Part shown: positions 1 through 64,000 of the stretch, in pieces | Layout of the letters: each line of letters opens with the position of its first letter | Numbering within the stretch: the first letter of the stretch is position 1 | Assembly: GCF_003018115.1 (NCBI RefSeq) | Contig: NZ_CP027457.1 | Reading direction: 5' to 3' (one strand) | DNA length: 64,000 bases | Origin: Escherichia coli | Lineage (GTDB): Bacteria > Pseudomonadota > Gammaproteobacteria > Enterobacterales > Enterobacteriaceae | Position numbers and translations under genes: made by a program | Notes under the pieces: model-generated | Told to the model about the DNA's origin: nothing | Database searches by the model: none | Seen by the model: the letters and a program-made list of their open reading frames with translations, nothing else

Positions 1-857
1 TGGTTCACAACGGTATTGAATACGGCGATATGCAGCTGATTGCTGAAGCCTATTCTCTGCTTAAAGGTGGCCTGAATCTTTCCAACGAAGAACTGGCACA
101 GACCTTTACCGAATGGAATAACGGTGAACTGAGCAGCTACCTGATCGACATCACCAAAGATATCTTCACCAAAAAAGATGAAGACGGTAACTACCTGGTT
201 GATGTGATTCTGGATGAAGCAGCAAACAAAGGTACGGGCAAATGGACCAGCCAGAGTGCGCTGGATCTCGGCGAACCGCTGTCGCTGATTACCGAGTCTG
301 TGTTTGCACGTTATATCTCTTCTCTGAAAGATCAGCGCGTTGCCGCGTCTAAAGTTCTCACTGGCCCGAAAGCGCAGCCAGCAGGCGATAAGGCTGAGTT
401 CATCGAAAAAGTTCGTCGTGCGCTGTATCTGGGCAAAATCGTTTCTTACGCCCAGGGCTTCTCTCAGCTACGCGCAGCGTCTGAAGAGTACAACTGGGAT
501 CTGAACTATGGCGAAATCGCGAAGATTTTCCGTGCTGGCTGCATCATCCGTGCGCAGTTCCTGCAGAAAATCACCGATGCCTATGCCGAAAATCCGCAAA
601 TCGCTAACCTGCTGCTGGCTCCGTACTTTAAGCAAATTGCCGATGACTACCAGCAGGCGCTGCGTGATGTCGTTGCTTATGCGGTACAGAACGGTATCCC
701 GGTTCCGACCTTCTCTGCGGCAGTTGCCTATTATGACAGCTACCGTTCCGCTGTTCTGCCTGCGAACCTGATCCAGGCACAACGTGACTATTTCGGTGCG
801 CATACTTATAAGCGCATTGATAAAGAAGGTGTGTTCCATACCGAATGGCTGGATTAA
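1..857 (+). CDS. gnd: 6-phosphogluconate dehydrogenase (decarboxylating), C-terminal part; 5' end lies outside the window
   Basis: Open frame runs from the window edge ([21 protein letters not shown]...) to the stop at 855-857; translation recognised as Gnd C-terminal region. Confidence 0.93.
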
Positions 858-883
858 TCTGATTTAAATCAATTAATCAATGC

Positions 884-914
884 AAGGCCCGGAGGAACCC
901 TCCGGGCTTTTTTA
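884..914 (+). terminator. Intrinsic terminator downstream of gnd
   Basis: GC-rich inverted repeat gcccggagg...cctccgggc followed by a T-run. Confidence 0.7.
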
Positions 915-1105
915 TTATACAAAGCGGCAGGTTATGGCCTTTTTTTATAATTTATGGTTAAAAAAGCGATATAATACAGAGTCGCACAGCAGGATCGCTG
1001 CCTTGACAGTTCATCCGCATCGGCGTTAAAAATCCCGCAGTAGATGAAGATGTGGTGGTGGATTAATGACCACTCTAAATGTTTAACCGGAAGAAGTCAG
1101 AGCTA

Positions 1106-2272
1106 ATGAAAATAACAATTTCAGGAACAGGTTATGTTGGTCTTTCAAATGGTATTCTGATTGCGCAAAATCACGAAGTAGTTGCATTGGATATCGTTCA
1201 GGCCAAAGTTGACATGCTTAACAAGAAGCAGTCACCGATTGTTGATAAGGAGATTGAAGAGTATCTGGCGACTAAAGATCTCAATTTCCGCGCTACGACA
1301 GATAAGTATGACGCGTATAAAAATGCCGATTACGTTATTATTGCCACGCCTACCGATTATGACCCGAAAACAAATTATTTTAATACCTCAAGCGTGGAAG
1401 CGGTCATCCGTGATGTGACAGAAATTAATCCCAACGCGGTAATGGTGATTAAATCTACAATTCCGGTAGGTTTCACCAAATCAATTAAAGAACGTCTGGG
1501 TATCGATAACCTTATTTTCTCTCCGGAATTTCTCCGTGAAGGTAAAGCCCTTTACGATAATCTCCATCCTTCACGTATTGTCATTGGTGAGCGTTCAGAA
1601 CGCGCAGAACGTTTTGCTGCGTTGTTACAGGAAGGAGCGATTAAGCAAAATATCCCGACCCTGTTTACCGACTCCACTGAAGCAGAAGCGATTAAACTTT
1701 TTGCAAACACCTACCTGGCGATGCGCGTGGCGTACTTTAACGAACTGGATAGCTACGCAGAAAGTTTAGGTCTGAATTCCCGTCAAATAATCGAAGGCGT
1801 TTGTCTCGACCCACGAATTGGCAACCATTACAACAATCCGTCGTTTGGTTATGGTGGTTATTGTCTGCCGAAAGATACCAAGCAGTTACTGGCGAACTAC
1901 CAGTCTGTGCCGAATAACCTGATTTCGGCAATTGTCGATGCTAACCGCACGCGTAAAGACTTTATTGCCGATGCCATTTTGTCACGCAAACCGCAAGTGG
2001 TGGGTATTTATCGTCTGATTATGAAGAGCGGGTCAGATAACTTCCGTGCGTCTTCCATTCAGGGGATTATGAAACGTATCAAGGCGAAAGGCGTTGAAGT
2101 GATCATATACGAGCCGGTGATGAAAGAAGACTCATTCTTCAACTCTCGCCTGGAACGAGATCTCGCCACCTTCAAACAACAAGCCGACGTCATTATTTCC
2201 AACCGTATGGCAGAAGAGCTTAAGGATGTGGCAGACAAAGTCTACACCCGCGATCTCTTTGGCAGTGACTAA
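1106..2272 (+). CDS. ugd: UDP-glucose 6-dehydrogenase
   Basis: ORF 1079..2272; start placed at ATG 1106 ([16 protein letters not shown]..., N-terminal Rossmann GxGxxG). About 388 aa. Confidence 0.93.
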
Positions 2273-2418
2273 CATCCTGTTATCAGGGCGATTTTCGCCC
2301 TGATTCTCTTATGTTCCCTTTGTAATAATTCATTCTTTTTATCATTTATCCTATAGCATTCATGGCGATTATCGCTAAACTATGGCGACTTAAAATTATT
2401 TCGTCCGTTAGGGTAATG

Positions 2419-3399
2419 ATGAGAGTAGAAAATAATAATGTTTCTGGGCAAAACCATGACCCGGAACAGATTGATTTGATTGATTTACTGGTGCAGTTGT
2501 GGCGCGGCAAGATGACTATCATCATTTCTGTCATTGTGGCTATTGCCCTGGCTATAGGGTATCTGGCCGTTGCCAAAGAAAAGTGGACTTCCACAGCTAT
2601 TGTTACTCAACCTGATGTGGGGCAAATCGCTGGTTATACCAACGCGATGAATGTGATTTACGGTCCGGCTGTACCGAAAGTCTCCGACATTCAGGCTTCA
2701 CTTATTGGACGTTACAGCACTGCATTCTCAGCATTAGCGGAAACGCTGGATAACCAGGATGAAGCAGAAAAGCTGACCATTGAGCCTACCGTCAAAAATC
2801 AGTCATTACCTTTAGCGGTGTCTTATGTTGGTGAAACACCTGAAGGTGCGCAGAAGCAGCTGGCGAAGTATATCCAGCAAGTTGACGACCAGGTAAATGT
2901 AGAGCTGGAAAAAGACTTGAAAGACAATATCGCGCTGCGTATGAAAAACTTGCAGGACTCTTTAAGAACTCAGGAAGTAGTCGCGCAAGAGCAGAAAGAT
3001 CTGCGTATCCGTCAGATTCAGGAAGCGTTGCAGTATGCGAATCAGGCGCAGGTGACAAAACCGCAAATTCAACAGACTGGCGAAGATATCACGCAAGATA
3101 CGTTGTTCCTTTTGGGGAGCGAAGCGCTGGAGTCGATGATTAAGCATGAGGCGACCCGTCCGTTGGTGTTCTCACCAAACTACTATCAGACTCGTCAAAA
3201 CCTGCTGGATATCGAAAGCTTAAAAGTTGATGATCTTGATATTCATGCTTACCGTTATGTGATGAAACCGACGTTACCTATTCGTCGCGATAGTCCGAAA
3301 AAGGCAATTACATTGATTCTGGCAGTGCTGCTGGGCGGCATGGTTGGCGCGGGGATTGTGCTGGGGCGTAATGCTCTACGCAATTACAACGCGAAGTAA
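2419..3399 (+). CDS. wzzB: O-antigen chain-length determinant (polysaccharide co-polymerase)
   Basis: ORF 2362..3399; start placed at MRVENNNVSGQ... (ATG 2419), 326 aa, two transmembrane ends flanking a periplasmic coiled-coil region. Confidence 0.9.
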   Translation: MRVENNNVSGQNHDPEQIDLIDLLVQLWRGKMTIIISVIVAIALAIGYLAVAKEKWTSTAIVTQPDVGQIAGYTNAMNVIYGPAVPKVSDIQASLIGRYSTAFSALAETLDNQDEAEKLTIEPTVKNQSLPLAVSYVGETPEGAQKQLAKYIQQVDDQVNVELEKDLKDNIALRMKNLQDSLRTQEVVAQEQKDLRIRQIQEALQYANQAQVTKPQIQQTGEDITQDTLFLLGSEALESMIKHEATRPLVFSPNYYQTRQNLLDIESLKVDDLDIHAYRYVMKPTLPIRRDSPKKAITLILAVLLGGMVGAGIVLGRNALRNYNAK

Positions 3400-3414
3400 T
3401 CTTTTCGGTTTTAA

Positions 3415-3454
3415 AGAAAAAGGGCAGGGTGGTGACACCTTGCCCGTTTTTTTT
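3415..3454. terminator. Bidirectional intrinsic terminator between convergent wzzB and hisIE
   Basis: Hairpin gggcagggtggtgacaccttgccc flanked by an A-run upstream and a T-run downstream. Confidence 0.75.
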
Positions 3455-3495
3455 GCCGGATGCGACAACAACATCGCATCCGCTTACCCCGCAAC

Positions 3496-4100
3496 TCACT
3501 GATGCCGTTTACGCAGGTTCTCAATCACCGTCGTTAAATCCAGATCCTGATCCTGCAACAACACCAGCAGGTGATACATCAAGTCAGATGCCTCGTTGGT
3601 CAGCTCAAAGCGGTCATGTACCGTTGCTGCCAGCGCAGTTTCCACCCCTTCTTCCCCCACTTTCTGCGCAATGCGCTTGGTGCCGCTGGCATACAGTTTG
3701 GCGGTATAGGAGGTTTCCGGGTCGGCAGATTTGCGCTCGGCGAGCAGTTGTTCCAGTTGATACAGGAACAGCCACTGGTGAGCGGTGTTGCCGAAGCAGC
3801 TGCTGGTGCCTTTGTGGCAGGTCGGGCCGATGGGATTCGCCAGCACTAATAAAGTGTCGTTGTCGCAGTCCGGCGCAATACTCACTACGTTGAGGAAATT
3901 GCCCGACGTTTCGCCTTTGGTCCACAGTCGCTGTTTAGTGCGCGAGAAGAAGGTGACTTTGCCGCTTTCGATGGTTTTGTCTAAGGCTTCCGGGTTCATA
4001 TAGCCCAGCATTAACACTTCGCCGGATACAGCGTGTTGCACAATCACCGGCATCAGTCCGTCGGTTTTTTCCCAGTCCAGTTCGCGACGTTGTTGTTCTG

Positions 4101-4107
<7 letters not shown>
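3496..4107 (-). CDS. hisI: Bifunctional phosphoribosyl-AMP cyclohydrolase / phosphoribosyl-ATP pyrophosphatase
   Basis: 203-aa ORF, recognised HisIE sequence, last gene of the his operon. Confidence 0.95.
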
Positions 4108-6185
<2,078 letters not shown>

Positions 6186-6186
<1 letters not shown>

Positions 6187-7252
6187 TACAGCACTCCTTT
6201 CGACGAGGGCAGGGTGTCGCCTTCCACGCGGATGGCCTGGCGCAGGGTGCGACCAAAGGCTTTGAACAGGCTCTCTACACGGTGGTGATCGTTTTTACCT
6301 TTGGTTTTCAGGTGTAGCGTCACGCCCATGGTGTAAGAGAGCGAACGGAAGAAGTGCTCGATCATTTCAGTGCTGAGATCGCCCACGCGCTGGTAGGTAA
6401 ATTCAGCTTTATATTCCAGGTGCGGGCGACCAGAGATATCCAGTGCACAGCGGGCAAGGCATTCGTCCATCGGCAGCACAAAACCAAAGCGGCAAATACC
6501 GCGTTTGTCGCCAAGAGCAATTTTTAATGCTTCGCCCAGCGCCAGGCCGGTATCTTCGACGGTGTGGTGATCGTCGATATAGAGGTCGCCTTTAACGTTG
6601 ATTTCCATCCGGAAACCGCCGTGGGTGGCGATCTGATCCAGCATGTGATCAAAGAATCCAACGCCGGTATTAATCTTGCTGCCACCTTCACGATCCAGCC
6701 ACACCTGGACGTCAATTTGCGTCTCTTTGGTGTTGCGCACTACATGGGCGTAACGGTCTCGTTTAGTGAGTTGCTCGCCAATCATTGGCCAGTTCAGGGT
6801 TTCGCGGTCGTAGCGTAAACCATTAATACCCATGTTTTCAGCCAGTTGAATATCGGTCGCGCGATCGCCAATCACATAACTGTTGGCGCGATCCATCGCT
6901 TGCTCAGCGAGATAACGCTCCACCAGTTTTACTTTCGGCTTACGGCAGTCGCACTCATCGGCGGGCAGGTGCGGACAAATCAGCACTTCATCAAACTGCA
7001 CGCCTTGTGAGGTGAAGATCTGCATCATCAGGTTGTGTGGGCCATCGAAATCCGCCTGCGGGAAACTTTGTGTTCCCAGACCATCCTGATTAGTGATCAT
7101 CACCGGCTTGTAGCCCGCTTTTTGCAGCTTCAGCAGCTCCGGGATCACGCCAGGTTCAAAGGCGAGTTTGTCAAAACGGTCCACCTGAAAATCACTCGGC
7201 GGTTCGCTAATCAGGGTTCCATCGCGATCGATAAAAAGATACTTCTGACTCA

Positions 7253-7253
<1 letters not shown>
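6186..7253 (-). CDS. hisB: Bifunctional histidinol-phosphatase / imidazoleglycerol-phosphate dehydratase
   Basis: ORF 6186..7256; ATG start at 7253 ([14 protein letters not shown]...), 355 aa. Confidence 0.95.
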
Positions 7254-9624
<2,371 letters not shown>

Positions 9625-9629
9625 GGCGA

Positions 9630-10529
9630 TCACTCCATCATTTTCTCAATCGGCAGGACCAGGATTGAACTGGCTCCCAGCGCTTTCAGTTTTTCCATCG
9701 TTTCCCAGAACAGGGTTTCGCTACTCACCATGTGCATCGCTACGCGCTGTTGATCACCTGCCAGCGGCAGAATAGTTGGGCGTTCGGCACCTGGCAGCAG
9801 GGCGATGACTTCATCCAGACGTTCAGTCGGTGCGTGCATCATGATGTATTTTGATTCGCGCGCCTGGATCACGCCCTGAATACGGGTCAGCAGCTTGTCG
9901 ATCAGTTGCTGTTTAGATTCTTCCATTTCGCCATCGCGCTGGATCAGGCAGGCTTTCGAGCGGTAGATAACTTCGACTTCGCGCAGGCCGTTAGCTTCCA
10001 GCGTGGCACCGGTGGAAACCAGATCGCAAATCGCATCCGCCAGTCCGGCGCGCGGGGCGACTTCAACAGAACCGTTCAGTAAGCAGGATTTAAAAGAGAT
10101 GCCTTTCTGGTCGAGATAACGCTTGAGCAGGTGAGGATAAGAGGTGGCGATACGTTTACCGTTTAAGGAGAGCGGACCGTCCCAGGCTTCATCAACCGGC
10201 GTTGCCAGCGAAAGGCGGCAGCCGCCGAAATCCAGTCGACGCAGGGTAAAGTAGCGCGGATCTTCACCCTGGGCTCGGCGGTTAAGCAGCTCTTCTTCCA
10301 GCACGTTTTCGCCGATAATCCCAAGGTCTACCACGCCGTCCATTACCAGACCGGGAATGTCGTCGTCACGCACGCGCAGAATATCAATCGGCATGTTTTC
10401 TGCCATCGCGATCAGGCGCTGGGTGTGAAGATTGATTTTAATGCCACAGCGCGCCAGCAATTCGCGTGAGTCATCACTTAAACGGCCGGATTTCTGCATA
10501 GCTATGCGTAAACGAGTGTTGTCTGTCAT
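9630..10529 (-). CDS. hisG: ATP phosphoribosyltransferase
   Basis: ORF 9630..10568; start at ATG 10529 ([21 protein letters not shown]...), 299 aa. Confidence 0.95.
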
Positions 10530-10575
10530 TTTCTTATTCCTCTTTAAACCTGTCTGAACCGTTATCAACCGCGCA

Positions 10576-10611
10576 ATAAAAAAGCCCCCGGAAGGTGATC
10601 TTCCGGGGGCT
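10576..10611 (-). terminator. his operon attenuator (leader terminator hairpin plus U-run)
   Basis: Inverted repeat agcccccggaag/cttccgggggct followed on the minus strand by a T-run, between hisL and hisG. Confidence 0.85.
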
Positions 10612-10674
10612 TTCTCATGCGTTCATGCACCACTGGAAGATCTGAATGTCTTCCAGCACACATCGCCTGAAAGA

Positions 10675-10725
10675 CTAGTCAGGATGATGGTGATGATGGT
10701 GGTGTTTAAATTGAACGCGTGTCAT
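10675..10725 (-). CDS. hisL: his operon leader peptide (MTRVQFKHHHHHHHPD)
   Basis: Minus-strand 16-codon ORF with seven consecutive His codons directly upstream of the attenuator. Confidence 0.93.
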   Translation of the reverse strand: MTRVQFKHHHHHHHPD

Positions 10726-10975
10726 AAAAGTCTCTGTGAATGTTTATTCAACTGATGTCTTTTAACCTAAACCACTTTCACGTTAGAAAGCAAGGGCTTT
10801 TTTATATATTTTATGGCGATGGATTTGTTTAATGAATGAGCGGGGAAAGGAGGGGGCTAAGAGGAGTGTCCCCTAACCTGACGGCACCCAAAATAGCGAA
10901 ACCTGGATTTTTCGTCTCACTGACAATGTCTTGATCTACAGACTAATTAATAAATAGTTAATTAACGCCTATCAT

Positions 10976-10993
10976 TGTACAATGAACTGTACA
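10976..10993 (+). promoter_or_regulatory. Probable YefM-YoeB autoregulatory operator (TGTACA-N6-TGTACA)
   Basis: Two TGTACA half-sites 6 bp apart, immediately upstream of the yefM RBS and start. Confidence 0.6.
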
Positions 10994-11008
10994 AAAGAGG
11001 AGATTGAA

Positions 11009-11260
11009 ATGCGTACAATTAGCTACAGCGAAGCGCGCCAGAATTTGTCGGCAACAATGATGAAAGCCGTTGAAGATCATGCCCCGATCCTTATTACTCG
11101 TCAGAATGGAGAGGCTTGTGTTCTGATGTCACTCGAAGAATACAACTCGCTGGAAGAGACGGCTTATCTACTGCGCTCCCCCGCTAACGCCCGGAGATTG
11201 ATGGACTCAATCGATAGCCTGAAATCAGGCAAAGGAACGGAAAAGGACATTATTGAGTGA
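11009..11260 (+). CDS. yefM: Antitoxin YefM (Phd/YefM family)
   Basis: ORF 10982..11260; start at [21 protein letters not shown]... (83 aa). Confidence 0.93.
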
Positions 11261-11511
11261 AACTAATCTGGTCTGAGGAGTCATGGGATGATTATCTGTA
11301 CTGGCAGGAAACAGATAAGCGAATTGTTAAAAAGATCATTGAACTTATCAAAGATACCCGCAGAACACCATTTGAAGGTAAGGGGAAGCCAGAACCCCTG
11401 AAGCATAATTTGTCAGGCTTCTGGTCCCGACGCATTACAGAGGAGCACCGTCTGGTATACGCGGTTACCGACGATTCACTGCTCATTGCAGCATGTCGTT
11501 ATCATTATTGA
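11257..11511 (+). CDS. yoeB: Toxin YoeB (RelE-fold ribosome-dependent mRNA interferase)
   Basis: 84-aa [25 protein letters not shown]... overlapping the yefM stop by 4 nt. Confidence 0.93.
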
Positions 11512-11593
11512 ACAGATTCATTCATAGAATGAATTGTCAGTTTTGATACGCTAGCGTAGCCTTATAGATCTAAGGTGTATCAGGAGATAACGG

Positions 11594-12418
11594 ATGAAAA
11601 AGGTCGCAATTGTCGGGTTAGGGTGGTTAGGCATGCCGCTGGCGATGTCACTTTCAGCGCGAGGCTGGCAAGTCACCGGGAGTAAAACCACACAAGATGG
11701 TGTCGAAGCGGCCCGAATGAGTGGCATTGATAGCTATCTGCTTCGCATGGAGCCTGAGTTAGTTTGCGATTCTGACGATCTGGATGCCCTGATGGATGCC
11801 GATGCGCTGGTCATTACGCTTCCGGCACGTCGTAGCGGCCCCGGCGATGAGTTCTATTTACAAGCGGTACAAGAGTTAGTGGATAGCGCGCTGGCCCATC
11901 GTATTCCCCGAATTATTTTTACCAGCTCGACGTCTGTCTATGGCGACGCGCAAGGCACGGTCAAAGAAACTACCCCGCGTAATCCGGTAACCAACAGTGG
12001 ACGAGTATTAGAAGAACTCGAAGACTGGCTGCACAATTTACCTGGTACTTCGGTCGATATTCTGCGTCTTGCGGGTCTTGTCGGACCGGGACGTCATCCC
12101 GGACGCTTCTTTGCCGGAAAAACCGCGCCTGATGGTGAACATGGTGTTAATTTAGTCCATTTAGAAGATGTTATTGGCGCTATCACTCTGTTGTTACAGG
12201 CACCTAAAGGCGGACACATCTATAATATATGTGCGCCAGCTCACCCTGCGCGTAATGTTTTCTATCCGCAGATGGCCCGTTTACTGGGGCTGGAGCCTCC
12301 GCAGTTCAGAAATAGTCTGGACAGCGGCAAAGGTAAGATTATTGATGGCAGTCGGATTTGTAATGAACTGGGATTTGAATACCAGTATCCCGATCCGCTG
12401 GTAATGCCGCTGGAGTAA
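11594..12418 (+). CDS. yeeZ: NAD(P)-binding Rossmann-fold protein (epimerase/dehydratase-like)
   Basis: 274-aa ORF MKKVAIVGLGWLGMPLA... with N-terminal GxGxxG. Confidence 0.85.
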   Translation: MKKVAIVGLGWLGMPLAMSLSARGWQVTGSKTTQDGVEAARMSGIDSYLLRMEPELVCDSDDLDALMDADALVITLPARRSGPGDEFYLQAVQELVDSALAHRIPRIIFTSSTSVYGDAQGTVKETTPRNPVTNSGRVLEELEDWLHNLPGTSVDILRLAGLVGPGRHPGRFFAGKTAPDGEHGVNLVHLEDVIGAITLLLQAPKGGHIYNICAPAHPARNVFYPQMARLLGLEPPQFRNSLDSGKGKIIDGSRICNELGFEYQYPDPLVMPLE

Positions 12419-12463
12419 ACGACCACGCCAGCAGGACGCCGCATGCACTGCAAGGGGGCGTGT

Positions 12464-13393
12464 ATGAAACCACTGCTGGATGTGTTGATGATCCTCGATG
12501 CCTTAGAAAAAGAAGGCAGTTTTGCGGCGGCGTCGGCCAAACTCTATAAGACGCCGTCCGCTCTGAGTTACACCGTTCACAAGCTGGAAAGCGACCTTAA
12601 TATTCAATTGCTTGATCGTAGCGGTCACCGCGCTAAATTCACCCGTACCGGAAAAATGTTATTAGAGAAAGGGCGGGAAGTTCTGCATACCGTGCGAGAA
12701 CTGGAAAAGCAGGCGATCAAACTGCATGAAGGCTGGGAAAACGAGCTGGTGATTGGCGTGGACGACACGTTTCCTTTTTCTCTGCTTGCGCCACTGATTG
12801 AAGCTTTTTATCAACATCATAGCGTGACGCGCCTGAAGTTTATCAATGGCGTACTCGGTGGTTCCTGGGATGCCCTGACTCAGGGGCGAGCGGATATTAT
12901 TGTTGGCGCGATGCATGAGCCACCATCTTCCAGTGAGTTTGGTTTCTCGCGGTTGGGCGATCTGGAACAAGTCTTTGCGGTCGCGCCTCATCATCCGCTA
13001 GCCCAGGAAGAAGAGCCGTTAAACCGTCGTATCATTAAGCGATATCGGGCGATTGTGGTGGGAGACACTGCGCAGGCAGGCGCTTCTACGGCCTCACAAC
13101 TTCTCGACGAACAAGAAGCCATTACCGTTTTCGATTTTAAAACCAAGCTGGAGCTGCAAATTAGCGGCCTCGGCTGCGGCTATTTACCCCGTTATCTGGC
13201 GCAACGTTTTCTCGATAGTGGCGCGTTAATCGAGAAGAAAGTGGTCGCCCAAACTCTCTTTGAACCCGTCTGGATTGGCTGGAATGAACAGACCGCAGGG
13301 CTTGCCAGCGGCTGGTGGCGGGATGAAATTTTAGCAAATAGTGCGATCGCCGGTGTTTATGCAAAATCTGATGACGGAAAATCAGCCATTTAA
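12464..13393 (+). CDS. yeeY: LysR-family transcriptional regulator
   Basis: ORF 12443..13393; start chosen at MKPLLDVLMILDALEKEGSF... (HTH N-terminus), about 309 aa. Confidence 0.85.
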   Translation: MKPLLDVLMILDALEKEGSFAAASAKLYKTPSALSYTVHKLESDLNIQLLDRSGHRAKFTRTGKMLLEKGREVLHTVRELEKQAIKLHEGWENELVIGVDDTFPFSLLAPLIEAFYQHHSVTRLKFINGVLGGSWDALTQGRADIIVGAMHEPPSSSEFGFSRLGDLEQVFAVAPHHPLAQEEEPLNRRIIKRYRAIVVGDTAQAGASTASQLLDEQEAITVFDFKTKLELQISGLGCGYLPRYLAQRFLDSGALIEKKVVAQTLFEPVWIGWNEQTAGLASGWWRDEILANSAIAGVYAKSDDGKSAI

Positions 13394-13659
13394 AGAAAAA
13401 TTATTATGACAAGCCTCTCATTCTCTTGTCATTTCCCCCCCATTTAGGCACAATGCGCCGCTGTCAAAAAATGACTAAAAACCGACGTTTCATCAGCGTC
13501 GGTTATTTTTTGCTTCAAACCAATCATTCATACCAAGAGGCCGGGCTTCGTACCGGATAGATATTTACTAAAAATCGACAGTTGTTGTCGCTGAGGAATC
13601 CAAAAAAATGGGGCAATTTTTTGCTTACGCGACGGTTATCACCGTAAAGGAGAATGACC

Positions 13660-15018
13660 ATGTCGCATAACGTTACTCCAAACACCTCTCGCGTGGAATT
13701 GCGTAAAACGCTTACGTTAGTTCCGGTTGTAATGATGGGTCTTGCCTATATGCAGCCGATGACGCTGTTTGATACTTTTGGTATCGTTTCAGGCCTCACG
13801 GATGGTCATGTGCCGACAGCCTATGCGTTCGCATTGATTGCGATCCTGTTTACGGCTCTGAGCTACGGGAAGCTGGTTCGCCGCTATCCTTCTGCTGGCT
13901 CTGCATACACTTACGCCCAGAAATCCATTAGCCCGACTGTCGGCTTTATGGTGGGTTGGTCTTCTCTGCTCGACTATCTGTTCGCGCCGATGATCAACAT
14001 TCTGCTGGCGAAAATCTATTTTGAAGCTCTGGTGCCTTCCATCCCATCGTGGATGTTTGTGGTGGCGCTGGTGGCCTTTATGACCGCCTTTAACCTGCGT
14101 AGTCTGAAATCCGTAGCGAACTTCAACACTGTAATCGTCGTGTTGCAGGTAGTGCTGATCGCGGTGATTCTGGGCATGGTTGTTTATGGCGTATTTGAAG
14201 GTGAAGGCGCTGGTACGCTGGCGAGCACTCGTCCGTTCTGGTCTGGCGATGCGCATGTTATCCCGATGATTACCGGGGCGACAATCCTGTGCTTCTCCTT
14301 TACCGGCTTTGACGGCATCAGCAACCTGTCGGAAGAAACCAAAGATGCAGAGCGCGTTATCCCGCGTGCGATTTTCCTGACCGCGCTGATTGGCGGCATG
14401 ATCTTCATCTTTGCAACTTACTTCCTGCAGCTGTACTTCCCGGATATCTCTCGCTTTAAAGATCCGGATGCGTCACAGCCTGAAATCATGCTGTATGTTG
14501 CGGGTAAAGCGTTCCAGGTTGGCGCGCTGATCTTCTCCACCATTACCGTACTGGCGTCTGGTATGGCGGCGCACGCAGGCGTAGCGCGTCTGATGTACGT
14601 AATGGGTCGTGACGGCGTATTCCCGAAAAGCTTCTTCGGTTATGTACACCCGAAATGGCGTACTCCGGCGATGAACATCATCCTGGTTGGCGCGATTGCC
14701 CTGCTGGCAATCAACTTCGACCTGGTAATGGCTACAGCGCTGATTAACTTTGGTGCGTTGGTGGCGTTCACCTTCGTTAACCTGTCGGTCATCTCGCAGT
14801 TCTGGATCCGTGAGAAGCGTAATAAGACGCTGAAAGATCACTTCCAGTATCTGTTCCTGCCGATGTGTGGTGCGCTGACTGTTGGTGCGCTGTGGGTTAA
14901 CCTGGAAGAAAGCTCAATGGTTCTGGGTCTGATCTGGGCTGCTATCGGTCTGATTTACCTGGCTTGCGTCACCAAGAGCTTCCGTAACCCGGTTCCGCAG
15001 TACGAAGACGTAGCATAA
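13660..15018 (+). CDS. plaP: Putrescine importer (APC-family amino acid/polyamine permease)
   Basis: ORF 13654..15018; start at [14 protein letters not shown]..., about 452 aa, multi-TM permease; AAGGAG RBS upstream. Confidence 0.88.
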
Positions 15019-15036
15019 TCATCTTTTCTAATAATT

Positions 15037-15074
15037 AACCGGAGTCGAATGAACATTTGGCTCCGGTTTTTTTA
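15037..15074 (+). terminator. Intrinsic terminator downstream of plaP
   Basis: Hairpin aaccggagtcgaatgaacatttggctccggtt followed by a T-run. Confidence 0.75.
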
Positions 15075-15196
15075 TTCTTTTTTATCGAAATCCTCATTAA
15101 TAACCATTTGTTCTAATTTAGAGAATTTGGTTATTGGTCTGCATTCCACCAGTCATGAATAATTTCCCCATTAACATTCATCTGGTTAATTAATTT

Positions 15197-16255
15197 ATGT
15201 TTTCAATGATATTAAGCGGGCTAATTTGTGGTGCTCTGCTGGGATTTGTCATGCAGCGTGGGCGTTTTTGCCTGACTGGTGGTTTTCGCGATATGTATAT
15301 CGCGAAAAATAATCGCATGTTTTACGCCTTGCTGATTGCAATTTCGATACAAAGCGTGGGGGTTTTTGCGTTAATTCAGGCAGGCCTACTGACTTACGAA
15401 GCCGGGGCGTTCCCGTGGCTTGGTACTGTTATAGGTGGGTATATCTTCGGGCTGGGAATTGTTCTGGCGGGTGGATGTGCCACCGGGACCTGGTATCGCG
15501 CGGGTGAGGGATTGATCGGCAGTTGGATCGCGCTTTTCACTTATATGGTGATGAGTGCGGTGATGCGTTCTCCACACGCCAGTGGTTTAAATCAAACCTT
15601 GCAGCACTACAGTACTGAACATAACTCTATTGCTGAGACTTTTAATTTGTCTGTGTGGCCGTTGGTTGCCGTATTGCTGGTGATAACGCTCTGGGTGGTG
15701 ATGAAAGAGTTGAAGAAGCCAAAACTCAAAGTCGCGACCTTACCGCCGCGCCGAACTGGGATCGCTCATATTCTGTTTGAAAAACGCTGGCATCCCTTTG
15801 TCACTGCTGTACTCATCGGTTTGATTGCGCTTTTAGCCTGGCCCCTGAGTGAAGCAACCGGACGTATGTTTGGGTTAGGCATCACTTCCCCAACGGCCAA
15901 TATTCTGCAATTTCTGGTCGCGGGTGACGTGAAATACATTAACTGGGGCGTTTTCCTGGTGTTAGGGATCTTCGTGGGGTCATTTATTGCAGCCAAAGCG
16001 AGCCGTGAGTTCCGCGTTCGCGCAGCTGATGCACAAACAACAGTACGTAGCGGGTTAGGTGGTGTACTGATGGGCTTCGGTGCCAGTATTGCAGGTGGTT
16101 GCTCTATCGGTAATGGACTGGTTATGACTGCAATGATGACCTGGCAGGGCTGGATTGGCCTTGTATTTATGATTCTCGGAGTCTGGACTGCGTCCTGGCT
16201 TGTGTATGTTCGACCGCAGCGTAAGGCGCGACTGGCAACTGCTGCGGCAAATTAA
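15197..16255 (+). CDS. yeeE: Thiosulfate transporter (YeeE/YedE family inner-membrane protein)
   Basis: 352-aa polytopic membrane ORF with conserved Cys motifs (GRFCLTGG..., GGCSIGNG...). Confidence 0.88.
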   Translation: MFSMILSGLICGALLGFVMQRGRFCLTGGFRDMYIAKNNRMFYALLIAISIQSVGVFALIQAGLLTYEAGAFPWLGTVIGGYIFGLGIVLAGGCATGTWYRAGEGLIGSWIALFTYMVMSAVMRSPHASGLNQTLQHYSTEHNSIAETFNLSVWPLVAVLLVITLWVVMKELKKPKLKVATLPPRRTGIAHILFEKRWHPFVTAVLIGLIALLAWPLSEATGRMFGLGITSPTANILQFLVAGDVKYINWGVFLVLGIFVGSFIAAKASREFRVRAADAQTTVRSGLGGVLMGFGASIAGGCSIGNGLVMTAMMTWQGWIGLVFMILGVWTASWLVYVRPQRKARLATAAAN

Positions 16256-16268
16256 GTAAGGTGTAAAG

Positions 16269-16496
16269 ATGGCGATTAAAAAGCTGGATGTGGTGACGCA
16301 GGTCTGTCCGTTTCCACTCATAGAAGCAAAAGCAGCACTGGCAGAAATGGCCAGCGGCGATGAGTTGGTAATTGAGTTTGATTGCACCCAGGCAACAGAA
16401 GCAATCCCACAATGGGCGGCAGAAGAAGGACATGCCATCACCGATTATCAGCAGATTGGCGATGCTGCGTGGAGCATCACCGTTCAAAAAGCCTGA
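16269..16496 (+). CDS. yeeD: TusA-like sulfurtransferase
   Basis: 75-aa ORF with the TusA CPxP motif (VCPFPLIEAK), directly downstream of yeeE. Confidence 0.9.
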   Translation: MAIKKLDVVTQVCPFPLIEAKAALAEMASGDELVIEFDCTQATEAIPQWAAEEGHAITDYQQIGDAAWSITVQKA

Positions 16497-16504
16497 CCCA
16501 ACAT

Positions 16505-16538
16505 TGTCCTCCGCCGTATCAGCGGCGGAGGCTTCAAA
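16505..16538. terminator. Stem-loop between convergent yeeD and sbcB
   Basis: Inverted repeat cctccgccg/cggcggagg; flanking T-runs are weak. Confidence 0.45.
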
Positions 16539-17966
16539 CTAGACGATCTCTTCCGCGTACTGCCAAAGCGCTTTTAACAGCGCCACTTTTTCTTTATCGT
16601 CGGCATACTGCTGCGCCAGCATCTGAATCTCTTCTGCATAGCCTTGTAAAAACTCGGGTGTGAATACCTGGCGGCGGTGCTCCAGCCAACGTTGCTGCTC
16701 GGCATAATCCAGCGTCCCTGGGAAGTTGCGTGCCCGATAATTGAACAACAGCTTTTCAATCCGTTTATCAACAAAAGTGATATCCAGTGCCGGTAAATTA
16801 CGCGGCTCGGTTTCCAGCACAATTTTCATTGCTGCACGATCGGCGTCACTGAAAAAGCCGTTATAAAGCTGTGTATCCACGTTATCTGAAGGCGTAAACG
16901 GTTCGGCTTCCGCGAATATCGCCACCACTTTTTCGCGCACTTGCGGATTTTCACGCAGAATTTTCAGGTTATCGAGGCAATGCTGACGATTAATTCCCAG
17001 TCGGTCGGCATCTTCCGGGCGTAGCGTATTCGCCTGGGCCAGCACCGGACATTTATTGATATGCACCAGCTTAACCGGAACGGCGGCGTTATCGCCAAGA
17101 TCGGTTTTTGCGGTATATAAACGCTCGCGTAATGTGTCGCTATCCAGTTCCAGTAATGGCGAAATGTCTCCTGCCAAATCCACCATAATTACGGCATTGC
17201 GATTTTCAGGATGCCACGCCAGCGGTGCCACCCAGCTGGTATTGCCGCGCCATGCCCCAAACATTCCGGAAACGTGCACCAGGGGTTTCATCTGCGGAAC
17301 ATCAATCAACGCCATCAGTTTGTGTTTATTACGATGGGTAAAGAGATATTCAAACAGACGTGGCTGACGCGTTTTTACCAGTTTCGCCATCGCAATAGTG
17401 GCGTACACATCAGCCATCGCATCGTGGGCGTTGCTATGTTCAATACCATTCGCTTTGGTTAAATGCTCAAGGCGAAAGCTCGGTAGACCGTCATCATTTT
17501 CAGGCCAGTTTATTCCTTCCGGGCGCAGGGCATAACAGGCACGCATAACATCCAGTAAATCCCAGCGCGAGTTATCATGCTGCCAGCTCCAGGCGTAAGG
17601 ATCGTAGAAATTACGATAAAAAATGTTGCGTGTGACTTCGTCGTCGAAACGCACATTGTTGTAGCCCAGAATACAGGTCTTCGGTACGGTAAAAAGCGAG
17701 TGAATACGGGCGGCAAACGCGGCTTCGTTTTCTCCTTTCGCCCGTGCTTCCTGCGGGGTAATACCGGTAATTAATACGGCTCCAGGCTGGGGTAAATAGT
17801 CATCCGCAGGCTTGCAGTAAAAGACTTCGGGTTCGCCGATGACATTGAATTCGCTATCGGTGCGAATGGCTGCGAACTGTGCAGGGCGATCTAACGCGGG
17901 GTGCGTGCCAAAGGTTTCGTAATCGTGAAACAAAAAGGTAGATTGTTGCTTACCGTCATTCATCAT
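16539..17966 (-). CDS. sbcB: Exodeoxyribonuclease I
   Basis: ORF 16539..18038; start at MMNDGKQQSTFLFHDYETFGTHPALDRPAQFAA... (475 aa). Confidence 0.93.
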   Translation of the reverse strand: MMNDGKQQSTFLFHDYETFGTHPALDRPAQFAAIRTDSEFNVIGEPEVFYCKPADDYLPQPGAVLITGITPQEARAKGENEAAFAARIHSLFTVPKTCILGYNNVRFDDEVTRNIFYRNFYDPYAWSWQHDNSRWDLLDVMRACYALRPEGINWPENDDGLPSFRLEHLTKANGIEHSNAHDAMADVYATIAMAKLVKTRQPRLFEYLFTHRNKHKLMALIDVPQMKPLVHVSGMFGAWRGNTSWVAPLAWHPENRNAVIMVDLAGDISPLLELDSDTLRERLYTAKTDLGDNAAVPVKLVHINKCPVLAQANTLRPEDADRLGINRQHCLDNLKILRENPQVREKVVAIFAEAEPFTPSDNVDTQLYNGFFSDADRAAMKIVLETEPRNLPALDITFVDKRIEKLLFNYRARNFPGTLDYAEQQRWLEHRRQVFTPEFLQGYAEEIQMLAQQYADDKEKVALLKALWQYAEEIV

Positions 17967-18168
17967 TAGGTTAAATCCGTTATTTCTACTGTCTGCCAGA
18001 GTATCAAATATCACCGTGCTAATCAGCTTTAGCGCCACAATTTGGCAGCGAGTGGCAACAGATCATGTCAGATAAAAATGAGAGGGTAGTCACATTTTCT
18101 TGCACTTTATTCCAGCCAGTTCATAAGTATTTCCGTAAAAAGAACAGCTATTTGAAACTCCTGAGGGT

Positions 18169-19341
18169 TTGCTGTTGAAACGCCGTCTTATTATTGCTGC
18201 TTCTTTGTTCGTTTTTAACTTATCGTCTGGTTTTGCGGCGGAAAACATTCCTTTTTCACCTCAGCCTCCTGAGATTCATGCCGGATCCTGGGTATTGATG
18301 GATTACACCACCGGTCAGATCCTCACCGCGGGTAATGAGCATCAACAGCGCAATCCCGCCAGCCTGACAAAGCTGATGACGGGTTATGTCGTGGATCGCG
18401 CTATCGATAGTCATCGCATTACGCCAGACGATATTGTCACCGTGGGGCGTGATGCGTGGGCGAAAGATAATCCGGTGTTTGTCGGTTCTTCACTGATGTT
18501 TTTGAAAGAGGGCGATCGCGTATCGGTACGTGATTTAAGCCGTGGTTTAATTGTGGATTCCGGAAATGACGCTTGTGTTGCACTGGCTGACTATATTGCC
18601 GGTGGGCAACGGCAGTTTGTTGAAATGATGAACAACTATGCCGAGAAGCTGCATCTCAAGGATACGCATTTTGAAACAGTGCATGGCCTGGATGCGCCAG
18701 GTCAGCATAGCTCGGCTTATGATTTAGCTGTGCTTTCTCGCGCTATCATCCACGGCGAGCCCGAGTTTTATCATATGTACAGTGAGAAAAGCCTCACCTG
18801 GAACGGTATCACCCAGCAAAACCGTAACGGGTTATTGTGGGATAAAACCATGAATATTGACGGCCTGAAAACGGGTCATACTTCTGGTGCCGGGTTTAAT
18901 CTCATTGCTTCGGCTGTAGATGGGCAGCGTCGTCTCATTGCAGTGGTAATGGGTGCTGACAGCGCAAAAGGTCGTGAGGAAGAGGCAAGAAAATTACTGC
19001 GTTGGGGGCAACAAAACTTTACTACGGTGCAAATTTTGCACCGTGGGAAAAAGGTCGGTACGGAACGCATCTGGTATGGCGATAAAGAAAATATCGCCCT
19101 GGGAACAGAACAAGAGTTCTGGATGGTACTACCGAAAGCCGAAATTCCACATATCAAAGCCAAATATACCCTTGATGGTAAAGAGCTCACCGCGCCAATT
19201 AGCGCCCATCAGCGGGTAGGGGAAATTGAACTTTACGACCGTGATAAACAGGTGGCGCACTGGCCGCTGGTTACCCTGGAATCTGTCGGGGAAGGCAGCA
19301 TGTTTTCTCGCCTGAGTGATTATTTCCACCATAAGGCCTGA
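18169..19341 (+). CDS. dacD: D-alanyl-D-alanine carboxypeptidase (PBP6b)
   Basis: About 390-aa ORF with signal peptide and the SxxK motif (PASLTKLMT). Confidence 0.92.
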   Translation: MLLKRRLIIAASLFVFNLSSGFAAENIPFSPQPPEIHAGSWVLMDYTTGQILTAGNEHQQRNPASLTKLMTGYVVDRAIDSHRITPDDIVTVGRDAWAKDNPVFVGSSLMFLKEGDRVSVRDLSRGLIVDSGNDACVALADYIAGGQRQFVEMMNNYAEKLHLKDTHFETVHGLDAPGQHSSAYDLAVLSRAIIHGEPEFYHMYSEKSLTWNGITQQNRNGLLWDKTMNIDGLKTGHTSGAGFNLIASAVDGQRRLIAVVMGADSAKGREEEARKLLRWGQQNFTTVQILHRGKKVGTERIWYGDKENIALGTEQEFWMVLPKAEIPHIKAKYTLDGKELTAPISAHQRVGEIELYDRDKQVAHWPLVTLESVGEGSMFSRLSDYFHHKA

Positions 19342-19427
19342 CCTTTCTTTTGCAGCAGACTGGCAGGAGTGCGAGTCTGCTCGCATAATCAACACTCATT
19401 CCTTGTGGTTTTAATTTTGCAACTATA

Positions 19428-19443
19428 CTGTATATAAAAACAG
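19428..19443 (+). promoter_or_regulatory. LexA (SOS) box upstream of sbmC
   Basis: CTGTATATAAAAACAG matches the CTGT-N8-ACAG SOS box, 17 bp upstream of the sbmC ATG. Confidence 0.8.
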
Positions 19444-19459
19444 TATTAATGGAGGCGTC

Positions 19460-19933
19460 ATGAACTACGAGATTAAGCAGGAAGATAAACGTACCGTTGC
19501 AGGTTTCCATCTCGTTGGCCCGTGGGAACAGACGGTAAAGAAAGGCTTTGAGCAGTTGATGATGTGGGTAGATAGCAAAAATATTGTGCCGAAGGAGTGG
19601 GTTGCTGTCTATTACGACAATCCAGATGAAACACCCGCCGAAAAATTACGCTGCGACACCGTCGTGACGGTGCCGGGTTACTTTACGCTTCCCGAAAACA
19701 GTGAGGGCGTCATTCTGACAGAAATTTCAGGTGGTCAGTATGCGGTGGCGGTAGCTCGTGTAGTCGGTGATGATTTTGCTAAACCCTGGTATCAGTTCTT
19801 TAATAGCCTCTTGCAGGACAGTGCTTATGAAATGTTACCAAAGCCCTGCTTCGAGGTTTATTTGAACAATGGCGCGGAAGATGGGTACTGGGATATCGAA
19901 ATGTATGTTGCGGTGCAGCCAAAACATCACTAA
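19460..19933 (+). CDS. sbmC: DNA gyrase inhibitor (GyrI)
   Basis: 157-aa [28 protein letters not shown]... Confidence 0.92.
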
Positions 19934-20131
19934 TTCATCTCAGGGCGGTGTGTTAACGCGATGACCACTCTTTTTTTTGAAAGCGAAAAGAGTAAGATGC
20001 GCCTTTCAATTTTTTCGCTCCTGCCGGGAAATTACACTGTTCCCGGTTTGTCCGTCGGATATTTCAGAGGCGCCCCTTCTGGCCGACAGATGAGTTATGA
20101 GCGCTTTTAATCTTCATTACGGAGTTTCTGC

Positions 20132-21190
20132 GTGCGTGCCGATAAGTCATTAAGCCCGTTTGAAATCCGGGTATACCGCCATTACCGCATTGTGCATGGT
20201 ACTCGGGTCGCGCTGGCATTCCTGCTCACTTTTCTCATTATCCGCCTGTTTACTATCCCGGAAAGTACCTGGCCGCTGGTCACCATGGTGGTGATTATGG
20301 GGCCAATCTCGTTCTGGGGTAACGTTGTCCCTCGCGCCTTCGAACGTATTGGCGGTACGGTGTTGGGTTCGATTTTAGGTCTTATCGCTCTGCAACTGGA
20401 GTTAATCTCGTTACCGCTGATGTTAGTCTGGTGCGCGGCGGCTATGTTTCTTTGCGGTTGGCTGGCGCTGGGCAAGAAACCGTATCAAGGTTTATTGATT
20501 GGGGTGACGCTGGCAATTGTTGTGGGTTCCCCGACAGGTGAAATTGATACGGCGTTATGGCGAAGCGGCGATGTGATCCTCGGCTCTTTACTGGCAATGT
20601 TGTTTACCGGTATCTGGCCACAACGGGCGTTCATCCACTGGCGTATTCAACTGGCGAAAAGTCTGACCGAGTATAATCGGGTCTATCAATCTGCATTCTC
20701 ACCGAACTTACTCGAACGCCCACGTCTGGAAAGCCATCTACAAAAACTCTTGACCGATGCCGTGAAAATGCGTGGGCTGATTGCGCCCGCCAGCAAAGAA
20801 ACTCGTATTCCAAAATCGATATATGAAGGTATCCAGACCATTAACCGCAATCTGGTTTGTATGCTGGAGTTGCAAATCAATGCATACTGGGCCACGCGCC
20901 CCAGCCATTTCGTGTTATTGAACGCGCAAAAACTTCGTGATACCCAGCACATGATGCAGCAAATACTGCTGAGCCTTGTTCATGCGCTGTACGAAGGTAA
21001 TCCGCAGCCGGTTTTTGCCAATACGGAAAAATTGAACGATGCTGTGGAAGAGCTGCGTCAGTTGCTCAATAACCACCATGACCTGAAGGTTGTGGAAACA
21101 CCAATCTATGGTTATGTGTGGCTGAACATGGAAACGGCGCATCAGCTTGAGTTGCTATCGAATCTGATTTGCCGGGCCTTGCGCAAATAA
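20132..21190 (+). CDS. yeeA: Inner-membrane protein, FUSC/ArAE-like putative efflux family
   Basis: 352-aa ORF with N-terminal TM segments and a C-terminal soluble domain. Confidence 0.85.
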   Translation: MRADKSLSPFEIRVYRHYRIVHGTRVALAFLLTFLIIRLFTIPESTWPLVTMVVIMGPISFWGNVVPRAFERIGGTVLGSILGLIALQLELISLPLMLVWCAAAMFLCGWLALGKKPYQGLLIGVTLAIVVGSPTGEIDTALWRSGDVILGSLLAMLFTGIWPQRAFIHWRIQLAKSLTEYNRVYQSAFSPNLLERPRLESHLQKLLTDAVKMRGLIAPASKETRIPKSIYEGIQTINRNLVCMLELQINAYWATRPSHFVLLNAQKLRDTQHMMQQILLSLVHALYEGNPQPVFANTEKLNDAVEELRQLLNNHHDLKVVETPIYGYVWLNMETAHQLELLSNLICRALRK

Positions 21191-21361
21191 TTCCTGAACT
21201 TCAGAATCATCTTGCTGCTGCTTCGATTCAGCAAGGATAAAGGGTATGATAGTGAAAAGGGATAAAAGCATTGTCATCTGCGGCAGCTATGAGTAATGTT
21301 GGCCCTAACGAATAGCGGTTGCTTAAACGAATCCGACTCTCACATTATCAGGGGTATAAAA

Positions 21362-21691
21362 ATGGAAACTACCAAGCCTTCATTCCAGGACGTACTGGAA
21401 TTTGTTCGTCTGTTCCGTCGTAAGAACAAACTGCAACGTGAAATTCAGGACGTTGAGAAAAAGATCCGTGACAACCAGAAGCGCGTCCTGTTGCTGGACA
21501 ACCTGAGTGATTACATCAAGCCGGGGATGAGCGTTGAAGCAATCCAGGGCATCATCGCTAGCATGAAAGGTGACTATGAAGATCGCGTTGACGATTACAT
21601 CATCAAAAATGCCGAGCTCTCCAAAGAACGCCGCGATATCTCCAAAAAGCTGAAAGCTATGGGCGAAATGAAAAACGGCGAAGCGAAGTAA
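21362..21691 (+). CDS. yeeX: UPF0265/DUF496 family protein
   Basis: ORF 21296..21691; start at [18 protein letters not shown]... (109 aa). Confidence 0.88.
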
Positions 21692-21702
21692 TTCCTGTTT
21701 TA

Positions 21703-21732
21703 TTCAATGAGGGTTGCCCGGCAACCCTCATT
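21703..21732 (+). terminator. Stem-loop downstream of yeeX
   Basis: Inverted repeat gagggttgcccggcaaccctc; T-run is imperfect. Confidence 0.5.
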
Positions 21733-21791
21733 GCTCATTGATTCTTTTCTGTGTATCACAGTCATCATTCCCATCTGATAACCTATCGAAA

Positions 21792-21968
21792 TTAGCGACA
21801 GACATCTTCTGTATGAAGCAAGGCAAAAAGTTCTGCAACTCTATTGTTATTAACCGCACTGGTTACTAACACGTTGTGCGATCCAGCTTCCCGTAACCAA
21901 ACTTTCACCAAAGATATTTCTTCCATGCTGGCTAAATCTGCTTTGGTGACTACTCCAATGATCGGACG
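21792..21968 (-). pseudogene. Remnant of a EutP/PduV-family small GTPase gene (C-terminal about 58 codons only)
   Basis: Minus-strand frame RPIIGVVTKADLASMEEISLVKVWLREAGSHNVLVTSAVNNNRVAELFALLHTEDVCR*; resembles the C-terminus of EutP (RQIAVISKTDM...). No N-terminal P-loop region is present. Confidence 0.4.
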
Positions 21969-22149
21969 TTAACACGAGGAAGTCTGGCTATTCCACAATG
22001 CCATCTTCTTTCGTAATGGATTGAGAATGCTGGATTTTTAATTATATTACGCGCAGTATTAATCGTGTAAATGTTTTGCGGTCAGCAACGGTGGGGGATC
22101 CATTGTTCTGTTCAATGAATACCATCATACAATTGAATCAGGAGTCGGT

Positions 22150-22695
22150 ATGATGATTTTGGTGACGGGGGGCGCACGGAGCGGGAAGAGTCGCCACGCA
22201 GAGGCGCTTATTGGAGACTCTTCACAGGTTCTGTATATCGCCACCTCGCAAATCCTTGATGATGAGATGGCTGCACGGATAGAACATCATCGGCAAGGCC
22301 GCCCGGCGCACTGGCGCACGGTGGAGCGCTGGCAACATCTTGATGAATTAATTCATGCAGACATTAACCCGCATGAAGCTGTGTTGCTGGAATGCGTTAC
22401 CACAATGGTGACTAATCTGTTGTTTGATTATGGCGGAGATAAAGACCCTGATGAATGGGATTATCAGGCGATGGAACAGGCGATTAATGCTGAGATTCAG
22501 TCGTTGATTGCTGCCTGCCAACGTTGCCCCGCAAAGGTTGTATTAGTGACTAACGAAGTGGGAATGGGGATTGTGCCGGAGAGTCGTCTGGCACGTCATT
22601 TTCGTGATATTGCCGGGCGGGTAAATCAGCAGCTGGCCGCTGCGGCGAATGAAGTGTGGCTGGTGGTTTCGGGTATTGGAGTAAAAATCAAATGA
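22150..22695 (+). CDS. cobU: Adenosylcobinamide kinase / adenosylcobinamide-phosphate guanylyltransferase
   Basis: 181-aa ORF with P-loop GGARSGKS. Confidence 0.93.
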
Positions 22696-23435
22696 GTAAA
22701 TTATTTTGGGCGATGCTCTCTTTTATTACGCGTCTGCCTGTGCCGCGTCGCTGGTCCCAGGGACTGGATTTCGAGCATTATTCTCGCGGTATTATTACTT
22801 TTCCTTTAATTGGATTATTGCTTGGCGCGATTAGCGGGCTGGTTTTCATGGTGCTGCAGGCATGGTGTGGCGTACCACTGGCGGCACTGTTTAGCGTGCT
22901 TGTGCTGGCGCTGATGACCGGGGGATTCCACCTGGACGGCCTCGCCGATACCTGTGATGGCGTATTTTCTGCACGTAGCCGCGATCGCATGTTGGAAATC
23001 ATGCGTGATAGCCGTTTAGGCACCCACGGCGGTCTGGCATTGATTTTTGTTGTACTGGCAAAGATTCTGGTGTTAAGCGAGTTGGCTCTGCGTGGCGAAC
23101 CGATCCTTGCATCGCTGGCGGCAGCATGTGCGGTCAGCCGCGGGACTGCCGCATTATTGATGTATCGTCATCGTTATGCCCGGGAAGAAGGGCTTGGCAA
23201 TGTATTCATTGGCAAAATTGATGGGCGACAAACCTGCGTCACACTCGGCTTGGCCGCTATTTTTGCTGCCGTATTATTGCCGGGTATGCATGGTGTGGCT
23301 GCTATGGTGGTGACGATGGTGGCGATTTTCATCCTCGGTCAGCTTCTCAAACGTACGCTGGGCGGGCAAACCGGCGATACGCTGGGAGCTGCTATAGAGC
23401 TTGGTGAACTGGTCTTCCTGCTGGCACTGCTATAA
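22692..23435 (+). CDS. cobS: Adenosylcobinamide-GDP ribazoletransferase (cobalamin synthase)
   Basis: ORF 22656..23435; start at [18 protein letters not shown]... (247 aa); ATGA overlap with the cobU stop. Confidence 0.92.
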
Positions 23436-23446
23436 AGAGACGTGAC

Positions 23447-24526
23447 ATGCAAACACTTGCCGATTTACTGAATACGATCCCTGCTATCGATCCTGCCGCT
23501 ATGTCGCGTGCACAACGGCATATTGACGGGTTACTCAAACCTGTTGGTAGCCTTGGAAGGCTGGAGGCGCTTGCCATACAACTGGCAGGAATGCCGGGGT
23601 TGAATGGCATACCGCATGTGGGCAAAAAAGCGGTACTGGTTATGTGTGCCGATCACGGCGTCTGGGAGGAAGGGGTCGCTATTTCCCCAAAAGAAGTGAC
23701 AGCCATTCAGGCTGAAAATATGACCCGCGGAACAACCGGCGTGTGTGTGCTGGCAGCACAAGCGGGCGCTAACGTCCACGTAATTGATGTTGGTATTGAT
23801 AGTGCTGAGCCTATCCCCGGGCTTATCAACATGCGTGTCGCACGAGGTAGCGGCAATATTGCTTCAGCTCCGGCAATGAGTCGCCGTCAGGCTGAAAAGT
23901 TGCTTTTGGACGTCATATGTTATACGCGGGAGCTGGCAAAAAATGGTGTCACGCTGTTTTGTGTAGGTGAACTGGGGATGGCAAACACGACACCGGCAGC
24001 GGCAATAGTCAGCACAATCACTGGCCGGGATCCTGAAGAAGTGGTTGGGATTGGCGCAAACCTGCCAACAGATAAACTGGCTAATAAAATTAATGTTGTG
24101 CGCCGGGCGATTACGTTGAATCAACCAAATCCGCAGGATGGCGTTGATGTTCTGGCAAAAGTGGGTGGATTTGATTTGGTCGGAATGGCTGGCGTGATGT
24201 TAGGCGCTGCTTCCTGCGGTTTACCCGTGTTGCTGGATGGATTTCTTTCTTATGCTGCTGCGCTCGCAGCCTGCCAGATGTCTCCTGCAATCAAACCGTA
24301 TCTCATTCCTTCTCACCTGTCGGCAGAAAAAGGGGCGCGTATAGCGCTGTCGCATTTGGGGCTGGAGCCTTATCTCGATATGGAGATGCGTTTAGGTGAG
24401 GGGAGTGGCGCAGCTCTGGCGATGCCCATCATCGAAGCTGCCTGTGCGATATATAACAACATGGGCGAACTTGCTGCCAGTAATATTGTTCTACCGGGGA
24501 ATACGACTTCTGATTTGAACAGTTAA
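23447..24526 (+). CDS. cobT: Nicotinate-nucleotide--dimethylbenzimidazole phosphoribosyltransferase
   Basis: 359-aa [35 protein letters not shown]... Confidence 0.93.
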
Positions 24527-24590
24527 AAACGAAAAGTCTGATAAAAGCTATACTTAACGGATAGCTTTCGCGACTTAGGAAAGGGACATG

Positions 24591-25523
24591 ATGCGTCGTG
24601 TAAATATTCTTTGCTCATTTGCTCTGCTTTTTGCCAGCCATACTAGCCTGGCGGTAACTTATCCATTACCTCCAGAGGGTAGCCGTTTAGTGGGGCAGTC
24701 GTTTACTGTAACTGTTCCTGATCACAATACCCAGCCGCTGGAGACTTTTGCCGCACAATACGGGCAAGGGTTAAGTAACATGCTGGAAGCGAACCCGGGC
24801 GCTGATGTTTTCTTGCCGAAGTCTGGCTCGCAACTCACCATTCCGCAGCAACTGATTTTGCCCGCCACTGTTCGTAAAGGGATTGTGGTTAACGTCGCTG
24901 AGATGCGTCTTTATTACTACCCACCAGACAGTAATACTGTGGAAGTCTTTCCTATTGGTATCGGCCAGGCTGGGCGAGAAACCCCGCGTAACTGGGTGAC
25001 TACCGTTGAACGTAAACAAGAAGCTCCAACCTGGACGCCAACGCCGAACACTCGGCGCGAATATGCGAAACGAGGGGAGAGTTTGCCCGCATTTGTTCCT
25101 GCGGGGCCCGATAATCCCATGGGGCTGTACGCGATTTATATTGGCAGGTTGTATGCCATCCACGGTACCAATGCCAATTTTGGTATTGGGCTCCGGGTAA
25201 GTCAGGGCTGTATTCGTCTGCGCAATGACGATATCAAATATCTGTTTGATAATGTTCCTGTTGGGACGCGTGTGCAAATTATCGACCAGCCAGTAAAATA
25301 CACCACTGAACCAGATGGCTCGAACTGGCTGGAAGTTCATGAGCCGCTGTCGCGCAATCGTGCAGAATATGAGTCTGACCGAAAAGTGCCATTGCCGGTA
25401 ACCCCATCTTTGCGGGCGTTTATCAACGGGCAAGAAGTTGATGTGAATCGCGCAAATGCTGCGTTGCAACGTCGATCGGGAATGCCTGTGCAAATTAGTT
25501 CTGGTTCAAGACAGATGTTTTAA
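24591..25523 (+). CDS. ldtA: L,D-transpeptidase (YkuD domain; links Braun lipoprotein to peptidoglycan)
   Basis: ORF 24588..25523; signal peptide, YkuD catalytic region with HGT...SQGCIRL motif; the K-12 erfK homologue. Confidence 0.9.
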
Positions 25524-25548
25524 GAGCGTTGGTAATTAGAAAGCAAAA

Positions 25549-25568
25549 AGCCTGCTAGAAAGCAGGCT
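25549..25568. terminator. Bidirectional terminator between ldtA and tRNA-Asn
   Basis: Hairpin agcctgctagaaagcaggct flanked by A-run and T-run. Confidence 0.7.
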
Positions 25569-25578
25569 TTTTTGAATT

Positions 25579-25654
25579 TGGCTCCTCTGACTGGACTCGA
25601 ACCAGTGACATACGGATTAACAGTCCGCCGTTCTACCGACTGAACTACAGAGGA
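25579..25654 (-). tRNA. asnV: tRNA-Asn (GUU)
   Basis: 76-nt reverse complement of the canonical E. coli tRNA-Asn, ending CCA, anticodon loop cuGUUaa. Confidence 0.95.
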
Positions 25655-25979
25655 ATCGTGTGAACGGGGCGCATATTAATGGCAGTGCATGGTGATGTCA
25701 AAGGGTGAAATGCATTTTTTTGTTTGTTTGCTGTCAATTTCAACAAAGTGATGAGATTTCAATCTTATTGGTAATGAACCATCGTGGTGCATACCCTCCT
25801 TTTATAGGGCAGGGGAACGCGACTGCTGGTGAAAAGAGCCAATGACGAATCTATCATAATCTCTTATTTGACAGTTGGTTAGCTTGTACATCAACGCCAA
25901 AATAAAACTGGCAAGCATCTTGCAGTCTGGTTGTAAGTAATGGCGGCACTTGGGCCGATTCTCAAAAACCGGAGGCAAC

Positions 25980-26897
25980 ATGAACTTCAGACGCCTGAAA
26001 TACTTCGTAAAAATTGTAGATATTGGTAGCCTGACCCAGGCTGCTGAAGTATTGCATATCGCACAACCAGCGCTCAGCCAGCAGGTTGCCACACTGGAAG
26101 GTGAGTTAAATCAACAACTTTTGATTCGCACAAAACGAGGCGTTACGCCAACAGACGCCGGAAAAATTCTCTATACCCATGCGCGGGCCATTTTACGTCA
26201 GTGTGAGCAGGCCCAACTGGCGGTGCATAACGTTGGTCAGGCATTATCGGGGCAAGTCTCGATTGGCTTTGCGCCAGGAACCGCTGCGTCATCCATCACC
26301 ATGCCCTTATTACAGGCGGTTCGCGCTGAATTTCCGGAGGTCGTTATCTATCTTCATGAAAATAGCGGTGCAGTGCTTAACGAAAAACTGATAAATCACC
26401 AACTCGATATGGCGGTGATTTATGAGCATTCCCCTGTGGCTGGTGTATCCAGTCAGGCTTTACTGAAAGAAGATCTTTTTCTGGTAGGAACTCAAGATTG
26501 CCCGGGGCAAAGCGTTGATGTTAATGCTATTGCGCAAATGAACCTCTTTCTCCCCAGTGATTACAGTGCTATTAGACTTCGTGTTGATGAGGCTTTTTCC
26601 CTACGGCGACTCACGGCAAAAGTCATTGGTGAAATTGAGTCTATTGCCACGCTTACCGCAGCGATTGCGAGCGGCATGGGCGTTGCAGTATTACCCGAAT
26701 CGGCCGCGCGTTCGTTATGTGGCGCAGTAAACGGGTGGATGTCACGCATTACCACACCTTCCATGAGTCTCTCTTTGTCACTAAATTTACCCGCCAGAGC
26801 GAACTTATCACCACAGGCGCAAGCAGTGAAAGAGTTGTTAATGTCAGTGATGAGTTCTCCAGTGATGGAAAAAAGGCAGTGGCAATTGGTGAGCTAA
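25980..26897 (+). CDS. nac: Nitrogen assimilation control protein (LysR family)
   Basis: ORF 25950..26897; start at MNFRRLKYFVKIVDIGSLTQAAEVLHIAQPALSQQV... (305 aa). Confidence 0.93.
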   Translation: MNFRRLKYFVKIVDIGSLTQAAEVLHIAQPALSQQVATLEGELNQQLLIRTKRGVTPTDAGKILYTHARAILRQCEQAQLAVHNVGQALSGQVSIGFAPGTAASSITMPLLQAVRAEFPEVVIYLHENSGAVLNEKLINHQLDMAVIYEHSPVAGVSSQALLKEDLFLVGTQDCPGQSVDVNAIAQMNLFLPSDYSAIRLRVDEAFSLRRLTAKVIGEIESIATLTAAIASGMGVAVLPESAARSLCGAVNGWMSRITTPSMSLSLSLNLPARANLSPQAQAVKELLMSVMSSPVMEKRQWQLVS

Positions 26898-26998
26898 GCG
26901 TTATATCGGGATGGAATAAGATGCGGGTTTTTATTATTTGTTATGCCGGGCATTAGACTTTAACAATAACGGGAAATCTGAACTGCCCGGAGTTTACC

Positions 26999-27949
26999 GT
27001 GAATTTCCAACAACTAAAGATAATCCGCGAGGCTGCACGTCAGGATTACAACCTGACAGAGGTTGCGAATATGCTTTTTACCTCACAGTCAGGCGTCAGC
27101 CGTCATATTCGGGAACTGGAGGATGAACTTGGCATCGAAATATTTGTTCGACGAGGTAAGCGACTGCTGGGCATGACTGAACCGGGCAAAGCATTACTGG
27201 TCATTGCAGAACGTATTCTGAATGAAGCCAGTAATGTTCGTCGGCTTGCAGACCTGTTTACCAACGATACGTCTGGCGTTCTCACTATTGCAACGACGCA
27301 TACTCAGGCACGTTATAGCTTGCCAGAGGTCATTAAAGCTTTTCGCGAACTTTTCCCGGAGGTTCGGCTCGAGCTAATCCAGGGGACGCCACAGGAAATT
27401 GCGACGTTGTTGCAAAATGGCGAAGCTGATATTGGTATCGCCAGCGAGCGTTTGAGTAATGACCCGCAGCTCGTCGCCTTCCCGTGGTTTCGTTGGCACC
27501 ATAGTTTGCTTGTTCCACTCGATCATCCCTTGACGCAAATTACACCGTTGACGCTGGAATCAATAGCGAAGTGGCCGTTAATTACTTACCGACAGGGGAT
27601 TACGGGGCGCTCACGTATTGATGACGCATTTGTCCGCAAAGGTTTGCTGGCAGATATTGTATTAAGTGCGCAGGATTCTGATGTCATTAAAACCTATGTT
27701 GCTCTTGGGCTGGGGATTGGATTAGTTGCCGAACAATCCAGCGGCGAACAAGAGGAAGAGAATTTAATCCGTCTGGATACGCGGCATCTTTTCGATGCCA
27801 ATACTGTATGGTTGGGACTGAAGCGAGGGCAACTTCAACGTAACTATGTCTGGCGCTTTCTGGAACTTTGTAATGCAGGACTGTCAGTTGAGGATATCAA
27901 GCGCAAGGTGATGGAGAACAGTGAAGAGGAAATTGATTATCAGATATAG
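26999..27949 (+). CDS. cbl: CysB-like LysR-family regulator of sulfonate utilisation
   Basis: 316-aa ORF MNFQQLKIIREAARQDYNLTEVANMLFTSQSGVSRHI... Confidence 0.93.
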   Translation: MNFQQLKIIREAARQDYNLTEVANMLFTSQSGVSRHIRELEDELGIEIFVRRGKRLLGMTEPGKALLVIAERILNEASNVRRLADLFTNDTSGVLTIATTHTQARYSLPEVIKAFRELFPEVRLELIQGTPQEIATLLQNGEADIGIASERLSNDPQLVAFPWFRWHHSLLVPLDHPLTQITPLTLESIAKWPLITYRQGITGRSRIDDAFVRKGLLADIVLSAQDSDVIKTYVALGLGIGLVAEQSSGEQEEENLIRLDTRHLFDANTVWLGLKRGQLQRNYVWRFLELCNAGLSVEDIKRKVMENSEEEIDYQI

Positions 27950-27955
27950 CAAAAA

Positions 27956-27976
27956 GCCCGCTATAAAAGCGGGCTT
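27956..27976. terminator. Bidirectional terminator between cbl and tRNA-Asn
   Basis: Hairpin gcccgctataaaagcgggc flanked by A-run and T-run. Confidence 0.7.
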
Positions 27977-27986
27977 TTCAGAAATT

Positions 27987-28062
27987 TGGCTCCTCTGACT
28001 GGACTCGAACCAGTGACATACGGATTAACAGTCCGCCGTTCTACCGACTGAACTACAGAGGA
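27987..28062 (-). tRNA. asnU: tRNA-Asn (GUU)
   Basis: 76-nt sequence identical to the other tRNA-Asn copies. Confidence 0.95.
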
Positions 28063-28222
28063 ATCGCTGTTGAGGCACATCTTAACGGCGAAAAATCTTT
28101 TGTCAAACCCGATTTTTAAATTTCCCAACTGTTTGCCGTTTCTATCAACAGTTTGTTGCATTTGCAGACAATTTGTTGGCGAAAATCTTTGCAGCTTTGC
28201 TGATTCTCCCTCATTATTTGAA

Positions 28223-29710
28223 ATGTGGTTTCACTTTCTGCAATTAAGGTCGGCTTTGAATATCTCCTCTGCTTTACGCCAGGTTGTTCACGGCACTCGC
28301 TGGCACGCTAAACGCAAGAGCTACAAAGTGTTGTTCTGGCGCGAGATAACCCCGCTTGCTGTTCCTATCTTCATGGAGAATGCCTGTGTCCTGTTGATGG
28401 GGGTTCTGAGCACTTTTCTGGTCAGCTGGCTGGGAAAAGATGCGATGGCCGGCGTGGGATTGGCGGACAGCTTCAATATGGTCATTATGGCTTTTTTTGC
28501 TGCTATCGATCTTGGTACTACTGTCGTTGTGGCATTTAGTCTCGGTAAGCGGGATCGACGACGAGCGAGGGTGGCGACGCGGCAGTCATTGGTGATCATG
28601 ACGTTGTTTGCCGTACTGTTGGCAACGCTTATTCATCATTTTGGCGAACAAATTATTGATTTCGTCGCGGGTGATGCCACGACAGAAGTTAAAGCACTGG
28701 CGTTGACTTATCTGGAGCTGACGGTACTCAGTTATCCAGCAGCTGCCATCACTCTTATTGGTAGCGGGGCACTTCGTGGTGCAGGGAATACGAAAATACC
28801 GCTATTGATTAACGGTAGCCTGAATATTCTTAATATTATTATTAGCGGCATATTGATTTACGGCCTTTTCTCCTGGCCGGGACTGGGATTTGTCGGGGCA
28901 GGGCTGGGTTTAACCATTTCTCGTTATATTGGCGCAGTTGCAATTTTGTGGGTGCTGGCGATTGGTTTTAATCCTGCGCTAAGGATTTCGTTAAAGAGCT
29001 ATTTTAAACCGCTGAATTTTAGCATTATCTGGGAAGTCATGGGGATTGGTATTCCCGCGAGTGTCGAATCAGTGTTATTTACCAGTGGTCGGTTATTAAC
29101 CCAAATGTTCGTTGCCGGGATGGGGACCAGTGTTATTGCCGGAAATTTTATCGCGTTTTCAATTGCGGCTCTTATCAACTTACCCGGAAGTGCGCTCGGC
29201 TCTGCTTCTACGATCATTACAGGCCGAAGGTTGGGGGTAGGGCAGATAGCGCAAGCAGAGATTCAGTTGCGGCATGTGTTCTGGCTGTCCACTCTTGGAT
29301 TAACGGCCATCGCCTGGCTAACGGCTCCCTTTGCCGGGCTTATGGCATCGTTTTACACCCAGGATCCACAAGTTAAACATGTCGTTGTGATTCTGATTTG
29401 GCTAAATGCTTTATTTATGCCTATTTGGTCCGCCTCATGGGTGCTACCCGCTGGATTTAAAGGTGCTCGTGATGCCCGTTACGCCATGTGGGTTTCGATG
29501 TTGAGCATGTGGGGTTGTCGGGTTGTCGTCGGTTATGTGCTGGGAATCATGCTTGGCTGGGGTGTGGTTGGTGTCTGGATGGGAATGTTTGCCGACTGGG
29601 CTGTGCGGGCCGTGCTGTTTTACTGGCGAATGGTTACTGGACGTTGGCTATGGAAATACCCTCGATCCGAGCCGCAAAAGTGTGAAAAAAAGCCAGTTGT
29701 GTCGGAATAA
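28223..29710 (+). CDS. yeeO: MATE-family multidrug/flavin efflux transporter
   Basis: ORF 28070..29710; start placed at MWFHFLQL... (ATG 28223, 495 aa) because the longer frame begins only 8 nt from the divergent tRNA. Confidence 0.82.
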   Translation: MWFHFLQLRSALNISSALRQVVHGTRWHAKRKSYKVLFWREITPLAVPIFMENACVLLMGVLSTFLVSWLGKDAMAGVGLADSFNMVIMAFFAAIDLGTTVVVAFSLGKRDRRRARVATRQSLVIMTLFAVLLATLIHHFGEQIIDFVAGDATTEVKALALTYLELTVLSYPAAAITLIGSGALRGAGNTKIPLLINGSLNILNIIISGILIYGLFSWPGLGFVGAGLGLTISRYIGAVAILWVLAIGFNPALRISLKSYFKPLNFSIIWEVMGIGIPASVESVLFTSGRLLTQMFVAGMGTSVIAGNFIAFSIAALINLPGSALGSASTIITGRRLGVGQIAQAEIQLRHVFWLSTLGLTAIAWLTAPFAGLMASFYTQDPQVKHVVVILIWLNALFMPIWSASWVLPAGFKGARDARYAMWVSMLSMWGCRVVVGYVLGIMLGWGVVGVWMGMFADWAVRAVLFYWRMVTGRWLWKYPRSEPQKCEKKPVVSE

Positions 29711-29810
29711 ACGACAAAATGCAGATTATTTCAGCAAACGATTTCAAATTTAAAAAACAGGCTTTGACATTGTGGGTGGGCATCGCTAATATTCGCCTCG
29801 TTCTCACGAT

Positions 29811-29886
29811 TCCTCTGTAGTTCAGTCGGTAGAACGGCGGACTGTTAATCCGTATGTCACTGGTTCGAGTCCAGTCAGAGGAGCCA
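29811..29886 (+). tRNA. asnW: tRNA-Asn (GUU)
   Basis: 76-nt canonical tRNA-Asn on the plus strand, inverted relative to the other three copies. Confidence 0.95.
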
Positions 29887-29948
29887 AATTTTAGTTTTGA
29901 GACATCTCTATGAGTCTCAAGGCAGTTAAAAAATAAAAATTATTTTTA

Positions 29949-29984
29949 CCCGGCCACTTTGTAAAAAAGTGGCCGGGTTTTTTG
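29949..29984 (+). terminator. Intrinsic terminator downstream of plus-strand tRNA-Asn
   Basis: Hairpin cccggccactttgtaaaaaagtggccggg followed by a T-run. Confidence 0.75.
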
Positions 29985-30335
29985 ATTTCTGTGTTTCGTG
30001 CGCTTAATCGAGTCTCACGCTTCAGTGAGCAAATTGCCCCTCCCCAACAGACATCACGATTCACAAGGTCAAAAATTCTGTTCCATGAAGTACCGTACAA
30101 AGATAAAGAGAAAAATGCCTTATGCGGGATGTCGCTGTCGCGTCTTTATCGGGAAACTATACGTAATTACCACTTGCCTTCTGTAATCAGAAAAAGAAGA
30201 CCTGGAATTTTAATAAATATTATTTCTCTGGGGGGATTTTTATAATCAATATGACGAGTTGAAAATTATATTCTTTATAAGAATTATATGAGGTTAAAGA
30301 AATCTGCCGTAAAGACAGATTTCTTTAAAAGATAA

Positions 30336-31052
30336 TTAGAGATTTGCGACGTTATGATAAACTTTTTGTACATCGTCGTCATCTTCAAGGGCATCAACAA
30401 GCCCTTCAAAGATTTCTAAATCTTCTGGGGAAAGCTCAACTTCAGATTGAGCAATCATTTCTAATTCTGTTGTTGAGAACTCAGTGATTCCAGCTGCTTT
30501 TAGAGCCGCGATTCCTTTATGAAGGTCAGTAGGTTCGGTATAAATAACAATGTTACCTTCTTCTTCAGTCACATCACGAACATCAACTTCAGCTTCAAGT
30601 AAAATTTCAAAAATATGGTCAGGGTCTGATCCTTTAAATACAATCACACCAGTATTGTCAAACATATAGCTGACAGAACCTGCCGCTCCGATATTGCCGC
30701 CTTTTTTATTGAAAATTGTGCGAACGTTAGCAATCGTACGGTTAACATTTGAAGTCAATGTCTCGGCGATAATCATTGAGCCATTAGGACCAAAGCCTTC
30801 ATAACGGCCCTGCACGAATGTTTCATCTCCGCCGCCTTTGGCTTTATCAATTGCTTTATCAATAACGTGCTTTGGAACTTGTGCCTGCTTTGCACGTTCA
30901 ATAACGAATTTTAAAGATGTGTTTAATTCTGGATCGGGTTCACCTTGTTTAGCGGCAGCATAGATTTCTACACCGAATTTTGCATAAATTTTAGACGTTG
31001 CACCGTCTTTAGCCGTTTTTTTAGCAACAATATTGGCCCATTTACGTCCCAC
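30336..31052 (-). CDS. yeeN: YebC/PmpR-family transcriptional regulator
   Basis: 238-aa [34 protein letters not shown]... Confidence 0.9.
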
Positions 31053-31394
31053 TGGAATGATCTCCTCGAAAATTTATTTACATTACTGGTAAATCGTTAA
31101 CATGTGTTAATTCGGCATATTATATCATAACAGGAAAAATCTCGTCTATTAGAAATAAAAATATTCTAAAGCCATAATCTTATATTTAATTTTATAAAAA
31201 CTTATATTGTTGGCGGGATTTTTTATAATTGTGTTTTGAAAGCATACTTGCTTTTAATATGTGGAAATCATTAAGACGATAATAAAACTCGTATCCGCCC
31301 AAGGAAGCAAACAGCCCGCGTTTATTGCGGGCTATTTGCCAGATGTCTTACTTAATCCTTCACATCTATTTTTGATAAGAAGGTTCAGAACTTA

Positions 31395-32849
31395 TTATCG
31401 GAACGGCGGCTCATTAAAGGTTCGTAATTTACGTGAATGCAGTCGGTCGCCTTCTGCGCGCAGCAAATCGATCGCCCGAATGCCAATTTGTAGGTGTTCG
31501 GAAATAGCGCCTTCATAAAAACGGTTAGCCTGACCGGGAAGTTTAATCTCGCCATGCAACGGTTTATCTGAAACACACAGTAGTGTCCCGTATGGCACGC
31601 GGAAACGATATCCTTGCGCGGCAATGGTTGCACTTTCCATATCAATTGCTACGGCCCGGCTTAAGTTAAAACGAAGTGCAGAAGCTGAGTAACGTAATTC
31701 CCAGTTCCTGTCATCTGTGGTTACCACAGTACCAGTACGTAGCCGCTGTTTGACTTCCTCACCGGGCCTGCCGCTCACCAGCTTGGTGGCGTCATAAAGC
31801 GCACGTTGCACTTCAGCAATGCTCGGAATAGGAATATCGGGCGGCAGAACCGCATCAAGAACGTGGTCATCGCGTAAATAAGCGTGTGCAAGTACATAAT
31901 CGCCAATGGCCTGACTTTCACGTAATCCGCCACAGTGACCAATCATCAACCAGACATCCGGGCGTAGCACTGCCAGATGATCGCAGATGGTTTTAGCATT
32001 TGACGGTCCCACGCCAATATTCACCAGAGTAATACCCTGACCATCGGCGGTAATTAAATGCCATGCTGGCATCTGGTGTTTTTTCCATGCAAGGTCGGAA
32101 ATGGCTTCTTCTGGCGCTTCGGTTTCGGCGGTGATCCAGTTCCCGCCAGCACAAGAAAGGGCAATGTAGGGACTATCAGGATCGAGGATCTGGCTGCATC
32201 CCCAACGAACGAATTCATCCACATAACGTGTATAGTTGGTAAACAAGACGAACGGCTGAAAATGTTCAACTGGCGTACCGGTATAATGGCGCAACCGTGC
32301 GAGGGAAAAATCGACGCGGCGCGCATCAAAATGCGATAGCGGGGAGAATTCAGTTGGATGATAAATGCCGTCTGCAGTTTCATCGCCAATTTGCGCCAGT
32401 TCTGTTGTCGGGAAATAGCGAGTTAACCCAGCGCTCATTGAGCGATCAAGTGTCAATTCAGAGCCATCGATGACATAAGGATAAGGGATTTCATGCTGCG
32501 AGGGTTGCACCGAGATATGCGCACCATAATCCTGATACAGCAACGTAAGTTGTTCATTGAGATACGAACGAAAGAGAGTAGGGCGAGTAATCGTGGTGGT
32601 GTAGCTGCCTGCGTGAGTAAAACGACCAAATGCGCGCGTTTTAGGGGGATTGGTTGTGCTACCATCCCAGGTTACGGTCAGTGATGGATAGACAAAAAGA
32701 CCTTGTTTGCGGGCGTTTTCATCAGGTAATTCGCCACTTGTAATATATTTGCCAATGGCGTTGCGTAAAGCGACTACAGATTGCTCATACAGCGCGTCGA
32801 GTTTATCCAGTGCCTGAGCTGGGGTCAGACCGGAGCCCTTATTATTCAT
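31395..32849 (-). CDS. amn: AMP nucleosidase
   Basis: ORF 31395..33005; start at MNNKGSGLTPAQALDKLDALYEQSV... (ATG 32849, 484 aa). Confidence 0.92.
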   Translation of the reverse strand: MNNKGSGLTPAQALDKLDALYEQSVVALRNAIGKYITSGELPDENARKQGLFVYPSLTVTWDGSTTNPPKTRAFGRFTHAGSYTTTITRPTLFRSYLNEQLTLLYQDYGAHISVQPSQHEIPYPYVIDGSELTLDRSMSAGLTRYFPTTELAQIGDETADGIYHPTEFSPLSHFDARRVDFSLARLRHYTGTPVEHFQPFVLFTNYTRYVDEFVRWGCSQILDPDSPYIALSCAGGNWITAETEAPEEAISDLAWKKHQMPAWHLITADGQGITLVNIGVGPSNAKTICDHLAVLRPDVWLMIGHCGGLRESQAIGDYVLAHAYLRDDHVLDAVLPPDIPIPSIAEVQRALYDATKLVSGRPGEEVKQRLRTGTVVTTDDRNWELRYSASALRFNLSRAVAIDMESATIAAQGYRFRVPYGTLLCVSDKPLHGEIKLPGQANRFYEGAISEHLQIGIRAIDLLRAEGDRLHSRKLRTFNEPPFR

Positions 32850-32950
32850 GTGTGTCTCCTGTTCCATACAATTACCGCACATCCGATAGTATGTCACAGA
32901 AATGTGAAACAAAAGTGTAAGGCGAAGATCGGATGATCTTCGCCAGGCTA

Positions 32951-34267
32951 TCAAGCGCGTTGACTGTCTTTCATCAACAAAGCGGTCATTGCGGAAATCA
33001 GGCATCCAGCCAGCAAATAAATGGCGACGCTATGCCAGTTCCCGGCAAAGTAAGTGATGAGTGCAGCGGCAATAAAAGGTGTAAATCCACCGCCAACCAC
33101 ACTGGCAACCTGATAACCGACTCCAGCGCCACTATAGCGATAACTGGCACCAAACATTTCGGTAAACATCGGTTGTTGCACACACACCACCATGTCATGC
33201 GCAATGTTTGCCAGCATTATGGAGAAGAAAACTATCCAGAAAATAGATTGTGCTTCAAGCGCCATAAAGAAAGGAAATGCGCTCAACGTTCCGATTAACG
33301 CACCTGTGATATAAACCCTGCGGCGACCAAAACGATCGGCAAGCCAGGCAAAACAGGGAATTGTCAGGCAGCTTAATCCACCTACCAGCAAACCAATATT
33401 AAGGAAAAGTTCGCGCGGTAACCCCATATTCTGGGTTGAATAATTAAGTGCAAAGGCGGTAACGATGTACATCGTCAGCAACTCGCACAGCCGTAGCGCA
33501 ATAATCTTCAGGAAAGCACCAGGATGTCGTAACAGCGCTTCGATAACCGGGATGCGTTTTTTCGCGGCAGCTTGATTATGTTGCTGTTGTTCAAATTCCG
33601 CGGACTCTTCCATGCCATTGCGCACCCACAATGCTCCCAGTACCAGTACGATGCTAAACAGGAAAGGAATGCGCCAGCCCCAGCTTAAAAACTGTTCGTC
33701 AGTCGTCATTATACTGATCAATGAAACCAGTCCGGTTGAAAGCAGTAAACCTACTCCGTAGCCAACTTGTACACCGCTACTGTAAAAGGCTTTTTTATTT
33801 TCCGGCGCACTTTCAACGGAAAGCAACGCCGCGCCTCCCCATTCGCCGCCGACGGCAAATCCCTGAATGGCACGCAGTGTCACCAGCAAAATAGGTGCCC
33901 ACCACCCAATGGTCGAGAATGAAGGAAGAATACCAATCAAGGCTGTCGCGATGCCCATCATCCAGACGGTCAGCATTAACATGCGCTTACGTCCCAGTCG
34001 GTCGCCAAAGTGACCGAAAATGACACCGCCGAGCGGACGGAAAAGGAATCCGACGCCAAAGGTGGCAAATGCGGCGAGCGTTCCCATAGCCGGGCTTACT
34101 TGCGGGAAAAACTCGCGATTAAAAACCAGTGCGGCGGTAATGCCATAGAGTAAAAAATCATACCAGTCGACGACGGCACCAGCGAAACTGCCTAACGCAG
34201 CTCGTCGGGCGCGACTTAACGAAAGCGTCCCTTCATCGGGACGAGTGGAGATGAGCGTGGAGTCCAT
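32951..34267 (-). CDS. shiA: Shikimate:H+ symporter (MFS)
   Basis: 438-aa 12-TM MFS ORF MDSTLISTRPDEGTLSLSRARRAALGSFAGA... Confidence 0.92.
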   Translation of the reverse strand: MDSTLISTRPDEGTLSLSRARRAALGSFAGAVVDWYDFLLYGITAALVFNREFFPQVSPAMGTLAAFATFGVGFLFRPLGGVIFGHFGDRLGRKRMLMLTVWMMGIATALIGILPSFSTIGWWAPILLVTLRAIQGFAVGGEWGGAALLSVESAPENKKAFYSSGVQVGYGVGLLLSTGLVSLISIMTTDEQFLSWGWRIPFLFSIVLVLGALWVRNGMEESAEFEQQQHNQAAAKKRIPVIEALLRHPGAFLKIIALRLCELLTMYIVTAFALNYSTQNMGLPRELFLNIGLLVGGLSCLTIPCFAWLADRFGRRRVYITGALIGTLSAFPFFMALEAQSIFWIVFFSIMLANIAHDMVVCVQQPMFTEMFGASYRYSGAGVGYQVASVVGGGFTPFIAAALITYFAGNWHSVAIYLLAGCLISAMTALLMKDSQRA

Positions 34268-34581
34268 AATGATCCTGTTTGTACTGTCTTTTTATAATTA
34301 GTATGGAAAAGGTAACTCACATTGCTGTCGATCTATAAACGAACCTTATGAGACTACCTCGACAGAGCGCATCTGCAAATGATTTTATGGCTGATGAGCA
34401 GCAACATGAAAAATTCGCTGGAAGATGAAAGCGCAGGAGTTGCTGGTGTTGTTTAAGGATTAAGCAGAGGCCCCACAGGTTCGAGATATGAAACATAAAA
34501 GTCCGCATATGCACAAAATTGCACCCTGATGATTCTGATAGACTGCATTGCATTATAACCAGTAGGGAGGCGAGGTTAGTT

Positions 34582-35634
34582 ATGTTTTTAGCATCATTGT
34601 TGAGACGTATTGTATTTAGTTACTACGATTATAAAGCTTATAATTTCAATATTGAAAAAACAGAGTTTGTTGTTATCCATATTCCCGATCAGATTGGCGA
34701 TGCTATGGCCATCTTTCCTGTTATTCGGGGGCTTGAATTGCATAAAATTAAGCATCTTTTAATTGTAACGTCGACAATTAATTTAGAAGTCTTTAATGCG
34801 CTCAAACTTGAACAGACTAAATTAACATTAGTCACAATGACTATGCAGGATCACGCAACATTAAAAGAAATAAAAGATTTAGCGAAGAACATAACACAGC
34901 AATACGGTACGCCGGATCTTTGTATAGAGGCGATGCGTAAAAAGAACCTGAAAACGATGTTATTTATCAGTCAGTTGAAAGCAAAAACGAATTTTCAGGT
35001 TGTTGGTTTAACCATGAAGTGCTATTCCCCTTTGTGTAAGAACGCGTCCCGGATGGATCAGAATCTCCGGGCTCCTGTACCCATGACATGGGCATTTATG
35101 ATGCGGGAGGCGGGTTTTCCAGCAGTCAGGCCAATATATGAATTGCCACTAAGTGAGGATGTACTCGATGAGGTGCGCGAGGAAATGCGATCGTTAGGAG
35201 CTTACATTGCGCTCAATTTAGAAGGTAGCTCGCAGGAACGTACATTTTCACTATCGATTGCAGAAAATCTAATAGAAAAAATTCAAAGTGAAACAGATAT
35301 ACCAATAGTGATCGTTCATGGACCAAAAGGGGAAGGTAAAGCCAGGGCATTAGTGGATTGTTATAATAATGTCTACCGTTTATCCTTATCACCCTCGATT
35401 AAACGTTCAGCAGCAATCATAAAAGATGCTTATATCGCAATAACTCCTGACACCTCAATATTACATATGGCAAGTGCCTATAATACCCCCGTTGTTGCAA
35501 TTTATGCTGATTACAAAACGCGATGGCCCGCAATGGCCGATGTTTCGGAGTCAGTCGTCGTTGGGCAAAAAATTGACAATATAAGTCTGGATGAATTCGC
35601 AAAGGCATTAAAAAGTGTTTTGGCGAGAATATGA
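34582..35634 (+). CDS. yeeL: Glycosyltransferase family 9 (heptosyltransferase-like) protein, apparently intact
   Basis: ORF 34519..35634; start placed at ATG 34582, which follows a GGGAGG RBS (about 350 aa). C-terminal GT9-type motif (ITPDTSILHMASAYNTPVVAIYADY). AT-rich codon usage. Confidence 0.75.
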   Translation: MFLASLLRRIVFSYYDYKAYNFNIEKTEFVVIHIPDQIGDAMAIFPVIRGLELHKIKHLLIVTSTINLEVFNALKLEQTKLTLVTMTMQDHATLKEIKDLAKNITQQYGTPDLCIEAMRKKNLKTMLFISQLKAKTNFQVVGLTMKCYSPLCKNASRMDQNLRAPVPMTWAFMMREAGFPAVRPIYELPLSEDVLDEVREEMRSLGAYIALNLEGSSQERTFSLSIAENLIEKIQSETDIPIVIVHGPKGEGKARALVDCYNNVYRLSLSPSIKRSAAIIKDAYIAITPDTSILHMASAYNTPVVAIYADYKTRWPAMADVSESVVVGQKIDNISLDEFAKALKSVLARI

Positions 35635-35895
35635 GGCAGTACTTATGAATAGTAATGCCGATCTGTTATGAACGGTGGTGTCATCAATACTCTGAGGCTG
35701 GTCAATCATCACAGAAAACCAGCCTTTAGATCAAAGCAGTACTCACCGAAAATGATCATAGTCACATCGAACGCGATTCTGGCGGTGCAGCATTTTTATT
35801 TATTCATTTTCTGTGAGAGAAGGGCAAGCTCTATAGAGGGAATGTAAAAAAGAGTGCCCCGAATGGAGCACTCTTTAAGAAATTATAACGGAAAA

Positions 35896-43878
<7,983 letters not shown>

Positions 43879-44191
43879 GCTTACCTTCCCTGAACGAGCT
43901 AACATAAATGCGCCCTTTCTAGCACAGCGAAAAAATGTAAATCCTGATAGCAATATGATTGAAAATTAATAACTTTTCGTTAGGCAGTTTTGGGGGTGAG
44001 TTGCAAGAGGGGAGACTACTGAATAACTCAAGTTTTATAATCGAGGGGAAAATGGTGATGGCGTTCATAGCAAAACGCCCTCAACCATAAAGGTCGAGGG
44101 CGCTTAAGATGTTAAAAACCCGCTATCCGTTAAAAAACAATGTTCAACTAAGGTCAGTGACATTGCGCTAAAAAAGCGAATTTTTAGAATT

Positions 44192-44267
44192 TGGCTCCTC
44201 TGACTGGACTCGAACCAGTGACATACGGATTAACAGTCCGCCGTTCTACCGACTGAACTACAGAGGA
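44192..44267 (-). tRNA. asnT: tRNA-Asn (GUU)
   Basis: 76-nt canonical tRNA-Asn; 5'-flank conserved with the copy at 25579-25654. Confidence 0.95.
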
Positions 44268-44367
44268 ATCGTGTGAACGGGGCGCATATTACTTAGCGGT
44301 ACCTTGTCTGTCAACACTAAATTTCATAAGTCATTTCAATTGGTTAATTAATCTGCAAAGTTGTTAA

Positions 44368-45165
44368 TTAATGAACATTCGTCGCCGAAAACGAGTCTGT
44401 ATCATTAGCGTGATGCAGTCTCTGCAAAGGATCTTGTTGATAAAATTGGCAGAAACGTTGCCACAATGAAGGGAAACGAGGAGCAAAAAGTTCTGGGGCG
44501 CTAAAGAAATATTCAGAAAGTACGGCAAAACATTCAGCAGGATCACTGGCAGCATAAGCATCAATGCTCGCCGCATTCTCGCCAACCAATTCGATTTCTT
44601 CCTGAATGTTGTTCATTGCAGCATGAAGATCGTGTTCCCAGCCAGCAACCTCACGCAACGGAATAAAGGGAACACCGCTGGCGCGATCGCCGTTACGGGT
44701 GTCCAGCTTATGAGCGACTTCATGAATAATCAGGTTAAAACCAGAAGCATCAAAAGAATCTTGTATATCCAACCAGTTCAAAACGATAGGCCCTTGCTGC
44801 CAGCTCTGACCTGACTGAACAATACGTTGGTTATGCACCAGACCGATATCGTCTTCCCATTCATCATCGACCACAAATGGCGCAGGATAAATTAAGACTT
44901 CATGAAAACCATCCAGCCATTCCAGTCCTAACTCCAGAACGGGTAGGCAAAATAGAAGTGCTATCCGGCAGCTTCTTAATGAATCCAGTTCAAAGCCCTG
45001 TAAAGGAACAAGCCGCTTTTGCTGTAAAAAACGTTCGGCAAGAGTGACTAATTTGCTTTGTTCCTGTTCCGTCAGACACGTTAAAAGGGGGATCGATAGT
45101 GCTTCCTGCCAGGGAAGGGCAGTTTGATGTGCTGATTCTTGTACTTTCCAGGGCCACTTAATCAT
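44368..45165 (-). CDS. mtfA: Mlc titration factor A (zinc metallopeptidase-like)
   Basis: ORF 44368..45204; start at [28 protein letters not shown]... (265 aa); HEVAH motif present. Confidence 0.9.
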
Positions 45166-45258
45166 CGTTTTGCTCGCAAACTCGTCACTTGAACAAAATT
45201 GCACGGACAGGGACTGTTAAAATGCCAAATTTCCTGGCATCATGGCAACCATCTGAAC

Positions 45259-45348
45259 GGAGAGATGCCGGAGCGGCTGAACGGACCGGTCTCGAAAACC
45301 GGAGTAGGGGCAACTCTACCGGGGGTTCAAATCCCCCTCTCTCCGCCA
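45259..45348 (+). tRNA. serU: tRNA-Ser (CGA)
   Basis: 90-nt GGAGAGATGCCGGAGCGGCTGAACGGACCGGTCTCGAAAACCGG...CTCTCCGCCA with long variable arm, anticodon CGA. Confidence 0.93.
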
Positions 45349-45917
45349 CTTTATCAATGACTTATCTCCCGACTTCCCGCCTTGCTTTTCCTAAACAGAA
45401 CAATCGTAGAATATTCTTGAAGGGTTAGATCGTCACTGTTTTCTGTTCGATACTGTGACATTCAGCACTTGATTCGCTATGGATCTGACAGGAAGCTTTC
45501 GAGCGAAAATGTGCAGTTATTCAGTCGTTTTCTTATCGCTCACCATTCTTCTTTTAGACATTCATCCTATGAAACTGCCGCAAAGTTGGTGGTGGGAACT
45601 GAAGTTGCGTAGAGAAGGGGTCAATAATTGAGTCAAAAAAGGAACGCGGCCGTCAGATTAAAGCCGCGGGACAAAGTCCATAATTTCCAAGAGTTGTTGA
45701 ATTTCCCAGCTTTTTTGAAAGCCTTTGTATCATACTAACAAGTAAAAAAGGTTTAAATACCAAAATTAACCTGTATTTTTGATAAGTCTTACCATTGTAC
45801 GATTTACACAGTTTCTGCTCCTCCTTGTTGATAGTGGAAAGGGTGCATTGTGCACTTGCGTAAACATTTATGACGCGTTGATGTCCATGGTTCACATTTC
45901 CTTGTCAGGGGATCGAC

Positions 45918-46448
45918 TTATTTGCGGCGAGGCATCATTCGTAACAGAGTATTATCTTTCTGAATGTAGTGATGAAAGAGTGCTGCGCCAGCGTGAGCTG
46001 CGATTAAAAAGTAGCCTATATTTGCCCAGGTTTCGTGAATATTTTTTATCAGTGCTTTAATTTCGCTGTTTGGGGTAACAAAGGGAGACACATTGAAACC
46101 AAGGAAACTCCACGATTTTCCACTGTAAGCCATTAAAGCAATCCCCAGCAGAGGAAGCGCAAGGAAGGTTATATAAAGCATGATGTGCATTAGCGAAGCC
46201 GCTTTCATTTGCCAGGCAGGTGGCGGTGGCACAATAGAAGGATCACTATAACGGTGTTTTATAATCAGGCGTGAAAACATTAACACCCAAACGAATATAC
46301 CCGCATTGTAATGTGTTTCTCGCATCAGCAGATAAGTACTACTACCTTTAGGAAACCAGCCACGGAGTTCCATCGCGGCATAGGTTATTGCAACGAAAAG
46401 CAGCGTTATCCAATGTAAATAAATTTGAGTTTTTGAGAATCGGTTCAT
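45918..46448 (-). CDS. yodB: Cytochrome b561-family membrane protein
   Basis: ORF 45918..46478; start at MNRFSKTQIYLHWITLL... (176 aa), 4 TM with conserved His. Confidence 0.88.
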   Translation of the reverse strand: MNRFSKTQIYLHWITLLFVAITYAAMELRGWFPKGSSTYLLMRETHYNAGIFVWVLMFSRLIIKHRYSDPSIVPPPPAWQMKAASLMHIMLYITFLALPLLGIALMAYSGKSWSFLGFNVSPFVTPNSEIKALIKNIHETWANIGYFLIAAHAGAALFHHYIQKDNTLLRMMPRRK

Positions 46449-46790
46449 TTTTGTAGCTCCTGTAATTTTCACAGTCAAGCTATCCCACGAACCTTAAAAA
46501 TTCCTTATACAGATGTGGTTTTAAGAATTTGTTATTTAAAAAATTGATAGTGCACATTGTAACCAGCCAATATAAGCAATGTCGTGAGCACAGGTATCTT
46601 TCTCTGTTGGCCGTATTGTGTATGGAATCCGTTATTGGTTAACTCAATGCGGGTTAGCTTATTAATATACAGACACGTCATAGTGATGAGCGTGTCTGTA
46701 GCTAGCTTGCGTTCAGTGGCGTTTGTGGATGGACCAGTGGCAGTTATGATGACTTACTAAAGCGGCATCGAGGCGTTATCATGAGAATAC

Positions 46791-47441
46791 TCAATGAGAC
46801 ATCATTTCCTCGACCACTTCTTCGCTACTCAACTGATATGGATAATACGTTGGCCAGTTTTCCATTTCATTTAATAAAGATTGCTGTGAATCATTACCCA
46901 TAAAAATGTGAAAATGAGATGATTTTCGTGGTGCAATTATATGATCGCTAAATTGTATATATTTAGGGGCTTTGCTTTCAGGATCTTTACATTCGAATAA
47001 GTAACGAACGCCTTTCTTGCCTGATTTATAGGTGAGTATTTTGTATCCATCGTAATCATATTTACAGGATGTTGTTTCATTATTTCTATGGAATTCAACA
47101 ATGCCGTCCTCAATGCCAATCATCTCGATATCTGTTGCATAACCTTTGTGATAATAATCTTTAATTTCAGCAAATGTTTTAGTTTTATCTGCATCCGCTT
47201 TCTTCTGAAAGACGGGGTCAAGTTTGCCACTTTGCAGTAAAGGATAAACGGATTGCCAGACTCCATCCCAGTCACTGAGCGTTCGGTTTTGTACATTGGC
47301 ATCATCAAAAACACCATTAGCAGCTTTTTGTTCGACCTCTGTTAAGGGGTTGCCGTGTGAGTGATGACCATGCGAAAAGGCAGGAGCGCTAACAATAAAG
47401 ACACCTAAAGCAACAGCCAGTTTATGAAGACGAATCGCCAA
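46791..47441 (-). CDS. zinT: Periplasmic zinc/cadmium-binding protein
   Basis: 216-aa ORF with signal peptide and His-rich N-terminus (HGHHSHG). Confidence 0.92.
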
Positions 47442-47476
47442 AACAGTTTCCTCCAGAGTTAATGTATATGATGTGT

Positions 47477-47500
47477 AATGTTATATTGTAACATATAACA
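47477..47500. promoter_or_regulatory. Probable Zur box in the zinT promoter
   Basis: AT-rich palindrome tgttatat-N6-atataaca directly upstream of zinT. Confidence 0.65.
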
Positions 47501-47625
47501 AAATGCAACAACTCTTAGGAAACGAGAGCATGGCTTTCTCAGTTCTACTTATCTATCTTATTGAAATAAAATAAATTATTTTTGTGATTTGAGGTTGATG
47601 ACAAACGAAACATAACCTGATGTGA

Positions 47626-47666
47626 GCTGCGTAGGCCGGATAGGGCGCTCGCGCCACATCCGGCAG
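47626..47666. repeat. REP (repetitive extragenic palindromic) element
   Basis: gcgtaggccggatagggcgctcgcgccacatccggca, the typical REP consensus, between zinT and msrQ. Confidence 0.8.
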
Positions 47667-47697
47667 GGATAACGCGTACTTTGTCGGCAATATGAAG

Positions 47698-48333
47698 TTA
47701 TACAGATAATTTGTTGTGAACCTGCTTGCGTAACCGGTTAAAAAGGGAACGCAACTTCTTATACCGTAAGGCTAAAAGCAGTACAGCCAGCCCAGCGTAG
47801 ATGAGCGGCTGCGGTGAAATAATCTTCACTGACCACAGATAATGTATTGGGGACAGGATCGCGACAAGATAGACGAAATTATGCAACTGTTGCCAGTGCT
47901 TGCCGAGTTTTCGCTGCATCGCCTGGGTTGAAGTAAACGCTAAAGCAAGCAAAATAACCCAGCTGATAATTCCTAACGTTAAATAAGGCCGGGTAATTAA
48001 CTCCTTGCCTAATAACGCCAGATTATTCACGCCCAGCTCCAGCAATGCGTAACTGGTTAAATGCAGTGTCGCCCAGGCAAAGCACCATAAGCCTAACAGG
48101 CGGCGAGTGCGTATCAATAACGGCTGTTTTGCGTAGCGTGCCAGAGGTGTGATTAACAAGGTCGCCAGCAAAAATTTCAGTGCAGTGCGACCAGTAAAAT
48201 GCTGAATATCTTTCACCGGATCGGCACCCAGTCCACCGTGATTGATTGCCCAGACCAGCCAGAGAAACGGCAACAATCCGGCAAGATGCAGGCAAACTTT
48301 CAGCCATGTCACCTGTTTTGCTGTCAGACGCAT
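47698..48333 (-). CDS. msrQ: Methionine sulfoxide reductase heme-binding subunit
   Basis: 211-aa polytopic membrane [26 protein letters not shown]... Confidence 0.92.
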
Positions 48334-49344
<1,011 letters not shown>

Positions 49345-49446
49345 TCACACTTTTTTGTCGTTAGCCAGCAAGAGCCGTTTACTGCTAATCTGTCAGGGAG
49401 TGTCCTCCCTAACAGTAGCAGAGATCTGCTTTTACATATTTATGCA

Positions 49447-49860
49447 TTAACTGCCACGATAGGTTGAATACCCATATTGGCTAAGTAATAAAGGCACATG
49501 ATAATGCTCGTTCACTTTATTAATATGAAATTCAACGGGGATCTCAGGGAAGAAACTTTCAAGATTTTGTTTCTTGAAATAGTCCCCGGTTTTAAATACG
49601 ACACGGTAATCGCCCGTAGTTGCAGTTTGCTCGGGCCACAGTGCCTTAATTCGTCCATCCTTATCTGTTTTGGCGGTATTAAGTTGTAACCAGCCGTTAT
49701 CCGCTTTCTTTTCAAGAGTGACTGTCACGTCGGCAGCGGGTTTTCCTGTTTGCTGGTTCAAAATGTGCACGCTAAGAATGTTTTGTTGTGCAGCATAGAC
49801 CAAAGAAGGTAATGAAAATGCAGCCGTTACTACGGAGAGTACTAAATAACGCTTTAACAT
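49447..49860 (-). CDS. hiuH: 5-hydroxyisourate hydrolase (transthyretin-like periplasmic protein)
   Basis: 137-aa ORF with signal peptide and C-terminal YRGS motif. Confidence 0.9.
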
Positions 49861-49992
49861 GTTTATATCCTTGTCATGTGAATGAGTTTTGAGGATAGCG
49901 AAAAAGCGTCCAGGGTAACCTTACAGCAGCATTACAATTTTGTAATGAACCAGGCTGTTTCTATAACATATGATTTATGGCATATTATTTTC

Positions 49993-50664
49993 ATGAAGAT
50001 TTTACTTATTGAAGATAATCAAAGGACCCAGGAGTGGGTAACGCAGGGGCTTTCCGAAGCGGGTTATGTCATCGATGCCGTTTCTGATGGCAGAGATGGG
50101 CTTTATCTTGCGCTGAAGGATGATTATGCATTGATCATTCTGGATATTATGCTTCCGGGTATGGATGGCTGGCAGATCTTACAAACGTTAAGAACGGCAA
50201 AGCAAACCCCTGTTATTTGCCTTACTGCAAGGGATTCTGTCGATGACAGAGTCAGAGGGCTGGACAGTGGAGCAAATGATTATCTGGTAAAACCTTTTTC
50301 ATTTTCTGAGTTGCTGGCAAGGGTTCGGGCACAATTAAGGCAACATCACGCTTTGAATTCAACATTAGAAATCAGCGGCTTAAGAATGGACTCTGTTAGT
50401 CAAAGTGTGAGCAGGGACAATATCAGTATTACACTGACGCGCAAGGAGTTTCAGTTACTTTGGCTACTGGCCTCCAGAGCTGGCGAAATTATACCCAGAA
50501 CGGTTATTGCGAGTGAAATTTGGGGAATCAACTTTGATAGTGATACCAATACGGTGGACGTCGCCATTCGCAGGCTCCGCGCAAAAGTTGATGATCCTTT
50601 TCCTGAAAAGCTAATCGCCACAATCCGGGGGATGGGCTATTCATTCGTAGCGGTAAAAAAATAA
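49993..50664 (+). CDS. hprR: Two-component response regulator (OmpR family)
   Basis: ORF 49882..50664; start at MKILLIEDNQRTQEW... (ATG 49993, 223 aa). Confidence 0.9.
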   Translation: MKILLIEDNQRTQEWVTQGLSEAGYVIDAVSDGRDGLYLALKDDYALIILDIMLPGMDGWQILQTLRTAKQTPVICLTARDSVDDRVRGLDSGANDYLVKPFSFSELLARVRAQLRQHHALNSTLEISGLRMDSVSQSVSRDNISITLTRKEFQLLWLLASRAGEIIPRTVIASEIWGINFDSDTNTVDVAIRRLRAKVDDPFPEKLIATIRGMGYSFVAVKK

Positions 50665-52022
50665 TGAAAAGATTATCTATAACCGTCCGTTTAACCTTGC
50701 TTTTTATATTGCTGCTGTCTGTTGCTGGCGCTGGAATTGTATGGACTCTCTATAATGGCCTGGCAAATGAGTTGAAATGGCGCGATGATACAACACTCAT
50801 TAACCGGACAGCACAGATCAAGCAGTTGTTAATTGATGGGGTAAATCCAGATACGTTACCTGTGTACTTTAACCGGATGATGGATGTTAGTCAGGATATC
50901 TTGATCATTCATGGTGATAGCATCAATAAAATTGTTAACCGGACAAATGTCAGTGATGGCATGTTAAATAACATACCTGCTAGTGAGACAATCAGCGCAG
51001 CTGGCATTTACAGAAGCATTATTAATGATACAGAGATAGATGCTTTACGAATTAATATTGATGAAGTTTCGCCATCATTAACGGTTACTGTGGCTAAATT
51101 GGCTTCAGCCAGACATAACATGCTTGAACAGTATAAAATCAATAGCATTATAATTTGCATTGTCGCCATTATACTGTGCTCAGTATTAAGTCCGCTGTTA
51201 ATCCGGACGGGGTTACGAGAGATCAAAAAGTTGAGTGGTGTAACGGAAGCGCTGAATTATAACGATAGCCGAGAGCCTGTTGAGGTTAGCGCATTACCGA
51301 GAGAACTAAAACCTCTTGGGCAGGCGTTGAATAAAATGCATCATGCTTTAGTCAAAGATTTTGAGCGTCTAAGTCAGTTTGCTGACGATCTCGCTCATGA
51401 ACTTAGAACGCCAATTAATGCATTACTGGGTCAGAATCAGGTTACGCTCAGTCAAACCAGAAGTATCGCTGAATATCAAAAAACAATTGCCGGAAACATT
51501 GAAGAGCTGGAAAATATTTCGCGGTTAACAGAGAACATACTGTTTCTTGCCAGGGCAGATAAAAACAATGTTTTGGTGAAACTGGACTCGCTTTCTCTCA
51601 ATAAGGAAGTCGAAAATTTGTTGGACTATCTTGAATACCTTTCAGACGAGAAAGAGATTTGCTTTAAGGTCGAGTGCAATCAGCAAATCTTTGCGGATAA
51701 AATTTTACTACAACGAATGTTATCGAATCTTATTGTTAACGCTATTCGATATTCGCCAGAAAAATCGCGTATTCATATAACCAGTTTTCTTGATACCAAC
51801 AGCTATCTTAATATTGATATCGCCAGCCCTGGAACGAAAATTAATGAGCCTGAAAAACTCTTCCGTAGATTTTGGCGGGGAGATAATTCGCGTCATTCCG
51901 TAGGTCAGGGACTAGGCCTTTCTTTAGTCAAAGCGATTGCCGAATTACATGGGGGAAGTGCTACGTATCACTATCTCAATAAGCATAATGTGTTCCGGAT
52001 TACGTTGCCGCAAAGAAATTAA
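50664..52022 (+). CDS. hprS: Two-component sensor histidine kinase
   Basis: 452-aa ORF with two TM segments, H-box (LAHELRTP) and ATPase G-boxes; start overlaps the hprR stop. Confidence 0.9.
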   Translation: MKRLSITVRLTLLFILLLSVAGAGIVWTLYNGLANELKWRDDTTLINRTAQIKQLLIDGVNPDTLPVYFNRMMDVSQDILIIHGDSINKIVNRTNVSDGMLNNIPASETISAAGIYRSIINDTEIDALRINIDEVSPSLTVTVAKLASARHNMLEQYKINSIIICIVAIILCSVLSPLLIRTGLREIKKLSGVTEALNYNDSREPVEVSALPRELKPLGQALNKMHHALVKDFERLSQFADDLAHELRTPINALLGQNQVTLSQTRSIAEYQKTIAGNIEELENISRLTENILFLARADKNNVLVKLDSLSLNKEVENLLDYLEYLSDEKEICFKVECNQQIFADKILLQRMLSNLIVNAIRYSPEKSRIHITSFLDTNSYLNIDIASPGTKINEPEKLFRRFWRGDNSRHSVGQGLGLSLVKAIAELHGGSATYHYLNKHNVFRITLPQRN

Positions 52023-52118
52023 CATAGGCTTCAGTACGCCCGTTAAAAAACGCAGCCACGTCGTGAGTACTAACGCGGCTGCGATTGATTATGCGCTTAC
52101 ATTCAAACGTAACAGGGA

Positions 52119-52970
52119 TTAACCCGCGTAAGCTGCCAGCATTTCCTGCGCCGCCAGTTTACCCAACGCATTCGCTGCAAAAGGACTGTCGCCGGTGAAA
52201 AGTTTACGGTCCTTATGTACTCGCCCGGTGATGTCGTCATTAATGATGTTCATGCCCATTTTCTTCAGCTCTTCGCCGAAGTACCAGGTGAGATGACCCG
52301 GCATATAGCCAATCTCTGGCGTTTGTTTGTCTGCGGCGTCTGGGAATGCGCAAATGGAATAACCATTCAGTGGGTTATCGCCGTGGCGAAGCGCCAGAAA
52401 AGCCGCCGGGCCGTGGCAAAGGGAGATAACAAAACGGTCATTTTTGATTGCCCACTGTAAAGCGGCAGCTACGTCCTGGCTTTCAGGTAAACCAATAAGT
52501 GCGCCATGACCACCAGGAACAAAGATTGCTGCATATTCGCTATCAGCGTTGAGGCTGGCGACAACATCCGCGAGTTTCTTCGGATTGCGGAACAACGATT
52601 TATGCTGCTCAAAGAATGGCATTACTTTTTCATCTTTGTGCGGCATAGCCCAGTATTCAAACTTGGTCATCAGACCGGAAATGGTCGCCACTTCGAATTC
52701 GAAACCTGCAGCATGGAGATGATACAACGGCAGCAACGTTTCAATCGGATGGTTACCGGTCGAGAACAGCTTTCCGTTATCGGTCGGCAAATAACGTTCG
52801 TCCGCGGCGATCACCAGAATTTTATGTTTACCGCGATACGGTTTTGGATAGTCCACGCCATCAAGATCAGAGACAGGACTGGTATATTGGCTAAGCGAAT
52901 ATTCTGAAGGGAAGAATGCATTATCTTCAGCAATATCGACCTGCGGATTTTTACTTGTTTGAACAGTCAT
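52119..52970 (-). CDS. hchA: Hsp31 glyoxalase III / protein deglycase (DJ-1/PfpI family)
   Basis: 283-aa ORF MTVQTSKNPQVDIAEDNAFFPSEYSLSQYTSP... Confidence 0.93.
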   Translation of the reverse strand: MTVQTSKNPQVDIAEDNAFFPSEYSLSQYTSPVSDLDGVDYPKPYRGKHKILVIAADERYLPTDNGKLFSTGNHPIETLLPLYHLHAAGFEFEVATISGLMTKFEYWAMPHKDEKVMPFFEQHKSLFRNPKKLADVVASLNADSEYAAIFVPGGHGALIGLPESQDVAAALQWAIKNDRFVISLCHGPAAFLALRHGDNPLNGYSICAFPDAADKQTPEIGYMPGHLTWYFGEELKKMGMNIINDDITGRVHKDRKLFTGDSPFAANALGKLAAQEMLAAYAG

Positions 52971-53483
52971 AGTGTATTCCTTATTGTTGCTTAGTTAGGG
53001 TAGTCACTATATTTGCGACTGAGCTGGTCGCTATTTTTAACCAGGCTGGAAAATTGAGTCAATATATCGAAAGCGGTAGTCGGCGGGTGTAAGTATGTAA
53101 TGATGATGCTGCACTGGTGTTGAATATTATTCACGCCAAATTTTCCTTATTGAGCAACGTCGTCGCAAGTGGCCTCAATGATTTTAGACCATTATCAAAG
53201 GTACGGGGCGGCGGGGAGAGATTTAGTGCTGTGGAATATTGTGGTGCTGATGAATATTTATATCCCGGATTGGTAGAGAAAAAGCTTTTTCCATGCACTA
53301 TTTTTGCAAATATTTCTATATGGGAGGCGTGTTTGTTGCGGATTAATTCATAAAGAAATGTATTTGGAGTGTTGGCTGGAAGAGTAGCTGGTAGAAGATA
53401 TTGTGCCAGGAGGGGCAGGGTAAGGGGCTGTATCGATATGCATTGACAATTGCGTGTGCCGGAGATGGAGATGAAATGCCAAT

Positions 53484-53519
53484 AAAAAAGCCTGAGTTCG
53501 ATGAGGGACGAACTCAGGC
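53484..53519 (-). terminator. Intrinsic terminator downstream of yedS
   Basis: Hairpin gcctgagttcg...cgaactcaggc preceded on the plus strand by an A-run (T-run on the minus strand). Confidence 0.65.
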
Positions 53520-53562
53520 TAGTGTTCAGTTTTACAGTAACACGCCGCGGCGCGTTGACTGA

Positions 53563-54756
53563 TTAGAACTGGTAGACTAAGCCCACAGCAACGATATCAT
53601 CGGTAGCGATGCCGTTTGCTTCGTAGAAGTCATCGTCGTTGTCCAGCAGGTTGATTTTGTAATCAACATAGGTGGACATGTTTTTGTTGAAGTAGTAGGT
53701 CGCACCAATATCAACGTATTTAACCAGATCTTTATTGGTGTAACGTGGGTCGCCGTTGCCGTCATGAGCCCAACCGCCTAAATCCTTACCTTTAGATTGC
53801 AGGTAAGCGATGGACGGGCGCAGGCCAAAGTCGAACTGATACTGAGCAACAACTTCAAAGTTTTGGGTTTTGTTAGCGATGGCTGATCTTGATTCACCAT
53901 TATCAAACTCGCCACCACCATATGGGGTCATATTGCGAGTTTCAGCGTACATAGCTGCTAAATACACATTATTAGCATCATATTTTGCACCAACAGTCCA
54001 TGCTTCAGCGGTTTCACCACCAGCATTTCTGTTGCTATGGTTACGATCATTTAAACCAACTCCAACCTGACGATCTGAACGATCAGAGTTTGAATATGCA
54101 GCACCCAGACTTAAACCGAAGTCGAAGTCATAGGAAGTGGACATACCGAAACCATCACCATTTTCTTGAGCAATGTCCCGACCCTTACCCTTACCAGAAC
54201 CTTCCTGACCGAATGGACCACCGTTTTCGTTATTACTCTGATATTGCAGAGCAAAGTTCAGGCCATCGACCTGACCAAAGAAGCCATTGTTACGGTAGGT
54301 TGCAACACCATTAGCACGACCGTTCATGAAGTTGTCAGCGCCAGCATAGGTATCGCCACCAAATTCTGGCAGCATATCGGTCCATGCTTCTACGTCATAT
54401 ACGACACCGTAGTTACGACCATAGTCGAAAGTACCATTCTGACCAAAGCCTAAACCTGCAAATGCCAGACGCGTTGCAGTATTACCTTTGTCGCTTTCAG
54501 TACCGTTTGCGCCAATGTTAAATTCCCACTGACCGTAACCAGTGAATTGATCAGCGATCTGAGTTTCACCTTTGAAACCGATACGGGCATATGACATGTC
54601 GCCATCGCTGCCAGAATCATCAGAGAAGTAGTGCAGACCCACTACTTTTCCGTACAAATCCAGTTTATTACCATCTTTATTATAGACTTCAGCCGCATTT
54701 GCTGCGCCAGCAACTAATAACGCCGGGACCAGCATTGCCAGAACTTTTCTTTTCAT
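53563..54756 (-). CDS. yedS: OmpC/OmpF-family general porin, apparently intact
   Basis: ORF 53563..54825; start at [37 protein letters not shown]... (397 aa), C-terminal aromatic residue (YQF). Confidence 0.88.
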
Positions 54757-55066
54757 TATGTATTCCCTTGTGATTATAATCTTCATGAATATATCAATAA
54801 GTGCCGTTATCCAAAAAAAGCACATTTGGATACTATTCTATGAAGTTCATTTTATTTTAAGGATTGCATGTAACAAATGTATTTAAAAGATTTCAAAATG
54901 TTTCTAATCTATTTAATATAATTCAGGATTATGAATTCTGAATATAAACATTCATGAAGATTATAAATGCATATCAATATGTTATGAGTTGAGCGGAAAC
55001 ATAGGGGGTATCAATGATTGTTGCGCCAAACGGCTGGTGTGATCAGGCGCACATTAATGAAGGCAT

Positions 55067-55160
55067 AAAAAAAAGCCGGCATCATGCCGGCCCAAAAAAT
55101 ATAAACAAGACGATAAAAGGCTAATAACGGTAGCATCATGACACAGAATAATAAAAAGGT
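55067..55160 (-). ncRNA. Candidate small RNA in the yedS-yedR spacer (possibly RseX); extent approximate
   Basis: Minus-strand intrinsic terminator (gccggcatgatgccggc followed by a U-run) at 55067-55091 with no ORF upstream. The 5' end is not defined. Confidence 0.35.
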
Positions 55161-55384
55161 ATAATTGTAATCAGTGCTAATATATTGATTAAATGAATTA
55201 ATAAAGCCGATATCAAAGATAAATAAAATCGCTCAAAACGATTTTTCCTGTATTCACTGCCGTTGCGCAAAATTTATCTATTTGTTCAAAAAATGATTGA
55301 GTCTTGACTGGCTCATCCAATGTGGAAAAATGTGACTTTTATCACATAATAGTACTAAGTCTGAATTTTCCGGGTTATCTCAAA

Positions 55385-55687
55385 ATGGAATACGGTTCGA
55401 CAAAGATGGAAGAGAGACTCTCTCGCAGCCCTGGCGGCAAACTGGCTTTGTGGGCTTTCTATACATGGTGTGGCTATTTCGTCTGGGCAATGGCGCGTTA
55501 CATCTGGGTGATGAGCCGGATCCCCGATGCCCCCGTGTCGGGATTTGAAAGCGATTTAGGCTCTACCGCGGGAAAGTGGTTAGGGGCACTGGTCGGATTT
55601 TTATTTATGGCTCTGGTCGGGGCATTGTTAGGCAGCATTGCCTGGTACACCCGACCTCGTCCCGCACGTAGCAGACGCTATGAATAA
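55385..55687 (+). CDS. yedR: Small inner-membrane protein
   Basis: ORF 55304..55687; start placed at MEYGSTKMEERLSRSPGGKLALWAF...; two predicted TM helices. Confidence 0.7.
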   Translation: MEYGSTKMEERLSRSPGGKLALWAFYTWCGYFVWAMARYIWVMSRIPDAPVSGFESDLGSTAGKWLGALVGFLFMALVGALLGSIAWYTRPRPARSRRYE

Positions 55688-55726
55688 AAACTGCTAAGGT
55701 GGCGACTCTTTGGCAACGGAGCGCGT

Positions 55727-56422
55727 ATGGACTTACAACACTGGCAGGCACAGTTCGAAAACTGGTTGAAAAACCATCATCAGCACCAGGACGCGGCCCA
55801 TGACGTGTGTCATTTTCGCCGCGTCTGGGCTACGGCACAGAAGCTGGCGGCAGATGACGATGTCGATATGCTGGTGATTTTGACCGCCTGTTATTTTCAC
55901 GATATTGTGAGCCTGGCGAAAAATCATCCGCAAAGGCAGCGTTCTTCAATCCTGGCGGCAGAAGAGACGCGTCGCCTGCTCCGTGAAGAGTTCGAGCAAT
56001 TTCCGGCGGAGAAAATCGAGGCCGTTTGTCATGCCATTGCCGCTCACAGTTTCAGCGCGCAAATCGCCCCCTTAACAACGGAAGCTAAAATCGTCCAGGA
56101 TGCGGATCGGCTGGAAGCCCTGGGGGCGATTGGCCTGGCGCGCGTGTTTGCCGTTTCAGGGGCATTGGGCGTGGCGCTGTTTGATGGTGAAGATCCGTTC
56201 GCACAGCATCGCCCGCTTGATGATAAACGCTACGCGCTGGATCATTTCCAGACTAAGTTGCTGAAGCTACCGCAAACCATGCAAACCGCAAGAGGCAAGC
56301 AGCTGGCGCAGCACAACGCGCATTTTTTAGTCGAGTTTATGGCGAAGCTCAGTGCCGAACTGGCGGGGGAGAATGAAGGTGTCGATCACAAGGTAATAGA
56401 TGCGTTTTCATCCGCTGGCTGA
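55727..56422 (+). CDS. yedJ: HD-domain phosphohydrolase
   Basis: 231-aa ORF with HD motif (CYFHDIV). Confidence 0.88.
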
Positions 56423-56488
56423 GCGCGTGGCCCTAAATGGCTGTAATTATGTTAACCTGTCGGCCATCTCAGATGGCCGGTGAAATCT

Positions 56489-57907
56489 ATGCAGGAAAAT
56501 ATATCAGTAACCGATTCATACAGCACCGGGAATGCCGCACAGGCAATGCTGGAGAAACTGCTGCAAATTTATGATGTTAAAACGCTGGTGGCGCAGCTTA
56601 ATGGTGTGGGTGAGAATCACTGGAGCGCGGCAATTTTAAAACGTGCGCTGGCGAATGACTCGGCATGGCACCGTTTAAGTGAGAAAGAGTTCGCCCATCT
56701 GCAAACGTTGTTACCCAAACCACCGGCACATCATCCGCATTATGCGTTTCGCTTTATCGATCTATTTGCCGGAATTGGCGGCATCCGTCGCGGTTTTGAA
56801 TCGATTGGCGGACAATGCGTGTTTACCAGCGAATGGAACAAACATGCGGTACGCACTTATAAAGCCAATCATTATTGCGACCCGGCGACGCATCATTTTA
56901 ATGAAGATATCCGCGACATCACCCTCAGCCATAAAGAAGGCGTGAGTGATGAGGCGGCGGCGGAACATATTCGTCAACACATTCCTGAACACGATGTTTT
57001 ACTGGCCGGTTTCCCTTGTCAGCCATTTTCGCTGGCTGGCGTATCGAAAAAGAACTCGCTCGGGCGGGCGCACGGTTTTGCCTGCGATACTCAGGGCACG
57101 CTGTTCTTTGATGTGGTGCGCATTATCGACGCGCGTCGTCCGGCGATGTTTGTGCTCGAAAACGTCAAAAACCTGAAAAGCCACGACCAGGGTAAAACGT
57201 TCCGCATCATCATGCAGACGCTGGACGAACTGGGCTATGACGTGGCTGATGCAGAAGATAACGGGCCGGACGATCCGAAAATCATCGATGGTAAACATTT
57301 TCTGCCGCAGCACCGTGAACGCATCGTGCTGGTGGGTTTTCGTCGCGATCTGAATCTGAAAGCCGATTTTACCCTGCGTGATATCAGCGGATGTTTCCCT
57401 GCGCAGCGAGTGACGCTGGCGCAGCTGCTGGACCCGATGGTCGAGGCGAAATATATCCTGACGCCGGTGCTGTGGAAGTACCTCTATCGTTATGCGAAAA
57501 AACATCAGGCGCGCGGTAACGGCTTCGGTTATGGAATGGTTTATCCGAACAATCCGCAAAGCGTCACGCGTACGCTGTCTGCGCGTTATTACAAAGATGG
57601 CGCGGAAATTTTAATCGATCGCGGATGGGATATGGCCACGGGTGAAAAAGACTTTGACGATCCGCTGAATCAGCAACATCGTCCACGTCGGTTAACGCCT
57701 CGGGAATGCGCGCGCTTAATGGGTTTTGAAGCGCCGGGAGAAGCGAAATTCCGCATTCCGGTTTCGGACACTCAGGCCTATCGCCAGTTCGGTAACTCGG
57801 TGGTCGTGCCAGTCTTTGCCGCGGTGGCAAAACTGCTTGAGCCAAAAATCAAACAGGCGGTGGCGTTGCGTCAGCAAGAGGCACAACATGGCCGACGTTC
57901 ACGATAA
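56489..57907 (+). CDS. dcm: DNA-cytosine C5-methyltransferase (CCWGG)
   Basis: ORF 56480..57907; start at [21 protein letters not shown]... (472 aa); motifs FAGIGG and PCQPFS. Confidence 0.93.
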
Positions 57908-58358
57908 GGCCACGCGCAGCAAAAATATGCGCGCGATTGCCACGCGTGATACGGCGATTGAGAAGCGCCTCGCCAGTTTGTTAACCGGGCAGGGCCTGGC
58001 GTTTCGCGTTCAGGACGCCAGTCTGCCCGGACGCCCGGATTTTGTCGTTGATGAATATCGCTGCGTGATATTTACCCACGGCTGCTTCTGGCATCATCAT
58101 CACTGCTATCTGTTTAAAGTGCCTGCGACTCGAACCGAGTTCTGGCTGGAGAAGATAGGTAAAAATGTTGAGCGCGATCGCCGCGATATCAGTCGCTTGC
58201 AGGAACTCGGCTGGCGCGTATTGATTGTCTGGGAGTGCGCGTTACGTGGGCGCGAGAAGCTGACGGATGAAGCGCTTAGCGAGCGTCTGGAAGAGTGGAT
58301 CTGCGGCGAAGGTGCCAGCGCGCAGATCGACACGCAGGGGATTCATTTACTCGCTTGA
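57888..58358 (+). CDS. vsr: Very-short-patch repair endonuclease
   Basis: Start at [21 protein letters not shown]... (156 aa), overlapping the dcm 3' end by 20 nt in another frame. Confidence 0.92.
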
Positions 58359-59267
58359 TGCGTCCTGAATAACTGGCGCAACTACGGGTTTTGCCGGGAA
58401 GAGATATTTTCCCAACGTTACCAGTACCACCGCGAAGACAATTACGCCGAGCGCCAGCCATTCAATCTTCGACAGTGTTTCTCCACCCAGTCCCGTACCC
58501 AGCAAGACCGCGACCACCGGGTTAACGTAAGCGTAGCTGGTGGCGAGAGCCGGACTGACATTACGGATTAAATACATATAAGCGTTGATGGCGATAATCG
58601 AACCAAACAGCGCCAGATAGCCGACCGCAAGGAAGCCTGAAAGGGAAGGGAGCGCCGTCAGTTTTTCACCCGCAATCATCGACGCGATCATTAACACCAC
58701 GCCTGCCGCCAGCATCTCAATCGCACCCGCCATCATCCCTACAGGTAAGGTAATGCGCGAGCCATAAACTGAGCCAAACGCCCAGCTAATCGAGCCGATT
58801 AAAATCAGAATCGCGCCCCACGGATTGCCGCTTAAATTTCCACCGCTATTGAGCATGATGATTCCGGCAAGCCCAATGGCAATACCCACCCATTCCAGTT
58901 TGCGCGTTTTAATGCCAAACAGGCGGCTGAAGCACAGGGTAAAGAGGGGCACGGTTGCAACCACTACGGCGGCGATGCCGGAAGGAACATTTTGATGTTC
59001 GGCAACCGTCACCATGCCATTACCGACAGCCAGCAATAACAGGCCAATCAGCGCGGCATTGAGCAGCGGACGTAGCGGGGGGAGTTTGTGTCCGCGCAGT
59101 AGCAAAAATGCCAGCAATAAAATACCGGCTGCCAGGAATCGAACGCCCGCCATCATTAACGGAGGCCAGCTTTCCACGCCAATCCGAATGACAAAATAGG
59201 TTGAGCCCCAAATGATATACAACGCAAACAGCGCGCCAAAAAGCGGTAACAACTGGCGGAAACGCAT
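58347..59267 (-). CDS. yedA: EamA/DMT-family inner-membrane transporter
   Basis: 306-aa 10-TM ORF. Confidence 0.88.
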   Translation of the reverse strand: MRFRQLLPLFGALFALYIIWGSTYFVIRIGVESWPPLMMAGVRFLAAGILLLAFLLLRGHKLPPLRPLLNAALIGLLLLAVGNGMVTVAEHQNVPSGIAAVVVATVPLFTLCFSRLFGIKTRKLEWVGIAIGLAGIIMLNSGGNLSGNPWGAILILIGSISWAFGSVYGSRITLPVGMMAGAIEMLAAGVVLMIASMIAGEKLTALPSLSGFLAVGYLALFGSIIAINAYMYLIRNVSPALATSYAYVNPVVAVLLGTGLGGETLSKIEWLALGVIVFAVVLVTLGKYLFPAKPVVAPVIQDASSE

Positions 59268-59439
59268 AATCCCTCACGGTGGAAATAAAAAGGTGGTTCA
59301 TAGTAAACGTGAAAATCATTCTGCTGGCGAGAGATATAATTGCACTTGATTGTTAAAAAAATGTTGACCTGTGAAGCAAGTATCAGAGCTGCCGTTTTTG
59401 CTTCATACTTACACCCTTCAACAATAAAAATGAGAGGGA

Positions 59440-60357
59440 ATGCTTTTGGCCGGGAGTAGTTTACTGACGTTGCTCGATGATATCGCCACACTACTGGACG
59501 ATATCTCCGTGATGGGCAAACTGGCGGCGAAGAAAACCGCCGGTGTATTAGGGGATGACTTATCGCTCAATGCGCAACAAGTTTCAGGCGTGCGGGCCAA
59601 CCGGGAACTTCCCGTGGTCTGGGGCGTGGCGAAAGGATCGCTGATTAATAAAGTGATTCTGGTGCCGCTGGCGCTGATCATCAGTGCGTTTATCCCGTGG
59701 GCGATTACGCCTCTGTTGATGATTGGTGGCGCGTTTCTCTGCTTTGAAGGAGTAGAGAAAGTGCTGCATATGCTGGAGGCGCGTAAACATAAAGAAGATC
59801 CGGCGCAGAGCCAGCAGCGTCTGGAGAAGCTGGCGGCGCAGGATCCGCTGAAGTTTGAAAAGGACAAAATAAAAGGGGCGATTCGTACCGATTTTATATT
59901 GTCTGCCGAAATCGTCGCCATCACGCTGGGGATTGTGGCCGAAGCGCCGTTGCTTAATCAGGTGCTGGTGCTTTCAGGCATCGCGCTGGTAGTGACCGTG
60001 GGCGTCTACGGTCTGGTAGGGGTTATCGTGAAGATTGATGACCTGGGGTATTGGCTGGCGGAAAAATCCAGCGCGCTGATGCAGGCATTAGGTAAAGGAT
60101 TATTGATTATCGCGCCCTGGCTGATGAAAGCGTTATCGATTGTCGGCACGCTGGCGATGTTCCTCGTCGGCGGCGGGATTGTGGTACATGGTATTGCGCC
60201 GCTGCATCACGCCATTGAACATTTCGCCGGGCAGCAAAGTGCAGTGGTGGCGATGATATTACCGACTGTTTTAAATCTGATTCTTGGATTTATCATCGGC
60301 GGCATCGTGGTGCTGGGAGTGAAAGCCGTAGCGAAAATGCGCGGTCAGGCACATTAA
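59440..60357 (+). CDS. yedI: DUF808-family inner-membrane protein
   Basis: 305-aa [35 protein letters not shown]... Confidence 0.88.
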
Positions 60358-60435
60358 TACTCGCACAGGCTATTATGCAAAATTCGCCATCTTCAACTAA
60401 GGTGAACAAGTTTCACTCGAAAAAAGGAGGCGAGT

Positions 60436-60618
60436 ATGAGCTTTATGGTTAGTGAGGAAGTTACGGTTAAAGAGGGCGGCCCGCGGATGATTGTCACCGG
60501 ATACTCCAGCGGTATGGTTGAGTGTCGTTGGTATGACGGTTACGGGGTCAAGCGGGAAGCTTTTCATGAAACCGAGCTTGTTCCGGGGGAGGGGAGTCGT
60601 TCTGCGGAAGAAGTTTGA
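60436..60618 (+). CDS. yodC: Small protein of unknown function (DUF2158)
   Basis: 60-aa ORF preceded by an AAGGAGG RBS. Confidence 0.85.
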   Translation: MSFMVSEEVTVKEGGPRMIVTGYSSGMVECRWYDGYGVKREAFHETELVPGEGSRSAEEV

Positions 60619-60630
60619 AAGGGTATCATT

Positions 60631-60665
60631 AACACCAGGCCGGATCACTTCCGGCCTGGTGTGCC
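60631..60665 (+). terminator. Stem-loop downstream of yodC
   Basis: Inverted repeat caccaggccggatcacttccggcctggtg. Confidence 0.6.
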
Positions 60666-60788
60666 AATGCCTGCAATGAATGATAGTCGCGTCTTATCAT
60701 GCCACCATTATAAAATTATCGCTGTTTTGCGGTACGCTATCGCCAGGTTATGCCAGAATCATAAAAAAGCAGGTTGGGAGTCGTCAGG

Positions 60789-63313
<2,525 letters not shown>

Positions 63314-63492
63314 TTACCAGGATGATTCTCAAAACAGCACAAATTATCAAAGATGATTTTTTCGGGAGCGATCCCGCTGACGCCAGAGCCACCAAGGGGT
63401 GACGTGCGTCACATTTCTATTCATAAGTAGCGTTAATCATTCATATGGCGAATATTTTCTTGTCAGCGAAAAAAATTGCGGATAAGGTGATG

Positions 63493-63579
63493 AACACATC
63501 AGATTTCCTGGTGTAACGAATTTTTTAAGTGCTTCTTGCTTAAGCAAGTTTCATCCCGACCCCCTCAGGGTCGGGATTT
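63493..63579 (+). ncRNA. dsrA: DsrA small regulatory RNA (Hfq-dependent; rpoS activator and hns repressor)
   Basis: AACACATCAGATTTCCTGGTGTAACGAATTTTTTAAGTGCTTCTTGCTTAAGCAAGTTTCATCCCGACCCCCTCAGGGTCGGGATTT, with terminal hairpin and U-run, matches DsrA as I recall it. Confidence 0.9.
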
Positions 63580-63592
63580 TTTTATTGTGCAT

Positions 63593-63820
63593 TCAACGAT
63601 TCACTTCAGAGACGCTGAAGTCATGAATATCCAGTTCGAAGGCATCCGCCAATTCACGCCATGTATGATATTCACGTCCATCGACGCTAACGTGTTCAGA
63701 ATCGTTCTGGCTGCGATGAACTTCGCTTTCGCTAATTTCATTGATCGCCGCCAGCAGGGCATCGACATCGACGCTGACCTCACGTTTTGCGGTATCGCTG
63801 TACTCTTTTGCGGTTTTCAT
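63593..63820 (-). CDS. yodD: Small stress-induced protein
   Basis: ORF 63593..63835; start at MKTAKEYSDTAKREVSVDVDALL... (75 aa). Confidence 0.85.
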   Translation of the reverse strand: MKTAKEYSDTAKREVSVDVDALLAAINEISESEVHRSQNDSEHVSVDGREYHTWRELADAFELDIHDFSVSEVNR

Positions 63821-63982
63821 CATCTTTCCTCGCAACCGTTACTCTGTTGTTGCCGCCAGTCGTTAAGTCCGCCTGGCATCTCTTAAGTATAGACCGTCGA
63901 GAAAATCAGCACTCGCGCGCGCCTGGCGCTGCCAGAAAAACGAAATTGTTCTACACTGGCACAAAGCCACAGGAGGAAAACG

Positions 63983-64000
63983 ATGAAGGTGAATGATCGG
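63983..64000 (+). CDS. dsrB: DsrB, first codons only (MKVNDR...); continues beyond the window
   Basis: ATG at 63983 preceded by AGGAGG; only 6 codons are visible. Confidence 0.6.

Follow-up and report, generated by a model that had tools for sequence, protein, structure and literature searches.

What O-antigen genes lie beyond the gnd-ugd-wzzB group with which this Escherichia coli segment begins, and do they determine the serotype of the strain? The segment (the window, 64,000 nucleotides of contig NZ_CP027457.1) starts within gnd, and the initial annotation took gnd, ugd, and wzzB to bound the his-proximal side of an O-antigen cluster, in agreement with Iguchi et al. (2015, PMC4379981), who describe galF and gnd/ugd as enclosing the E. 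coli O clusters and wzz as lying immediately beyond. The window very probably opens on the standard E. coli gnd-ugd-wzzB segment between an O-antigen cluster and the his operon, and the cluster upstream, as seen in clonal relatives, is a 10-gene Wzx/Wzy cluster of the O20/O137 type. This is a textbook locus and is already known, although most O types can be tied to their 'serotype-determining' genes with more certainty than this one, given the statement that the galF-gnd genes are at odds with the published structure of O20 (Liu et al. 2020, PMC7685785).

Genes between gnd and the his operon

All four genes at the window start (gnd, ugd, wzzB, and hisIE) exceed the NCBIfam equivalog cutoffs, and because of the E values, chance is not an issue for their identities (Table 1); the three that the initial annotation had placed here are present, with gnd as a partial gene. 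Gnd catalyzes a step in the oxidative pentose-phosphate pathway, and nucleotides 3 to 857 code for its C-terminal 284 residues (185 to 468) and the stop codon. In the NCBIfam scan this fragment matches TIGR00873 with an E value of 4e-137 and 457.7 bits (cutoff, 426.7), spanning profile positions 181 to 466 of 467. The truncation is due to the window edge and not to mutation, because a clonal assembly (L012) places window nucleotide 1 at nucleotide 551 of a 1407-nucleotide gnd (L012 position 17693), and the gene is complete, coding for 468 aa, in the clonal assemblies described below.

Table 1. Features of the window start and of the upstream O-antigen locus; positions are those of the window unless prefixed by L012, a clonal assembly
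Feature	Position	Strand	Description
gnd, 3' fragment	1..857	+	NADP-dependent 6-phosphogluconate dehydrogenase; codons 185-468 plus stop, the 3' 61%
Terminator-like hairpin 3' of gnd	884..910	+	12-bp stem with 8 GC pairs, T run
ugd	1106..2272	+	UDP-glucose 6-dehydrogenase, 388 aa, intact; NF011631
Hairpin 3' of ugd	2282..2304	+	10-bp stem, weak T tail
wzzB	2419..3399	+	O-antigen chain-length determinant (polysaccharide co-polymerase class 1), 326 aa, intact; NF012015
Terminator-like hairpin 3' of wzzB	3422..3445	+	10-bp stem, then G and T8; in the 96-bp wzzB-hisIE gap
hisIE	3496..4107	-	Last his operon gene, locus boundary on the his side; NF002747, 309.7 bits
His leader	10576-10699	-	Start of the his operon; Rfam
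galF	L012 6817-7710		Located in the clonal assembly
ops, GGCGGTAG	L012 7996-8003		Sole copy in the 20.7-kb locus, 41 bp before the first cluster gene
O-antigen cluster	L012 8044-17106		10 genes, 9.1 kb, intact, between galF and gnd
O-cluster gene 1			HAD phosphatase, 123 aa; TIGR01689
O-cluster gene 2			529-aa protein without a family match
O-cluster gene 3			251 aa, annotated GT2; weak nucleotidyltransferase-like match only
O-cluster gene 4			wzy; Pfam O-antigen_lig, 3e-22
O-cluster gene 5			wzx; NF041503, 250.5 bits, under the cutoff of 300; RefSeq name from a 99.5%-identical cluster
O-cluster gene 6			GT61 glycosyltransferase
O-cluster gene 7			GT25 glycosyltransferase
O-cluster gene 8			GT4 glycosyltransferase
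O-cluster gene 9			pssD
O-cluster gene 10			pssE
gnd, complete	L012 17143-18549		Clonal assembly

Ugd, whose product is UDP-glucuronic acid, scores 826.5 bits against NF011631 (cutoff, 757) and covers the profile from 1 to 388 of 388; the mechanical open reading frame begins at 1079, and the gene start was taken as 1106. The protein contains an N-terminal NAD-binding motif, GTGYVG, at residue 7, the motif GGYCLPKD with the catalytic Cys253, and Tyr71, and an identical Ugd is present in 4752 collection blocks, adjoining many different O clusters. The enzymatic roles of Gnd and Ugd, as well as the chain-length control considered below, are those predicted from knowledge of the families.

The genes are closely spaced, with gaps of just 248 bp between gnd and ugd, 146 bp between ugd and wzzB, and 96 bp between wzzB and the convergently oriented hisIE, so there is no further coding between gnd and hisIE. 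Extra genes or insertion sequences (IS) between gnd and ugd occur in some complete genomes and in O101/O162 (PMC7685785), and the window has none. A hairpin follows each of gnd, ugd, and wzzB, suggesting that the three may form separate transcription units. A sigma-70 scan returned fewer sites than in shuffled sequences, with none upstream of gnd, ugd, or wzzB on the plus strand, and the Rfam search of positions 1 to 12000 found no structured RNAs beyond the His leader. The GC content is 44% in ugd, 47% in wzzB, and 55% in the his operon.

WzzB and its predicted control of chain length

WzzB is an oligomeric polysaccharide co-polymerase of the inner membrane; its periplasmic domain is large and is flanked by two transmembrane helices. 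The window protein matches NF012015 with 599.4 bits (cutoff, 267) over profile positions 1 to 325 of 325, whereas the models of the paralogues WzzE and FepE score only ∼130 bits on it. The raw open reading frame begins at 2362, and the profile match begins at its residue 20, 19 codons further in; the gene closes with its stop codon at 3399.

Hydrophobic segments are present near residues 23 to 54 and 295 to 318, at the two ends only (19-residue Kyte-Doolittle windows above 1.6 start at residues 23 to 36 and 295 to 300 and nowhere else), and the periplasmic domains of solved WzzB proteins align to residues 53 to 294. A proline motif, PTLPIRRDSPKKAITLILAVLLGGMVG (PTLPIRRDSPK-X11-GGMVG), is located at residues 284 to 310, before the second transmembrane segment; the motif that we take to mark the class is the proline-rich P-X2-P-X4-SPK-X11-GXXXG ahead of that segment. 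The full-length WzzB structure PDB 6rbg aligns with the window protein without gaps (1 to 326 on 1 to 326, E value of 1.5e-193, 92.6% identity), and the termini, the transmembrane segments, and the proline motif are alike in the two proteins; they differ by 24 substitutions, 23 of which are within residues 62 to 175, in the periplasmic domain.

In the Wzx/Wzy pathway, Wzz and Wzy together give the O chain its preferred (modal) length before ligation (PMC7685785). WzzB is relevant to the adjoining cluster because wzx and wzy are present there, and its membership of the family suggests that it is likely to control modal chain length in this strain.

O-antigen genes beyond the window start in clonal relatives

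The region upstream of gnd was examined in public assemblies found by their exact WzzB and Ugd proteins, among which there are five independent clonal assemblies (L001/L012, GCA_036586225.1; L004, GCA_049902415.1; L013; L014; and L015). L001 and L004 show 2 mismatches to the window in 12 to 13 kb (99.98% identity). For L013 to L015 the comparison was with L012, over 20.7 kb that take in window nucleotides 1 to 3064, and gave 99.97 to 99.98% identity. The O cluster is known from these near-identical relatives; the DNA upstream of gnd in the source strain itself lies outside the window. The exact WzzB occurs on 24 contigs, 23 of which share one neighborhood, and the remaining one, L002, contains this gene set with interruptions by runs of N.

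The gene order, read directly from all five clonal assemblies, is wcaJ, wzxC, wcaK, wcaL, wcaM, galF, ten O-antigen genes, gnd, ugd, and wzzB. An intact wzx/wzy cluster is thus located upstream of gnd in each of them, which bears out the expectation of the initial annotation that O-antigen genes lie directly beyond the window start; it had proposed inspecting the DNA upstream of gnd, and this inspection, done on the clonal relatives, did not encounter an upstream region lacking rfb/wb genes. The cluster ends 36 bp from the gnd start codon and has a GC content of 30.6%, compared with 50% for gnd and galF. The 529-aa product of its second gene has no match in a PDB sequence search.

The single ops match is weak on its own, as at least one match occurs in 25 of 100 shuffles, and the stretch of L012 around it is one that we recognized by eye and take to be the JUMPStart consensus. 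A Wzx/Wzy-dependent cluster, headed by this JUMPStart/ops element downstream of galF, adjoins gnd in this lineage, and WzzB, acting with the Wzy polymerase, would give its O chains their modal length.

The 8.3 kb upstream of gnd has matches in only 5 of the 5426 complete E. coli genomes, at 99.5 to 99.8% identity. The wzx and wzy genes of these genomes are labelled 'O20/O137 family' by NCBI, and one of the genomes is named O20:H12; the in silico O type of the lineage is thus the O20/O137 cluster type. O20 and O137 have been grouped together as Gp1 (Iguchi et al. 2015, PMC4379981), although their identity is contested (DebRoy et al. 2016, PMC4732683). All ten cluster genes are equal in length to those of the O20:H12 genome and are 98.9 to 100% identical to them, whereas the flanks are more divergent, at 94.7 to 96.9% identity from wcaK to galF and ∼96.3% in gnd and ugd. 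This cassette-like pattern is observed directly, and a near-identical cluster between flanks of 95 to 97% identity is the usual sign of cassette exchange, suggesting that the O cluster was exchanged as a unit with crossovers near galF and gnd. Codon differences between two lineages number 21 synonymous and 20 nonsynonymous within the cluster, against ratios of 45:5 for gnd and 41:2 for ugd; the evidence of constraint is weaker for the cluster, although these counts are small.

The O20 polysaccharide and comparison with known loci

The published chemistry of O20 raises the question of whether this cluster is the one that makes the O antigen. The O20 O unit is described as having a two-residue backbone in which ribofuranose is present and as containing neither GlcNAc nor GalNAc; according to the same study, the galF-gnd regions of O20, O57, and O60 are inconsistent with the respective structures, and functional clusters are expected elsewhere (Liu et al. 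2020, PMC7685785). E. coli O20ab is reported to have a cluster identical to Klebsiella rfb-O4 and to make the same polysaccharide (2024 JBC, PMC11231755).

These two reports, together with the relaxed ratio of synonymous to nonsynonymous differences in the cluster (21:20), speak for an alternative in which O serospecificity is set by a second cluster, for example of the Klebsiella O4-like ABC-transporter kind, with the galF-gnd cluster either silent or making another polymer, and with little substrate for WzzB. This is unlikely, as none of the ten genes is disrupted in the five clonal assemblies, their lengths agree with those in the O20:H12 genome, and the JUMPStart/ops element is intact as well. 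The gnd-his interval is a site of ABC-type O clusters, and an ABC-transporter cluster of the O8/O9 or Klebsiella style was considered for it; the interval contains only ugd and wzzB, with no extra genes in its short gaps. Nor does the annotation of strain 2824, which is collinear with the window, include an ABC-transporter polysaccharide cluster over the rest of the window. Moreover, the grouping of O20 with O137 is itself disputed (DebRoy et al. 2016), and the O20 label of this lineage is an in silico one only.

A related idea, speculative and rather doubtful, is that the product of the 'O20/O137' galF-gnd cluster may be a polysaccharide to which no chemical structure has ever been assigned, with the O20 structure of the literature attributed to the Klebsiella O4-like ABC-transporter cluster. 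The HAD phosphatase, the 529-aa protein, and the weakly nucleotidyltransferase-like protein could then constitute an undescribed split module for adding ribofuranose, and WzzB would regulate the length of that polymer.

It is highly improbable that the source strain is rough or, like K-12, carries a damaged cluster, with no functional serotype genes beyond the window start. Its upstream DNA lies outside the window, wzy, pssD, and the GT4 gene are frameshifted in the related assembly L017, and CP050207.1 (L002/L016) has gaps in the cluster. However, every indel of L017 involves a single base in a same-base run, as is typical of long-read errors, and these indels were rejected as cluster decay; L017 belongs to a different lineage, the CP050207.1 gaps are runs of N, and the cluster is intact in the five clonal assemblies.

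With the standard gnd-ugd-wzzB segment and its upstream Wzx/Wzy cluster as the preferred reading, the position of the window in the chromosome is fixed, running from the end of gnd through his, cobUST, and a yeeJ-like adhesin gene to dgcQ/yedP. The order gnd-ugd-wzzB-hisIE is widespread, with at least 80% of a 3.5-kb query covered in 4535 of the 5426 complete E. coli genomes and always annotated in this way, and the window resembles these RefSeq genomes in its genes and in their order, orientation, and spacing. It differs from them in identity, the best values being 97.3% for positions 1 to 3500, 98.0% for 3500 to 23500, and 99.6% for 44 to 64 kb, and the allele block of this lineage is missing from the set of 5426. 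In a comparison with one collinear genome, the identity is ∼95 to 97% across the his operon and climbs to 99 to 100% at the end of the window distant from gnd. High diversity is expected beside the recombination-prone O locus. The low best identities of 97.3% and 98.0% prompted consideration of an origin outside E. coli, in Shigella or a cryptic clade, and this was rejected, as the 99.6% identity of the 44- to 64-kb region indicates that the window is from E. coli and that its divergence is local to a block by the O locus.

The wider interest lies outside the window, as this cluster type is among the few for which the genes and a published O-antigen structure are unreconciled. Compared with the O20/O137 cluster Gp1 of Iguchi et al. 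(2015), whose tie to the O20 chemical structure is disputed, the cluster of the clonal relatives is located beyond the window start and has flanks that differ by 3 to 5% from those of the O20:H12 genome, whereas the cluster itself is alike, at 99.5 to 99.8% identity to those carrying the 'O20/O137 family' label.

Cassette-like identity pattern at the O-antigen locus

The O-antigen locus was compared gene by gene between L012 (GCA_036586225.1), a public assembly clonal with the window that extends upstream of it, and L011, an E. coli genome named O20:H12, over L012 positions 1798-20756, of which 17693-20756 correspond to window 1-3064 and the remainder lies outside the window. The ten genes of the O cluster, which is of the O20/O137 Wzx/Wzy type and lies between galF and gnd, share 98.9-100% identity with the O20:H12 genome, whereas identity is only 94.7-96.9% in the wca/galF flank and ∼96.3% in the gnd/ugd flank. 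Ten near-identical genes set between diverged flanks imply recombination junctions near galF and gnd, a sequence pattern suggestive of cassette-like exchange. For the part of the window adjoining the O locus (1-23500), none of 5426 complete E. coli genomes matches closely, the best identities being 97.3% and 98.0%; for the far end (44000-64000), the best identity to complete E. coli genomes is 99.6%.

The first three O-cluster genes are listed in the table, and searches of Pfam, NCBIfam, and PDB with the 529-aa product gave zero matches. HAD phosphatase domains serve as markers of ribofuranose-adding enzymes (PMC11127046), and on this basis the HAD phosphatase, 529-aa, and 251-aa proteins may constitute a split ribofuranose-adding module.

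Features of the O cluster and of window 34519-43953
Feature	Location	Strand	Remarks
HAD "capsule biosynthesis phosphatase," 123 aa	within L012 8044-10756		opens O cluster; TIGR01689; PDB 1xpj, 2e-56
529-aa protein	within L012 8044-10756		second O-cluster gene; no family match
251-aa protein	within L012 8044-10756		third O-cluster gene; weak nucleotidyltransferase-like match
Family-9 glycosyltransferase gene	window 34519-35634	+	apparently intact
Ig-like adhesin ORF, 2685 aa	window 35896-43953	-	adjoins family-9 glycosyltransferase gene

Sequence variation in wzy and wzzB

The L012 wzy gene contains a run of nine G residues (10867-10875), where L017, an assembly of a different lineage with the same O-cluster type, has eight. 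The L017 O cluster has five further single-base indels in short same-base runs, and these single-base differences may reflect either sequencing error or slippage. CP050207.1 (GCA_014216795.1), an assembly of the window's lineage, was ruled out as a reference for the locus because runs of N take up 5.8-8.3 kb of its O cluster and its his genes appear broken.

Compared with the solved WzzB structure (PDB 6rbg), 23 of the 24 amino acid differences in WzzB fall within codons 62-175 of the periplasmic domain (window 2602-2943), and toward its 3' end the gene is almost invariant. Just 3' of the wzzB terminator, a 9-bp inverted repeat recognized by eye only (CGGATGCGA/TCGCATCCG; window 3457-3482) looks like a REP-type palindrome.

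Comparison with E. coli strain 2824

The collinear genome of E. coli strain 2824 differs in carrying a 17.6-kb pocR-pduF-pdu (propanediol utilization) island between yeeA/tmaR and cobU, which is absent from the window at ∼21965. The glycosyltransferase and adhesin genes both have counterparts in strain 2824, whose annotations read GT9 protein and Ig-like domain protein, respectively. In the adhesin region at 38-40 kb of the window, identity to strain 2824 is just 93-95%.

Follow-up and report, generated by a model that had tools for sequence, protein, structure and literature searches.

In E. coli, growth on thiosulfate requires the yeeE-yeeD operon (now tsuA-tsuB), as shown by growth complementation, and thiosulfate uptake was shown in liposomes for the YeeE of Spirochaeta thermophila, in which the roles of three relay cysteines have been described, while YeeD decomposes thiosulfate on the cysteine of its CPxP motif (PMC11073785). 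Structures of the S. thermophila YeeE/YeeD system are available for comparison (6LEO, 8J4C, 8K1R). Regarding the ends of transcripts, Dar and Sorek (2018) described a class of precise 3′ ends located right after stable stem-loops devoid of a U-tail, which arise through the action of Rho and through trimming by PNPase and RNase II. Overlapping bidirectional termination sites, in which two opposite ends overlap across one hairpin, were catalogued by Ju et al. (2019); the class is described as unlike intrinsic terminators and, in general, as Rho-independent. Finally, REP elements between convergent genes are palindromes for which a role in two-way termination and RNA stability has been proposed (10.64898/2026.03.23.713779).

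The locus presented here combines a thiosulfate-uptake pair with a palindrome placed between convergent genes, within a window (the whole stretch of DNA analysed, 64 kb of E. coli DNA) that lies in reverse orientation relative to K-12. The sequence-only reading had proposed that yeeE-yeeD converge with sbcB over a 42-bp spacer, and both the open reading frames and the sequence agree with its coordinates to the base. The features of the locus are the following:

15037 to 15068, plus strand: intrinsic terminator of plaP, a 14-pair stem followed by TTTTTATT, found by the terminator scan and in the sequence.
15197 to 16255, plus strand: tsuA (yeeE), thiosulfate transporter, 352 aa.
16269 to 16496, plus strand: tsuB (yeeD), TusA-like sulfurtransferase, 75 aa, with its TGA stop at 16494-16496.
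16497 to 16538, unstranded: spacer of 42 bp, from the tsuB stop to the sbcB stop.
16508 to 16531, unstranded: shared hairpin, a 9-bp stem CCTCCGCCG/CGGCGGAGG with a 6-nt loop and no U-tract on either transcript.
16539 to 17966, minus strand: sbcB, exodeoxyribonuclease I, 475 aa, convergent with tsuB.

The plaP terminator is of the canonical type and separates plaP from the tsuAB transcription unit, whose upstream limit it sets. The tsuB start follows the tsuA stop on the same strand after a gap of 13 nt, and therefore tsuA and tsuB form one operon. The closest complete genomes are 99.4-99.8% identical to the window over the tsuAB region, and these genes are annotated by RefSeq in over 4000 genomes of E. 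coli. In the window, sbcB has TAG as its stop codon (minus strand, 16539-16541). This codon varies by allele, being TAA in K-12 and most of the sampled strains and TGA in the genomes devoid of tsuAB.

The protein assignments are supported by curated profiles. TsuA scores 711.9 bits against NCBIfam NF041049 (curated cut-off 645) and matches Pfam PF04143 (Sulf_transp) with E = 5e-119 over profile positions 1-310 of 310, whereas TsuB scores 163.2 bits against NF041048 (curated cut-off 147.5) and matches the TusA family PF01206. SbcB matches the Pfam exonuclease I domains and passes the NCBIfam cut-off for exodeoxyribonuclease I. In the phmmer alignment to 6LEO, the S. thermophila residues C22, C91 and C293 are matched by C25, C94 and C302 of the window YeeE. 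The CPxP motif of YeeD is C13-P-F-P16 and its second cysteine is C39, in agreement with the residues that PMC11073785 gives for the E. coli protein. Compared with TsuA-TsuB of E. coli K-12 (b2013-b2012), the window proteins are 97-99% identical, with the same cysteines, CPxP motif and operon layout and no substantive difference, the window representing an allelic variant. The idea of a sulfur-uptake pair, made of a YeeE with conserved cysteines and a TusA-like CPxP partner, is thus upheld by the profile cut-offs, by the presence of these residues and by the published function: by sequence, tsuA-tsuB of the window is the known two-gene thiosulfate-uptake operon. Thiosulfate would cross the membrane via TsuA, past the three cysteines, and TsuB would receive it on the CPxP cysteine before decomposing it.

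The pairing of yeeE and yeeD is kept in 79 of 80 loci from other species, L068 being the exception. The YeeE and YeeD of many Paenibacillus and Bacillaceae species (loci L043-L082) are 65-73% identical to the E. coli proteins, which is unusually high between Proteobacteria and Firmicutes and suggests a horizontal transfer of the pair.

The spacer between tsuB and sbcB contains the GC-rich inverted repeat that had been claimed for it, in the form of a perfect repeat whose arms, CCTCCGCCG (16508-16516) and CGGCGGAGG (16523-16531), form eight G-C pairs out of nine around the loop TATCAG. Folding of 16497-16538 as RNA gave a stable structure on both strands, with -21.0 kcal/mol for the plus strand (z = -5.3) and -19.6 kcal/mol for the minus strand (z = -3.9), and none of the 200 dinucleotide shuffles of either strand folded as well. 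The 64-kb window contains a single occurrence of the palindrome pattern, against an expectation of 0.02, and each of 4202 E. coli genomes has it at one location only. An Rfam search retrieved nothing relevant for the hairpin at E ≤ 1.

The bases that follow the stem are CUUCAAAC in the tsuB direction and ACAAUGUU in the sbcB direction, that is, 2-3 U per 8 nt. Consequently, a canonical intrinsic terminator was considered and rejected: the stem-loop itself has the appropriate stability (about -20 kcal/mol), but the U-tract of about 7-8 nt is absent on both sides. A terminator scan requiring 5 T in 8 found the plaP terminator and did not report the shared hairpin. A REP/BIME repeat was likewise ruled out, considering the single copy per genome, the single match in the window and the blank REP column in the modified version of the Ju table.

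Mapped 3′ ends are available for K-12, a different strain from that of the window, with an identical stem and a single base change in the loop. The two sequences align without gaps, and the K-12 coordinate equals 2100722 minus the window coordinate. The ends are located as follows:

16535 to 16537, plus strand: tsuAB mRNA 3′ ends (K-12 2084187, 2084186 and 2084185), 4-6 nt past the stem, from Term-seq and SEnd-seq.
16504, minus strand: sbcB mRNA 3′ end (K-12 2084218), 4 nt past the stem (...GGAGGACAA), the right edge of SEnd-seq entry 172 in the modified table.

In the Term-seq data of Adams 2021 (PMC7815308, supplementary file 1), the dominant end on the tsuB strand is 2084186 in LB at OD 2.0 (window 16536) and 2084187 in M63 (window 16535), with none listed for LB at OD 0.4. 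The SEnd-seq data of Ju et al. (2019) were available as a table of the 2026 REP preprint (10.64898/2026.03.23.713779), modified from their Supplementary Table 4. This modified table lists, as entry 172, an overlapping bidirectional termination site spanning 2084185-2084218 (window 16504-16537; genes yeeE:sbcB:yeeD), described as convergent and in a gap region, with a 34-nt overlap, a 9-bp stem, a 6-nt loop, -19.6 kcal/mol, flanks of 3 A and 3 U and a blank REP column, and detected only in stationary phase. We interpret its edges as the end of the tsuB transcript (16537) and the end of the sbcB transcript (16504, K-12 plus strand). With this reading of the tabulated entry, the tsuB-strand ends of the two datasets lie 1-2 nt apart. 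The Term-seq lists of Adams 2021 contain no sbcB 3′ end, and further published 3′-end supplementary tables do not mention yeeE, yeeD or sbcB. Mapping therefore places the 3′ ends of both transcripts 4-6 nt beyond the stem, by Term-seq for the tsuB strand and, in the form tabulated, by SEnd-seq for both.

In K-12, then, one hairpin sets the steady-state 3′ ends of both mRNAs, as seen from Term-seq and from the modified SEnd-seq table. This bears out the proposal of a stem-loop common to the tsuAB and sbcB 3′ ends, with the refinement that it carries no U-tract and is not a classical intrinsic terminator. Both the observation and its interpretation are correct and were already known, as the tsuAB genes are characterised and the hairpin figures in two published 3′-end catalogues. 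What is added here is that the hairpin is not a classical terminator, that the structure is conserved across genera, that the published data on mechanism conflict at this locus and that E. coli alleles naturally swap the hairpin for canonical terminators.

Beyond the positions of the 3′ ends, the mechanism is what we infer from these and the following data. Rather than autonomous intrinsic termination, we favour, with some but not high confidence, a factor-dependent termination after which exonucleases shorten the transcript as far as a protective hairpin. As it has no U-tract, the hairpin would not free RNA polymerase alone; the polymerase would pause at the hairpin or pass it, entering the untranslated antisense of the opposite gene, where Rho would mainly stop it. 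The tail would then be cut back to the hairpin by 3′-to-5′ exonucleases, and the hairpin would shield both mRNAs and limit antisense transcription into the partner gene.

The involvement of Rho is suggested by one additional feature reported for K-12:

16378, plus strand: a site within tsuB (K-12 2084344, minus strand) listed in Adams 2021 (supplementary file 2) as a Rho termination region, at p = 1e-7 and with a Rho score of 5.69, for which 800 nt to either side were compared.

Around this position, 35 upstream and 12 downstream reads were counted without bicyclomycin and 140 and 273 with it, so that the downstream/upstream ratio increased 5.7-fold (Adams 2021, PMC7815308); given the 800-nt windows and a centre 118 nt upstream of the tsuB stop, this score is too coarse to assign the effect to the hairpin. 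As the score spans 800 nt, most of the sequence compared downstream is antisense to sbcB. The composition beyond the hairpin is C-rich over G in both directions, with a C/G of 1.9-2.0 in the first 100 nt of the tsuB-sense RNA and of 1.3-2.7 from 80 nt to about 420 nt in the sbcB-sense RNA. The locus presents the features of the class of Dar and Sorek, namely a precise end, a U-poor tail, a readthrough sensitive to bicyclomycin (at 800-nt resolution) and an excess of C over G downstream. It resembles their protective stem-loops in its stable stem without a U-rich tail, its end a few nt downstream and the C>G bias beyond, and differs from them in that a single palindrome serves two opposite transcripts.

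Several observations count against the favoured reading. An end 4-6 nt past the stem fits a weak intrinsic terminator too, the Rho score was measured during log phase in LB, a condition of weak tsuAB expression, and bicyclomycin also induces antisense transcripts, which could begin inside sbcB. Moreover, the general description of the bidirectional sites as Rho-independent by Ju et al. (2019) argues against Rho at this locus. The Rho region of Adams 2021 and the class to which entry 172 belongs show that the published datasets disagree here.

The conservation of the structure counts in favour of the protective hairpin. The order plaP-yeeE-yeeD-sbcB was found in more than 30 species of Enterobacteriaceae from about 12 genera, one genome per species being scanned. 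We folded the spacers of 31 other species with convergent yeeD and sbcB and a spacer shorter than 120 nt, each against 200 mononucleotide shuffles. A hairpin at the yeeD-sbcB position recurs in 28-29 of the 31, with 28 spacers beaten by only 0-2 of their 200 shuffles and one borderline case (L007) in which one base of the stem falls outside the spacer. The two genomes with no hairpin within the spacer are both Superficieibacter (L012 and L019), with spacers of 23 nt; in L012, a possible 7-bp stem GCAGGAG/CTCCTGC would extend into the coding end of sbcB. The stem sequences differ between species, including CCTCCGCCG, GCCCTCCCG, CCCTCCGCC, TTCCCTCTGCG, TCTCCCGCTAC, AAGCCTCGCAC and GCGCCCCGC. In a table anchored on CCTC/GAGG, 14 distinct perfect stems present 2-3 Watson-Crick pair types at eight positions, and both sides change at inner positions, the perfect (100%) pairing being partly by construction as each species is represented by its best perfect hairpin. 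Aligning the spacers across genera with MAFFT put the stems out of register, and RNAalifold returned a consensus fold of -0.39 kcal/mol with 5 weak pairs; the claim of conservation rests on the folding of each species against its shuffles and on the anchored table. Within E. coli, seven haplotypes (with identities between 89% and 100%) differ at six sites of the spacer, none of them among the 18 stem bases. Together, the fold test, the varied stems and the haplotype pattern suggest selection on the structure.

Within the anchored table (loci L003-L032), the CCTC/GAGG core is present in 12 of the 14 stems and CTC/GAG in all 14, with variable inner pairs, whereas Pseudocitrobacter, outside the table, does not have this core. 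The arms of the hairpin resemble anti-Shine-Dalgarno and Shine-Dalgarno sequences.

Among the other explanations, a bidirectional termination driven by collisions holds best and is possible, albeit rather unlikely. The hairpin would only pause the polymerases, and head-on collisions together with trailing polymerases would release them without Rho. The locus is itself entry 172 of the overlapping bidirectional sites, with two opposite ends across one hairpin, in the table as modified from Ju et al. (2019), and single-molecule work supports collisions at the ynaJ-uspE site (collision model of Wang et al.). These published experiments concern other loci, and the locus differs from the class, described as Rho-independent, in that the independent bicyclomycin data point to an effect of Rho at tsuB-sbcB. 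The genomic context also has a bearing on this explanation: in lineages without the convergence of yeeD and sbcB, an ordinary U-tract terminator often lies just behind yeeD (L023, L044, L049, L053 and L081), which suggests that the U-less design goes together with a tight convergent context. Nevertheless, collisions would require frequent transcription of both genes, whereas the sbcB 3′ end is missing from the Term-seq lists. To our knowledge, no strong expression of sbcB has been described, which also counts against them.

An autonomous, weak and bidirectional intrinsic terminator, in which the GC stem alone would release the polymerase despite its poor U-tract, appears improbable. The energy of the stem, about -20 kcal/mol, resembles that of true terminators, the 3′ ends are precise on both strands (for sbcB, according to the modified table), and Dar and Sorek (2018) considered possible intermediates combining inefficient intrinsic termination with Rho. 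Against this, only 2-3 U are found in the 8 nt past the stem in either direction, with no A-tract, and in the presence of bicyclomycin the downstream reads exceed the upstream ones (273 vs 140). The last alternative is that the palindrome arose by chance or belongs to a repeat family such as REP, and is without function at the locus. It has in its favour only that the hairpin is a short palindrome between convergent genes, where REPs are common, and it is effectively refuted by the folding (0/200 shuffles), the single copy, the blank REP column and the lack of an Rfam match, the hairpin at the same position in about 12 genera and the transcript ends that map to it; indeed, the hairpin shares with the REP elements of the preprint (10.64898/2026.03.23.713779) its position between convergent genes and a proposed two-way role, and differs from them as a single-copy sequence not flagged as REP in their table.

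The favoured reading of Rho-dependent termination and trimming can be extended to a more speculative idea, which we regard as a long shot. The U-less hairpin could be a factor-dependent two-way insulator selected for a tight convergent pair, with the CCUC/GAGG core in about 10 genera, and sulfur limitation with strong tsuAB transcription could modulate sbcB through antisense readthrough or collisions. If true, this would link the sulfur status to the processing of DNA ends by exonuclease I. At a more modest level, the value of the locus is that of a clean natural case in which a single palindrome ends two convergent mRNAs without a U-tract, and the conflict between the Rho score and the Rho-independent collision sites, together with the natural swaps of the hairpin, makes it a convenient test case.

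These swaps are found in the genomes devoid of tsuAB. About 1217 of 5423 complete E. coli genomes (~22%) have neither tsuAB nor the hairpin; their match to the region starts exactly at the sbcB stop codon, and no second match to the region was found elsewhere in these genomes. Considering the synteny in other genera, this state is probably a derived deletion. Two genomes with such alleles were examined in detail. In the first (L090, 2400-2530), plaP and sbcB converge directly over 73 bp, and the spacer of this one genome contains a canonical two-way terminator, AAAAAGCCGGAG...CTCCGGCTTTTTT. The second, U15A (L083, 5190-6030), is the sole case examined of a junction between the right end of IS200C and sbcB, which is present in 432 genomes; here, IS200C is inserted between that plaP terminator and sbcB, and its right-end hairpin CCTCCGGC/GCCGGAGG, flanked by A and T runs, adjoins the sbcB stop as part of a multi-copy element. 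The two genomes examined show that sbcB can take any nearby hairpin as its 3′ structure. The IS200C right-end hairpin (L083, 5970-5988), although unrelated, also begins with CCTCCG...CGGAGG.

Other features of the window were noted. PlaP (13654-15018) falls into two classes of identity to the E. coli protein among loci L003-L042: 96-97% in Leclercia sp., C. youngae, Citrobacter sp. Cu233, Kluyvera genomosp. 3, K. georgiana and Pseudocitrobacter, and about 86% in the others. This split is independent of the genus and hints at recombination or transfer of plaP. The sRNA STnc240 is located just upstream of plaP. Rfam and ARAGORN matches in the window (10576-10699, 13439-13513, 25579-45348, 55068-55157 and 63493-63579) correspond to the His operon leader, STnc240, four tRNA-Asn, one tRNA-Ser, rseX and DsrA. 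Finally, tmaR is directly followed by cobU-cobS-cobT, ldtA and a tRNA-Asn (~21296-25654) and, since tmaR adjoins cobU-cobS-cobT, the CP4-44 cryptic prophage that intervenes in K-12 is absent here.

Follow-up and report, generated by a model that had tools for sequence, protein, structure and literature searches.

The cob-pdu region of Salmonella enterica (cbiA-P, cobUST, pocR, pduF, and pduA-X) holds the same gene families, with the same neighbourhood logic, as the Escherichia coli locus described here. Salmonella has 17 cbi genes, its pduV is followed by pduW and pduX, and yeeX lies beyond the pdu operon there, too. In E. coli K-12 MG1655, cobU and tmaR (= yeeX) are 13.3 kb apart and the CP4-44 cryptic prophage is annotated between them, with yeeH, IS5, yoeG/H, yoeA::IS2, yeeP, isrC, flu, yeeR-W including cbeA/cbtA, yoeD, and yoeF. 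The same cobU-tmaR interval is occupied in ExPEC by PAI-cobU, an island of 27 to 43 kb (PMC7545054), and a gene-order table of STEC O182/O156 lists yeeA, a hypothetical gene, yoeF, and cobU as consecutive genes (PMC5359238). Gain and loss of pdu have been described within ST372, whose pdu genes were reported to be only 77.5% identical to the LT2 operon (PMC9997745). Our literature search found no paper joining the pdu operon with cobUST in E. coli, nor pdu with CP4-44 there.

Here, we analyzed a stretch of 64,000 nucleotides of E. coli DNA (contig NZ_CP027457.1; hereafter the window), in which dacD, sbmC, yeeA, and yeeX are followed by a gap of 458 bp and then by cobU, cobS, cobT, ldtA, a tRNA-Asn gene, and nac. 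The gap is bounded on the left by tmaR (DUF496; 21364-21691, plus strand), which is annotated at the equivalent site in K-12 and six other genomes, and on the right by cobU (22150-22695, plus strand), the first gene of the kept cobUST cluster. The earlier note on this DNA had estimated the spacing at about 460 bp, had placed CP4-44 with flu, yeeR-W, and a toxin-antitoxin pair between these genes in K-12, and had taken the junction as a prophage-free configuration. The spacing and the K-12 layout are as it said, and no prophage or island is present: the gap has no homology to the interior of the K-12 island, and flu, yeeR-W, cbeA/cbtA, and the IS fragments that mark CP4-44 and PAI-cobU are missing. 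Nor is the prophage-bearing junction equally short, given the 13.3 kb in MG1655. The junction is not an empty CP4-44 site. With a rough probability of 0.85, the 458-bp gap is a non-functional scar of a pdu operon deletion, with cobUST kept.

The minus strand of the gap contains an open frame of exactly 58 codons from stop to stop (21968 to 21795, with the stop codon at 21794-21792), RPIIGVVTKADLASMEEISLVKVWLREAGSHNVLVTSAVNNNRVAELFALLHTEDVCR. Its likeness to the C terminus of EutP/PduV GTPases, already noticed from the letters, was borne out by profile searches. The match to Pfam PF10662 (PduV-EutP) scores 40.6 bits, above the gathering score of 21 (E value, 2.8e-10), and spans profile positions 90-142 of 143; NCBIfam TIGR02528 (EutP) is matched with an E value of 1e-8 over positions 90-141 of 142, at a score of 35.5 that is far under the curated cut-off of 138. 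The frame is the C-terminal third of the EutP/PduV family and no chance match. At the same time, it is a gene fragment and not a family member gene: only profile positions 90-142 are covered, a stop codon lies directly upstream, and the first 89 codons are missing, among them those for the P-loop, which reads GPSQCGKTS in intact Escherichia PduV. The remnant (21792-21968, minus strand, stop codon included) aligns codon for codon with residues 90-147 of the intact 147-aa PduV of Escherichia whittamii and pdu+ E. coli, and its identity to the C terminus of intact Escherichia PduV is 76 to 90%. Compared to the nearest intact allele, 6 codons differ nonsynonymously and 3 synonymously, a count that says nothing about selection because intact PduV C termini vary a lot too. 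Its position is orthologous as well, since in E. whittamii and in four pdu+ E. coli strains pduV is the last pdu gene and convergent with tmaR. RefSeq labels the equivalent 177 bp "EutP/PduV family ... incomplete; missing N-terminus" and, in thousands of genomes, has the equivalent sequence as a EutP/PduV family gene or partial gene. A pduV tail without the GTP-binding half is best read as dead.

Within the remnant, the ORF list contains an ATG-initiated frame of 44 codons (21792-21926, minus strand), which is probably not a real gene. Its naming in RefSeq is inconsistent: it is a "propanediol utilization protein" in PapM-32-1 (L002, 6101-6235), a "DEAD/DEAH box helicase family protein" in GPEC1201 (L010, 1601-1735) and OkiPb01675, and an "ethanolamine utilization protein" in further genomes, and others annotate the region as a 177-bp pseudogene. 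A K-12-type yoeF end, 86% identical to the window remnant, was also met at about 5090-5513 of a 5.5-kb contig labelled as a Planctomycetota MAG (L003, JADFIX010000334.1). The rest of that contig is high-GC and unrelated; it looks like a chimeric or contaminated assembly and was discarded.

Where does the remnant come from? The earlier note had turned to Salmonella as the reference. Its proposal of a pdu origin stands, but Salmonella is not needed, for intact pdu genes are found at the same site in about 12% of complete E. coli genomes and in E. whittamii. A scan for related loci by peptide patterns, with one genome per species, returned 4 loci, with no Salmonella, Citrobacter, or Klebsiella among them. 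E. whittamii has an intact 147-aa pduV as the last gene of its pdu operon (pduQ-S-T-U-V), and a DNA search with pduT-U-V located the operon at the same site in 645 of 5426 complete E. coli genomes (12%). In Z1323HEC0462 (locus L007 in the coordinates below), the order is tmaR, pduV to pduA on the opposite strand, pduF, pocR, a cobalamin riboswitch, an ORF of 145 aa, and cobUST. The Escherichia operon ends at pduV, without pduW or pduX, and it is therefore a pduV and not a pduX remnant that adjoins yeeX, at a distance of 100 bp.

The window has the same flanking genes as the intact pdu loci of Z1323HEC0462, E148, CX07, and E. whittamii and is collinear with both of their ends. By blastn against Z1323HEC0462, window positions 21301-21968 correspond to L007 928-1595 (97.6% identity) and window positions 21962-22700 to L007 19253-19991 (97.8%). 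The two matches overlap by 7 bp in the window (21962-21968), where the deletion junction coincides with the sole surviving copy of a 7-bp repeat, TCGGACG, and about 17.66 kb of the pdu+ locus is missing between them: pduV codons 1-89, pduU to pduA, pduF, pocR, the cobalamin riboswitch, and most of the 145-aa ORF. Of the latter, the window retains the last 17 codons and the stop codon (RTLTRGSLAIPQCHLLS; 21963-22016, plus strand). The loss of pdu with retention of cobUST is in agreement with the earlier note.

That note had, furthermore, spoken of a loss of the cbi-pdu neighbourhood. Both are gone, but the cbi loss is a separate and older event than the present pdu polymorphism in Escherichia, because even pdu+ Escherichia have just a cbiG fragment between the riboswitch and cobU; the 17 cbi genes of Salmonella, like its pduW and pduX, are absent from their alleles. 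The fragment is the 145-aa ORF. It matches positions 1-125 of 351 of the cobalt-precorrin-5A hydrolase family NF004463 (E value, 1.3e-19) at a score far below the cut-off of 546 bits, as an N-terminal fragment and not as a CbiG; it was identified by NCBIfam only, with no Pfam match. An ORF of 144 aa represents it in E. albertii, E. marmotae, and other Escherichia, and in strain HS the PGAP annotation has a partial "cobalamin biosynthesis protein" for it. The residues kept in the window (129-145) lie outside the CbiG-homologous stretch.

Among the 5426 complete E. coli genomes surveyed, the K-12-type junction of a pduV remnant with an island is by far the most common allele (4166 genomes, 77%), and the pdu+ allele with pduV-pduA, pduF, pocR, the B12 riboswitch, the cbiG fragment, and cobUST accounts for the 645 genomes (12%) named above. 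An uninterrupted gap of the window type was found in 530 genomes. This number includes 138 genomes, e.g., 19KM1776 and ECNB21-M121, with a longer scar of 868 bp (junction, L007 1717/18967) in which pduV survives as codons 50-147 and the cbiG fragment starts at about codon 33; the 458-bp scar proper is present in about 300 to 390 genomes (6 to 7%). About 85 genomes were left unclassified. The 458-bp gap of the window is 100% identical to that of PapM-32-1, isolated from a baboon in The Gambia.

K-12 carries the same pduV tail: the last 58 to 60 codons of yoeF (b4538) are at the same position and in the same orientation beside tmaR. Alignment of the junction to K-12, as called for by the earlier note, places both flanks with a 4-bp overlap and recovers this remnant. 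The K-12 tail runs on into island DNA, first about 70 bp and then the IS66-type fragment yoeD, and 12.7 kb of CP4-44 follows, whereas the window has no island, a remnant that is 2 to 3 codons shorter, and a different allele lineage. Compared to the pdu+ allele, K-12 is collinear further than the window on both sides, keeping 9 bp more of pduV (codons 88-90, MNH) and about 117 bp more of the cbiG fragment (L007 19136-19252). PAI-cobU (GI-cobU) with Hma and Fbp, which is absent from the window, sits in the same interval behind the same type of pduV junction, as seen in its carrier IHE3034. Relative to the pdu+ allele, the segment replaced in K-12 comprises record positions 2066061-2078748 (ends at L001 8021-8061 and 20749-20750); annotated CP4-44 (2066020-2078748) is exact at the yoeF end and takes in about 40 bp of cbiG-fragment sequence at the cobU end. 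The pduV truncation of the island allele (codon 88, in the 4166 genomes; K-12 L001 20750-20762) is only 9 to 13 bp away from that of the 458-bp scar (codon 90). Neither a hotspot motif nor extended homology was found near the two breakpoints, and, the two alleles appearing to be of separate origin, their closeness is an unexplained coincidence.

In the flanks, a neighbor-joining tree and a table of variable sites group the window with the ECNB21-type scar allele and the pdu+ alleles. The island alleles make up a clade of their own, in which K-12 (phylogroup A) and IHE3034 (B2) share about 8 private substitutions within the 270 bp beside tmaR; none of them is present in the window. Over these 270 bp, the window is 92.6% identical to K-12 and 96.7% to pdu+ alleles, and over the 458-bp gap it is 99.8% identical to an 868-bp-scar allele. 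The closest relationship is to ECNB21-M121, whose 868-bp gap, once a 410-bp segment flanked by two perfect TCGGACG copies is taken out, differs from that of the window by a single SNP outside this segment. A two-step path is therefore the simplest, with ECNB21-M121 as the one closely matching 868-bp-scar genome on which it rests. In our model, the ancestral Escherichia order is tmaR, facing a convergent pduV to pduA, then pduF, pocR, the B12 riboswitch, the cbiG fragment, and cobUST. A first deletion of 17.25 kb from the pdu+ allele probably produced the 868-bp scar, which is still found in the 138 genomes, and replication slippage or microhomology-mediated deletion between the TCGGACG copies 410 bp apart probably then produced the 458-bp scar. 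In total, the window lineage lacks everything from pduV codon 89 to cbiG-fragment codon 128, which takes in the entire microcompartment operon as well as pduF, pocR, and the riboswitch. Left over are the hairpin between tmaR and pduV, a dead pduV tail of 58 codons, 17 codons of the cbiG ORF, and about 130 bp upstream of cobU. Imperfect homology at the deletion endpoints (ACGAGG..AAG..CTGGC) was considered as well and rejected, with a local alignment score of 18 against 16.5 ± 2.0 for shuffled sequences, 141 of 500 of which were as good.

Other origins of the junction have to be weighed against this path. That the window might represent the ancestral, never-occupied integration site of CP4-44 is suggested by the K-12 flanks, which on joining almost reconstitute the window with an overlap of 4 bp. 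This reading is refuted and has next to no probability left: K-12 still has bases of the pdu locus that were lost in the window (pduV codons 88-90 and some 117 bp of the cbiG fragment) and therefore cannot derive from a window-type site. Neither end of the K-12 island resembles a site-specific att junction, with IS fragments near both. On the yeeX side, the IS66-type fragment yoeD starts about 70 bp inside the junction; on the cobU side, yeeH, a pseudogene directly adjoining IS5, starts 8 bp beyond it, and an IS4-family fragment is found there in strain HS. The search for att-like direct repeats that the earlier note had proposed revealed none in or beside the gap, the repeat families in 21300-22400 being short and at chance level only, and no tRNA gene or integrase is in or adjoins the 458 bp. 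It is also imaginable that the window descends from an island-bearing chromosome of the CP4-44 or PAI-cobU type, from which the island was later deleted together with 9 bp of the pduV remnant and about 117 bp of the cbiG fragment. Sites resembling the 7-mer flank the island in K-12, which makes such a deletion mechanistically possible, and the pduV breakpoints of the two alleles are 9 to 13 bp apart, a closeness expected by chance at about 5% for an endpoint confined to the 180- to 270-bp remnant and at about 0.15% for one free to lie at any point of 17.6 kb. Against this, the island alleles are a tight clade (junction identity of 97.9% or more among the rows sampled from the 4166 genomes), their private substitutions are all absent from the window, and the window is closer to pdu+ and 868-bp-scar alleles than to K-12. 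We consider descent from an island allele improbable.

More serious, but still unlikely, is a direct origin from the pdu+ allele by a single deletion of 17.66 kb, with CCGGGCG in pduV and TCGGACG in the cbiG fragment as its endpoints and no 868-bp intermediate. Both 7-mers are present in pdu+ alleles at exactly the breakpoints of the window, and the junction version GACCGGGCG of GPEC1201, Kylling, and FWSEC0008 keeps the pdu+-type left copy. The flanks of the window, however, differ by one SNP in 458 bp from the scar of ECNB21-M121 and by 9 to 10 substitutions in the left 270 bp from the sampled pdu+ alleles, and perfect repeats 410 bp apart should give rise to slippage far more readily than repeats 17.7 kb apart that agree in 5 of 7 positions. 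The remnant might also have been kept for a function. It could encode a small protein (the 44-aa ORF or something like YoeF), or it could act on tmaR as an antisense element or a terminator. In its support, a tail of 58 codons or more survives in nearly all E. coli, the K-12 annotation treats yoeF as a CDS, and RefSeq calls the 44-aa ORF a protein. Yet the whole GTP-binding half is absent, the names given to the 44-aa ORF are inconsistent and other genomes have it as a pseudogene, and retention is more simply explained by the position beside the tmaR terminator; retention for a function is thus very improbable.

The deletion scar with cobUST kept, which we prefer, occurs in two versions of the 458-bp junction, GATCGGACG in the window, PapM-32-1, A34, and ET120 and the version of GPEC1201, Kylling, and FWSEC0008 given above, on at least three flanking haplotypes. 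E. coli recombines. Finding one junction on several haplotypes points to a deletion that recurred at the 7-bp repeat or to flanks exchanged by recombination. That the 458-bp scar arose more than once via the same 7-bp repeat is a tentative idea. If true, decay of pdu would follow a repeatable ladder from pdu+ over the 868-bp scar to the 458-bp scar, which could serve as a lineage marker and might reflect selection to tidy the region upstream of cobUST once control by PocR and the riboswitch was lost.

The deletion also bears on the control of cobUST. The cobalamin riboswitch (Rfam RF00174) is at L007 18477-18652 in the pdu+ allele, inside the deleted interval, and was not met upstream of cobU in 21200-22400; indeed, no RNA family matched this region at an E value of ≤1. 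A local cobUST promoter would be needed because the PocR/riboswitch-controlled cob promoter was deleted, and we infer that it must lie in the roughly 130 bp upstream of cobU. Six-frame translations of 22017-22149 gave nothing recognisable. A sigma-70-like site, TTGAGA-16-TATATT (22021-22048, plus strand; 10 of 12 consensus positions), is found about 100 bp upstream of cobU and is a candidate for the cobUST promoter by consensus match only: the promoter scan yielded 2 sites against 1.3 expected, so that the site is statistically indistinguishable from chance, and its sequence is also present in K-12 and in the pdu+ allele. At the other end of the gap, a perfect 14-bp inverted repeat, CAATGAGGGTTGCC/GGCAACCCTCATTG (21705-21733), folds as RNA with −21 kcal/mol (z score, −5.5) on the plus strand and forms the same hairpin on the minus strand; the repeat is conserved across all alleles, those of K-12, pdu+ E. 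coli, and E. whittamii among them. Since a T-run is lacking, the consensus terminator scan passed it over. It is probably a bidirectional terminator common to the convergent tmaR and pduV.

Beyond the junction, the window contains four tRNA-Asn genes and one tRNA-Ser gene (25579-25654, 27987-28062, 29811-29886, 44192-44267, and 45259-45348). The asnV-asnU and asnU-asnW spacings have the K-12 values (2408 and 1824 bp), and the asnW-asnT distance is only 14.4 kb. At these tRNAs, ExPEC carry the HPI of 30 kb and the pks island of 54 kb (PMC7545054); there is no room for either in the window, and the whole stretch is island-poor. Between ldtA and tRNA-Asn/nac, PapM-32-1 (L002, 9997-12458) and Z1323HEC0462 (L007, 22979-32247) have an island with a sugar PTS and a DeoR regulator, and more. 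It is absent from K-12 and from the window, where ldtA ends at 25523 and tRNA-Asn starts at 25579, with 25524-25578 between. For window positions 10000-34999, the best match among complete E. coli RefSeq genomes is 98.6%, and the lineage of the window seems to be without a representative among complete genomes.

The 458-bp scar is an ordinary, already annotated variant. Databases and the literature already cover PAI-cobU, the yoeF remnant, and the presence or absence of pdu in E. coli; current understanding is unchanged. The practical consequences are small. The locus is nevertheless a useful typing marker of E. coli with four states (pdu+, island, 868-bp scar, and 458-bp scar), and a "prophage-free" junction is not necessarily an ancestral empty site. 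For the strain itself, the loss rules out formation of the Pdu microcompartment and growth on 1,2-propanediol. Both the K-12 island with Ag43 and CbtA-CbeA and the ExPEC island with Hma and Fbp are absent as well, and the strain keeps cobUST for B12 salvage, without the promoter controlled by PocR and the riboswitch.

Follow-up and report, generated by a model that had tools for sequence, protein, structure and literature searches.

The window analysed here, a 64-kb stretch of DNA, carries the asnV, asnU, asnW and asnT cluster of the Escherichia coli core chromosome, and all four sites are unoccupied. ARAGORN identifies four tRNA-Asn genes with the anticodon GTT (gtt at position 34), namely asnV at 25579-25654 (-), asnU at 27987-28062 (-), asnW at 29811-29886 (+), which is the sole copy on the plus strand, and asnT at 44192-44267 (-), and each of them scores 72.6 bits against the Rfam tRNA covariance model RF00005, for which the gathering score is 29. 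The four 76-nt genes are one identical string, so a preliminary description of this DNA, which had listed four identical tRNA-Asn genes with one of them inverted, was exact down to the coordinates; MG1655 and 21 other loci that we fetched carry exactly the same string. Alignment of the copies with 100-nt flanks indicated that outside the gene they agree over 4 nt upstream and 4-5 nt downstream and then diverge. The perfect identity tract between any pair of copies measures 84-105 nt, and for the inverted pair asnU/asnW it is 85 nt, with 1,740 nt separating the left (asnU) from the right (asnW) repeat arm.

A promoter-like TTGACA-16/17-TAATAT (or TAAGAT) element lies about 20 nt upstream of every copy. 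For asnV, asnW and asnT it reads TTGACA-17-TAATAT (25673-25701, 29764-29792 and 44286-44314, respectively), and for asnU it reads TTGACA-16-TAAGAT (28079-28106). Terminator-like hairpins were detected 3' of asnV (25545-25572) and asnW (29948-29978), and a GC-rich hairpin followed by a T run is visible on the downstream side of asnU at about 27950-27980.

Collinearity with the annotated GF3-3 sequence, at 98.9% identity, gives the gene order cobUST-ldtA-asnV-nac-cbl-asnU-yeeO-asnW-yeeN-amn-shiA-GT9-yeeJ-asnT-mtfA-serU, and the MG1655 locus is also collinear with the region. Of the 5,426 complete E. coli genomes, 5,425 match this 24.9-kb region, and only 1,206 have 80% or more of it in one collinear place. 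The 3' side of asnV is abutted by the core gene ldtA (24588-25523, +), an L,D-transpeptidase gene placed by the ORF list and GF3-3 collinearity. Between asnV and asnU, the same kind of evidence places nac (25980-26897, +), encoding a LysR-type nitrogen assimilation regulator, and cbl (26999-27949, +), encoding another LysR-type regulator. The preliminary description had put these two genes between two copies, which is correct, and had called them paralogous, which is only loosely right, as at 24% identity (E = 2e-10) they are distant LysR-family paralogs. Between asnU and asnW lies yeeO (28223-29710, +; start taken from the GF3-3 annotation), which encodes a MATE-family efflux transporter (Pfam MatE, E = 8e-56). 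It is interrupted by IS1 in several genomes and has an internal stop in an O157:H7 strain, which makes the gene look dispensable.

Downstream of asnW, an AT-rich spacer of about 450 nt (29887-30335) forms the empty attachment side of this gene; Pfam recognises no ORF in it, and it is conserved across 4,969 genomes. The stretch between asnW and yeeJ (30336-35634) is taken up by core genes, yeeN (-), amn (-), shiA (-) and an intact family-9 glycosyltransferase gene (+), with Pfam recognising YebC in yeeN and Glyco_transf_9 in the last of these. The glycosyltransferase gene (34519-35634) is an uninterrupted ORF of 371 aa in the window and a pseudogene in two comparison genomes. An ORF of 2,685 aa for a yeeJ-type inverse autotransporter with Ig-like repeats, an adhesin (35896-43953, -), abuts the 3' side of asnT, and the distal border of the cluster (44368-45348) consists of mtfA (-) and the tRNA-Ser(CGA) gene serU (45259-45348, +). 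The GC skew on the plus strand is positive across the window, from which we infer that the replication fork travels from left to right; asnV, asnU and asnT would then run head-on with replication, and asnW and yeeO would be co-directional with it.

It is at this locus that the yersiniabactin (HPI) and colibactin (pks) islands typically insert. In the window, the neighbours of the tRNA 3' ends are all core sequence, namely ldtA, cbl, the AT-rich spacer followed by yeeN, and yeeJ. Searching the whole 64-kb window by tblastn with three P4-type integrases (from pks, HPI and KL53) returned noise, the best E value being 0.61, and blastn with HPI and pks island-end DNA returned no match. As to att duplications, probes of 17 nt and 23 nt for the tRNA 3' end, searched at a tolerance of up to 3 mismatches, match only the four genes themselves (for the 23-nt probe, four sites against 0.00 expected from shuffles). 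No Pfam domain was found in the small ORFs beside each tRNA gene, no cargo or mobility genes (ybt, clb or a type IV secretion system) lie between a tRNA gene and its core flank, and the junctions are contiguous with those of island-free genomes. These results uphold the earlier statement that no integrase or island genes accompany any copy.

Rearrangements between the copies and their proposed route

We joined the flanks of different copies at the tRNA genes and searched for the resulting synthetic junctions in the 5,426 complete genomes. Inversion of yeeO between asnU and asnW, which the preliminary description had put forward as a possibility, is found in nature: the left junction (cbl-asn-yeeO 3' end) is present in 32 genomes and the right junction (yeeO 5' end-asn-yeeN) in 34, with matches covering 100% of the query at 96.9-99.5% identity. 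The orientation of yeeO is not fixed, with the inversion present in about 0.6% of complete genomes and the native state in 99.4% of the scorable ones. The gap between the two counts is probably explained by KL53, in which the inversion is combined with an island right of the segment, and by the LR-58-1 group: in LR-58-1 itself an ICE-HPI lies left of the inverted segment and nac-cbl are missing, and two more genomes match with the same score.

Deletion between direct copies, likewise suggested earlier, was detected for asnV and asnU as a junction of ldtA, asn and the yeeO 5' end in 35 of the 5,426 genomes (about 0.6%); in MEI3O-23, the one deletion genome inspected, nac, cbl and one asn gene are cleanly gone. 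For inversion of the block between asnV and asnW, the right junction (nac 5' end-asn-yeeN) occurs in 266 of 5,426 genomes and the left junction (ldtA-asn-yeeO 3' end) in 1 of 5,426, SE15, which has a complex structure that includes a partial yeeO duplicate. In two block-inverted genomes inspected the pks island occupies the left junction, so that the right junction is needed for detection. Inversion of the 14.3-kb yeeN-yeeJ block between asnW and asnT, scored by its left junction in the island-free form, was found in 0 of 5,426 genomes. The identical tract shared by asnW and asnT is just as long, so the frequencies do not depend on repeat length only, and distance or selection must also matter. 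The junctions of the nac-cbl deletion and of the asnV/asnW block (right side), like those of the yeeO inversion, are matched over 100% of their length at 96.9-99.5% identity; the breakpoints thus fall within long stretches of identity, inversions arising from inverted pairs and the deletion from the direct pair.

Copies of tRNA-Asn on records filed as plasmids were considered as mobile copies and rejected, as the one record opened is a misfiled linear chromosomal fragment of 5,969 bp (cobU'-...-asn-nac-cbl-asn-yeeO'). The assembly behind it breaks at the asn locus, indicating that some assemblies struggle there.

The reading that we favour, at a probability of about 0.9, is that of an unoccupied core tRNA-Asn cluster whose copies recombine homologously with one another and in which inversion of yeeO is near-neutral. 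The four identical genes would be transcribed separately, each from its own strong sigma-70-like promoter, and would represent a single asparagine isoacceptor. The copies would also recombine with one another by the general homologous (RecA-type) route, with inverted pairs leading to inversions and direct pairs to deletions, as suggested by the position of the breakpoints in perfect repeats of 84-105 nt and by the lack of a recombinase near the clean cases. Inside identical repeats the crossover point itself cannot be located.

The asnU/asnW event flips a cassette of 1,748 nt (28063-29810) that comprises yeeO, its upstream region and the promoters of both asnU and asnW. Within this segment the asnU promoter reads leftward, the asnW promoter and yeeO read rightward, and the tRNA genes point outward as the arms of the repeat, so that the flipped cassette yields a mirror image of the native locus. 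Both tRNA genes keep their place, orientation and promoter drive, with the promoters swapping genes, and yeeO again reads toward a co-oriented tRNA gene; the sole other change is the direction of yeeO relative to replication. Given this mirror-image outcome, the inversion is probably close to neutral, which would explain its recurrence and its fixation in a lineage despite its rarity.

Perfect tracts of 84-105 nt are long enough for RecA-dependent exchange in E. coli, and recombination of attB with attB, without attP arm sites, is not the normal reaction of tyrosine integrases. On both grounds it is unlikely that the inversions and deletions arose by site-specific recombination, with the P4-type integrases of HPI, pks and ICEs acting on attB at the 3' ends of two asn genes. 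Clean yeeO inversions also have no integrase within the 7-10 kb fetched, and QL57EC carries the inversion with its asnT site empty. The integrases in question do target the tRNA-Asn 3' end (PMC8209727, PMC6202445), reports of the asnV/asnW block inversion are confined to pks-positive B2 strains, where it has been proposed to accompany pks insertion (PMC8209727), the pks integrase adjoins the rearranged block in inspected examples, and KL53 and LR-58-1 combine the yeeO inversion with an adjacent integrase. An integrase route is possible, above all for the pks-linked block inversion.

The empty sites and occupancy across E. coli

As part of the homologous-cluster reading, the island-free state of all four P4-type attachment sites is taken to be the ancestral arrangement, of which the sharing of empty junctions with thousands of genomes is the simplest sign. 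That the state is secondary, a past island at one or more asn genes having been lost by traceless precise excision, we consider improbable. Precise integrase-mediated excision restores an intact attB, so missing scars are compatible with a past island, and ICE-type HPI elements with mobility genes do occur at asn sites in E. coli; however, the empty junctions are 96.1-99.7% identical, among the matches listed, to those of thousands of genomes including K-12, and the HPI commonly found in E. coli has been described as lacking mobility, its right direct repeat being deleted (PMC8209727).

Occupancy was estimated with queries of 1,276 nt, each consisting of the tRNA gene and 600 nt on either side, which were searched in the 5,426 complete genomes; a native junction was counted when at least 80% of the query was covered in one place. 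The native junction was present in 5,179 genomes for asnU (95.4%), 4,969 for asnW (91.6%), 4,663 for asnV (85.9%) and 2,644 for asnT (48.7%). Since the 80% rule also scores IS insertions and other events as non-native, the occupancy figures are upper bounds on the presence of islands. Broken asnT matches end at the tRNA 3' end, and a junction of an HPI-type integrase, asnT and mtfA is found in 2,111 genomes (38.9%). Among inspected examples, UM146 has int-ybtS-ybtX-ybtQ (HPI) directly at the asnT 3' end, two FDAARGOS strains have int-clbS-clbQ (pks) directly at an asn gene, and the ICE-type HPI of LR-58-1, which includes a type IV secretion system, also sits at an asn gene. In the inspected island-bearing strains, about 160 nt separate the P4-type integrase from the 3' end of the tRNA gene. 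The role of tRNA-Asn loci as integration sites, named in the preliminary description, is visible in the genomes themselves. HPI is known to be fixed at asnT and pks to reside mainly at asnW, also at asnU or asnV (PMC8209727), and our occupancy counts fit the published sites of both islands (PMC8209727, PMC8461471).

Recurrence and inheritance of the yeeO inversion

The segment at 28063-29810 is inverted in 32-34 of the 5,426 genomes, and in PSJ-36, TC24, LD27-1, PigCaeca_1, CRECJHTL34, AH65, Santai and ES7 the inversion is clean, with the rest of the locus collinear. To compare haplotypes, we aligned eight inverted and nine native loci over 5.2 kb of flanking sequence and over the 1,748-nt segment, which was brought into one orientation and whose orientation was checked by shared k-mers. 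Inverted and native loci intermingle in the local haplotype trees of these 17 loci. Between PSJ-36, which is inverted, and MG1655, which is native, 3 nt differ in the 5.2 kb of flanking sequence and 0 nt within the segment; the flanks of the inverted PigCaeca_1 and the native EC6 are 5 nt apart. Other haplotypes, 40-114 substitutions away, are found in TC24, in LD27-1 and in the AH65/Santai/ES7 group. At the level of sequence, this pattern indicates at least five independent inversion events, a number that is approximate because the trees are local (7 kb) and not whole-genome.

AH65, Santai and ES7, which come from different studies, share one haplotype, being 0-2 nt apart, and are all inverted, and about 20 of the 34 right-junction matches have the same scores as this group. 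The inverted state therefore looks stably inherited and not rapidly switching, and the events appear to be rare. A programmed phase-variation switch of the fimS or hin type was rejected in view of this stable inheritance and because no recombinase gene stands beside the invertible segment, which is flanked by nac, cbl, yeeO and yeeN, with only noise from tblastn with the three integrases.

Full-text searches of open-access papers yielded the larger block inversion only and no inversion of yeeO alone, which is weak evidence for novelty. A more far-reaching view would treat the yeeO-only inversion as an apparently undescribed recurrent polymorphism, present in at least five backgrounds and fixed in at least one lineage, with a possible phenotype and a spread that was perhaps selected. 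If this were true, the turn of yeeO from co-directional to head-on and the exchange of the asnU and asnW promoters would be possible sources of the phenotype. We give this view as a whole little credence, preferring near-neutral inversion by exchange between homologous copies.

It is very improbable that the inverted genomes simply reflect misassembly of a segment flanked by repeats, with no real polymorphism behind them: the misfiled 5,969-bp fragment does stem from an assembly that breaks exactly at the asn locus, but the left and right inverted junctions occur in nearly the same set of genomes, the inversion is common to close relatives from different laboratories (AH65, Santai and ES7), the repeat of merely 85 nt is shorter than an ordinary sequencing read, and the related block inversion was described independently by two groups (PMC8209727, PMC8461471). 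Given the agreement of the junction counts, the sharing of the state within clades and the shortness of the repeat, most of the inverted assemblies are probably genuine.

Significance and relation to known systems

The tRNA-Asn cluster belongs to textbook knowledge, as does its use as a hot spot of integration, and one inter-copy inversion has been published as well. Small additions of a population-genomic kind are the inversion of yeeO alone and the loss of nac-cbl, at about 0.6% each. The counts, comprising the occupancy of each site and three rearrangement frequencies, quantify how four 76-nt repeats reshape a core region, and they demonstrate that a rearrangement predicted from sequence alone does occur in genomes. 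Recombination between the copies is rare in nature and has no obvious consequence. Beyond bookkeeping, the locus as found here is of small importance. An island-free copy of it helps to define what an empty attachment site looks like, and a caution follows for the island literature, where names such as 'asnW' depend on the block orientation of the strain.

The closest known system is the asnT-asnW-asnU-asnV cluster of E. coli K-12, which has the same genes in the same order and orientations and the same neighbours nac, cbl, yeeO, yeeN, amn and shiA. The window differs from it by about 2% nucleotide divergence, with the asnU junction 98.1% and the asnW junction 97.7% identical to K-12-derived records. 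The asn islands, with HPI at asnT, pks at asnW, asnU or asnV, and ICEEc1-type elements, use the same four sites (PMC8209727, PMC8461471); unlike in the strains that carry them, all sites in the window are empty, without integrase, att duplication or cargo.

A 4.3-kb inversion of the asnV-asnU-asnW block is known in pks-positive B2 strains (Auvray et al. 2021, PMC8209727; Wami et al. 2021, PMC8461471). It likewise ends in two inverted asn genes, whereas the window itself has the native orientation. The yeeO-only inversion differs from the block inversion in that it uses another pair of copies, is smaller and usually has no adjacent island. Rearrangements between dispersed repeats such as rrn operons or IS copies are comparable, in that their breakpoints also fall in identical repeats. 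In Klebsiella pneumoniae, four tRNA-Asn genes lie within 16.4 kb in strains free of inserted elements and serve as ICEKp sites (Lam et al. 2018, PMC6202445), a likeness in copy number and spacing to the cluster described here, in a different genus, with which the E. coli occupancy counts agree; there too, integration frequency differs strongly among the tRNA-Asn copies (PMC6202445).

Rearranged asn loci in other strains

In E. coli strain LR-58-1 (fetched locus 1-43060), an ICE-type yersiniabactin island (HPI) comprising type IV secretion genes, the ybt cluster and an integrase directly adjoins asn(-)-yeeO(inverted)-asn(+)-yeeN, with yeeO flipped relative to its orientation in the window, and the regulator genes nac-cbl are absent from the asn locus. 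This arrangement is compound and needs no fewer than two exchanges between asn copies; two more genomes, OZ547226 and OZ547155, have a match score equal to that of LR-58-1. Strain KL53 carries asn-nac-cbl-asn-yeeO(inverted)-asn-integrase with a truncated yeeN adjoining, and ISVsa5 lies beside the rearranged locus. Inversion in SE15 extends over the block nac-cbl-asnU-yeeO, and a second yeeO copy, partial and frameshifted, adjoins asnW. A single exchange between two tRNA genes explains neither the KL53 nor the SE15 structure.

The asn repeats also mark a deposited 'plasmid unnamed2' of strain AH21A060 (NZ_CP196293.1), a linear record of 5,969 bp. Its entire gene order is cobU'-cobS-cobT-ldtA-asn-nac-cbl-asn-yeeO'; it is a piece of chromosome and no true plasmid, and arose where the assembly broke at the asn repeats. 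This was the one such record opened, and 13 other 'plasmid' places also match tRNA-Asn.

Genes and spacers around the tRNA-Asn copies

In the window yeeO, encoding a MATE-family efflux transporter, occupies 28223-29710. An IS1 insertion breaks it in several genomes (WP4-W18-ESBL-08, AHM9C61I, CP53 and 8GC), and the annotation of the O157:H7 strain F7508 records the gene as a pseudogene carrying an internal stop, which suggests that yeeO is dispensable in parts of E. coli. The 450-nt spacer between asnW and yeeN (29887-30335), on the side of asnW where islands insert, is conserved in 4,969 genomes. It is AT-rich and non-coding, with a strong terminator at 29948-29978 and no recognisable ORF along its length.

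Further along, between shiA and yeeJ, a family-9 glycosyltransferase gene (34519-35634; Pfam Glyco_transf_9) has an intact ORF in the window; an internal stop makes it a pseudogene in PSJ-36, one of the strains with a clean yeeO inversion, and in LR-58-1 it is truncated, with an IS5-like element alongside. Variability within the region appears to be greatest in the yeeJ-type ORF (35896-43953; 2,685 aa), with tandem repeats of period 609 nt at 39410-40927 and about 310 nt at 37882-38536, and labelled in other genomes as YeeJ or just 'Ig-like domain-containing protein'.

Replication direction and the wider window

The GC skew of the + strand is positive throughout the window (noted for 25579-44267), and thus asnV (25579-25654, -), asnU (27987-28062, -) and asnT (44192-44267, -), three of the four tRNA-Asn genes, would lie head-on to replication, with only asnW (29811-29886, +) co-directional. 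All four are presumably highly expressed.

GF3-3, the closest annotated genome, has a truncated EutP/PduV-family pseudogene just upstream of cobU (2793-2969 of the fetched locus, corresponding roughly to window 21800-22000), and its annotation places no prophage between tmaR and cobU. The CP4-44 prophage, which occupies this interval in K-12, appears to be absent from the window, as in GF3-3. Away from the asn cluster, Rfam matches above gathering score were the His operon leader (10576-10699, -) and the sRNAs STnc240 (13439-13513, +), RseX (55068-55157, -) and DsrA (63493-63579, +).

Follow-up and report, generated by a model that had tools for sequence, protein, structure and literature searches.

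Gene order and features of the yeeN locus

The analyzed window, comprising 64,000 nucleotides of the Escherichia coli contig NZ_CP027457.1, carries the genes cbl, asnU, yeeO, asnW, yeeN, amn and shiA, which corresponds to the E. coli core gene order. Between asnW and amn, a low-GC segment, referred to here as the islet, was delimited. Within this islet, yeeN is the sole conserved open reading frame (ORF), and the tRNA gene asnW marks its edge while lying outside the islet itself. Coordinates of the genes, regulatory elements and spacers are compiled in Table 1. A total of 5399 of 5426 complete E. coli genomes contain the entire ~1.8-kb stretch around positions 29887–31394, and at the yeeN locus the window shares 97.9% identity with K-12. 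Both flanks of yeeN were free of annotated features in the two RefSeq records inspected, one of which represents K-12.

Table 1. Genes, regulatory elements and spacers at the yeeN locus (positions refer to the window)
Feature	Position	Strand	Basis
yeeO	ends 29710	+	ORF list/annotation
asnW, tRNA-Asn(GUU)	29811–29886	+	ARAGORN; Rfam tRNA 72.6 bits
Whole low-GC islet, ~1.5 kb	29892–31391		blastn of the window against loci L091 and L090; GC statistics
asnW intrinsic terminator (13-bp GC-rich stem, then T run)	29948–29978	+	Terminator scan; -25.2 kcal/mol, z = -6.1
E. coli-specific non-coding spacer, ~43% G+C	29979–30169		Single-copy and unannotated; 5404/5426 E. coli genomes
Decayed 5' fragment of a GyrI-like gene, translating as IKIPGLLFLITEGKW and a stop	30170–30214	-	DNA homology to enterobacterial cassette L008
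AT-rich 3' spacer of the cassette, indel hotspot at 30232–30240	30215–30293		Common to other enterobacterial cassettes; variable within E. coli
yeeN terminator hairpin, 13–15 bp stem	30294–30328	-	Inverted repeat I8; -17.9 kcal/mol, z = -8.1
yeeN, 238 aa, 717 bp, GTG start	30336–31052	-	ORF and annotation
yeeN 5'UTR (~60 nt), Shine-Dalgarno AGGAG at 31062–31066	31053–31118	-	Alignment to other cassettes
Predicted sigma-70 promoter TAGACG-18-nt-TATAAT, extended -10 TG (TGATATAAT)	31119–31148	-	Promoter scan
AT-rich upstream part of the cassette, common to other Enterobacteriaceae	31149–31213		Local alignments reach 31164–31213
E. coli-specific AT-rich spacer	31214–31306		16% of columns variable among 7 E. 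coli strains
amn terminator hairpin	31307–31339	-	Inverted repeat I13; -26.0 kcal/mol, z = -5.0
amn	ends 31395	-	ORF list/annotation

In the first-pass annotation, the flanks had been described as devoid of credible ORFs. Three ORFs of 62–87 aa are present at 29891–30245, and the spacer 29979–30169 is conserved across E. coli, which would be compatible with a small RNA or a gene for a small protein in the flanks that annotation has missed. However, all three ORFs are broken by frameshifting indels of 1–5 nt in other E. coli strains, so that the earlier description holds. Moreover, 5–20% of the flank columns are variable among the 7 E. coli strains compared, versus 3.1% in the yeeN coding sequence. 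Screening of the locus against Rfam returned the tRNA alone above threshold and, in the flanks, sub-threshold chance matches on terminator hairpins. A hidden gene in the flanks is therefore considered very unlikely.

The yeeN promoter was invariant among the same 7 strains. Based on a simple hexamer scan of 2 kb, nine promoter-like sites were counted versus 5.3 ± 2.3 in shuffled sequences, representing no strong excess. The spacer 29979–30169 yielded no phage match.

Base composition and insertion between amn and asnW

Windowed G+C calculation corroborated the strong AT-richness reported earlier for both sides of yeeN. The segment 29887–31394 has a G+C content of 36.3%, compared with 48.5% for the window, and is the lowest-G+C stretch of 1508 bp therein (0.02% of same-size windows are as low). 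The downstream flank (449 bp) shows 35.2% G+C, a value reached by 1.8% of same-size windows, and the upstream flank (342 bp) shows 30.4%, reached by 0.14%. For the downstream flank, the description as strongly AT-rich applies to the yeeN-proximal 235 bp (30101–30335; 31.5% G+C), whereas the tRNA-proximal 214 bp (29887–30100), which include the GC-rich terminator, are only mildly AT-rich with 39.3%. The upstream AT-rich core (31053–31300) shows 27.0% G+C. A/T tracts of at least four bases, likewise noted before, occur at 2.5–3.6 per 100 bp in the flanks versus 1.19 in the window, corresponding to a 2–3 fold enrichment. Furthermore, TpA steps in the two cores amount to 10.6 and 12.9 per 100 bp versus 5.1 in the window (99.4th and 99.9th percentiles).

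The first-pass annotation overlooked the atypical composition of yeeN itself. This gene has a G+C content of 39.9% and a third-position G+C content (GC3) of 27.6%, compared with GC3 values of 45–52% for the neighboring genes cbl, yeeO, amn and shiA. Since yeeN is as atypical as its flanks, the anomaly represents one continuous islet and not two separate flanks.

The boundaries of the islet were deduced from comparison with an Enterobacter-labelled locus (L091) featuring the order shiA-amn-tRNA-Asn-yeeO. In this locus, 119 bp with 50% G+C extend from the amn stop codon to the tRNA gene, and 111 bp of the spacer between the two genes are without homology to E. coli. By blastn, homology between the window and this locus ends at 31392 and resumes at 29891; hence, the segment 29887–31394 corresponds almost exactly to the extra DNA of E. 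coli, and the islet starts no more than 5 nt beyond the 3' end of asnW. None of the other amn loci examined (Salmonella, Kluyvera and one further species) carries yeeN beside amn. The inner ~1.05 kb of the islet (~30170–31213) are common to yeeN cassettes of other enterobacteria, while the outer parts, 29892–30169 and 31214–31391, gave no match in ~90 fetched loci; the spacer 31214–31306 likewise had no homolog in any locus fetched. Part of the AT-richness of these outer ~280 bp and ~180 bp could be ordinary intergenic composition.

Extending this consideration to the entire locus, the flanks might represent ordinary native intergenic DNA that is AT-rich through its promoters and terminators and contains nothing foreign. 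They do contain a promoter and three strong terminator hairpins, and the G+C content of the tRNA-proximal 214 bp was judged not unusual for an E. coli spacer. However, the AT-rich cores with 27–31% G+C are within the lowest 0.1–1% of same-size windows, the empty-site equivalent is the short spacer of balanced composition described above, and the promoter, 5'UTR and terminator DNA of yeeN aligns to Lactococcus (see below). A purely native origin thus appears highly improbable. Instead, yeeN and both flanks very probably constitute one horizontally acquired islet of 1.5 kb, located between amn and the asnW 3' end.

Lactococcus relatives and other enterobacterial copies of the yeeN cassette

YeeN belongs to the YebC_II/TACO1 family, and all of its homologs carry the domains PF01709 and PF20772. 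The protein was recently recognized as a translation factor relieving ribosome stalling at polyproline stretches (PMC12234827). In the same study, E. coli b1983 was assayed as YebC_II, a second, weaker YebC paralog in E. coli, whereas S. pyogenes possesses one YebC-family gene only (PMC12234827). To the Streptococcaceae YebC_II/YeeN proteins (S. pyogenes YebC; B. subtilis YeeI/YebC2), E. coli YeeN is very closely related, with 76–93% identity to the Streptococcus and Lactococcus representatives. A scan of one genome per species and a subsequent search of a large protein database provided the same picture: identities reach 93% for L. taiwanensis, 89–90% for L. kimchii, 84–85% for the L. garvieae group and 76–79% for Streptococcus, including 78–79% for the S. 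pyogenes protein cluster. At the DNA level, identity to L. taiwanensis amounts to 81% across coding sequence and terminator, the blastn match extending to 30297. In a neighbor-joining tree, the YeeN proteins of enterobacteria all group into a single clade located within Lactococcus, with L. taiwanensis as sister and L. kimchii next.

In those loci of Lactococcus and Streptococcus that were examined, yeeN follows tmcAL, and the surroundings are of uniform G+C content (34–41% in the Streptococcaceae loci profiled), whereas in E. coli the gene is an additional, weaker paralog whose surroundings are foreign to it. Moreover, GC3 of yeeN is nearly the same in E. coli (27.6%) and Lactococcus (26.8%). 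Based on the identities, the nesting in the tree, the tmcAL context with uniform G+C and the matching GC3, transfer is deduced to have proceeded from Lactococcus to the Enterobacteriaceae.

Similarity to the putative donor extends into the regulatory DNA. In L. kimchii, positions -79 to -1 relative to yeeN contain TGATATAAT, a hairpin and a ribosome-binding site, and correspond at almost every base to the enterobacterial cassettes (score 82 versus a null maximum of 25). The E. coli copy can be aligned with this L. kimchii DNA over positions -37 to -1 (score 39 versus a null maximum of 32), and its promoter -10 element is shared by L. kimchii and L. taiwanensis. The loci of both species thus feature the same -10 element, 5'UTR and terminator as E. 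coli yeeN, and the terminator hairpin was kept in all enterobacterial cassettes. The E. coli copy lacks the 5'UTR hairpin that other cassettes conserve, and regulation of yeeN may therefore differ between hosts.

Downstream of yeeN, the next gene in L. kimchii and L. taiwanensis encodes a GyrI-like protein (PF06445), a stub of which was kept in several enterobacterial cassettes. Compared with the L. kimchii protein, this stub gave E = 4.6e-11 in cassette L008 and 6e-5 in L009 and L010. The E. coli stub comprises ~45 nt, with DNA homology to L008 down to position 30174 (score 96, null maximum 33); searched alone, the E. coli fragment gave no significant match at the protein level. On sequence grounds, a close relative of L. 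taiwanensis and L. kimchii within Lactococcus appears to be the donor of the islet core, which brought its own promoter and terminator.

Further copies of the cassette were found in other enterobacteria as a unit of ~1.1 kb, reaching roughly from -270 to +100 around yeeN and located in a sharp GC trough. Its contexts are unrelated to each other and include at least five sites in Citrobacter as well as sites in Superficieibacter, Kluyvera, a Raoultella metagenome-assembled genome and Salmonella, a position downstream of icd in a non-coli Escherichia (locus L003) and a contig with DndB and HNH genes (L084). The label of L003 as E. coli was rejected: its icd gene is 90–94% identical in most of 5,426 E. 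coli genomes and 95–99% in a minority, and among complete E. coli genomes, coverage of its cassette region does not exceed ~74%, with identities of 80–95%. Carriage by plasmids or phages was also considered and discarded. Full-length plasmid matches comprised seven records of 0.39–4.9 Mb, regarded as chromosomal sequences deposited under a plasmid label, and a single 145-kb record; the remaining plasmid matches are distant YebC genes. Neither a recombinase, nor an att repeat, nor a true plasmid copy of the cassette was found. This distribution is most simply read as passive transport on integrative islands with later deletion.

As an improbable and more speculative alternative, the ~1.1-kb unit consisting of AT-rich leader, yeeN, terminator and gene stub might itself be a mobile cassette devoid of its own recombinase that was re-inserted at about a dozen or more unrelated chromosomal sites. 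Recombination might then act on its AT-rich, H-NS-coated ends, either illegitimately or through an enzyme supplied in trans by the host or a phage. The conserved 5'UTR hairpin might be the site through which YeeN, an RNA-binding protein, regulates its own expression.

Previously, the flanks had been placed next to a tRNA gene. The adjacency to asnW is real, but neither an integrase nor a repeat of the tRNA 3' end accompanies it. As in tRNA-linked islands, such as those at E. coli asn tRNA genes, the islet is located directly 3' of tRNA-Asn and is atypical in composition. Unlike these islands, it measures only 1.5 kb, and no integrase, integrase fragment or mobility gene was detected in it; a search for the tRNA-Asn 3' end that allowed up to 3 mismatches matched nothing in the window beyond the four tRNA-Asn genes.

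A tentative explanation, considered possible and yet rather doubtful, is that the islet represents the decayed remnant of a larger island that integrated site-specifically at the asnW 3' end and from which the integrase and the bulk of the cargo subsequently disappeared. Consistent with this are the start of the islet within 5 nt of asnW and the position of the cassette in L003 just downstream of icd, a prophage attachment site. The absence of an integrase, of integrase fragments and of any tRNA-Asn 3'-end repeat in the window beyond the four tRNA genes argues against it, as do most Citrobacter, Kluyvera and Superficieibacter sites, which are without a tRNA gene within 4 kb. The cassette ends are ragged between species, as progressive deletion would give, and in L084 the cassette adjoins the DndB and HNH genes. 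In Salmonella, yeeN borders a variable region beside a tRNA-Leu gene (PMC5699537), which also fits a decayed island.

The question of a decayed island concerns the arrival route only and is compatible with the explanation favored below.

Two further candidates were rejected. A direct repeat, D1 (30206–30241 and 31188–31223; 36 nt, 75% identical), was assessed as att site or target duplication. None of 300 shuffles of the whole flanks and 4 of 300 shuffles of the AT-rich cores produced a repeat as good. Nevertheless, D1 was dismissed because both copies are located in cassette DNA common to other species and the downstream copy is an E. coli indel hotspot. Insertion of the pks island in the downstream flank was dismissed as well, since a published account places pks beyond cbl, beside erfK, and not between asnW and yeeN.

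H-NS, RNA polymerase and the fate of the foreign gene

H-NS acts on AT-rich, horizontally acquired DNA, as formulated in the xenogeneic silencing model of Navarre and Lucchini. With this model, the islet shares its low G+C content relative to the host, its foreign origin and literature-reported occupancy by H-NS. Typical cases of xenogeneic silencing are multi-gene islands, whereas the present one is limited to one housekeeping-type gene, 717 bp long, which has become fixed in practically every E. coli.

The flanks had originally been proposed as candidate regions for binding of H-NS or Fis or as curved DNA. For the upstream flank, H-NS binding is supported by published data, all of which refer to K-12, not to this strain, and to the upstream spacer only. 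The amn/yeeN spacer is 1 of 78 'promoter islands' (entry 2054637_373; Panyukov & Ozoline 2013, PMC3661553 Table 1) and H-NS binding is indicated there on the basis of two ChIP-chip data sets (Kahramanoglou and Oshima). Promoter islands are understood in that catalogue as stretches of at least 300 bp with unusually dense, overlapping promoter-like sites according to the program PlatProm. It is located inside IslandViewer and GIST islands, and the adjoining gene was called foreign by three methods (PMC3661553). Furthermore, a sigma-70 (RpoD) RNA polymerase binding peak and an H-NS SELEX site were reported for the same spacer (Shimada 2014, PMC3946193 Table 3). The yeeN promoter was named TAGACG-18-TATAAT from RpoD SELEX (PMC3946193), and this hexamer pair is the site detected by our own promoter scan at 31148..31119.

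The spacer thus shares with the promoter islands of Panyukov & Ozoline, among which it is itself listed, its AT-richness, its binding of RNA polymerase and H-NS and its association with a foreign gene. The promoter-island paper covers the upstream spacer alone and names no donor, whereas the present analysis assigns yeeN and its downstream flank to the same foreign fragment. The H-NS nucleation motif of Lang, TCGATAAATT, was absent from the flanks at up to one mismatch; seven matches were counted in the window, with 6.0 expected by chance.

Regarding curvature, A/T tracts are enriched as described above, but mean predicted curvature of the flanks is modest, with 4.4–4.8 versus 3.8 degrees per turn in the window. 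These values were calculated with a wedge model, and the code separates a phased A-tract control (13.2 degrees per turn) from random sequence (8.4) only modestly. One peak above the 99th percentile lies in the upstream flank (31195–31198), and the strongest peak of the wedge model is inside the yeeN 5' end. Together with the 2–3 fold enriched A/T tracts, the upstream peak might suggest that the flanks are mainly intrinsically curved DNA or Fis sites with an architectural or UP-element-like function and not H-NS targets. However, flank curvature is barely above the window mean, the strongest peaks are inside yeeN, and a literature search turned up no Fis report for the locus. This interpretation is considered improbable, and the predicted curvature of the flanks is unremarkable.

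Based on the data compiled above, the following explanation is favored. The core (~30170–31213) probably represents a self-contained Lactococcus expression cassette consisting, in this order, of a Gram-positive-style promoter with extended -10 element, the 5'UTR with Shine-Dalgarno sequence, yeeN, the terminator and a ~45-nt piece of the gene that comes next in Lactococcus. The asnW and amn terminators are located outside this core, in the remaining ~280 bp and ~180 bp of the islet. The islet is probably AT-rich because the base composition of the donor was retained, and TpA-rich DNA with 27–31% G+C is a preferred substrate for H-NS in E. coli. RNA polymerase may bind the strong yeeN promoter unaided, while H-NS filaments may nucleate and polymerize on the AT-rich, TpA-rich flanks and thereby limit productive transcription. 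As a consequence of this limitation, the foreign translation-factor paralog YeeN would be kept at a low or conditional level. Foreign origin of the islet together with binding of H-NS and RNA polymerase is probable; composition, insertion, donor lineage and sequence signals emerged from the present analysis, and the binding of both proteins comes from published work. Silencing of yeeN by H-NS is an inference considered rather likely, and the downstream flank may participate in it.

An H-NS-bound spacer beside a predicted foreign gene is already published for this locus, and the islet is ordinary xenogeneic AT-rich DNA in this respect. Since the spacer is already catalogued, the present results are of little consequence for the question of H-NS binding. 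Useful refinements are the identification of Lactococcus as donor, the recognition that regulatory DNA was transferred with the gene, and the exact limits of the insertion. In E. coli, yeeN appears as a near-unaltered Lactococcus gene under a Gram-positive promoter, and its low or conditional expression and weak phenotypes should be read accordingly. The occurrence of the same cassette at many chromosomal sites of other enterics poses a small mobility puzzle. Moreover, the exact boundaries of the islet provide a clean system to study the fixation of one foreign gene of housekeeping type that would still be subject to xenogeneic silencing.

Genomic settings of the yeeN cassette in Enterobacteriaceae

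In other Enterobacteriaceae (comparison loci L003-L017, L083 and L084), the same low-GC yeeN cassette, approximately 1.1 kb in size, occupies about a dozen unrelated positions on the chromosome; its ends are ragged, and the adjoining genes include icd, ychF, arsC, btuE, tam and metI. No tRNA gene was detected within 4 kb of the cassette in L003-L017, and the immediate neighbours that were inspected included no mobility gene. Coordinates are compiled in the table.

Locations of features in the window and in the comparison loci
Feature	Locus	Position
yeeN in the cassette loci	most of L003-L017, L083, L084	4001-4717
Permuted three-piece arrangement, Citrobacter	L008	3578-5904
Permuted three-piece arrangement, Citrobacter	L015	3244-4910
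'Empty' amn-asnW spacer	L091	4959-5074
5'UTR hairpin	L004-L016 and L083	~3945-3975
5'UTR hairpin	L089	2925-2960
5'UTR hairpin	window	31080-31110
Poly-G/T indel hotspot, 3' flank of yeeN	window	30232-30240
Peak of predicted curvature, 5' end of yeeN	window	30979-31024
tRNA-Ser(CGA) gene	window	45259-45348
Low-GC stretches past tRNA-Ser(CGA)	window	45621-47640, 49801-51820, 54661-55420
Probable further island	window	45259-55420

Two Citrobacter species (L008 and L015) carry the same three pieces in arrangements that are circular permutations of each other. In one locus the yeeN cassette is followed by a common 76-bp piece and then by a gene for a btuE-like glutathione peroxidase; in the other the btuE-like gene comes first, followed by the cassette and the 76-bp piece. 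Moreover, the 'empty' amn-asnW spacer of L091, an Enterobacter-labelled genome, carries a REP-like GC-rich palindrome as well as one single bidirectional terminator abutting the tRNA gene.

Locus L003 originates from a record labelled E. coli SCPM-O-B-8794 (NZ_JAATUR010000009.1). Most E. coli have an icd gene only 90-94% identical to the L003 copy, with a minority at 95-99%. The yeeN cassette of L003 shows 88% DNA identity, with no closer or fuller match in any complete E. coli genome. The record thus seems to come from a different species of Escherichia.

Variation and DNA structure in the E. coli window

Among 5426 complete E. coli genomes, only 15 records were at least 99% identical to window positions 29700-31500, nearly all remaining ones reaching 95-99%; the window therefore derives from a sparsely sampled E. 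coli lineage. The best match was strain PS10-3 (99.4%). In the 3' flank of yeeN, a poly-G/T indel hotspot differs by up to 5 nt between E. coli strains, and the window and PS10-3 have a 5-nt deletion there in common.

Predicted DNA curvature of the region peaks at ~12.7 degrees per turn (>99th percentile); this maximum falls inside the yeeN coding sequence, no more than 75 bp from its start, and not in the flanks. Furthermore, a weak SELEX peak inside yeeN is listed in a study of minor sigma factors (PMC5493296). Elsewhere in the window, the stretches past the tRNA-Ser(CGA) gene have 33-37% G+C, the lowest-GC 250-bp spot lies near 54750, and this segment is probably another island.

A hairpin in the 5'UTR of yeeN

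Directly past the predicted transcription start, the yeeN cassettes possess a 5'UTR hairpin with the consensus GCAGGTTATTAACCTGC, which is degraded in the E. coli window. Compensatory base changes were observed in this hairpin among the enterobacterial cassettes, and L. kimchii has the hairpin as well. It could represent an mRNA-stabilising or autoregulatory element.

Follow-up and report, generated by a model that had tools for sequence, protein, structure and literature searches.

The 569-bp interval between the tRNA gene serU and yodB in Escherichia coli joins an ordinary convergent-terminator architecture to an unannotated, probably phage-derived gene for an Hfq-associated small RNA of putative function, a reading to which we assign a probability of roughly 0.6. 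The predicted product is a minus-strand, Hfq-binding RNA of ~90 nt transcribed from its own promoter, the promoter being the part of this picture that is held with less confidence. Three independent supports bear on the small RNA candidate: a transcript 3′ end mapped in vivo, chimeric fragments recovered with Hfq, and selective conservation of the corresponding DNA.

The interval lies in a window of 64,000 nucleotides of E. coli DNA (contig NZ_CP027457.1) with the local gene order yeeJ-asnT-mtfA-serU-yodB-zinT-msrQP. ARAGORN and Rfam both place the tRNA gene directly before the spacer, which spans 45349-45917, and yodB is a minus-strand ORF whose stop codon is at 45918-45920. The long unannotated gap recorded in a preliminary description of this DNA is therefore real. 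It corresponds to K-12 2042899-2043467 (NC_000913.3; the K-12 coordinate is 2,088,816 minus the window coordinate) and is unannotated there and in every RefSeq E. coli record inspected. As serU and yodB are convergent, with both 3′ ends facing the spacer, the interval consists of two 3′ flanks and cannot hold the promoter of either gene, which disposes of one function that had been proposed for it. The G+C content is low (35-44%), and the spacer is a mosaic of segments with differing histories (Table 1).

Table 1. Features of the serU-yodB spacer and its serU border, in window coordinates.
Feature	Position	Strand	Remarks
serU tRNA-Ser(CGA)	45259..45348	+	nt 29-90 (45287-45348) form the block duplicated at attR of serU-integrated prophages
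Start of serU 3′ trailer, candidate Rho loading site	45349..45400	+	tract rich in C and poor in G (17 C, 5 G)
Rho-dependent termination zone of serU read-through	45349..45600	+	published peak K-12 2043225 (-), window 45591
Hypervariable middle segment	45479..45634		25 variable sites in 12 genomes; unalignable with E. albertii; holds the 50-aa ORF
Intrinsic terminator	45635..45668	-	stem, 10-nt loop and tail; in vivo 3′ end at 45635
Small hairpin SL2, GGAC-UUU-GUCC	45669..45679	-	directly upstream of the terminator
Predicted ~90-nt small RNA, 5′ end inferred	45635..45724	-	possible 5′ hairpin, linker, SL2, terminator
Sigma70-like promoter	45729..45757	-	TTTAAA, 17 nt, TATGAT
Whole ~160-bp module common to the lambdoid-prophage family	45635..45795	-	homology to phage copies
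yodB-proximal flank	45796..45917		part of the ~1-kb yodB cassette 45796-46790

Transcription entering the spacer from serU is terminated by Rho. No intrinsic terminator was predicted in the plus-strand trailer of the tRNA gene, the first 52 nt of which have a C/G ratio of 3.4. A Rho termination region was mapped previously at K-12 2043225 (-), equivalent to window position 45591 (+), where coverage dropped from 7705 to 24 without treatment and from 9053 to 1099 with bicyclomycin, yielding a Rho score of 38.97 (p = 2e-241; Adams et al., 2021, PMC7815308, Supplementary file 2). The signal is among the strongest in the available portion of the published table. The coverage data with bicyclomycin thus reveal that Rho stops read-through from the tRNA promoter within ~240 nt, and the locus displays both the bicyclomycin-sensitive read-through and the C-rich, G-poor region that characterize a Rho-dependent terminator. 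It resembles Rho-dependent termination after other tRNA genes in this bicyclomycin-sensitive stop after a C-rich trailer, and there is nothing unusual about it at serU. In the proposed mechanism, transcripts from the strong serU promoter would pass the tRNA into the trailer, which would load Rho so that the transcript ends before 45600 and is kept from running antisense into yodB and zinT. Transcripts from the opposite strand would end at the intrinsic terminator, 44 nt from 45591.

The minus strand of the spacer is predicted to carry a self-contained module of ~160 bp that would comprise a sigma70-type promoter, an RNA of ~90 nt and an intrinsic terminator. The terminator stem, CGCGGCU/GGCCGCG, pairs 45668-45662 with 45651-45645 (7 bp, GC-rich) and is followed by the tail UUCCUUUUUU at 45644-45635. 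An 'orphan' Term-seq 3′ end at K-12 2043181 (+) corresponds to window position 45635 and was recorded in two of the three condition sheets with 2,241 and 1,864 reads (Adams et al., 2021, PMC7815308); judging by the order of conditions in the caption, these two sheets represent LB at OD600 2.0 and M63. The mapped end and the final U of the predicted terminator are the same nucleotide. Thus, an intrinsic terminator with a U-rich tail at 45635 is used in vivo. Preceding it in the predicted RNA are the SL2 hairpin (45679-45669), a single-stranded linker GGGAAAUUCAACAACUCUUGGAAAUUAU and a possible 5′ hairpin, GGCUUU-CAAA-AAAGCU. The fold of the whole RNA is not unusually stable (z = -1.39). The 5′ end probably lies at about 45722-45724, as judged from a sigma70-like promoter in which TTTAAA (45757-45752) and TATGAT (45734-45729) follow A/T-rich DNA. 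This promoter is a consensus match only, with two such sites in 1.5 kb compared to 3.0 expected by chance. The Cappable-seq supplement, which is possibly incomplete, contains no entry in the range. Searches of 44000-47500 with Rfam 15 at E ≤ 1 returned no match besides the tRNA and a sub-threshold sX4 hit overlapping the tRNA. In strain PC-NDM34, an IS1 copy is inserted between the -35 and -10 elements (L097 1622-2400; window ~45748), which constitutes a natural knock-out of the promoter.

Two further 3′ ends are of interest in the vicinity. One, listed by Adams et al. (2021), is internal to mtfA, at K-12 2043721 (+) or window ~45095 (-), about 70 nt into the ORF, and adjoins a hairpin CTGCCCTTCCCTGGCAG at 45106-45122; mtfA transcription may terminate prematurely at this point. 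The other is an orphan Term-seq end at K-12 2044735 (+), window ~44081 (-), which follows a GC-rich hairpin and T-run downstream of asnT and probably marks the asnT terminator.

Association of the RNA with Hfq is evident from a re-analysis (Bar et al., 2021, Table S1, PMC8175672) of the Hfq RIL-seq data of Melamed et al. (2016), in which the spacer appears as the node 'yodB.serU.IGR'. The node was represented by 39 chimeric fragments with a single partner in exponential phase and by 33 fragments with two partners in stationary phase. It was always second in the chimera, a position in which intergenic RNAs are regarded as putative sRNAs (Melamed et al., 2016), and its U-tract length was given as 6. 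The RIL-seq counts are low, as are the sRNA classifier scores of 0.010 and 0.046 (PMC8175672). As a U-tract of six fits the minus-strand terminator, the node is assigned to that strand by inference. An RNA from the spacer is therefore physically associated with Hfq, with the minus strand as its presumed origin. The partner statistics of the node in exponential phase (15 interactions, SIC 0.094324) are the same as those in the ompF CDS row and for the partner of MicF. These equal values suggest that ompF is the exponential-phase partner, and it is the only partner that can be read from the RIL-seq table. The RIL-seq tables for EPEC, a strain without yodB, contain no node for the spacer, and the Hfq CLASH tables contain no entry. 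A 10-bp match CUCUUGGAAA between the linker and ompF around +133 has an energy within the background, and both long-duplex and windowed energy scans for ompF pairing performed no better than shuffles or background. The RNA is probably of lambdoid-phage ancestry, became fixed in E. coli, and would now act in trans via Hfq with ompF as a putative partner.

Conservation within the spacer is not uniform. Positions 1-447 have a match in 5,421 of 5,426 complete E. coli genomes, and the full 569 bp in only 3,064; the designation of the interval as core genome is thus accurate for its larger part and not for its yodB end. Within a set of 12 E. coli genomes, 45349-45478 contains three variable sites. 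The adjoining 156 bp (45479-45634) are hypervariable, and species-wide this segment is at least 99% identical in only 1,688 genomes and 90-95% identical in 2,077. By contrast, 45635-45772 was found in 5,417 of the 5,426 genomes, is at least 99% identical in 4,995 (92%) and is never below 95%; the 12 genomes differ here at four positions, all singletons. The sigma70-like promoter is invariant in the 12 genomes bar one 1-nt insertion and one IS1 insertion, and strains that lack yodB carry an identical module, the 100 bp preceding the hairpin included.

Outside E. coli, parts of the spacer are retained in E. albertii only. Positions 1-130 are 84% and positions 398-447 are 86% identical in that species, which lacks 112 bp comprising the RNA body, the terminator and the -10 hexamer. 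Any function of the RNA would consequently be specific to E. coli. The gap lies between two copies of AAAAAAGG, an 8-bp direct repeat at 45636-45643 and 45743-45750 that flanks the 112 bp, a pattern which would fit either a slippage deletion in E. albertii or the footprint of a gain or insertion in E. coli. The mtfA-serU pair is conserved across Enterobacteriaceae, and the sequence 3′ of serU is different in every genus. In cryptic Escherichia clades serU is followed by shiA-amn, and the segment 45349-52116 is absent from the locus. These clades (L008, L010 and partly L009) also differ from window 34533-52116 by inversion of asnT-mtfA-serU and absence of yeeJ. The 6.8-kb block missing from their locus (L008, L010) extends from the spacer to approximately hprS; in E. 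coli and E. albertii it flanks serU on the 3′ side in the manner of an island. The E. coli serU trailer resembles the common type over its first ~16 nt, and the Kluyvera intermedia trailer has a likeness at the same offset (+37 to +66) with a score that is not significant. The proposition that the E. coli trailer replaced an ancestral one was softened, as many apparently ancestral trailers of other genera resemble attL arms with CTTGG(T/A)ATA repeats. Repeats of the form CTTGG(A/T)ATAT follow serU at attL of the O157:H7 strain TR01 (L101 ~12700-12835) and at many Citrobacter and Salmonella loci (e.g., L048, L074). They look like arm-type integrase sites, and many seemingly native trailers of other genera may be attL arms.

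The module has relatives in lambdoid phages. A sensitive BLAST search retrieved collinear copies at 84% identity in two phage records, one of which is an LT-IIb prophage integrated at serU, and both copies are located between Q plus tRNA genes and holin gene S. A pattern scan of IMG/VR with the 3′ motif identified 76 contigs, about 10 of which are prophage calls that include the chromosomal copy, and provided about 65 phage-type units in some 20 sequence variants. The units share the promoter geometry of the chromosomal copy (TTTAAA, 17 nt, TAGTAT or TAATAT) followed by a 5′ hairpin (SL1), a U-rich linker ACUUAUUAUUCUUCAU, the GGAC-UUU-GUCC hairpin and the terminator. They are antisense to the late operon, with the start of holin gene S located divergently ~185-260 nt upstream and Q convergently ~1 kb downstream. 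Homology between phage and chromosome is restricted to 45635-45681 and 45733-45791, with nothing beyond the module; the conserved 3′ module of the chromosomal copy shares 87-93% identity with its phage counterparts. The chromosomal 5′ hairpin occupies the position of phage SL1 but differs in sequence and does not align with it.

RNAalifold independently predicted three hairpins across the phage family. Compensatory double changes were observed at four pairs, namely SL1 columns 20-36 and 21-35 (CG to UA), and the two inner terminator stem pairs in columns 75-88 and 76-87 (UA to CG and CG to UA). Pairing was maintained in 96.5% of cells compared to 39-56% with slid partners, and the observed value was reached in 0 of 500 shuffles, figures that are to be read with the relatedness of the family sequences in mind. 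As the search pattern prescribed SL2 and the 5′ arm of the terminator, their invariance in all family members carries no weight. No Rfam family matches the phage units. Weak, sub-threshold STnc100-like Rfam hits were noted on the late strand beside them (L088 3722-3918, L087 1471-1664). A text search of the literature with the unit sequence found no paper. The phage family apparently is undescribed in the searchable literature, and the RNA is already present in public data without a name. As the family is diverse in phages and the chromosomal copy is single and invariant, the sequences favor transfer from phage to chromosome. In the most elaborate form of this proposal, the chromosomal module would be a domesticated copy of a class of lambdoid-phage antisense RNAs that face the late transcript just upstream of holin gene S and that, in phages, would damp leaky or premature expression of lysis genes. 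With its new 5′ hairpin and linker, the chromosomal copy might regulate host mRNAs such as ompF via Hfq, or, when phages carrying the unit enter the cell, pair through its 3′ module with their late transcripts and so act as an RNA brake on lysis. We view this functional scheme as improbable in its entirety.

The 3′ side of serU is a real prophage integration site, in agreement with the preliminary description, which had pointed to this side of a tRNA gene as a typical integration position. The SerU-LTIIb prophage record has a partial serU (nt 29-90) directly before the spacer that marks attR. In O157:H7 strain TR01 only 8 bp separate serU from the end of an integrase gene, and the espJ/tccP prophage abuts the spacer at its other end; in another strain a prophage and IS3 replace spacer positions 1-460. 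An Stx1d prophage at 'serU-...-yodB' also has been published (PMC9729726). The site displays the characteristics of tRNA attachment sites, with an integrase gene abutting serU at attL and no unusual feature. It resembles the anticodon-loop class in particular in that the duplicated block runs from tRNA nt 29 in the anticodon stem to the 3′ end. No integrase remnant was found in the spacer, where tblastn with three integrases gave chance hits only, and the tRNA-like appearance of 45889-45906, which matches the serU T-arm at 13 of 18 positions, was attributed to chance. At asnT, 1 kb from serU, strain FUJ80154 carries the yersiniabactin island (ybtS and integrase; L003 1-1682) in place of yeeJ.

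The lambda-like phages ev099, mEp332 and PhiR70_1 contain serU nt 29-90 together with spacer positions 1-278 at 96-97% identity. Interpretation of this segment as an attP that rebuilds serU and a terminator was rejected: Int is lambda-like and the lambda attP core GCTTTTTTATACTAA adjoins the integrase gene. In addition, the segment carries 116 bp from a serU prophage's right end. Taken with the lambda-type Int and attP, this identifies it as a captured attR junction with host flank that moved from host to phage, and the first 278 bp of the spacer are host DNA relative to these phages. In ev099 the junction occupies L085 3823-4278 in the b region, with the attP core at L085:6324 (mEp332 is L086). 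The junction in phages of this type is followed by an AraC-family gene and IS fragments, and the alleles of the three phages nest within the allelic diversity of E. coli.

At the opposite border, the last 122 bp of the spacer fall within the yodB cassette, which 3,064 of the 5,426 complete E. coli genomes possess and which is absent from ~43% (B2-type and others) and from E. albertii. In genomes without yodB, an unrelated stretch of ~222 bp separates the module from the zinT stop codon (L003 3448-3669; L011 4215-4534). Their organization looks ancestral from the sequence comparison, and the last 122 bp of the spacer presumably arrived with the cassette. This flank contains a strong Shine-Dalgarno-like sequence AAGGAGGAG at 45806-45823 (-) that is followed 10 nt later by a GTG-TAA start-stop.

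Other explanations of the minus-strand element were considered. It could be merely the terminator of yodB, which would then have a 283-nt 3′ UTR, or of zinT read-through, with the Hfq-bound RNA as a 3′ UTR fragment or decay product devoid of its own promoter or function. There is no convincing terminator between the yodB stop codon and 45668, the 3′ end was recorded in the second and third sheets, read here as LB at OD600 2.0 and M63, where zinT and yodB may be more highly expressed, and the low sRNA classifier scores and the missing node in the yodB-less EPEC strain are in keeping with this explanation. However, strains without yodB, in which a separate hairpin follows zinT ~90 nt past the stop codon, possess an identical module, conservation extends beyond the hairpin across the promoter-like region, and the phage relatives stand alone, sharing the promoter geometry and preceded by no gene on that strand. 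A terminator of yodB or zinT alone is possible but unlikely. We consider it highly improbable that past prophage traffic at serU left the entire spacer as an inert scar, conserved through recent common descent or hitch-hiking and with transcript ends that are mere by-products. The busy attachment site, the low G+C content and the synteny 3′ of serU that varies in every genus and in the cryptic Escherichia clades are compatible with such a scar, but drift alone does not explain the sharp contrast in diversity between adjoining segments in the same genomes. Moreover, the Rho signal is among the strongest in that part of the table which was accessible, and some terminator is needed between the tRNA promoter and the converging genes.

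Coding potential in the conserved segment is barely credible as the explanation. A 26-aa ORF (ATG at 45733, -) and a 50-aa ORF (45479-45631, +) do exist, and the latter has a hydrophobic core. Nevertheless, the 50-aa ORF, which is the longest on the plus strand, accumulates mostly non-synonymous changes and is interrupted by stop codons in L094 and in phage-borne copies, on which basis it was rejected as a small protein gene. The 26-aa ORF lacks a Shine-Dalgarno sequence, has its start codon within the -10 hexamer and is not retained by the phage relatives, whose central part is replaced; it is unlikely to be expressed as a protein. The current K-12 record annotates other small proteins, such as the 46-aa YlcG, but nothing here. 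The initial impression that the interval holds only short, unconvincing ORFs was borne out, and its suggestion of a small protein was not. Among the functions that it had listed, a small RNA is the one favored by the 3′ end, the Hfq node, the conservation and the phage family. It had also proposed that poor conservation and transcriptional silence would argue against a functional element. Instead, part of the spacer is extremely conserved within E. coli, and published data place transcript ends or termination signals on each of its two strands.

The candidate small RNA resembles several known Hfq-dependent RNAs encoded in the late region of lambdoid prophages, namely PasA, PasC and PasD of EPEC, StxS, AgvB/AsxR and DicF, in that it is short, with its own promoter (predicted here) and an intrinsic terminator with a U tail; further likenesses to the Pas group and similar prophage sRNAs are its presence on Hfq and its second position in RIL-seq chimeras. 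The pasA, pasC and pasD1 genes are reported to lie between Q and the holin/lysozyme genes, as do the phage relatives described here (bioRxiv 10.64898/2026.05.13.724894; PMC8550237). BLAST with 7-nt words across 2 kb around pasA, pasC and pasD1 of E2348/69 detected no similarity at E ≤ 0.01. The Pas sRNAs are reported to be absent from K-12 and most E. coli genomes, whereas 99.8% of genomes have the serU-yodB copy, which lies on the chromosome and not within a prophage. Candidates derived from 3′ UTRs or orphan 3′ ends in K-12, such as PspH and MicL, are comparable in combining an intergenic RIL-seq node with a Term-seq 3′ end downstream of a coding gene, and an internal promoter is possible in that class too. 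The module differs from them in being older than, and independent of, yodB, which is missing in ~43% of strains.

IpeX presents a further parallel. It is a 3′ UTR RNA of the DLP12/PA-2 porin gene nmpC/lc that inhibits OmpC/OmpF synthesis, and was reported by Castillo-Keller et al. (2006) to be of lambdoid origin, encoded antisense to late transcription in the stretch from Q to the lysis genes, with a link to porin expression. The likeness resides in ompF as the only partner that the RIL-seq table implies for the serU-yodB RNA. Unlike IpeX, no porin gene precedes the latter, and its predicted pairing with ompF does not exceed the background. Comparison with the K-12 quuD-nmpC-essD region of DLP12, which includes IpeX, yielded no similarity, only chance-level matches of 13-17 nt.

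Even for K-12, the best-annotated of bacteria, the record shows nothing in this interval. Every part of the spacer now has an assignment, as the Rho stop of the tRNA transcript, an intrinsic terminator used in vivo, the junction of the yodB cassette, or the small RNA candidate. The attachment site and the Rho stop are ordinary, and if the RNA is not the product of a gene the interval still illustrates clearly the insulation of a strong tRNA promoter from the genes that converge on it. If it is a gene, the RNA would be a species-wide, phage-derived addition to the Hfq network of E. coli, and would suggest that lambdoid prophages, the elements that carry toxin and effector genes, recurrently encode an antisense RNA in their late-gene leader.

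Follow-up and report, generated by a model that had tools for sequence, protein, structure and literature searches.

The divergent arrangement of a two-component system and an oxidoreductase gene cluster in this Escherichia coli genome raises the question of whether the locus is the known periplasmic stress module of the species, and how its two transcription units are controlled. In the 64-kb stretch of DNA that was analysed (the window), three genes lie on the minus strand, namely msrQ (47698-48333, 211 aa), msrP (48334-49338, 334 aa) and hiuH (49447-49860, 137 aa), and two on the plus strand, hprR (49993-50664, 223 aa) and hprS (50664-52022, 452 aa). The initial annotation had placed the whole cluster at 49447-52022. 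This range contains hiuH, hprR and hprS, whereas msrP and msrQ fall outside it. The divergence of hiuH-msrPQ from hprRS that it described was borne out, as gene order and orientation agree with the open reading frames, the RefSeq annotation of a 99.7%-identical genome and the annotation of strain K-12. The hprR start at 49993, which had been assumed, is the annotated and conserved start of the 223-aa protein. A longer hprR reading frame beginning at 49882 was rejected, as other genera do not keep the additional upstream codons in frame and RefSeq gives 223 aa.

The gene identities that had been proposed from the sequence were all correct, judged by NCBIfam equivalog models, Pfam domains and near-identity to K-12; all five proteins either score above the cut-off of their curated family model or share at least 98.5% of their residues with the K-12 counterpart. 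HprR, a response regulator of the OmpR/PhoB family, matched the HprR equivalog NF008567 with 483.3 bits (cut-off 353) as well as the Pfam domains Response_reg and Trans_reg_C, has the receiver Asp51 in place and shares 222 of its 223 residues with K-12 HprR. For the sensor histidine kinase HprS, no HprS-specific NCBIfam model was matched and the assignment by model is limited to the heavy-metal sensor kinase subfamily TIGR01386 (318.5 bits, cut-off 292.55), together with the Pfam domains HAMP, HisKA and HATPase_c; 450 of the 452 residues are the same as in K-12 b1968, and Met72, Met73, Met100, Met153, Cys165 and the H-box His245 are all present. The periplasmic transthyretin-like 5-hydroxyisourate hydrolase HiuH was recognised by NF011610 (296.9 bits, cut-off 217), TIGR02962 (150.5 bits, cut-off 87.45) and Pfam Transthyretin (PF00576). 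It ends in YRGS (...STYRGS), and the solved E. coli chain 2G2N begins at its residue 24, which fits a Sec signal of 23 aa.

MsrP, a Tat-exported molybdopterin methionine-sulfoxide reductase, scored 506.7 bits with the equivalog NF003767 (cut-off 207) and matched Pfam Oxidored_molyb (PF00174). Its residues 21-27 form the twin-arginine motif KRRQVLK, and the solved E. coli YedY chain 1XDQ begins at residue 45, which fits a signal peptide of 44 aa; four amino acids differ from K-12. MsrQ, the membrane-bound haem-binding electron donor of MsrP, matched NF003831 (239.8 bits, cut-off 130) and Pfam Ferric_reduct (PF01794), differs from the K-12 protein by a single exchange (A161S) and contains His91, His151 and His164, which we take to be the haem ligands. 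With the activity assigned from the literature, MsrP and MsrQ are here the predicted periplasmic methionine-sulfoxide reductase system.

The locus corresponds to K-12 hprSR (yedVW) and hiuH-msrPQ (yedXYZ), b1968-b1972, in order, orientation, gene lengths and both gene junctions. The 132-nt spacer between hiuH and hprR is 100% identical to that of K-12, including the regulator box discussed below, a single nucleotide differs in the 108-nt hiuH-msrP spacer, and the proteins are 1-4 residues apart. The five-gene block is carried by about 5,400 of 5,426 complete E. coli genomes. In K-12, the hprRS operon is divergent from the tricistronic hiuH-msrPQ operon, which is induced by HOCl and reactive chlorine species (RCS) through HprSR (bioRxiv 10.1101/2021.09.09.459708; PMC9302797). 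The initial annotation had called the cluster a known oxidative and hypochlorite stress module, and these reports describe the same module. With a probability of about 95%, we regard the locus as the E. coli HprSR/hiuH-msrPQ periplasmic reactive chlorine stress module in a copy nearly identical to that of K-12. From this near-identity we infer that HOCl and RCS would also induce hiuH-msrPQ via HprSR in the present strain.

Following the published model, HprS would sense HOCl and related oxidants via periplasmic methionines and a membrane cysteine; M72, M73, M100, M153 and C165 have been implicated (bioRxiv 10.1101/2021.09.09.459708). HprS would then phosphorylate HprR, and HprR~P would bind a palindromic box in the 132-nt divergent spacer, turn on hiuH-msrP-msrQ as one transcript and also raise the expression of hprRS. 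Copper induction would be brought about by CusR at the same box. Among the products, the molybdenum-cofactor enzyme MsrP would reduce methionine sulfoxide in periplasmic proteins with electrons from MsrQ, and HiuH would remove 5-hydroxyisourate; a 2026 preprint gives urate hydroperoxide as the alternative substrate. The module serves as a periplasmic defence against neutrophil-type oxidants and adds to copper tolerance; a gain in fitness in the inflamed gut was reported by a 2026 preprint. The system is already known and its biology is established in K-12 and Nissle; the present locus shows only that the strain carries the standard, intact version.

The involvement of CusR raises the alternative that the two-component system is primarily a copper or heavy-metal system of the CopRS/CusRS type, with hiuH as a gene of the copper regulon and the oxidant response as a secondary effect. 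Several observations fit this reading. HprS and HprR score high enough to pass TIGR01386 and TIGR01387, the subfamily models for heavy-metal sensors and regulators. CusR also binds the box, CusSR mediates the induction of hiuH-msrPQ by copper (PMC9302797), and the Salmonella homologue was named CopRS (PMC10083560). Moreover, the cusC promoter has the same architecture, and in Providencia and Siccibacter the hiuH promoter retains the operator with three half-sites described below, with no two-component system within 6 kb. However, induction by HOCl and N-chlorotaurine in E. coli needs HprSR, whereas copper induction needs CusSR and not HprSR (PMC9302797; bioRxiv 10.1101/2021.09.09.459708; PMC10083560), and the methionine and cysteine residues of HprS implicated in oxidant sensing are conserved here. 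A primary role in copper sensing is therefore unlikely.

Next, we analysed the control region of the reactive chlorine module. The published HprR/CusR box CATTACAAAATTGTAATG is matched exactly on the minus strand at 49930-49947, an 8+2+8 inverted repeat CATTACAA/TTGTAATG with the half-sites ATTACA (49941-49946) and TGTAAT (49931-49936). Its position, 70-87 nt before the hiuH ATG, agrees with the two reports (bioRxiv 10.1101/2021.09.09.459708; PMC9302797), and the box is unique in the window even when 3 mismatches are allowed (0.09 expected by chance). The earlier suggestion to look for an HprR-type direct repeat in 49861-49992 and 49339-49446 needs correction: a regulator box is present in the first interval but is inverted rather than direct, and the hiuH-msrP spacer contains no box with up to 3 mismatches. 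A repeat search with a 6-nt seed detected no direct repeats in either spacer. The HprR element is a palindrome, and a direct-repeat component appears only if a third conserved half-site is taken in; with half-sites of 5-6 nt, this component becomes visible only through cross-genus alignment.

This third half-site, TGTAAG (49920-49925, minus strand), repeats half-site 2 in direct orientation with a period of 11 bp, and it occupies roughly positions -40 to -35 of the hiuH promoter, for which TATCCT at 49892-49897 (minus strand) is the predicted -10 hexamer. In the cross-genus alignment, the information content peaks at the third half-site while the sequence of the N5 spacer varies. The half-site is kept as YGTMAS with the fixed N5 spacing in the window, in 13 of 14 other hiuH promoters and in K-12 cusC; the hiuH promoter of Intestinirhabdus has TGAAAG at this position. 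E. coli, E. fergusonii and Salmonella were not among the matches returned by the HiuH search of genome contigs, and their absence there is not evidence of absence. Most hiuH promoters in the alignment, and likewise that of K-12 cusC, have a TAnnnT hexamer 21-22 nt downstream of half-site 3, and the composite motif of three half-sites is unique in the window. We infer from this conservation that the operator probably consists of three half-sites, ATTACA-N4-TGTAAT-N5-TGTAAG.

The expected -35 region coincides in part with the third half-site, the conservation of which could therefore reflect contacts of RNA polymerase rather than of HprR. In that case, the third half-site would merely be the -35 region of hiuH, and HprR would bind as a symmetric dimer to the published palindrome alone. 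The position of the half-site, with the TAnnnT hexamer at the distance given above, is consistent with this explanation, as is the definition of the box as an 18-bp palindrome alone in the two reports (PMC9302797; bioRxiv 10.1101/2021.09.09.459708). On the other hand, the third half-site (TGTMAS) is closer to half-site 2 than to TTGACA, and the exact N5 distance from half-site 2 is held across genera with unalignable flanks and also in the paralogous cusC promoter. A mere -35 region is thus a considerable possibility, albeit not the one that we favour.

The favoured three-half-site operator resembles class II activation of the PhoB/PmrA/KdpE type. HprR belongs to the same OmpR/PhoB family, and PmrA/BasR and KdpE, which bind in tandem to direct repeats, are among its closest relatives of solved structure. 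The direct repeat TGTAAT-N5-TGTAAG with its 11-bp period abuts the -35 region in a similar way, and the two direct half-sites would accordingly be placed next to the hiuH promoter -35 position as in PhoB/PmrA-type tandem binding. Unlike in that type, a further half-site in inverted orientation precedes the direct repeat in the HprR operator and renders the published box palindromic. E. coli CusRS/cusCFBA is likewise comparable, being a paralogous heavy-metal-type system with divergent genes, a common recognition sequence and a three-half-site operator that points toward the regulated operon; it differs in its signal (Cu/Ag) and its output, an RND efflux pump. In Salmonella and Citrobacter, the homologous copRS genes are also divergent from hiuH and share the same operator.

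In the opposite direction, a candidate extended -10 element of the hprRS promoter, TGgCATATT, was predicted at 49978-49986 on the plus strand, ending 6 nt before the hprR ATG. The invariant columns TGnCAnAnT were found in the window and in 10 of 10 hprR/copR orthologues adjoining hiuH, where they end 6-7 nt before the ATG, and none of these 11 sequences has a Shine-Dalgarno sequence before hprR. The paralogue cusR, by contrast, has a canonical one (GGAGGAAAT). The lack of a Shine-Dalgarno sequence together with the conserved extended -10 element so close to the start codon suggests that the hprRS mRNA may be leaderless. Leaderless mRNAs are rare in E. coli. A literature search for a leaderless hprR returned nothing relevant, and the searched supplementary text on E. 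coli 3'-end mapping (PMC7815308) and Cappable-seq transcription start sites (PMC4782308) has no entry for hiuH, msrP, hprR or yedW.

Downstream of this start, the last base of the hprR stop codon TAA (50662-50664) is the A of the hprS ATG (TAATG), and this overlapping junction is kept across genera. On the other strand, the msrP TAA directly abuts the msrQ ATG (TAAATG; spacer of 0 nt), and the Shine-Dalgarno-like GGGAGAA lies inside the 3' end of msrP. The stop-start overlap and the adjacency pointed out in the initial annotation were thus confirmed, and these junctions make it reasonable to suppose that translation is coupled at hprR/hprS and at msrP/msrQ; hprS would then be translated via its coupling to hprR.

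The genes hiuH, msrP and msrQ lie on the same strand with no canonical terminator or promoter between them, and a REP element on the minus strand (47631-47664; GCCGGATGTGGCGCGAGCGCCCTATCCGGCCTAC) directly 3' of msrQ marks the likely end of the operon. A search with Rfam families in E-value mode over 45.5-55.5 kb gave nothing in the locus beyond a sub-threshold match to the REP-derived naRNA4 at 47634-47699. In K-12, RT-PCR links hiuH to msrP and msrP to msrQ (bioRxiv 10.1101/2021.09.09.459708), and the operon and its dependence on HprSR are documented by RT-PCR, lacZ fusions and mutants (bioRxiv 10.1101/2021.09.09.459708; PMC9302797; PMC9805139; PMC10083560).

The RNA of the hiuH-msrP spacer contains a stem-loop at 49382-49421 (minus strand) with 17 bp, a 2-nt bulge and the loop GACA. 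Its inner arms (49390-49400/49405-49415) comprise 11 bp with 91% complementarity and can be extended to the 17 bp, and the whole spacer folds at -39.3 kcal/mol (z = -5.5 versus shuffled sequences). E. albertii and Escherichia sp. MOD1, the latter with two stem pairs simply broken, keep the stem but vary in the loop, and no compensatory changes were found in the stem among four closely related Escherichia sequences. An intrinsic (Rho-independent) terminator was ruled out, as the hairpin is followed by UAAACGGCUCUUGC, which is not a U-tract, and the terminator scan was silent on it. Without a U-tract, the hairpin would let transcription through at the junction, possibly only in part. The fold-inductions reported for hiuH and msrP are inconsistent between conditions, with about 190-fold versus 13-fold for copper by qRT-PCR (PMC9302797) and 20-fold versus 70-fold for HOCl with lacZ fusions (bioRxiv 10.1101/2021.09.09.459708), and thus give no consistent sign of polarity at the hairpin.

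The history of the junction bears on the same question. Among the genera compared, a position of msrPQ behind hiuH is restricted to E. coli, E. albertii and Escherichia sp. MOD1, whereas E. fergusonii and Citrobacter carry msrPQ at acuI-accB, presumably the ancestral site. The K-12 acuI-accB site retains an msrQ remnant, yrdE, which matches MsrQ; the K-12 pseudogene yrdF was considered as an MsrP fragment and rejected, as it has no detectable similarity. Salmonella and Citrobacter differ from E. coli in having msrPQ separate at acuI-accB and a hiuH gene that ends in a canonical terminator, while MsrP and MsrQ are orthologous, with 91% identity for MsrP in Citrobacter. Canonical terminators were found 3' of hiuH in Citrobacter, Pseudescherichia, Intestinirhabdus and two other Enterobacteriaceae genomes. 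The hairpin straddles the presumed insertion junction of msrPQ, and its 3' arm shows homology to the sequence between acuI and msrP in E. fergusonii and Citrobacter. These patterns would be explained if hiuH was ancestrally monocistronic and acquired msrPQ behind it in the E. coli/E. albertii lineage.

Such an origin might also have left hiuH and msrPQ as separate units, with the hairpin terminating the hiuH transcript and msrPQ being driven by what is left of its ancestral promoter towards the 3' end of the spacer. The strength of the hairpin would agree with this, as would the homology of the 3' portion of the spacer to the region upstream of msrP at acuI, which carries a separate msrP promoter in other genera; an msrP promoter has been described in Salmonella (PMC10083560), and outside Escherichia the hiuH genes of relatives are monocistronic with a terminator. 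Nevertheless, co-transcription was detected in K-12 across a nearly identical spacer (bioRxiv 10.1101/2021.09.09.459708), and induction of MsrP is abolished in an hprRS deletion mutant (PMC10083560). Besides the missing U-tract, a consensus scan of the minus strand of the spacer gave neither a promoter-like nor a terminator-like site, and the -10-like CATATT of Citrobacter aligns with CAGATT here. Two separate units are therefore very unlikely.

It may be speculated that these features belong together: a three-half-site operator in 11-bp phase for HprR/CusR-type regulators, shared by genera from Providencia to Escherichia and by cusC; leaderless hprRS/copRS mRNAs beside hiuH; and a recent chimeric hiuH-msrPQ operon, assembled from msrPQ plus about 65 nt of its old upstream DNA, in which the junction hairpin tunes read-through and sets the hiuH:msrPQ stoichiometry. 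This combined proposal is tentative, and it is doubtful that all of its parts will hold. These observations could aid specialists in designing promoter and RNA experiments. If confirmed, they would be incremental and would explain the different wiring of msrPQ to its sensors in Salmonella and E. coli; Salmonella msrP is under the control of CpxRA and not of CopRS (PMC10083560).

The similarity to K-12 extends beyond the module, as the flanking genes hchA, zinT, yodB and serU are also the same. The two loci show only allelic differences (about 98-99% nucleotide identity), and a neighbouring yedS-type porin gene, a pseudogene in K-12, is an intact open reading frame here.

The hprRS/hiuH-msrPQ locus was delineated by combining the ORF list with family searches. 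Three genes are encoded on the minus strand, hiuH (49447-49860, 137 aa), msrP (48334-49338, 334 aa) and msrQ (47698-48333, 211 aa), and two on the plus strand, hprR (49993-50664, 223 aa) and hprS (50664-52022, 452 aa). The range 49447-52022, which the initial annotation had assigned to the module, thus holds hiuH and hprRS, whereas msrPQ lie just to its left. The locus is flanked by hchA (52119-52970, minus strand) on one side and by zinT, yodB and tRNA-Ser(CGA) on the other. E. coli K-12 has the identical order (hchA-hprS-hprR / hiuH-msrP-msrQ-zinT-yodB-serU), although the window reads in the opposite direction; gene DNA is 98.1-99.1% identical, with 1-4 residue differences per protein. A 4.5-kb query spanning the block matched 5,420 of 5,426 complete E. 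coli genomes, and at the top match (99.7% identical) RefSeq annotates hprS, hprR, hiuH, msrP and msrQ. The proposed identity of the module is correct and already known, and the window carries the standard intact E. coli version. In a few E. coli strains an IS1 insertion was found within the locus (H10, NZ_CP100966.1; H29, NZ_CP020058.1), and a handful of matches (7-9 places) were located on plasmid-typed records.

The mechanism of the system is taken from the literature, and its sequence prerequisites were all verified in the window. MsrQ, MsrP, HiuH and HprR score above the curated cut-offs of NCBIfam equivalog models, HprS exceeds that of the NCBIfam heavy-metal sensor kinase subfamily model, and all five proteins contain the expected Pfam domains. 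MsrP carries the twin-arginine motif KRRQVLK, and the solved E. coli YedY chain starts at residue 45, consistent with removal of a 44-aa Tat signal. HiuH ends with YRGS, and its solved E. coli chain starts at residue 24, in line with a Sec signal. Asp51 is present in HprR. HprS contains the H-box His245 as well as Met72, Met73, Met100, Met153 and Cys165, the residues to which HOCl sensing has been tied (bioRxiv 10.1101/2021.09.09.459708). What we infer beyond this, namely a third operator half-site, a possibly leaderless hprR, a junction hairpin and a relocation of msrPQ, is of modest interest.

The initial annotation had expected HprR-type direct repeats in the two spacers. A direct-repeat search reported none in either the hiuH-hprR or the hiuH-msrP spacer. 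Instead, the hiuH-hprR spacer contains a perfect 8+2+8 inverted repeat, CATTACAA/TTGTAATG (49930-49947), which read on the hiuH strand (CATTACAAAATTGTAATG) is the HprR/CusR (YedW) box described in the literature. Its distance from the hiuH ATG (70-87 nt upstream) is also exactly that published (bioRxiv 10.1101/2021.09.09.459708; PMC9302797), and the entire 132-nt spacer is identical in K-12. Even at 3 mismatches the box is the sole match in the 64-kb window (chance expectation 0.09), and the hiuH-msrP spacer has none.

Registering hiuH promoters on the box revealed three half-sites, AT[G/T]AC-N5-TGTMAT-N5-YGTMAS, on which information content is highest, while the N5 spacers vary. They are found in the window, where the composite motif is unique, in 13 of 14 further hiuH promoters and in the cusC promoter of K-12; the third site of Intestinirhabdus is TGAAAG. 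The third half-site of the window, TGTAAG (49920-49925, hiuH strand), forms a direct repeat of 11-bp period with TGTAAT (49931-49936), so the expectation of a direct repeat was partly right at the level of half-sites. In most promoters a TAnnnT hexamer follows the third half-site after 21-22 nt (in the window TATCCT, 49892-49897, a candidate -10 of hiuH), which would place this half-site at about -40 to -35. Alternatively, the third element may simply be the -35 region of the hiuH promoter. The proteins of solved structure closest to HprR include PmrA/BasR and KdpE, which bind in tandem to direct repeats. The full three-half-site operator also lies ~65-110 nt upstream of hiuH in Providencia (extracted loci L017, L018 and L020) and Siccibacter (L006), which have no two-component system within 6 kb. 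This suggests that hiuH is controlled there by an unlinked CusR/CopR-type regulator.

On the other side of the spacer, hprR lacks a Shine-Dalgarno sequence, whereas its paralogue cusR has a normal one (GGAGGAAAT). An extended -10 with the invariant columns TGnCAnAnT is common to the window and each of the 10 hprR/copR orthologues adjoining hiuH, and ends 6-7 nt ahead of the ATG (6 nt in the window; candidate TGGCATATT, 49978-49986, plus strand). Taken together, this predicts that the hprRS mRNA may be leaderless.

The gene junctions were as initially described. The hprR stop and hprS start codons share one base (TAATG), and the msrQ ATG follows the msrP TAA at once (0 nt between), with a Shine-Dalgarno-like GGGAGAA inside msrP ahead of msrQ. 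Judging from the junction sequences, in Citrobacter and other non-Escherichia orthologues the hprS start codon lies within the last hprR codons (~11 nt overlap), so the overlapping junction is a conserved feature. Translational coupling at both junctions is a reasonable reading of these arrangements.

The RNA of the hiuH-msrP spacer is predicted to fold into a stem of 17 bp interrupted by a 2-nt bulge (49382-49421, minus strand; -39.3 kcal/mol, z = -5.5). This stem lacks a subsequent U-tract and was not called in the terminator scan, and hiuH-msrP-msrQ are co-transcribed according to RT-PCR (bioRxiv 10.1101/2021.09.09.459708). Therefore, the hairpin is at most a partial terminator, pause site or stabiliser, between which published induction ratios do not decide (PMC9302797; bioRxiv 10.1101/2021.09.09.459708). 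The K-12 spacer differs by one base that weakens the outer stem, E. albertii keeps the stem with a different loop and Escherichia sp. MOD1 has lost two stem pairs; no compensatory changes were detected among these three.

A HiuH scan with one genome per species yielded 21 loci. Divergent hprRS homologues adjoin hiuH in Escherichia sp. MOD1, E. albertii, Citrobacter amalonaticus, C. sedlakii, Pseudescherichia, Intestinirhabdus, Erwinia and two more Enterobacteriaceae genomes (one labelled Escherichia sp. ESNIH1), and no hprRS-type system was found within 6 kb of hiuH in Siccibacter, Providencia, Serratia, Chimaeribacter and Edwardsiella. Only in Escherichia sp. MOD1 and E. albertii, among the 21 loci, does msrPQ follow hiuH as in the window and K-12. 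In Citrobacter, Pseudescherichia, Intestinirhabdus and two further Enterobacteriaceae genomes, hiuH ends with a canonical GC-rich hairpin, which in several of them precedes a T-run. E. fergusonii and Citrobacter carry intact msrPQ between acuI and accB (MsrP 94% and 91% identical, respectively). At this site K-12 has the pseudogenes yrdF/yrdE (3960-4936 of the extracted locus L028); the decayed yrdE corresponds to MsrQ residues 101-193 (67% amino acid identity), and similarity of yrdF to MsrP is undetectable. The 3' arm of the spacer hairpin, together with the remaining sequence before the msrP ATG, can be aligned to the E. fergusonii/Citrobacter acuI-msrP spacer (ACTCCCTGCCATATTAAC versus ACTCCCTGACAGATTAGC). 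This homology suggests that msrPQ moved behind hiuH together with ~65 nt of old upstream DNA, in which case the hairpin would straddle the junction. Such a relocation agrees with Salmonella, where CopRS adjoins hiuH yet CpxRA controls msrP (PMC10083560), and with a 2026 preprint describing the architecture hprS-hprR-hiuH-msrP-msrQ as characteristic of E. coli. The search for MsrP relatives also returned P0085, a predicted protein of 574 aa on a 3.2-kb metagenome contig, whose MsrP part is 99% identical to MsrP and which has additional domain hits at its N-terminus; it may represent a hiuH-msrP read-through or a frameshift artefact.

Directly after msrQ lies a REP element (GCCGGATGTGGCGCGAGCGCCCTATCCGGCCTAC, 47631-47664), with a sub-threshold Rfam naRNA4 match at 47634-47699. 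An AT-rich palindrome upstream of zinT (TGTTATATGTTACAATATAACATTACA, ~47468-47494, minus strand) looks like a putative Zur operator. At the position of the K-12 pseudogene yedS, the window contains an intact OmpC-family porin ORF (53563-54825, minus strand), mechanically called with 23 extra N-terminal residues ahead of the MKRKVLA signal peptide and adjoined by the sRNA rseX (55068-55157). Four tRNA-Asn genes (within 25579-44267), a 2,685-aa ORF upstream of mtfA/serU (35896-43953, minus strand), the his operon leader (10576-10699) and DsrA (63493-63579) are ordinary E. coli chromosome context.

Follow-up and report, generated by a model that had tools for sequence, protein, structure and literature searches.

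The porin gene and its neighbours

The stretch of Escherichia coli DNA analysed here, referred to as the window, is 64,000 nucleotides long and carries the gene order hchA-yedS-rseX-drpB-yedJ-dcm, with hprS at 50664-52022. The downstream neighbour that fixes the synteny, hchA (52119..52970, minus strand), was recognised from the open reading frame list, from annotation and from tblastn matches of 99.3-99.6%. The intergenic region on the other side is bounded by the divergent gene drpB (yedR; 55406..55687, plus strand), which is annotated in strain PD4 and in K-12 and has 100% protein identity. The closest complete genome is that of strain PD4 (pig, Cuba), which is 99.9% identical across 2 kb and has the order hiuH-hprR-hprS-hchA-porin-drpB-yedJ-dcm-vsr-yedA. 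The order in K-12 MG1655 is the same as in PD4, with the yedS pseudogene in the porin slot and rseX between yedS and drpB, and the position between hchA and rseX-drpB is also held by the porin gene in the genomes of five other species. This synteny, together with 97.5% identity to the K-12 pseudogene, identifies the gene as yedS.

The coding sequence runs from 53563 to 54756 on the minus strand (397 codons plus stop) and specifies an intact general porin of the OmpC/OmpN subfamily, an assignment based on the open reading frame list, on Pfam and NCBIfam matches and on alignment to K-12. The open frame as listed extends over 53563..54825, and some database entries use a start eight codons further upstream, which gives a protein of 405 residues. 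We prefer the start at 54756 because it lines up with the starts of OmpC, OmpN and OmpF and because a Shine-Dalgarno sequence, AAGGGA (54764..54769, minus strand), lies 7 nt before its ATG; this element is unchanged in 12 of 12 aligned loci. The Pfam family Porin_1 (PF00267) matches residues 27-397 over the whole of the profile (positions 1-337 of 337) with 477 bits against a cut-off of 23.7, and with the NCBIfam model NF007841 ('porin OmpC') the score is 537.6 bits, above its cut-off of 484. The mature chains of solved OmpC, OmpK36 and OmpK37 structures align from YedS residue 21-22, which supports a signal peptide of 21 residues (54694..54756, minus strand) with cleavage expected before AEVYNKDG. 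This peptide is near-identical to that of OmpC and does not differ between the allele classes sampled at this position. At the other end the protein finishes in VYQF, with a C-terminal phenylalanine. An earlier reading made from the sequence alone had described an uninterrupted 397-residue porin with a signal peptide and a C-terminal aromatic residue, longer than OmpC; the frame, the PF00267 match and the VYQF terminus agree with that description, and the protein exceeds OmpC (367 residues) by 30 and OmpN (377 residues) by 20. The GC content of the coding sequence is 45.6%, against a window mean of 48.5%. The terminator scan placed a hairpin with a T run, resembling an intrinsic terminator, at 53489..53520 on the minus strand, 43 nt downstream of the yedS stop; its 12-bp stem has seven GC pairs and is followed by TTTTTATT.

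In K-12 MG1655 yedS (b4496, 2034051-2035243; formerly b1964-b1966) is annotated as a pseudogene. The window gene is identical to it at 1164 of 1194 aligned bases, and the alignment reveals two lesions in the K-12 copy, a CAG to TAG (amber) change at codon 162 and the deletion of one T at nt 663, which together account for the three historical open reading frame fragments. Neither lesion is present in the window gene. Thus the contention of the sequence-only reading that yedS is interrupted in K-12 and intact here proved correct, and the alignment it had suggested as a check uncovered no frameshift or stop in the window gene and a K-12 sequence that is not identical. In a tblastn comparison the protein matched the two halves of K-12 yedS at 95.5% and 98.3%. 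The 30 nucleotide differences fall mostly within nt ~484-630, the region of loop L4, and the last 531 nt of the two genes (nt 664-1194) are identical. By this pattern, the window allele looks like the undamaged form of the K-12 allele with a small recombined patch.

The intact state is not confined to this strain. The PD4 protein (RefSeq WP_001613326.1, named 'porin OmpC') is 100% identical to the window YedS, a protein differing from it by one residue represents 522 sequences clustered at 90% identity, and other full-length alleles are found on 80, 106, 152 and at least 1000 contigs from E. coli, Shigella and E. albertii. When 5,426 complete E. coli genomes were searched for exact 41-mers over each of the two K-12 lesions, 357 and 371 of them matched; the eight matches listed are without exception K-12 derivatives or laboratory strains. 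A pattern scan for the core of rseX, which covered one genome per species and required an exact degenerate match, returned six loci, in E. coli, E. albertii, E. whittamii, two further Escherichia species and Citrobacter amalonaticus, and in all six a full-length porin gene lies directly downstream of rseX. The scan gave no Salmonella locus, although for an exact-match pattern such an absence says little. The gene has also been lost outside K-12. The EDL933 copy has a separate frameshift, a 1-bp deletion at nt 606, and IS1 insertions are present in yedS of several genomes; these repeated inactivations indicate that yedS is dispensable in some settings. Intact yedS is nevertheless the common state, and K-12 is the exception. 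It is also an ordinary catalogued gene whose intact form was already known and is routinely annotated in RefSeq. According to a paraphrase in PMC4048246, Warner et al. (2013) found an active yedS in a clinical isolate resistant to carbapenems. The region between yedS and yedR has served as a host-informative marker (PMC11267920), and antibodies to a YedS protein were detected in 1 of 141 healthy people (PMC11242715), a rarity which would fit poor expression in the gut or, equally, an allele mismatch.

Barrel, pore and surface loops

Among the K-12 paralogs, YedS has its highest identity to OmpN (72%), followed by OmpC (66%) and then OmpF and PhoE (62% each), and its best solved relative is OmpK37 of Klebsiella, which matches over the full length with E = 1.5e-147. 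By these comparisons YedS is closest to OmpN and OmpK37, not to OmpC. AlphaFold, given 77 diverse homologues, produced a model of 16 strands with a pLDDT of 88.8; a run with 13 close sequences (pLDDT 58) was set aside. When the model was compared with solved structures by Foldseek, it superimposed on OmpK37 (6v78) with a TM score of 0.95 and an rmsd of 2.1 Å, and TM scores to OmpK37, OmpK36, OmpC and OmpF lay between 0.92 and 0.96. An alignment of 13 sequences showed that K37, R58, R96, R147, D127 and E131, as well as the PEFGGD motif (P130-D135), are invariant in YedS, OmpC, OmpN, OmpF and PhoE. Counting on the alignment, the equivalent OmpF residues are K16, R42, R82, R132, D113 and E117. 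The protein has these traits of a general porin: the family profile, a 16-strand barrel in the predicted structure, the L3 constriction, and a signal peptide with a C-terminal aromatic residue. It is likely that the precursor would be exported by means of its 21-residue signal peptide and inserted into the outer membrane through the C-terminal YQF signal. In the modelled 16-strand barrel, L3 with its PEFGGD motif and the basic ladder would form a constriction permitting passive diffusion of small hydrophilic solutes.

The additional length of YedS sits in the predicted surface loops L4-L7. Loop L4 (residues 174-201; 54154..54237, minus strand) differs from K-12, is variable within the allele class and is a loop in the model. 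The region of L5 (residues 226-248), L6 (275-295) and L7 (325-340), at 53737..54081 on the minus strand, contains insertions relative to OmpC, OmpK36 and OmpK37, seen as gaps against 6v78, 6rd3 and the K-12 paralogs, and these too are loops in the model. Glycine, asparagine, aspartate and serine make up 50-57% of the predicted L4-L7 against 37% of the whole protein, which bears out the earlier proposal that a middle region rich in these residues forms surface loops, the loops being those of the AlphaFold model. Within this allele class, variation among 114 distinct alleles is concentrated at residues 181-191, 229-244 and 278-292, all of them in loops.

Comparison with orthologues from five other genomes gave overall dN/dS values of 0.07-0.17 at a dS of 0.3-0.56. 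Taken separately, the loops reach 0.26-0.39 and the rest of the protein 0.01-0.045. To judge from these ratios, the barrel is under strong purifying selection, and selection on the loops is relaxed or diversifying. The loop values remain below 1, and positive selection is not demonstrated by this measure. The surplus of 20-30 residues thus appears to lie in fast-evolving surface loops, L4-L7 in the model, and the much faster evolution of the loops than of the barrel, as estimated here, fits selection from outside the cell, for which phages, immunity or colicins are candidate agents.

The upstream region and its small RNA gene

The intergenic region upstream of yedS (54757-55405) is 649 bp long and has a GC content of 31%, against 48.5% for the window. 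The sequence-only reading had described 630 bp of AT-rich DNA, suggestive of tight and possibly H-NS-type regulation. The AT-richness stands, but the region is not regulatory DNA only, as it contains the small RNA gene rseX at 55068..55157 on the minus strand, in the same orientation as yedS and 311 nt upstream of the ATG. The Rfam family RF01401 matches rseX over its full length with 98 bits (gathering score 50), the terminator scan placed its terminator at 55073-55093, and K-12 annotates rseX at the same place. RseX down-regulates OmpA and OmpC (PMC7648144). In K-12 it is detectable only when hns is deleted, with StpA as a back-up, and 'RseX and surrounding areas' are up in hns mutants (PMC8313858). 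These published observations on rseX in K-12 lend indirect support to the suggested H-NS control. With up to two mismatches allowed, the window contains 89 matches to the H-NS high-affinity motif TCGATAAATT where 78 would be expected, an uninformative difference; three lie in the intergenic region.

A CRP-type site, GGTGTGATCAGGCGCACATTA (55036..55056, plus strand), lies between the terminator of rseX and the leader of yedS; exactly this sequence has been catalogued as a CRP footprint obtained in vitro and attributed to K-12 yedS (PMC12871828). An alignment of 12 upstream regions showed that its half-sites are kept across Escherichia. The same alignment delimits a leader block of approximately 170 nt immediately before the gene (54757..54925, minus strand), a putative promoter and 5′ UTR. 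This block is almost invariant across the Escherichia species and all allele classes and is largely retained in C. amalonaticus, while the sequence further upstream diverges. It contains, at -145, an 11-mer resembling the OmpR C1 box, ACATTTTGAAA, which occurs once in the 64-kb window. The same 11-mer is present upstream of ompC at -176, in a sequence which we take to be the OmpR C1 box of that gene. Also within the block is a predicted sigma-70 promoter, TTGTTA-16 nt-TAAAAT (54849..54876, minus strand), with 9 of 12 consensus matches. The promoter scan returned 8 sites against 8.1 expected in shuffled sequence, so that a match of 9/12 is no better than chance, and it is the conservation of the leader, not the scan, on which the assignment is based. 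A promoter at this position would imply a 5′ UTR of approximately 85 nt, for which the predicted folding energy (-12.5 kcal/mol, z = -0.65) gave no sign of special structure.

Predicted duplexes of MicF, MicC and RseX with the yedS sequence from -100 to +40 were no better than those with shuffled targets (z = 0.2, -0.4 and 0.4, respectively). Of the control pairs, MicF-ompF (z = -5.7) and MicC-ompC (z = -5.2) were recovered, whilst the known RseX-ompC pair gave z = -0.7, and the calculation is therefore insensitive for RseX. In 2013 Warner et al. reportedly described regulation of yedS by MicF and MarA; control by MicF finds no support in this simple duplex calculation. On induction of sigma-E, K-12 yedS mRNA falls 2.5-fold, along with ompC, ompF, ompN and phoE (PMC2731931).

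Taken as a working scheme, these features would have yedS probably expressed at a low level under laboratory conditions. We infer that the gene, lying within the 31%-GC rseX region, may itself be silenced by H-NS. The OmpR-box-like element in the leader and the upstream CRP site suggest that yedS could also respond to OmpR and CRP. De-repression would be expected to raise RseX and YedS together and, since RseX represses the ompC and ompA mRNAs, relief of silencing might plausibly swap the major porins for YedS.

Allele classes, rival readings and related porins

The yedS position is occupied by different porins in other E. coli strains: proteins of 357 residues in Z1323CEC0013 and 167, of 371 residues in SF-173 and of 352 residues in DETEC-C31. 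These are 59-62% identical to the window protein, and the 352-residue class is 67-69% identical to the group of 357 and 371 residues. At the DNA level, the segment from -300 to +60 matches the window at 90-100%, except in two bins of SF-173 (85-87%); identity falls to 22-88% within the coding sequence and is mostly 90-98% past the stop. Probes of 500 nt from the centre of the gene, at 80% coverage or more, detected the long class in 1,648, the 357/371 class in 1,643 and the 352 class in 1,160 of 5,426 genomes; all five Escherichia representatives have the long class. Between classes dS is around 1 or saturated, and one 357-residue allele bears a patch of the long class. The three cassettes are as far apart as OmpF and OmpC, and the window carries the long, OmpN-like class. 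These comparisons suggest a resident yedS locus at which cassettes are replaced or balancing selection acts. A partial search of the yedS literature found no description of this three-class analysis.

We consider it probable (roughly 0.88) that the locus is a functional yedS allele, the fourth general porin gene of OmpC/OmpN type on the Escherichia chromosome, and three other readings have to be set against this one. In many genomes the RefSeq/PGAP label of the locus is 'ompC: porin OmpC', and the NF007841 score of the protein is above the cut-off of that 'porin OmpC' model, as though the gene were ompC or had recently been duplicated from it. However, NF007841 is a subfamily model, which also accepts OmpN (593.8 bits) and gives genuine OmpC 751.7 bits; the protein is nearer in identity to OmpN than to OmpC; and a 2-kb query typically matched three places per genome, which fits yedS and its paralogs. 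K-12 ompC adjoins micF and rcsD, whereas the window gene lies between hchA and rseX. With a different locus, 66% identity and neither micF nor rcsD beside the gene, orthology to OmpC (b2215) is refuted. We give the ompC reading virtually no credence, and the RefSeq gene name is here an artefact of the subfamily model. A horizontally acquired or prophage-borne porin, comparable to the lambdoid Lc/NmpC proteins, might be suspected from the AT-rich flanking DNA of yedS (31% GC) and from the strong polymorphism of the locus between strains, and a foreign origin of the rseX-yedS region has been speculated upon in one paper (PMC8313858). Yet no phage or mobile-element gene is annotated among the neighbours (hchA, drpB, yedJ and dcm), position and neighbours are the same in E. 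albertii, E. whittamii, two further Escherichia species and C. amalonaticus, and the GC content of the coding sequence is close to the window mean. Exchange of coding cassettes by recombination is likely, but amounts to allele replacement at a resident locus. A prophage porin of the Lc/NmpC type is accordingly rejected, for want of annotated phage or mobile-element genes among its neighbours and in view of a chromosomal position conserved across the genus, and acquisition of either kind seems to us highly improbable.

The remaining reading holds that the frame is open but belongs to a relic that is silent, has had no useful expression and is decaying towards a pseudogene like that of K-12. The independent inactivations in K-12, in EDL933 and by IS1 are in its favour, as are the failure to detect the neighbouring RseX in wild-type K-12 (PMC8313858) and the rarity in people of antibodies to YedS (PMC11242715). 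Against it stands the purifying selection on the barrel, which, with dN/dS of 0.01-0.045 outside the loops at a dS of 0.3-0.5, must be of long standing. Moreover, yedS is intact in every Escherichia species representative found as well as in C. amalonaticus, the leader has stayed almost invariant while sequence beyond it diverged, and a clinical isolate is reported to express a functional yedS, at least as paraphrased in PMC4048246. A silent relic is thus unlikely, and we retain the reading of a functional yedS allele. One could go further and regard yedS not as a minor paralog being lost but as a conditionally used spare-porin locus under long-term balancing selection, in which at least three cassettes (59-62% identical, each in approximately 20-30% of complete genomes) stand behind an almost invariant promoter, leader and signal peptide, within flanks of 90-100% identity. 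The H-NS-silenced RseX would clear OmpC and OmpA once the locus is switched on, and in response to one regulatory signal strains would show varied surface porins to phages, colicins or antibodies. This wider proposal is tentative, and we think it more apt to fail than to hold.

The K-12-centred view of yedS as a pseudogene is corrected by these comparisons, and the label 'ompC' at the yedS locus is misleading, as it can make a genome seem to have two ompC genes. Where strains have lost OmpC and OmpF, beta-lactams and carbapenems could find a further way in through an intact YedS, which might also serve as a surface receptor, and porin-loss calls from genome data should therefore include the yedS locus. 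The combination of three deep allele classes, an invariant leader and a porin-repressing small RNA as neighbour is a wider pattern, not specific to this window, and may merit population-genetic study. For this window in particular, the presence of an intact yedS matters little.

Set beside K-12 yedS, the window gene shares locus and neighbours, and the leader and adjacent rseX are the same; the proteins differ at approximately nine amino acids, concentrated in L4 (residues ~174-198). The clinical YedS of Warner et al. (2013), in so far as it is known from the paraphrase, is likewise intact, expressed and of a non-K-12 kind, and has been tied to the entry of carbapenems. In Salmonella, OmpS1 is a quiescent OmpC-like porin of low expression, silenced by H-NS and StpA and induced by over-expression of LeuO (PMC4264507). 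What links yedS to it is a matter of names: 'yedS (ompS1)' in one E. coli paper (PMC2731931) and 'outer membrane protein S1' in a database entry for an E. coli allele. The closest characterised relatives of YedS in both sequence and fold are OmpN of E. coli and OmpK37 of Klebsiella pneumoniae, from which YedS differs in its longer L4, L5, L6 and L7 and in its chromosomal locus. Both ompN and yedS adjoin a small RNA gene, micC being divergent from ompN and rseX in tandem with yedS. OmpC is a major, constitutively abundant porin. It has family, fold, constriction residues and a near-identical signal peptide in common with YedS, and ompC is paired with an adjacent small RNA gene, micF, as yedS is with rseX; however, the two proteins are only 66% identical, their genes occupy separate loci and OmpC is shorter by 30 residues.

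Inactivation of yedS outside K-12 and the naming of the locus

Loss of yedS is not confined to K-12: independent inactivation of the gene has also occurred in other lineages. In O157:H7 EDL933 the reading frame is broken by a frameshift at a site different from that in K-12, and several genomes carry IS1 insertions within yedS, the loci cited including that of strain 20409 (L018) and two further genome hits, H13 and H22. The RefSeq label for the gene at this locus is 'ompC: porin OmpC', both in EDL933 (L013) and in another E. coli genome (L001). This name stems from NCBIfam NF007841, a subfamily model by which OmpN is accepted too, and two ompC genes may therefore seem to be present in one genome.

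Allele classes at the yedS position

Comparison of yedS loci from other E. coli genomes (L014–L017) with the window gene (53563-54756) showed that this position is occupied by alleles of at least three deep classes, encoding proteins of 395-399, 357/371 and 352 aa. Central 500-nt probes for these classes matched, at 80% coverage or more, 1,648, 1,643 and 1,160 of 5,426 complete E. coli genomes, respectively. Proteins of the other classes are 59-62% identical to the window YedS, and the signal peptide is identical among the classes. At the DNA level the flanks of these loci retain 90-100% identity to the window, in contrast to 22-88% for the interior of the coding sequence.

The hchA-yedS gap and the remainder of the window

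Between hchA and the yedS stop codon lies a non-coding gap of 592 bp (52971-53562), in which G-over-C skew is unusually strong, at about 0.5 around 53200-53500. An Rfam search gave no match within this gap, and a 64-aa hypothetical protein is annotated at the equivalent position in one genome. Elsewhere in the window there are ordinary RNA features, namely DsrA (63493-63579), the histidine operon leader (10576-10699) and STnc240 (13439-13513), together with four tRNA matches (25582, 27990, 29811 and 44195) whose positions correspond to tRNA-Asn genes of strain PD4, the closest complete genome.

We also noted that the window lacks a segment of about 17.7 kb that is present in PD4 and holds the pdu propanediol-utilisation operon, pduF and pocR. 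At the junction (window about 21962-21965), DNA just downstream of tmaR (DUF496) abuts DNA just upstream of cobU. A very long minus-strand ORF of 2,685 aa (35896-43953), annotated in PD4 as an Ig-like domain protein, has internal repeats, and window segments 39453-40234 and 40154-40843 also match the adjacent repeat of the PD4 gene, with 86-88% identity and about 600 bp out of register.

The yedS leader, rseX and CRP-type sites

The yedS ATG is preceded by approximately 170 nt of almost invariant sequence (window about 54757-54925). This near-invariance extends across Escherichia species and all yedS allele classes, and largely to Citrobacter amalonaticus, in contrast to the strong divergence of the coding region. 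Within this block lies ACATTTTGAAA, which is common to the ompC upstream region. Further upstream, the small-RNA gene rseX (55068-55157, minus) sits within the AT-rich upstream region of yedS, on the same strand and 311 nt from the gene, and has its own terminator (55073-55093); the initial reading of the sequence had overlooked it. Two CRP-type sites are also present: that at 55036-55056 matches a footprint assigned to yedS, whilst that at 55328-55348, some 60-80 nt ahead of the start of drpB, matches one assigned to yedR. Both footprints are in vitro CRP footprints reported for K-12 (PMC12871828).
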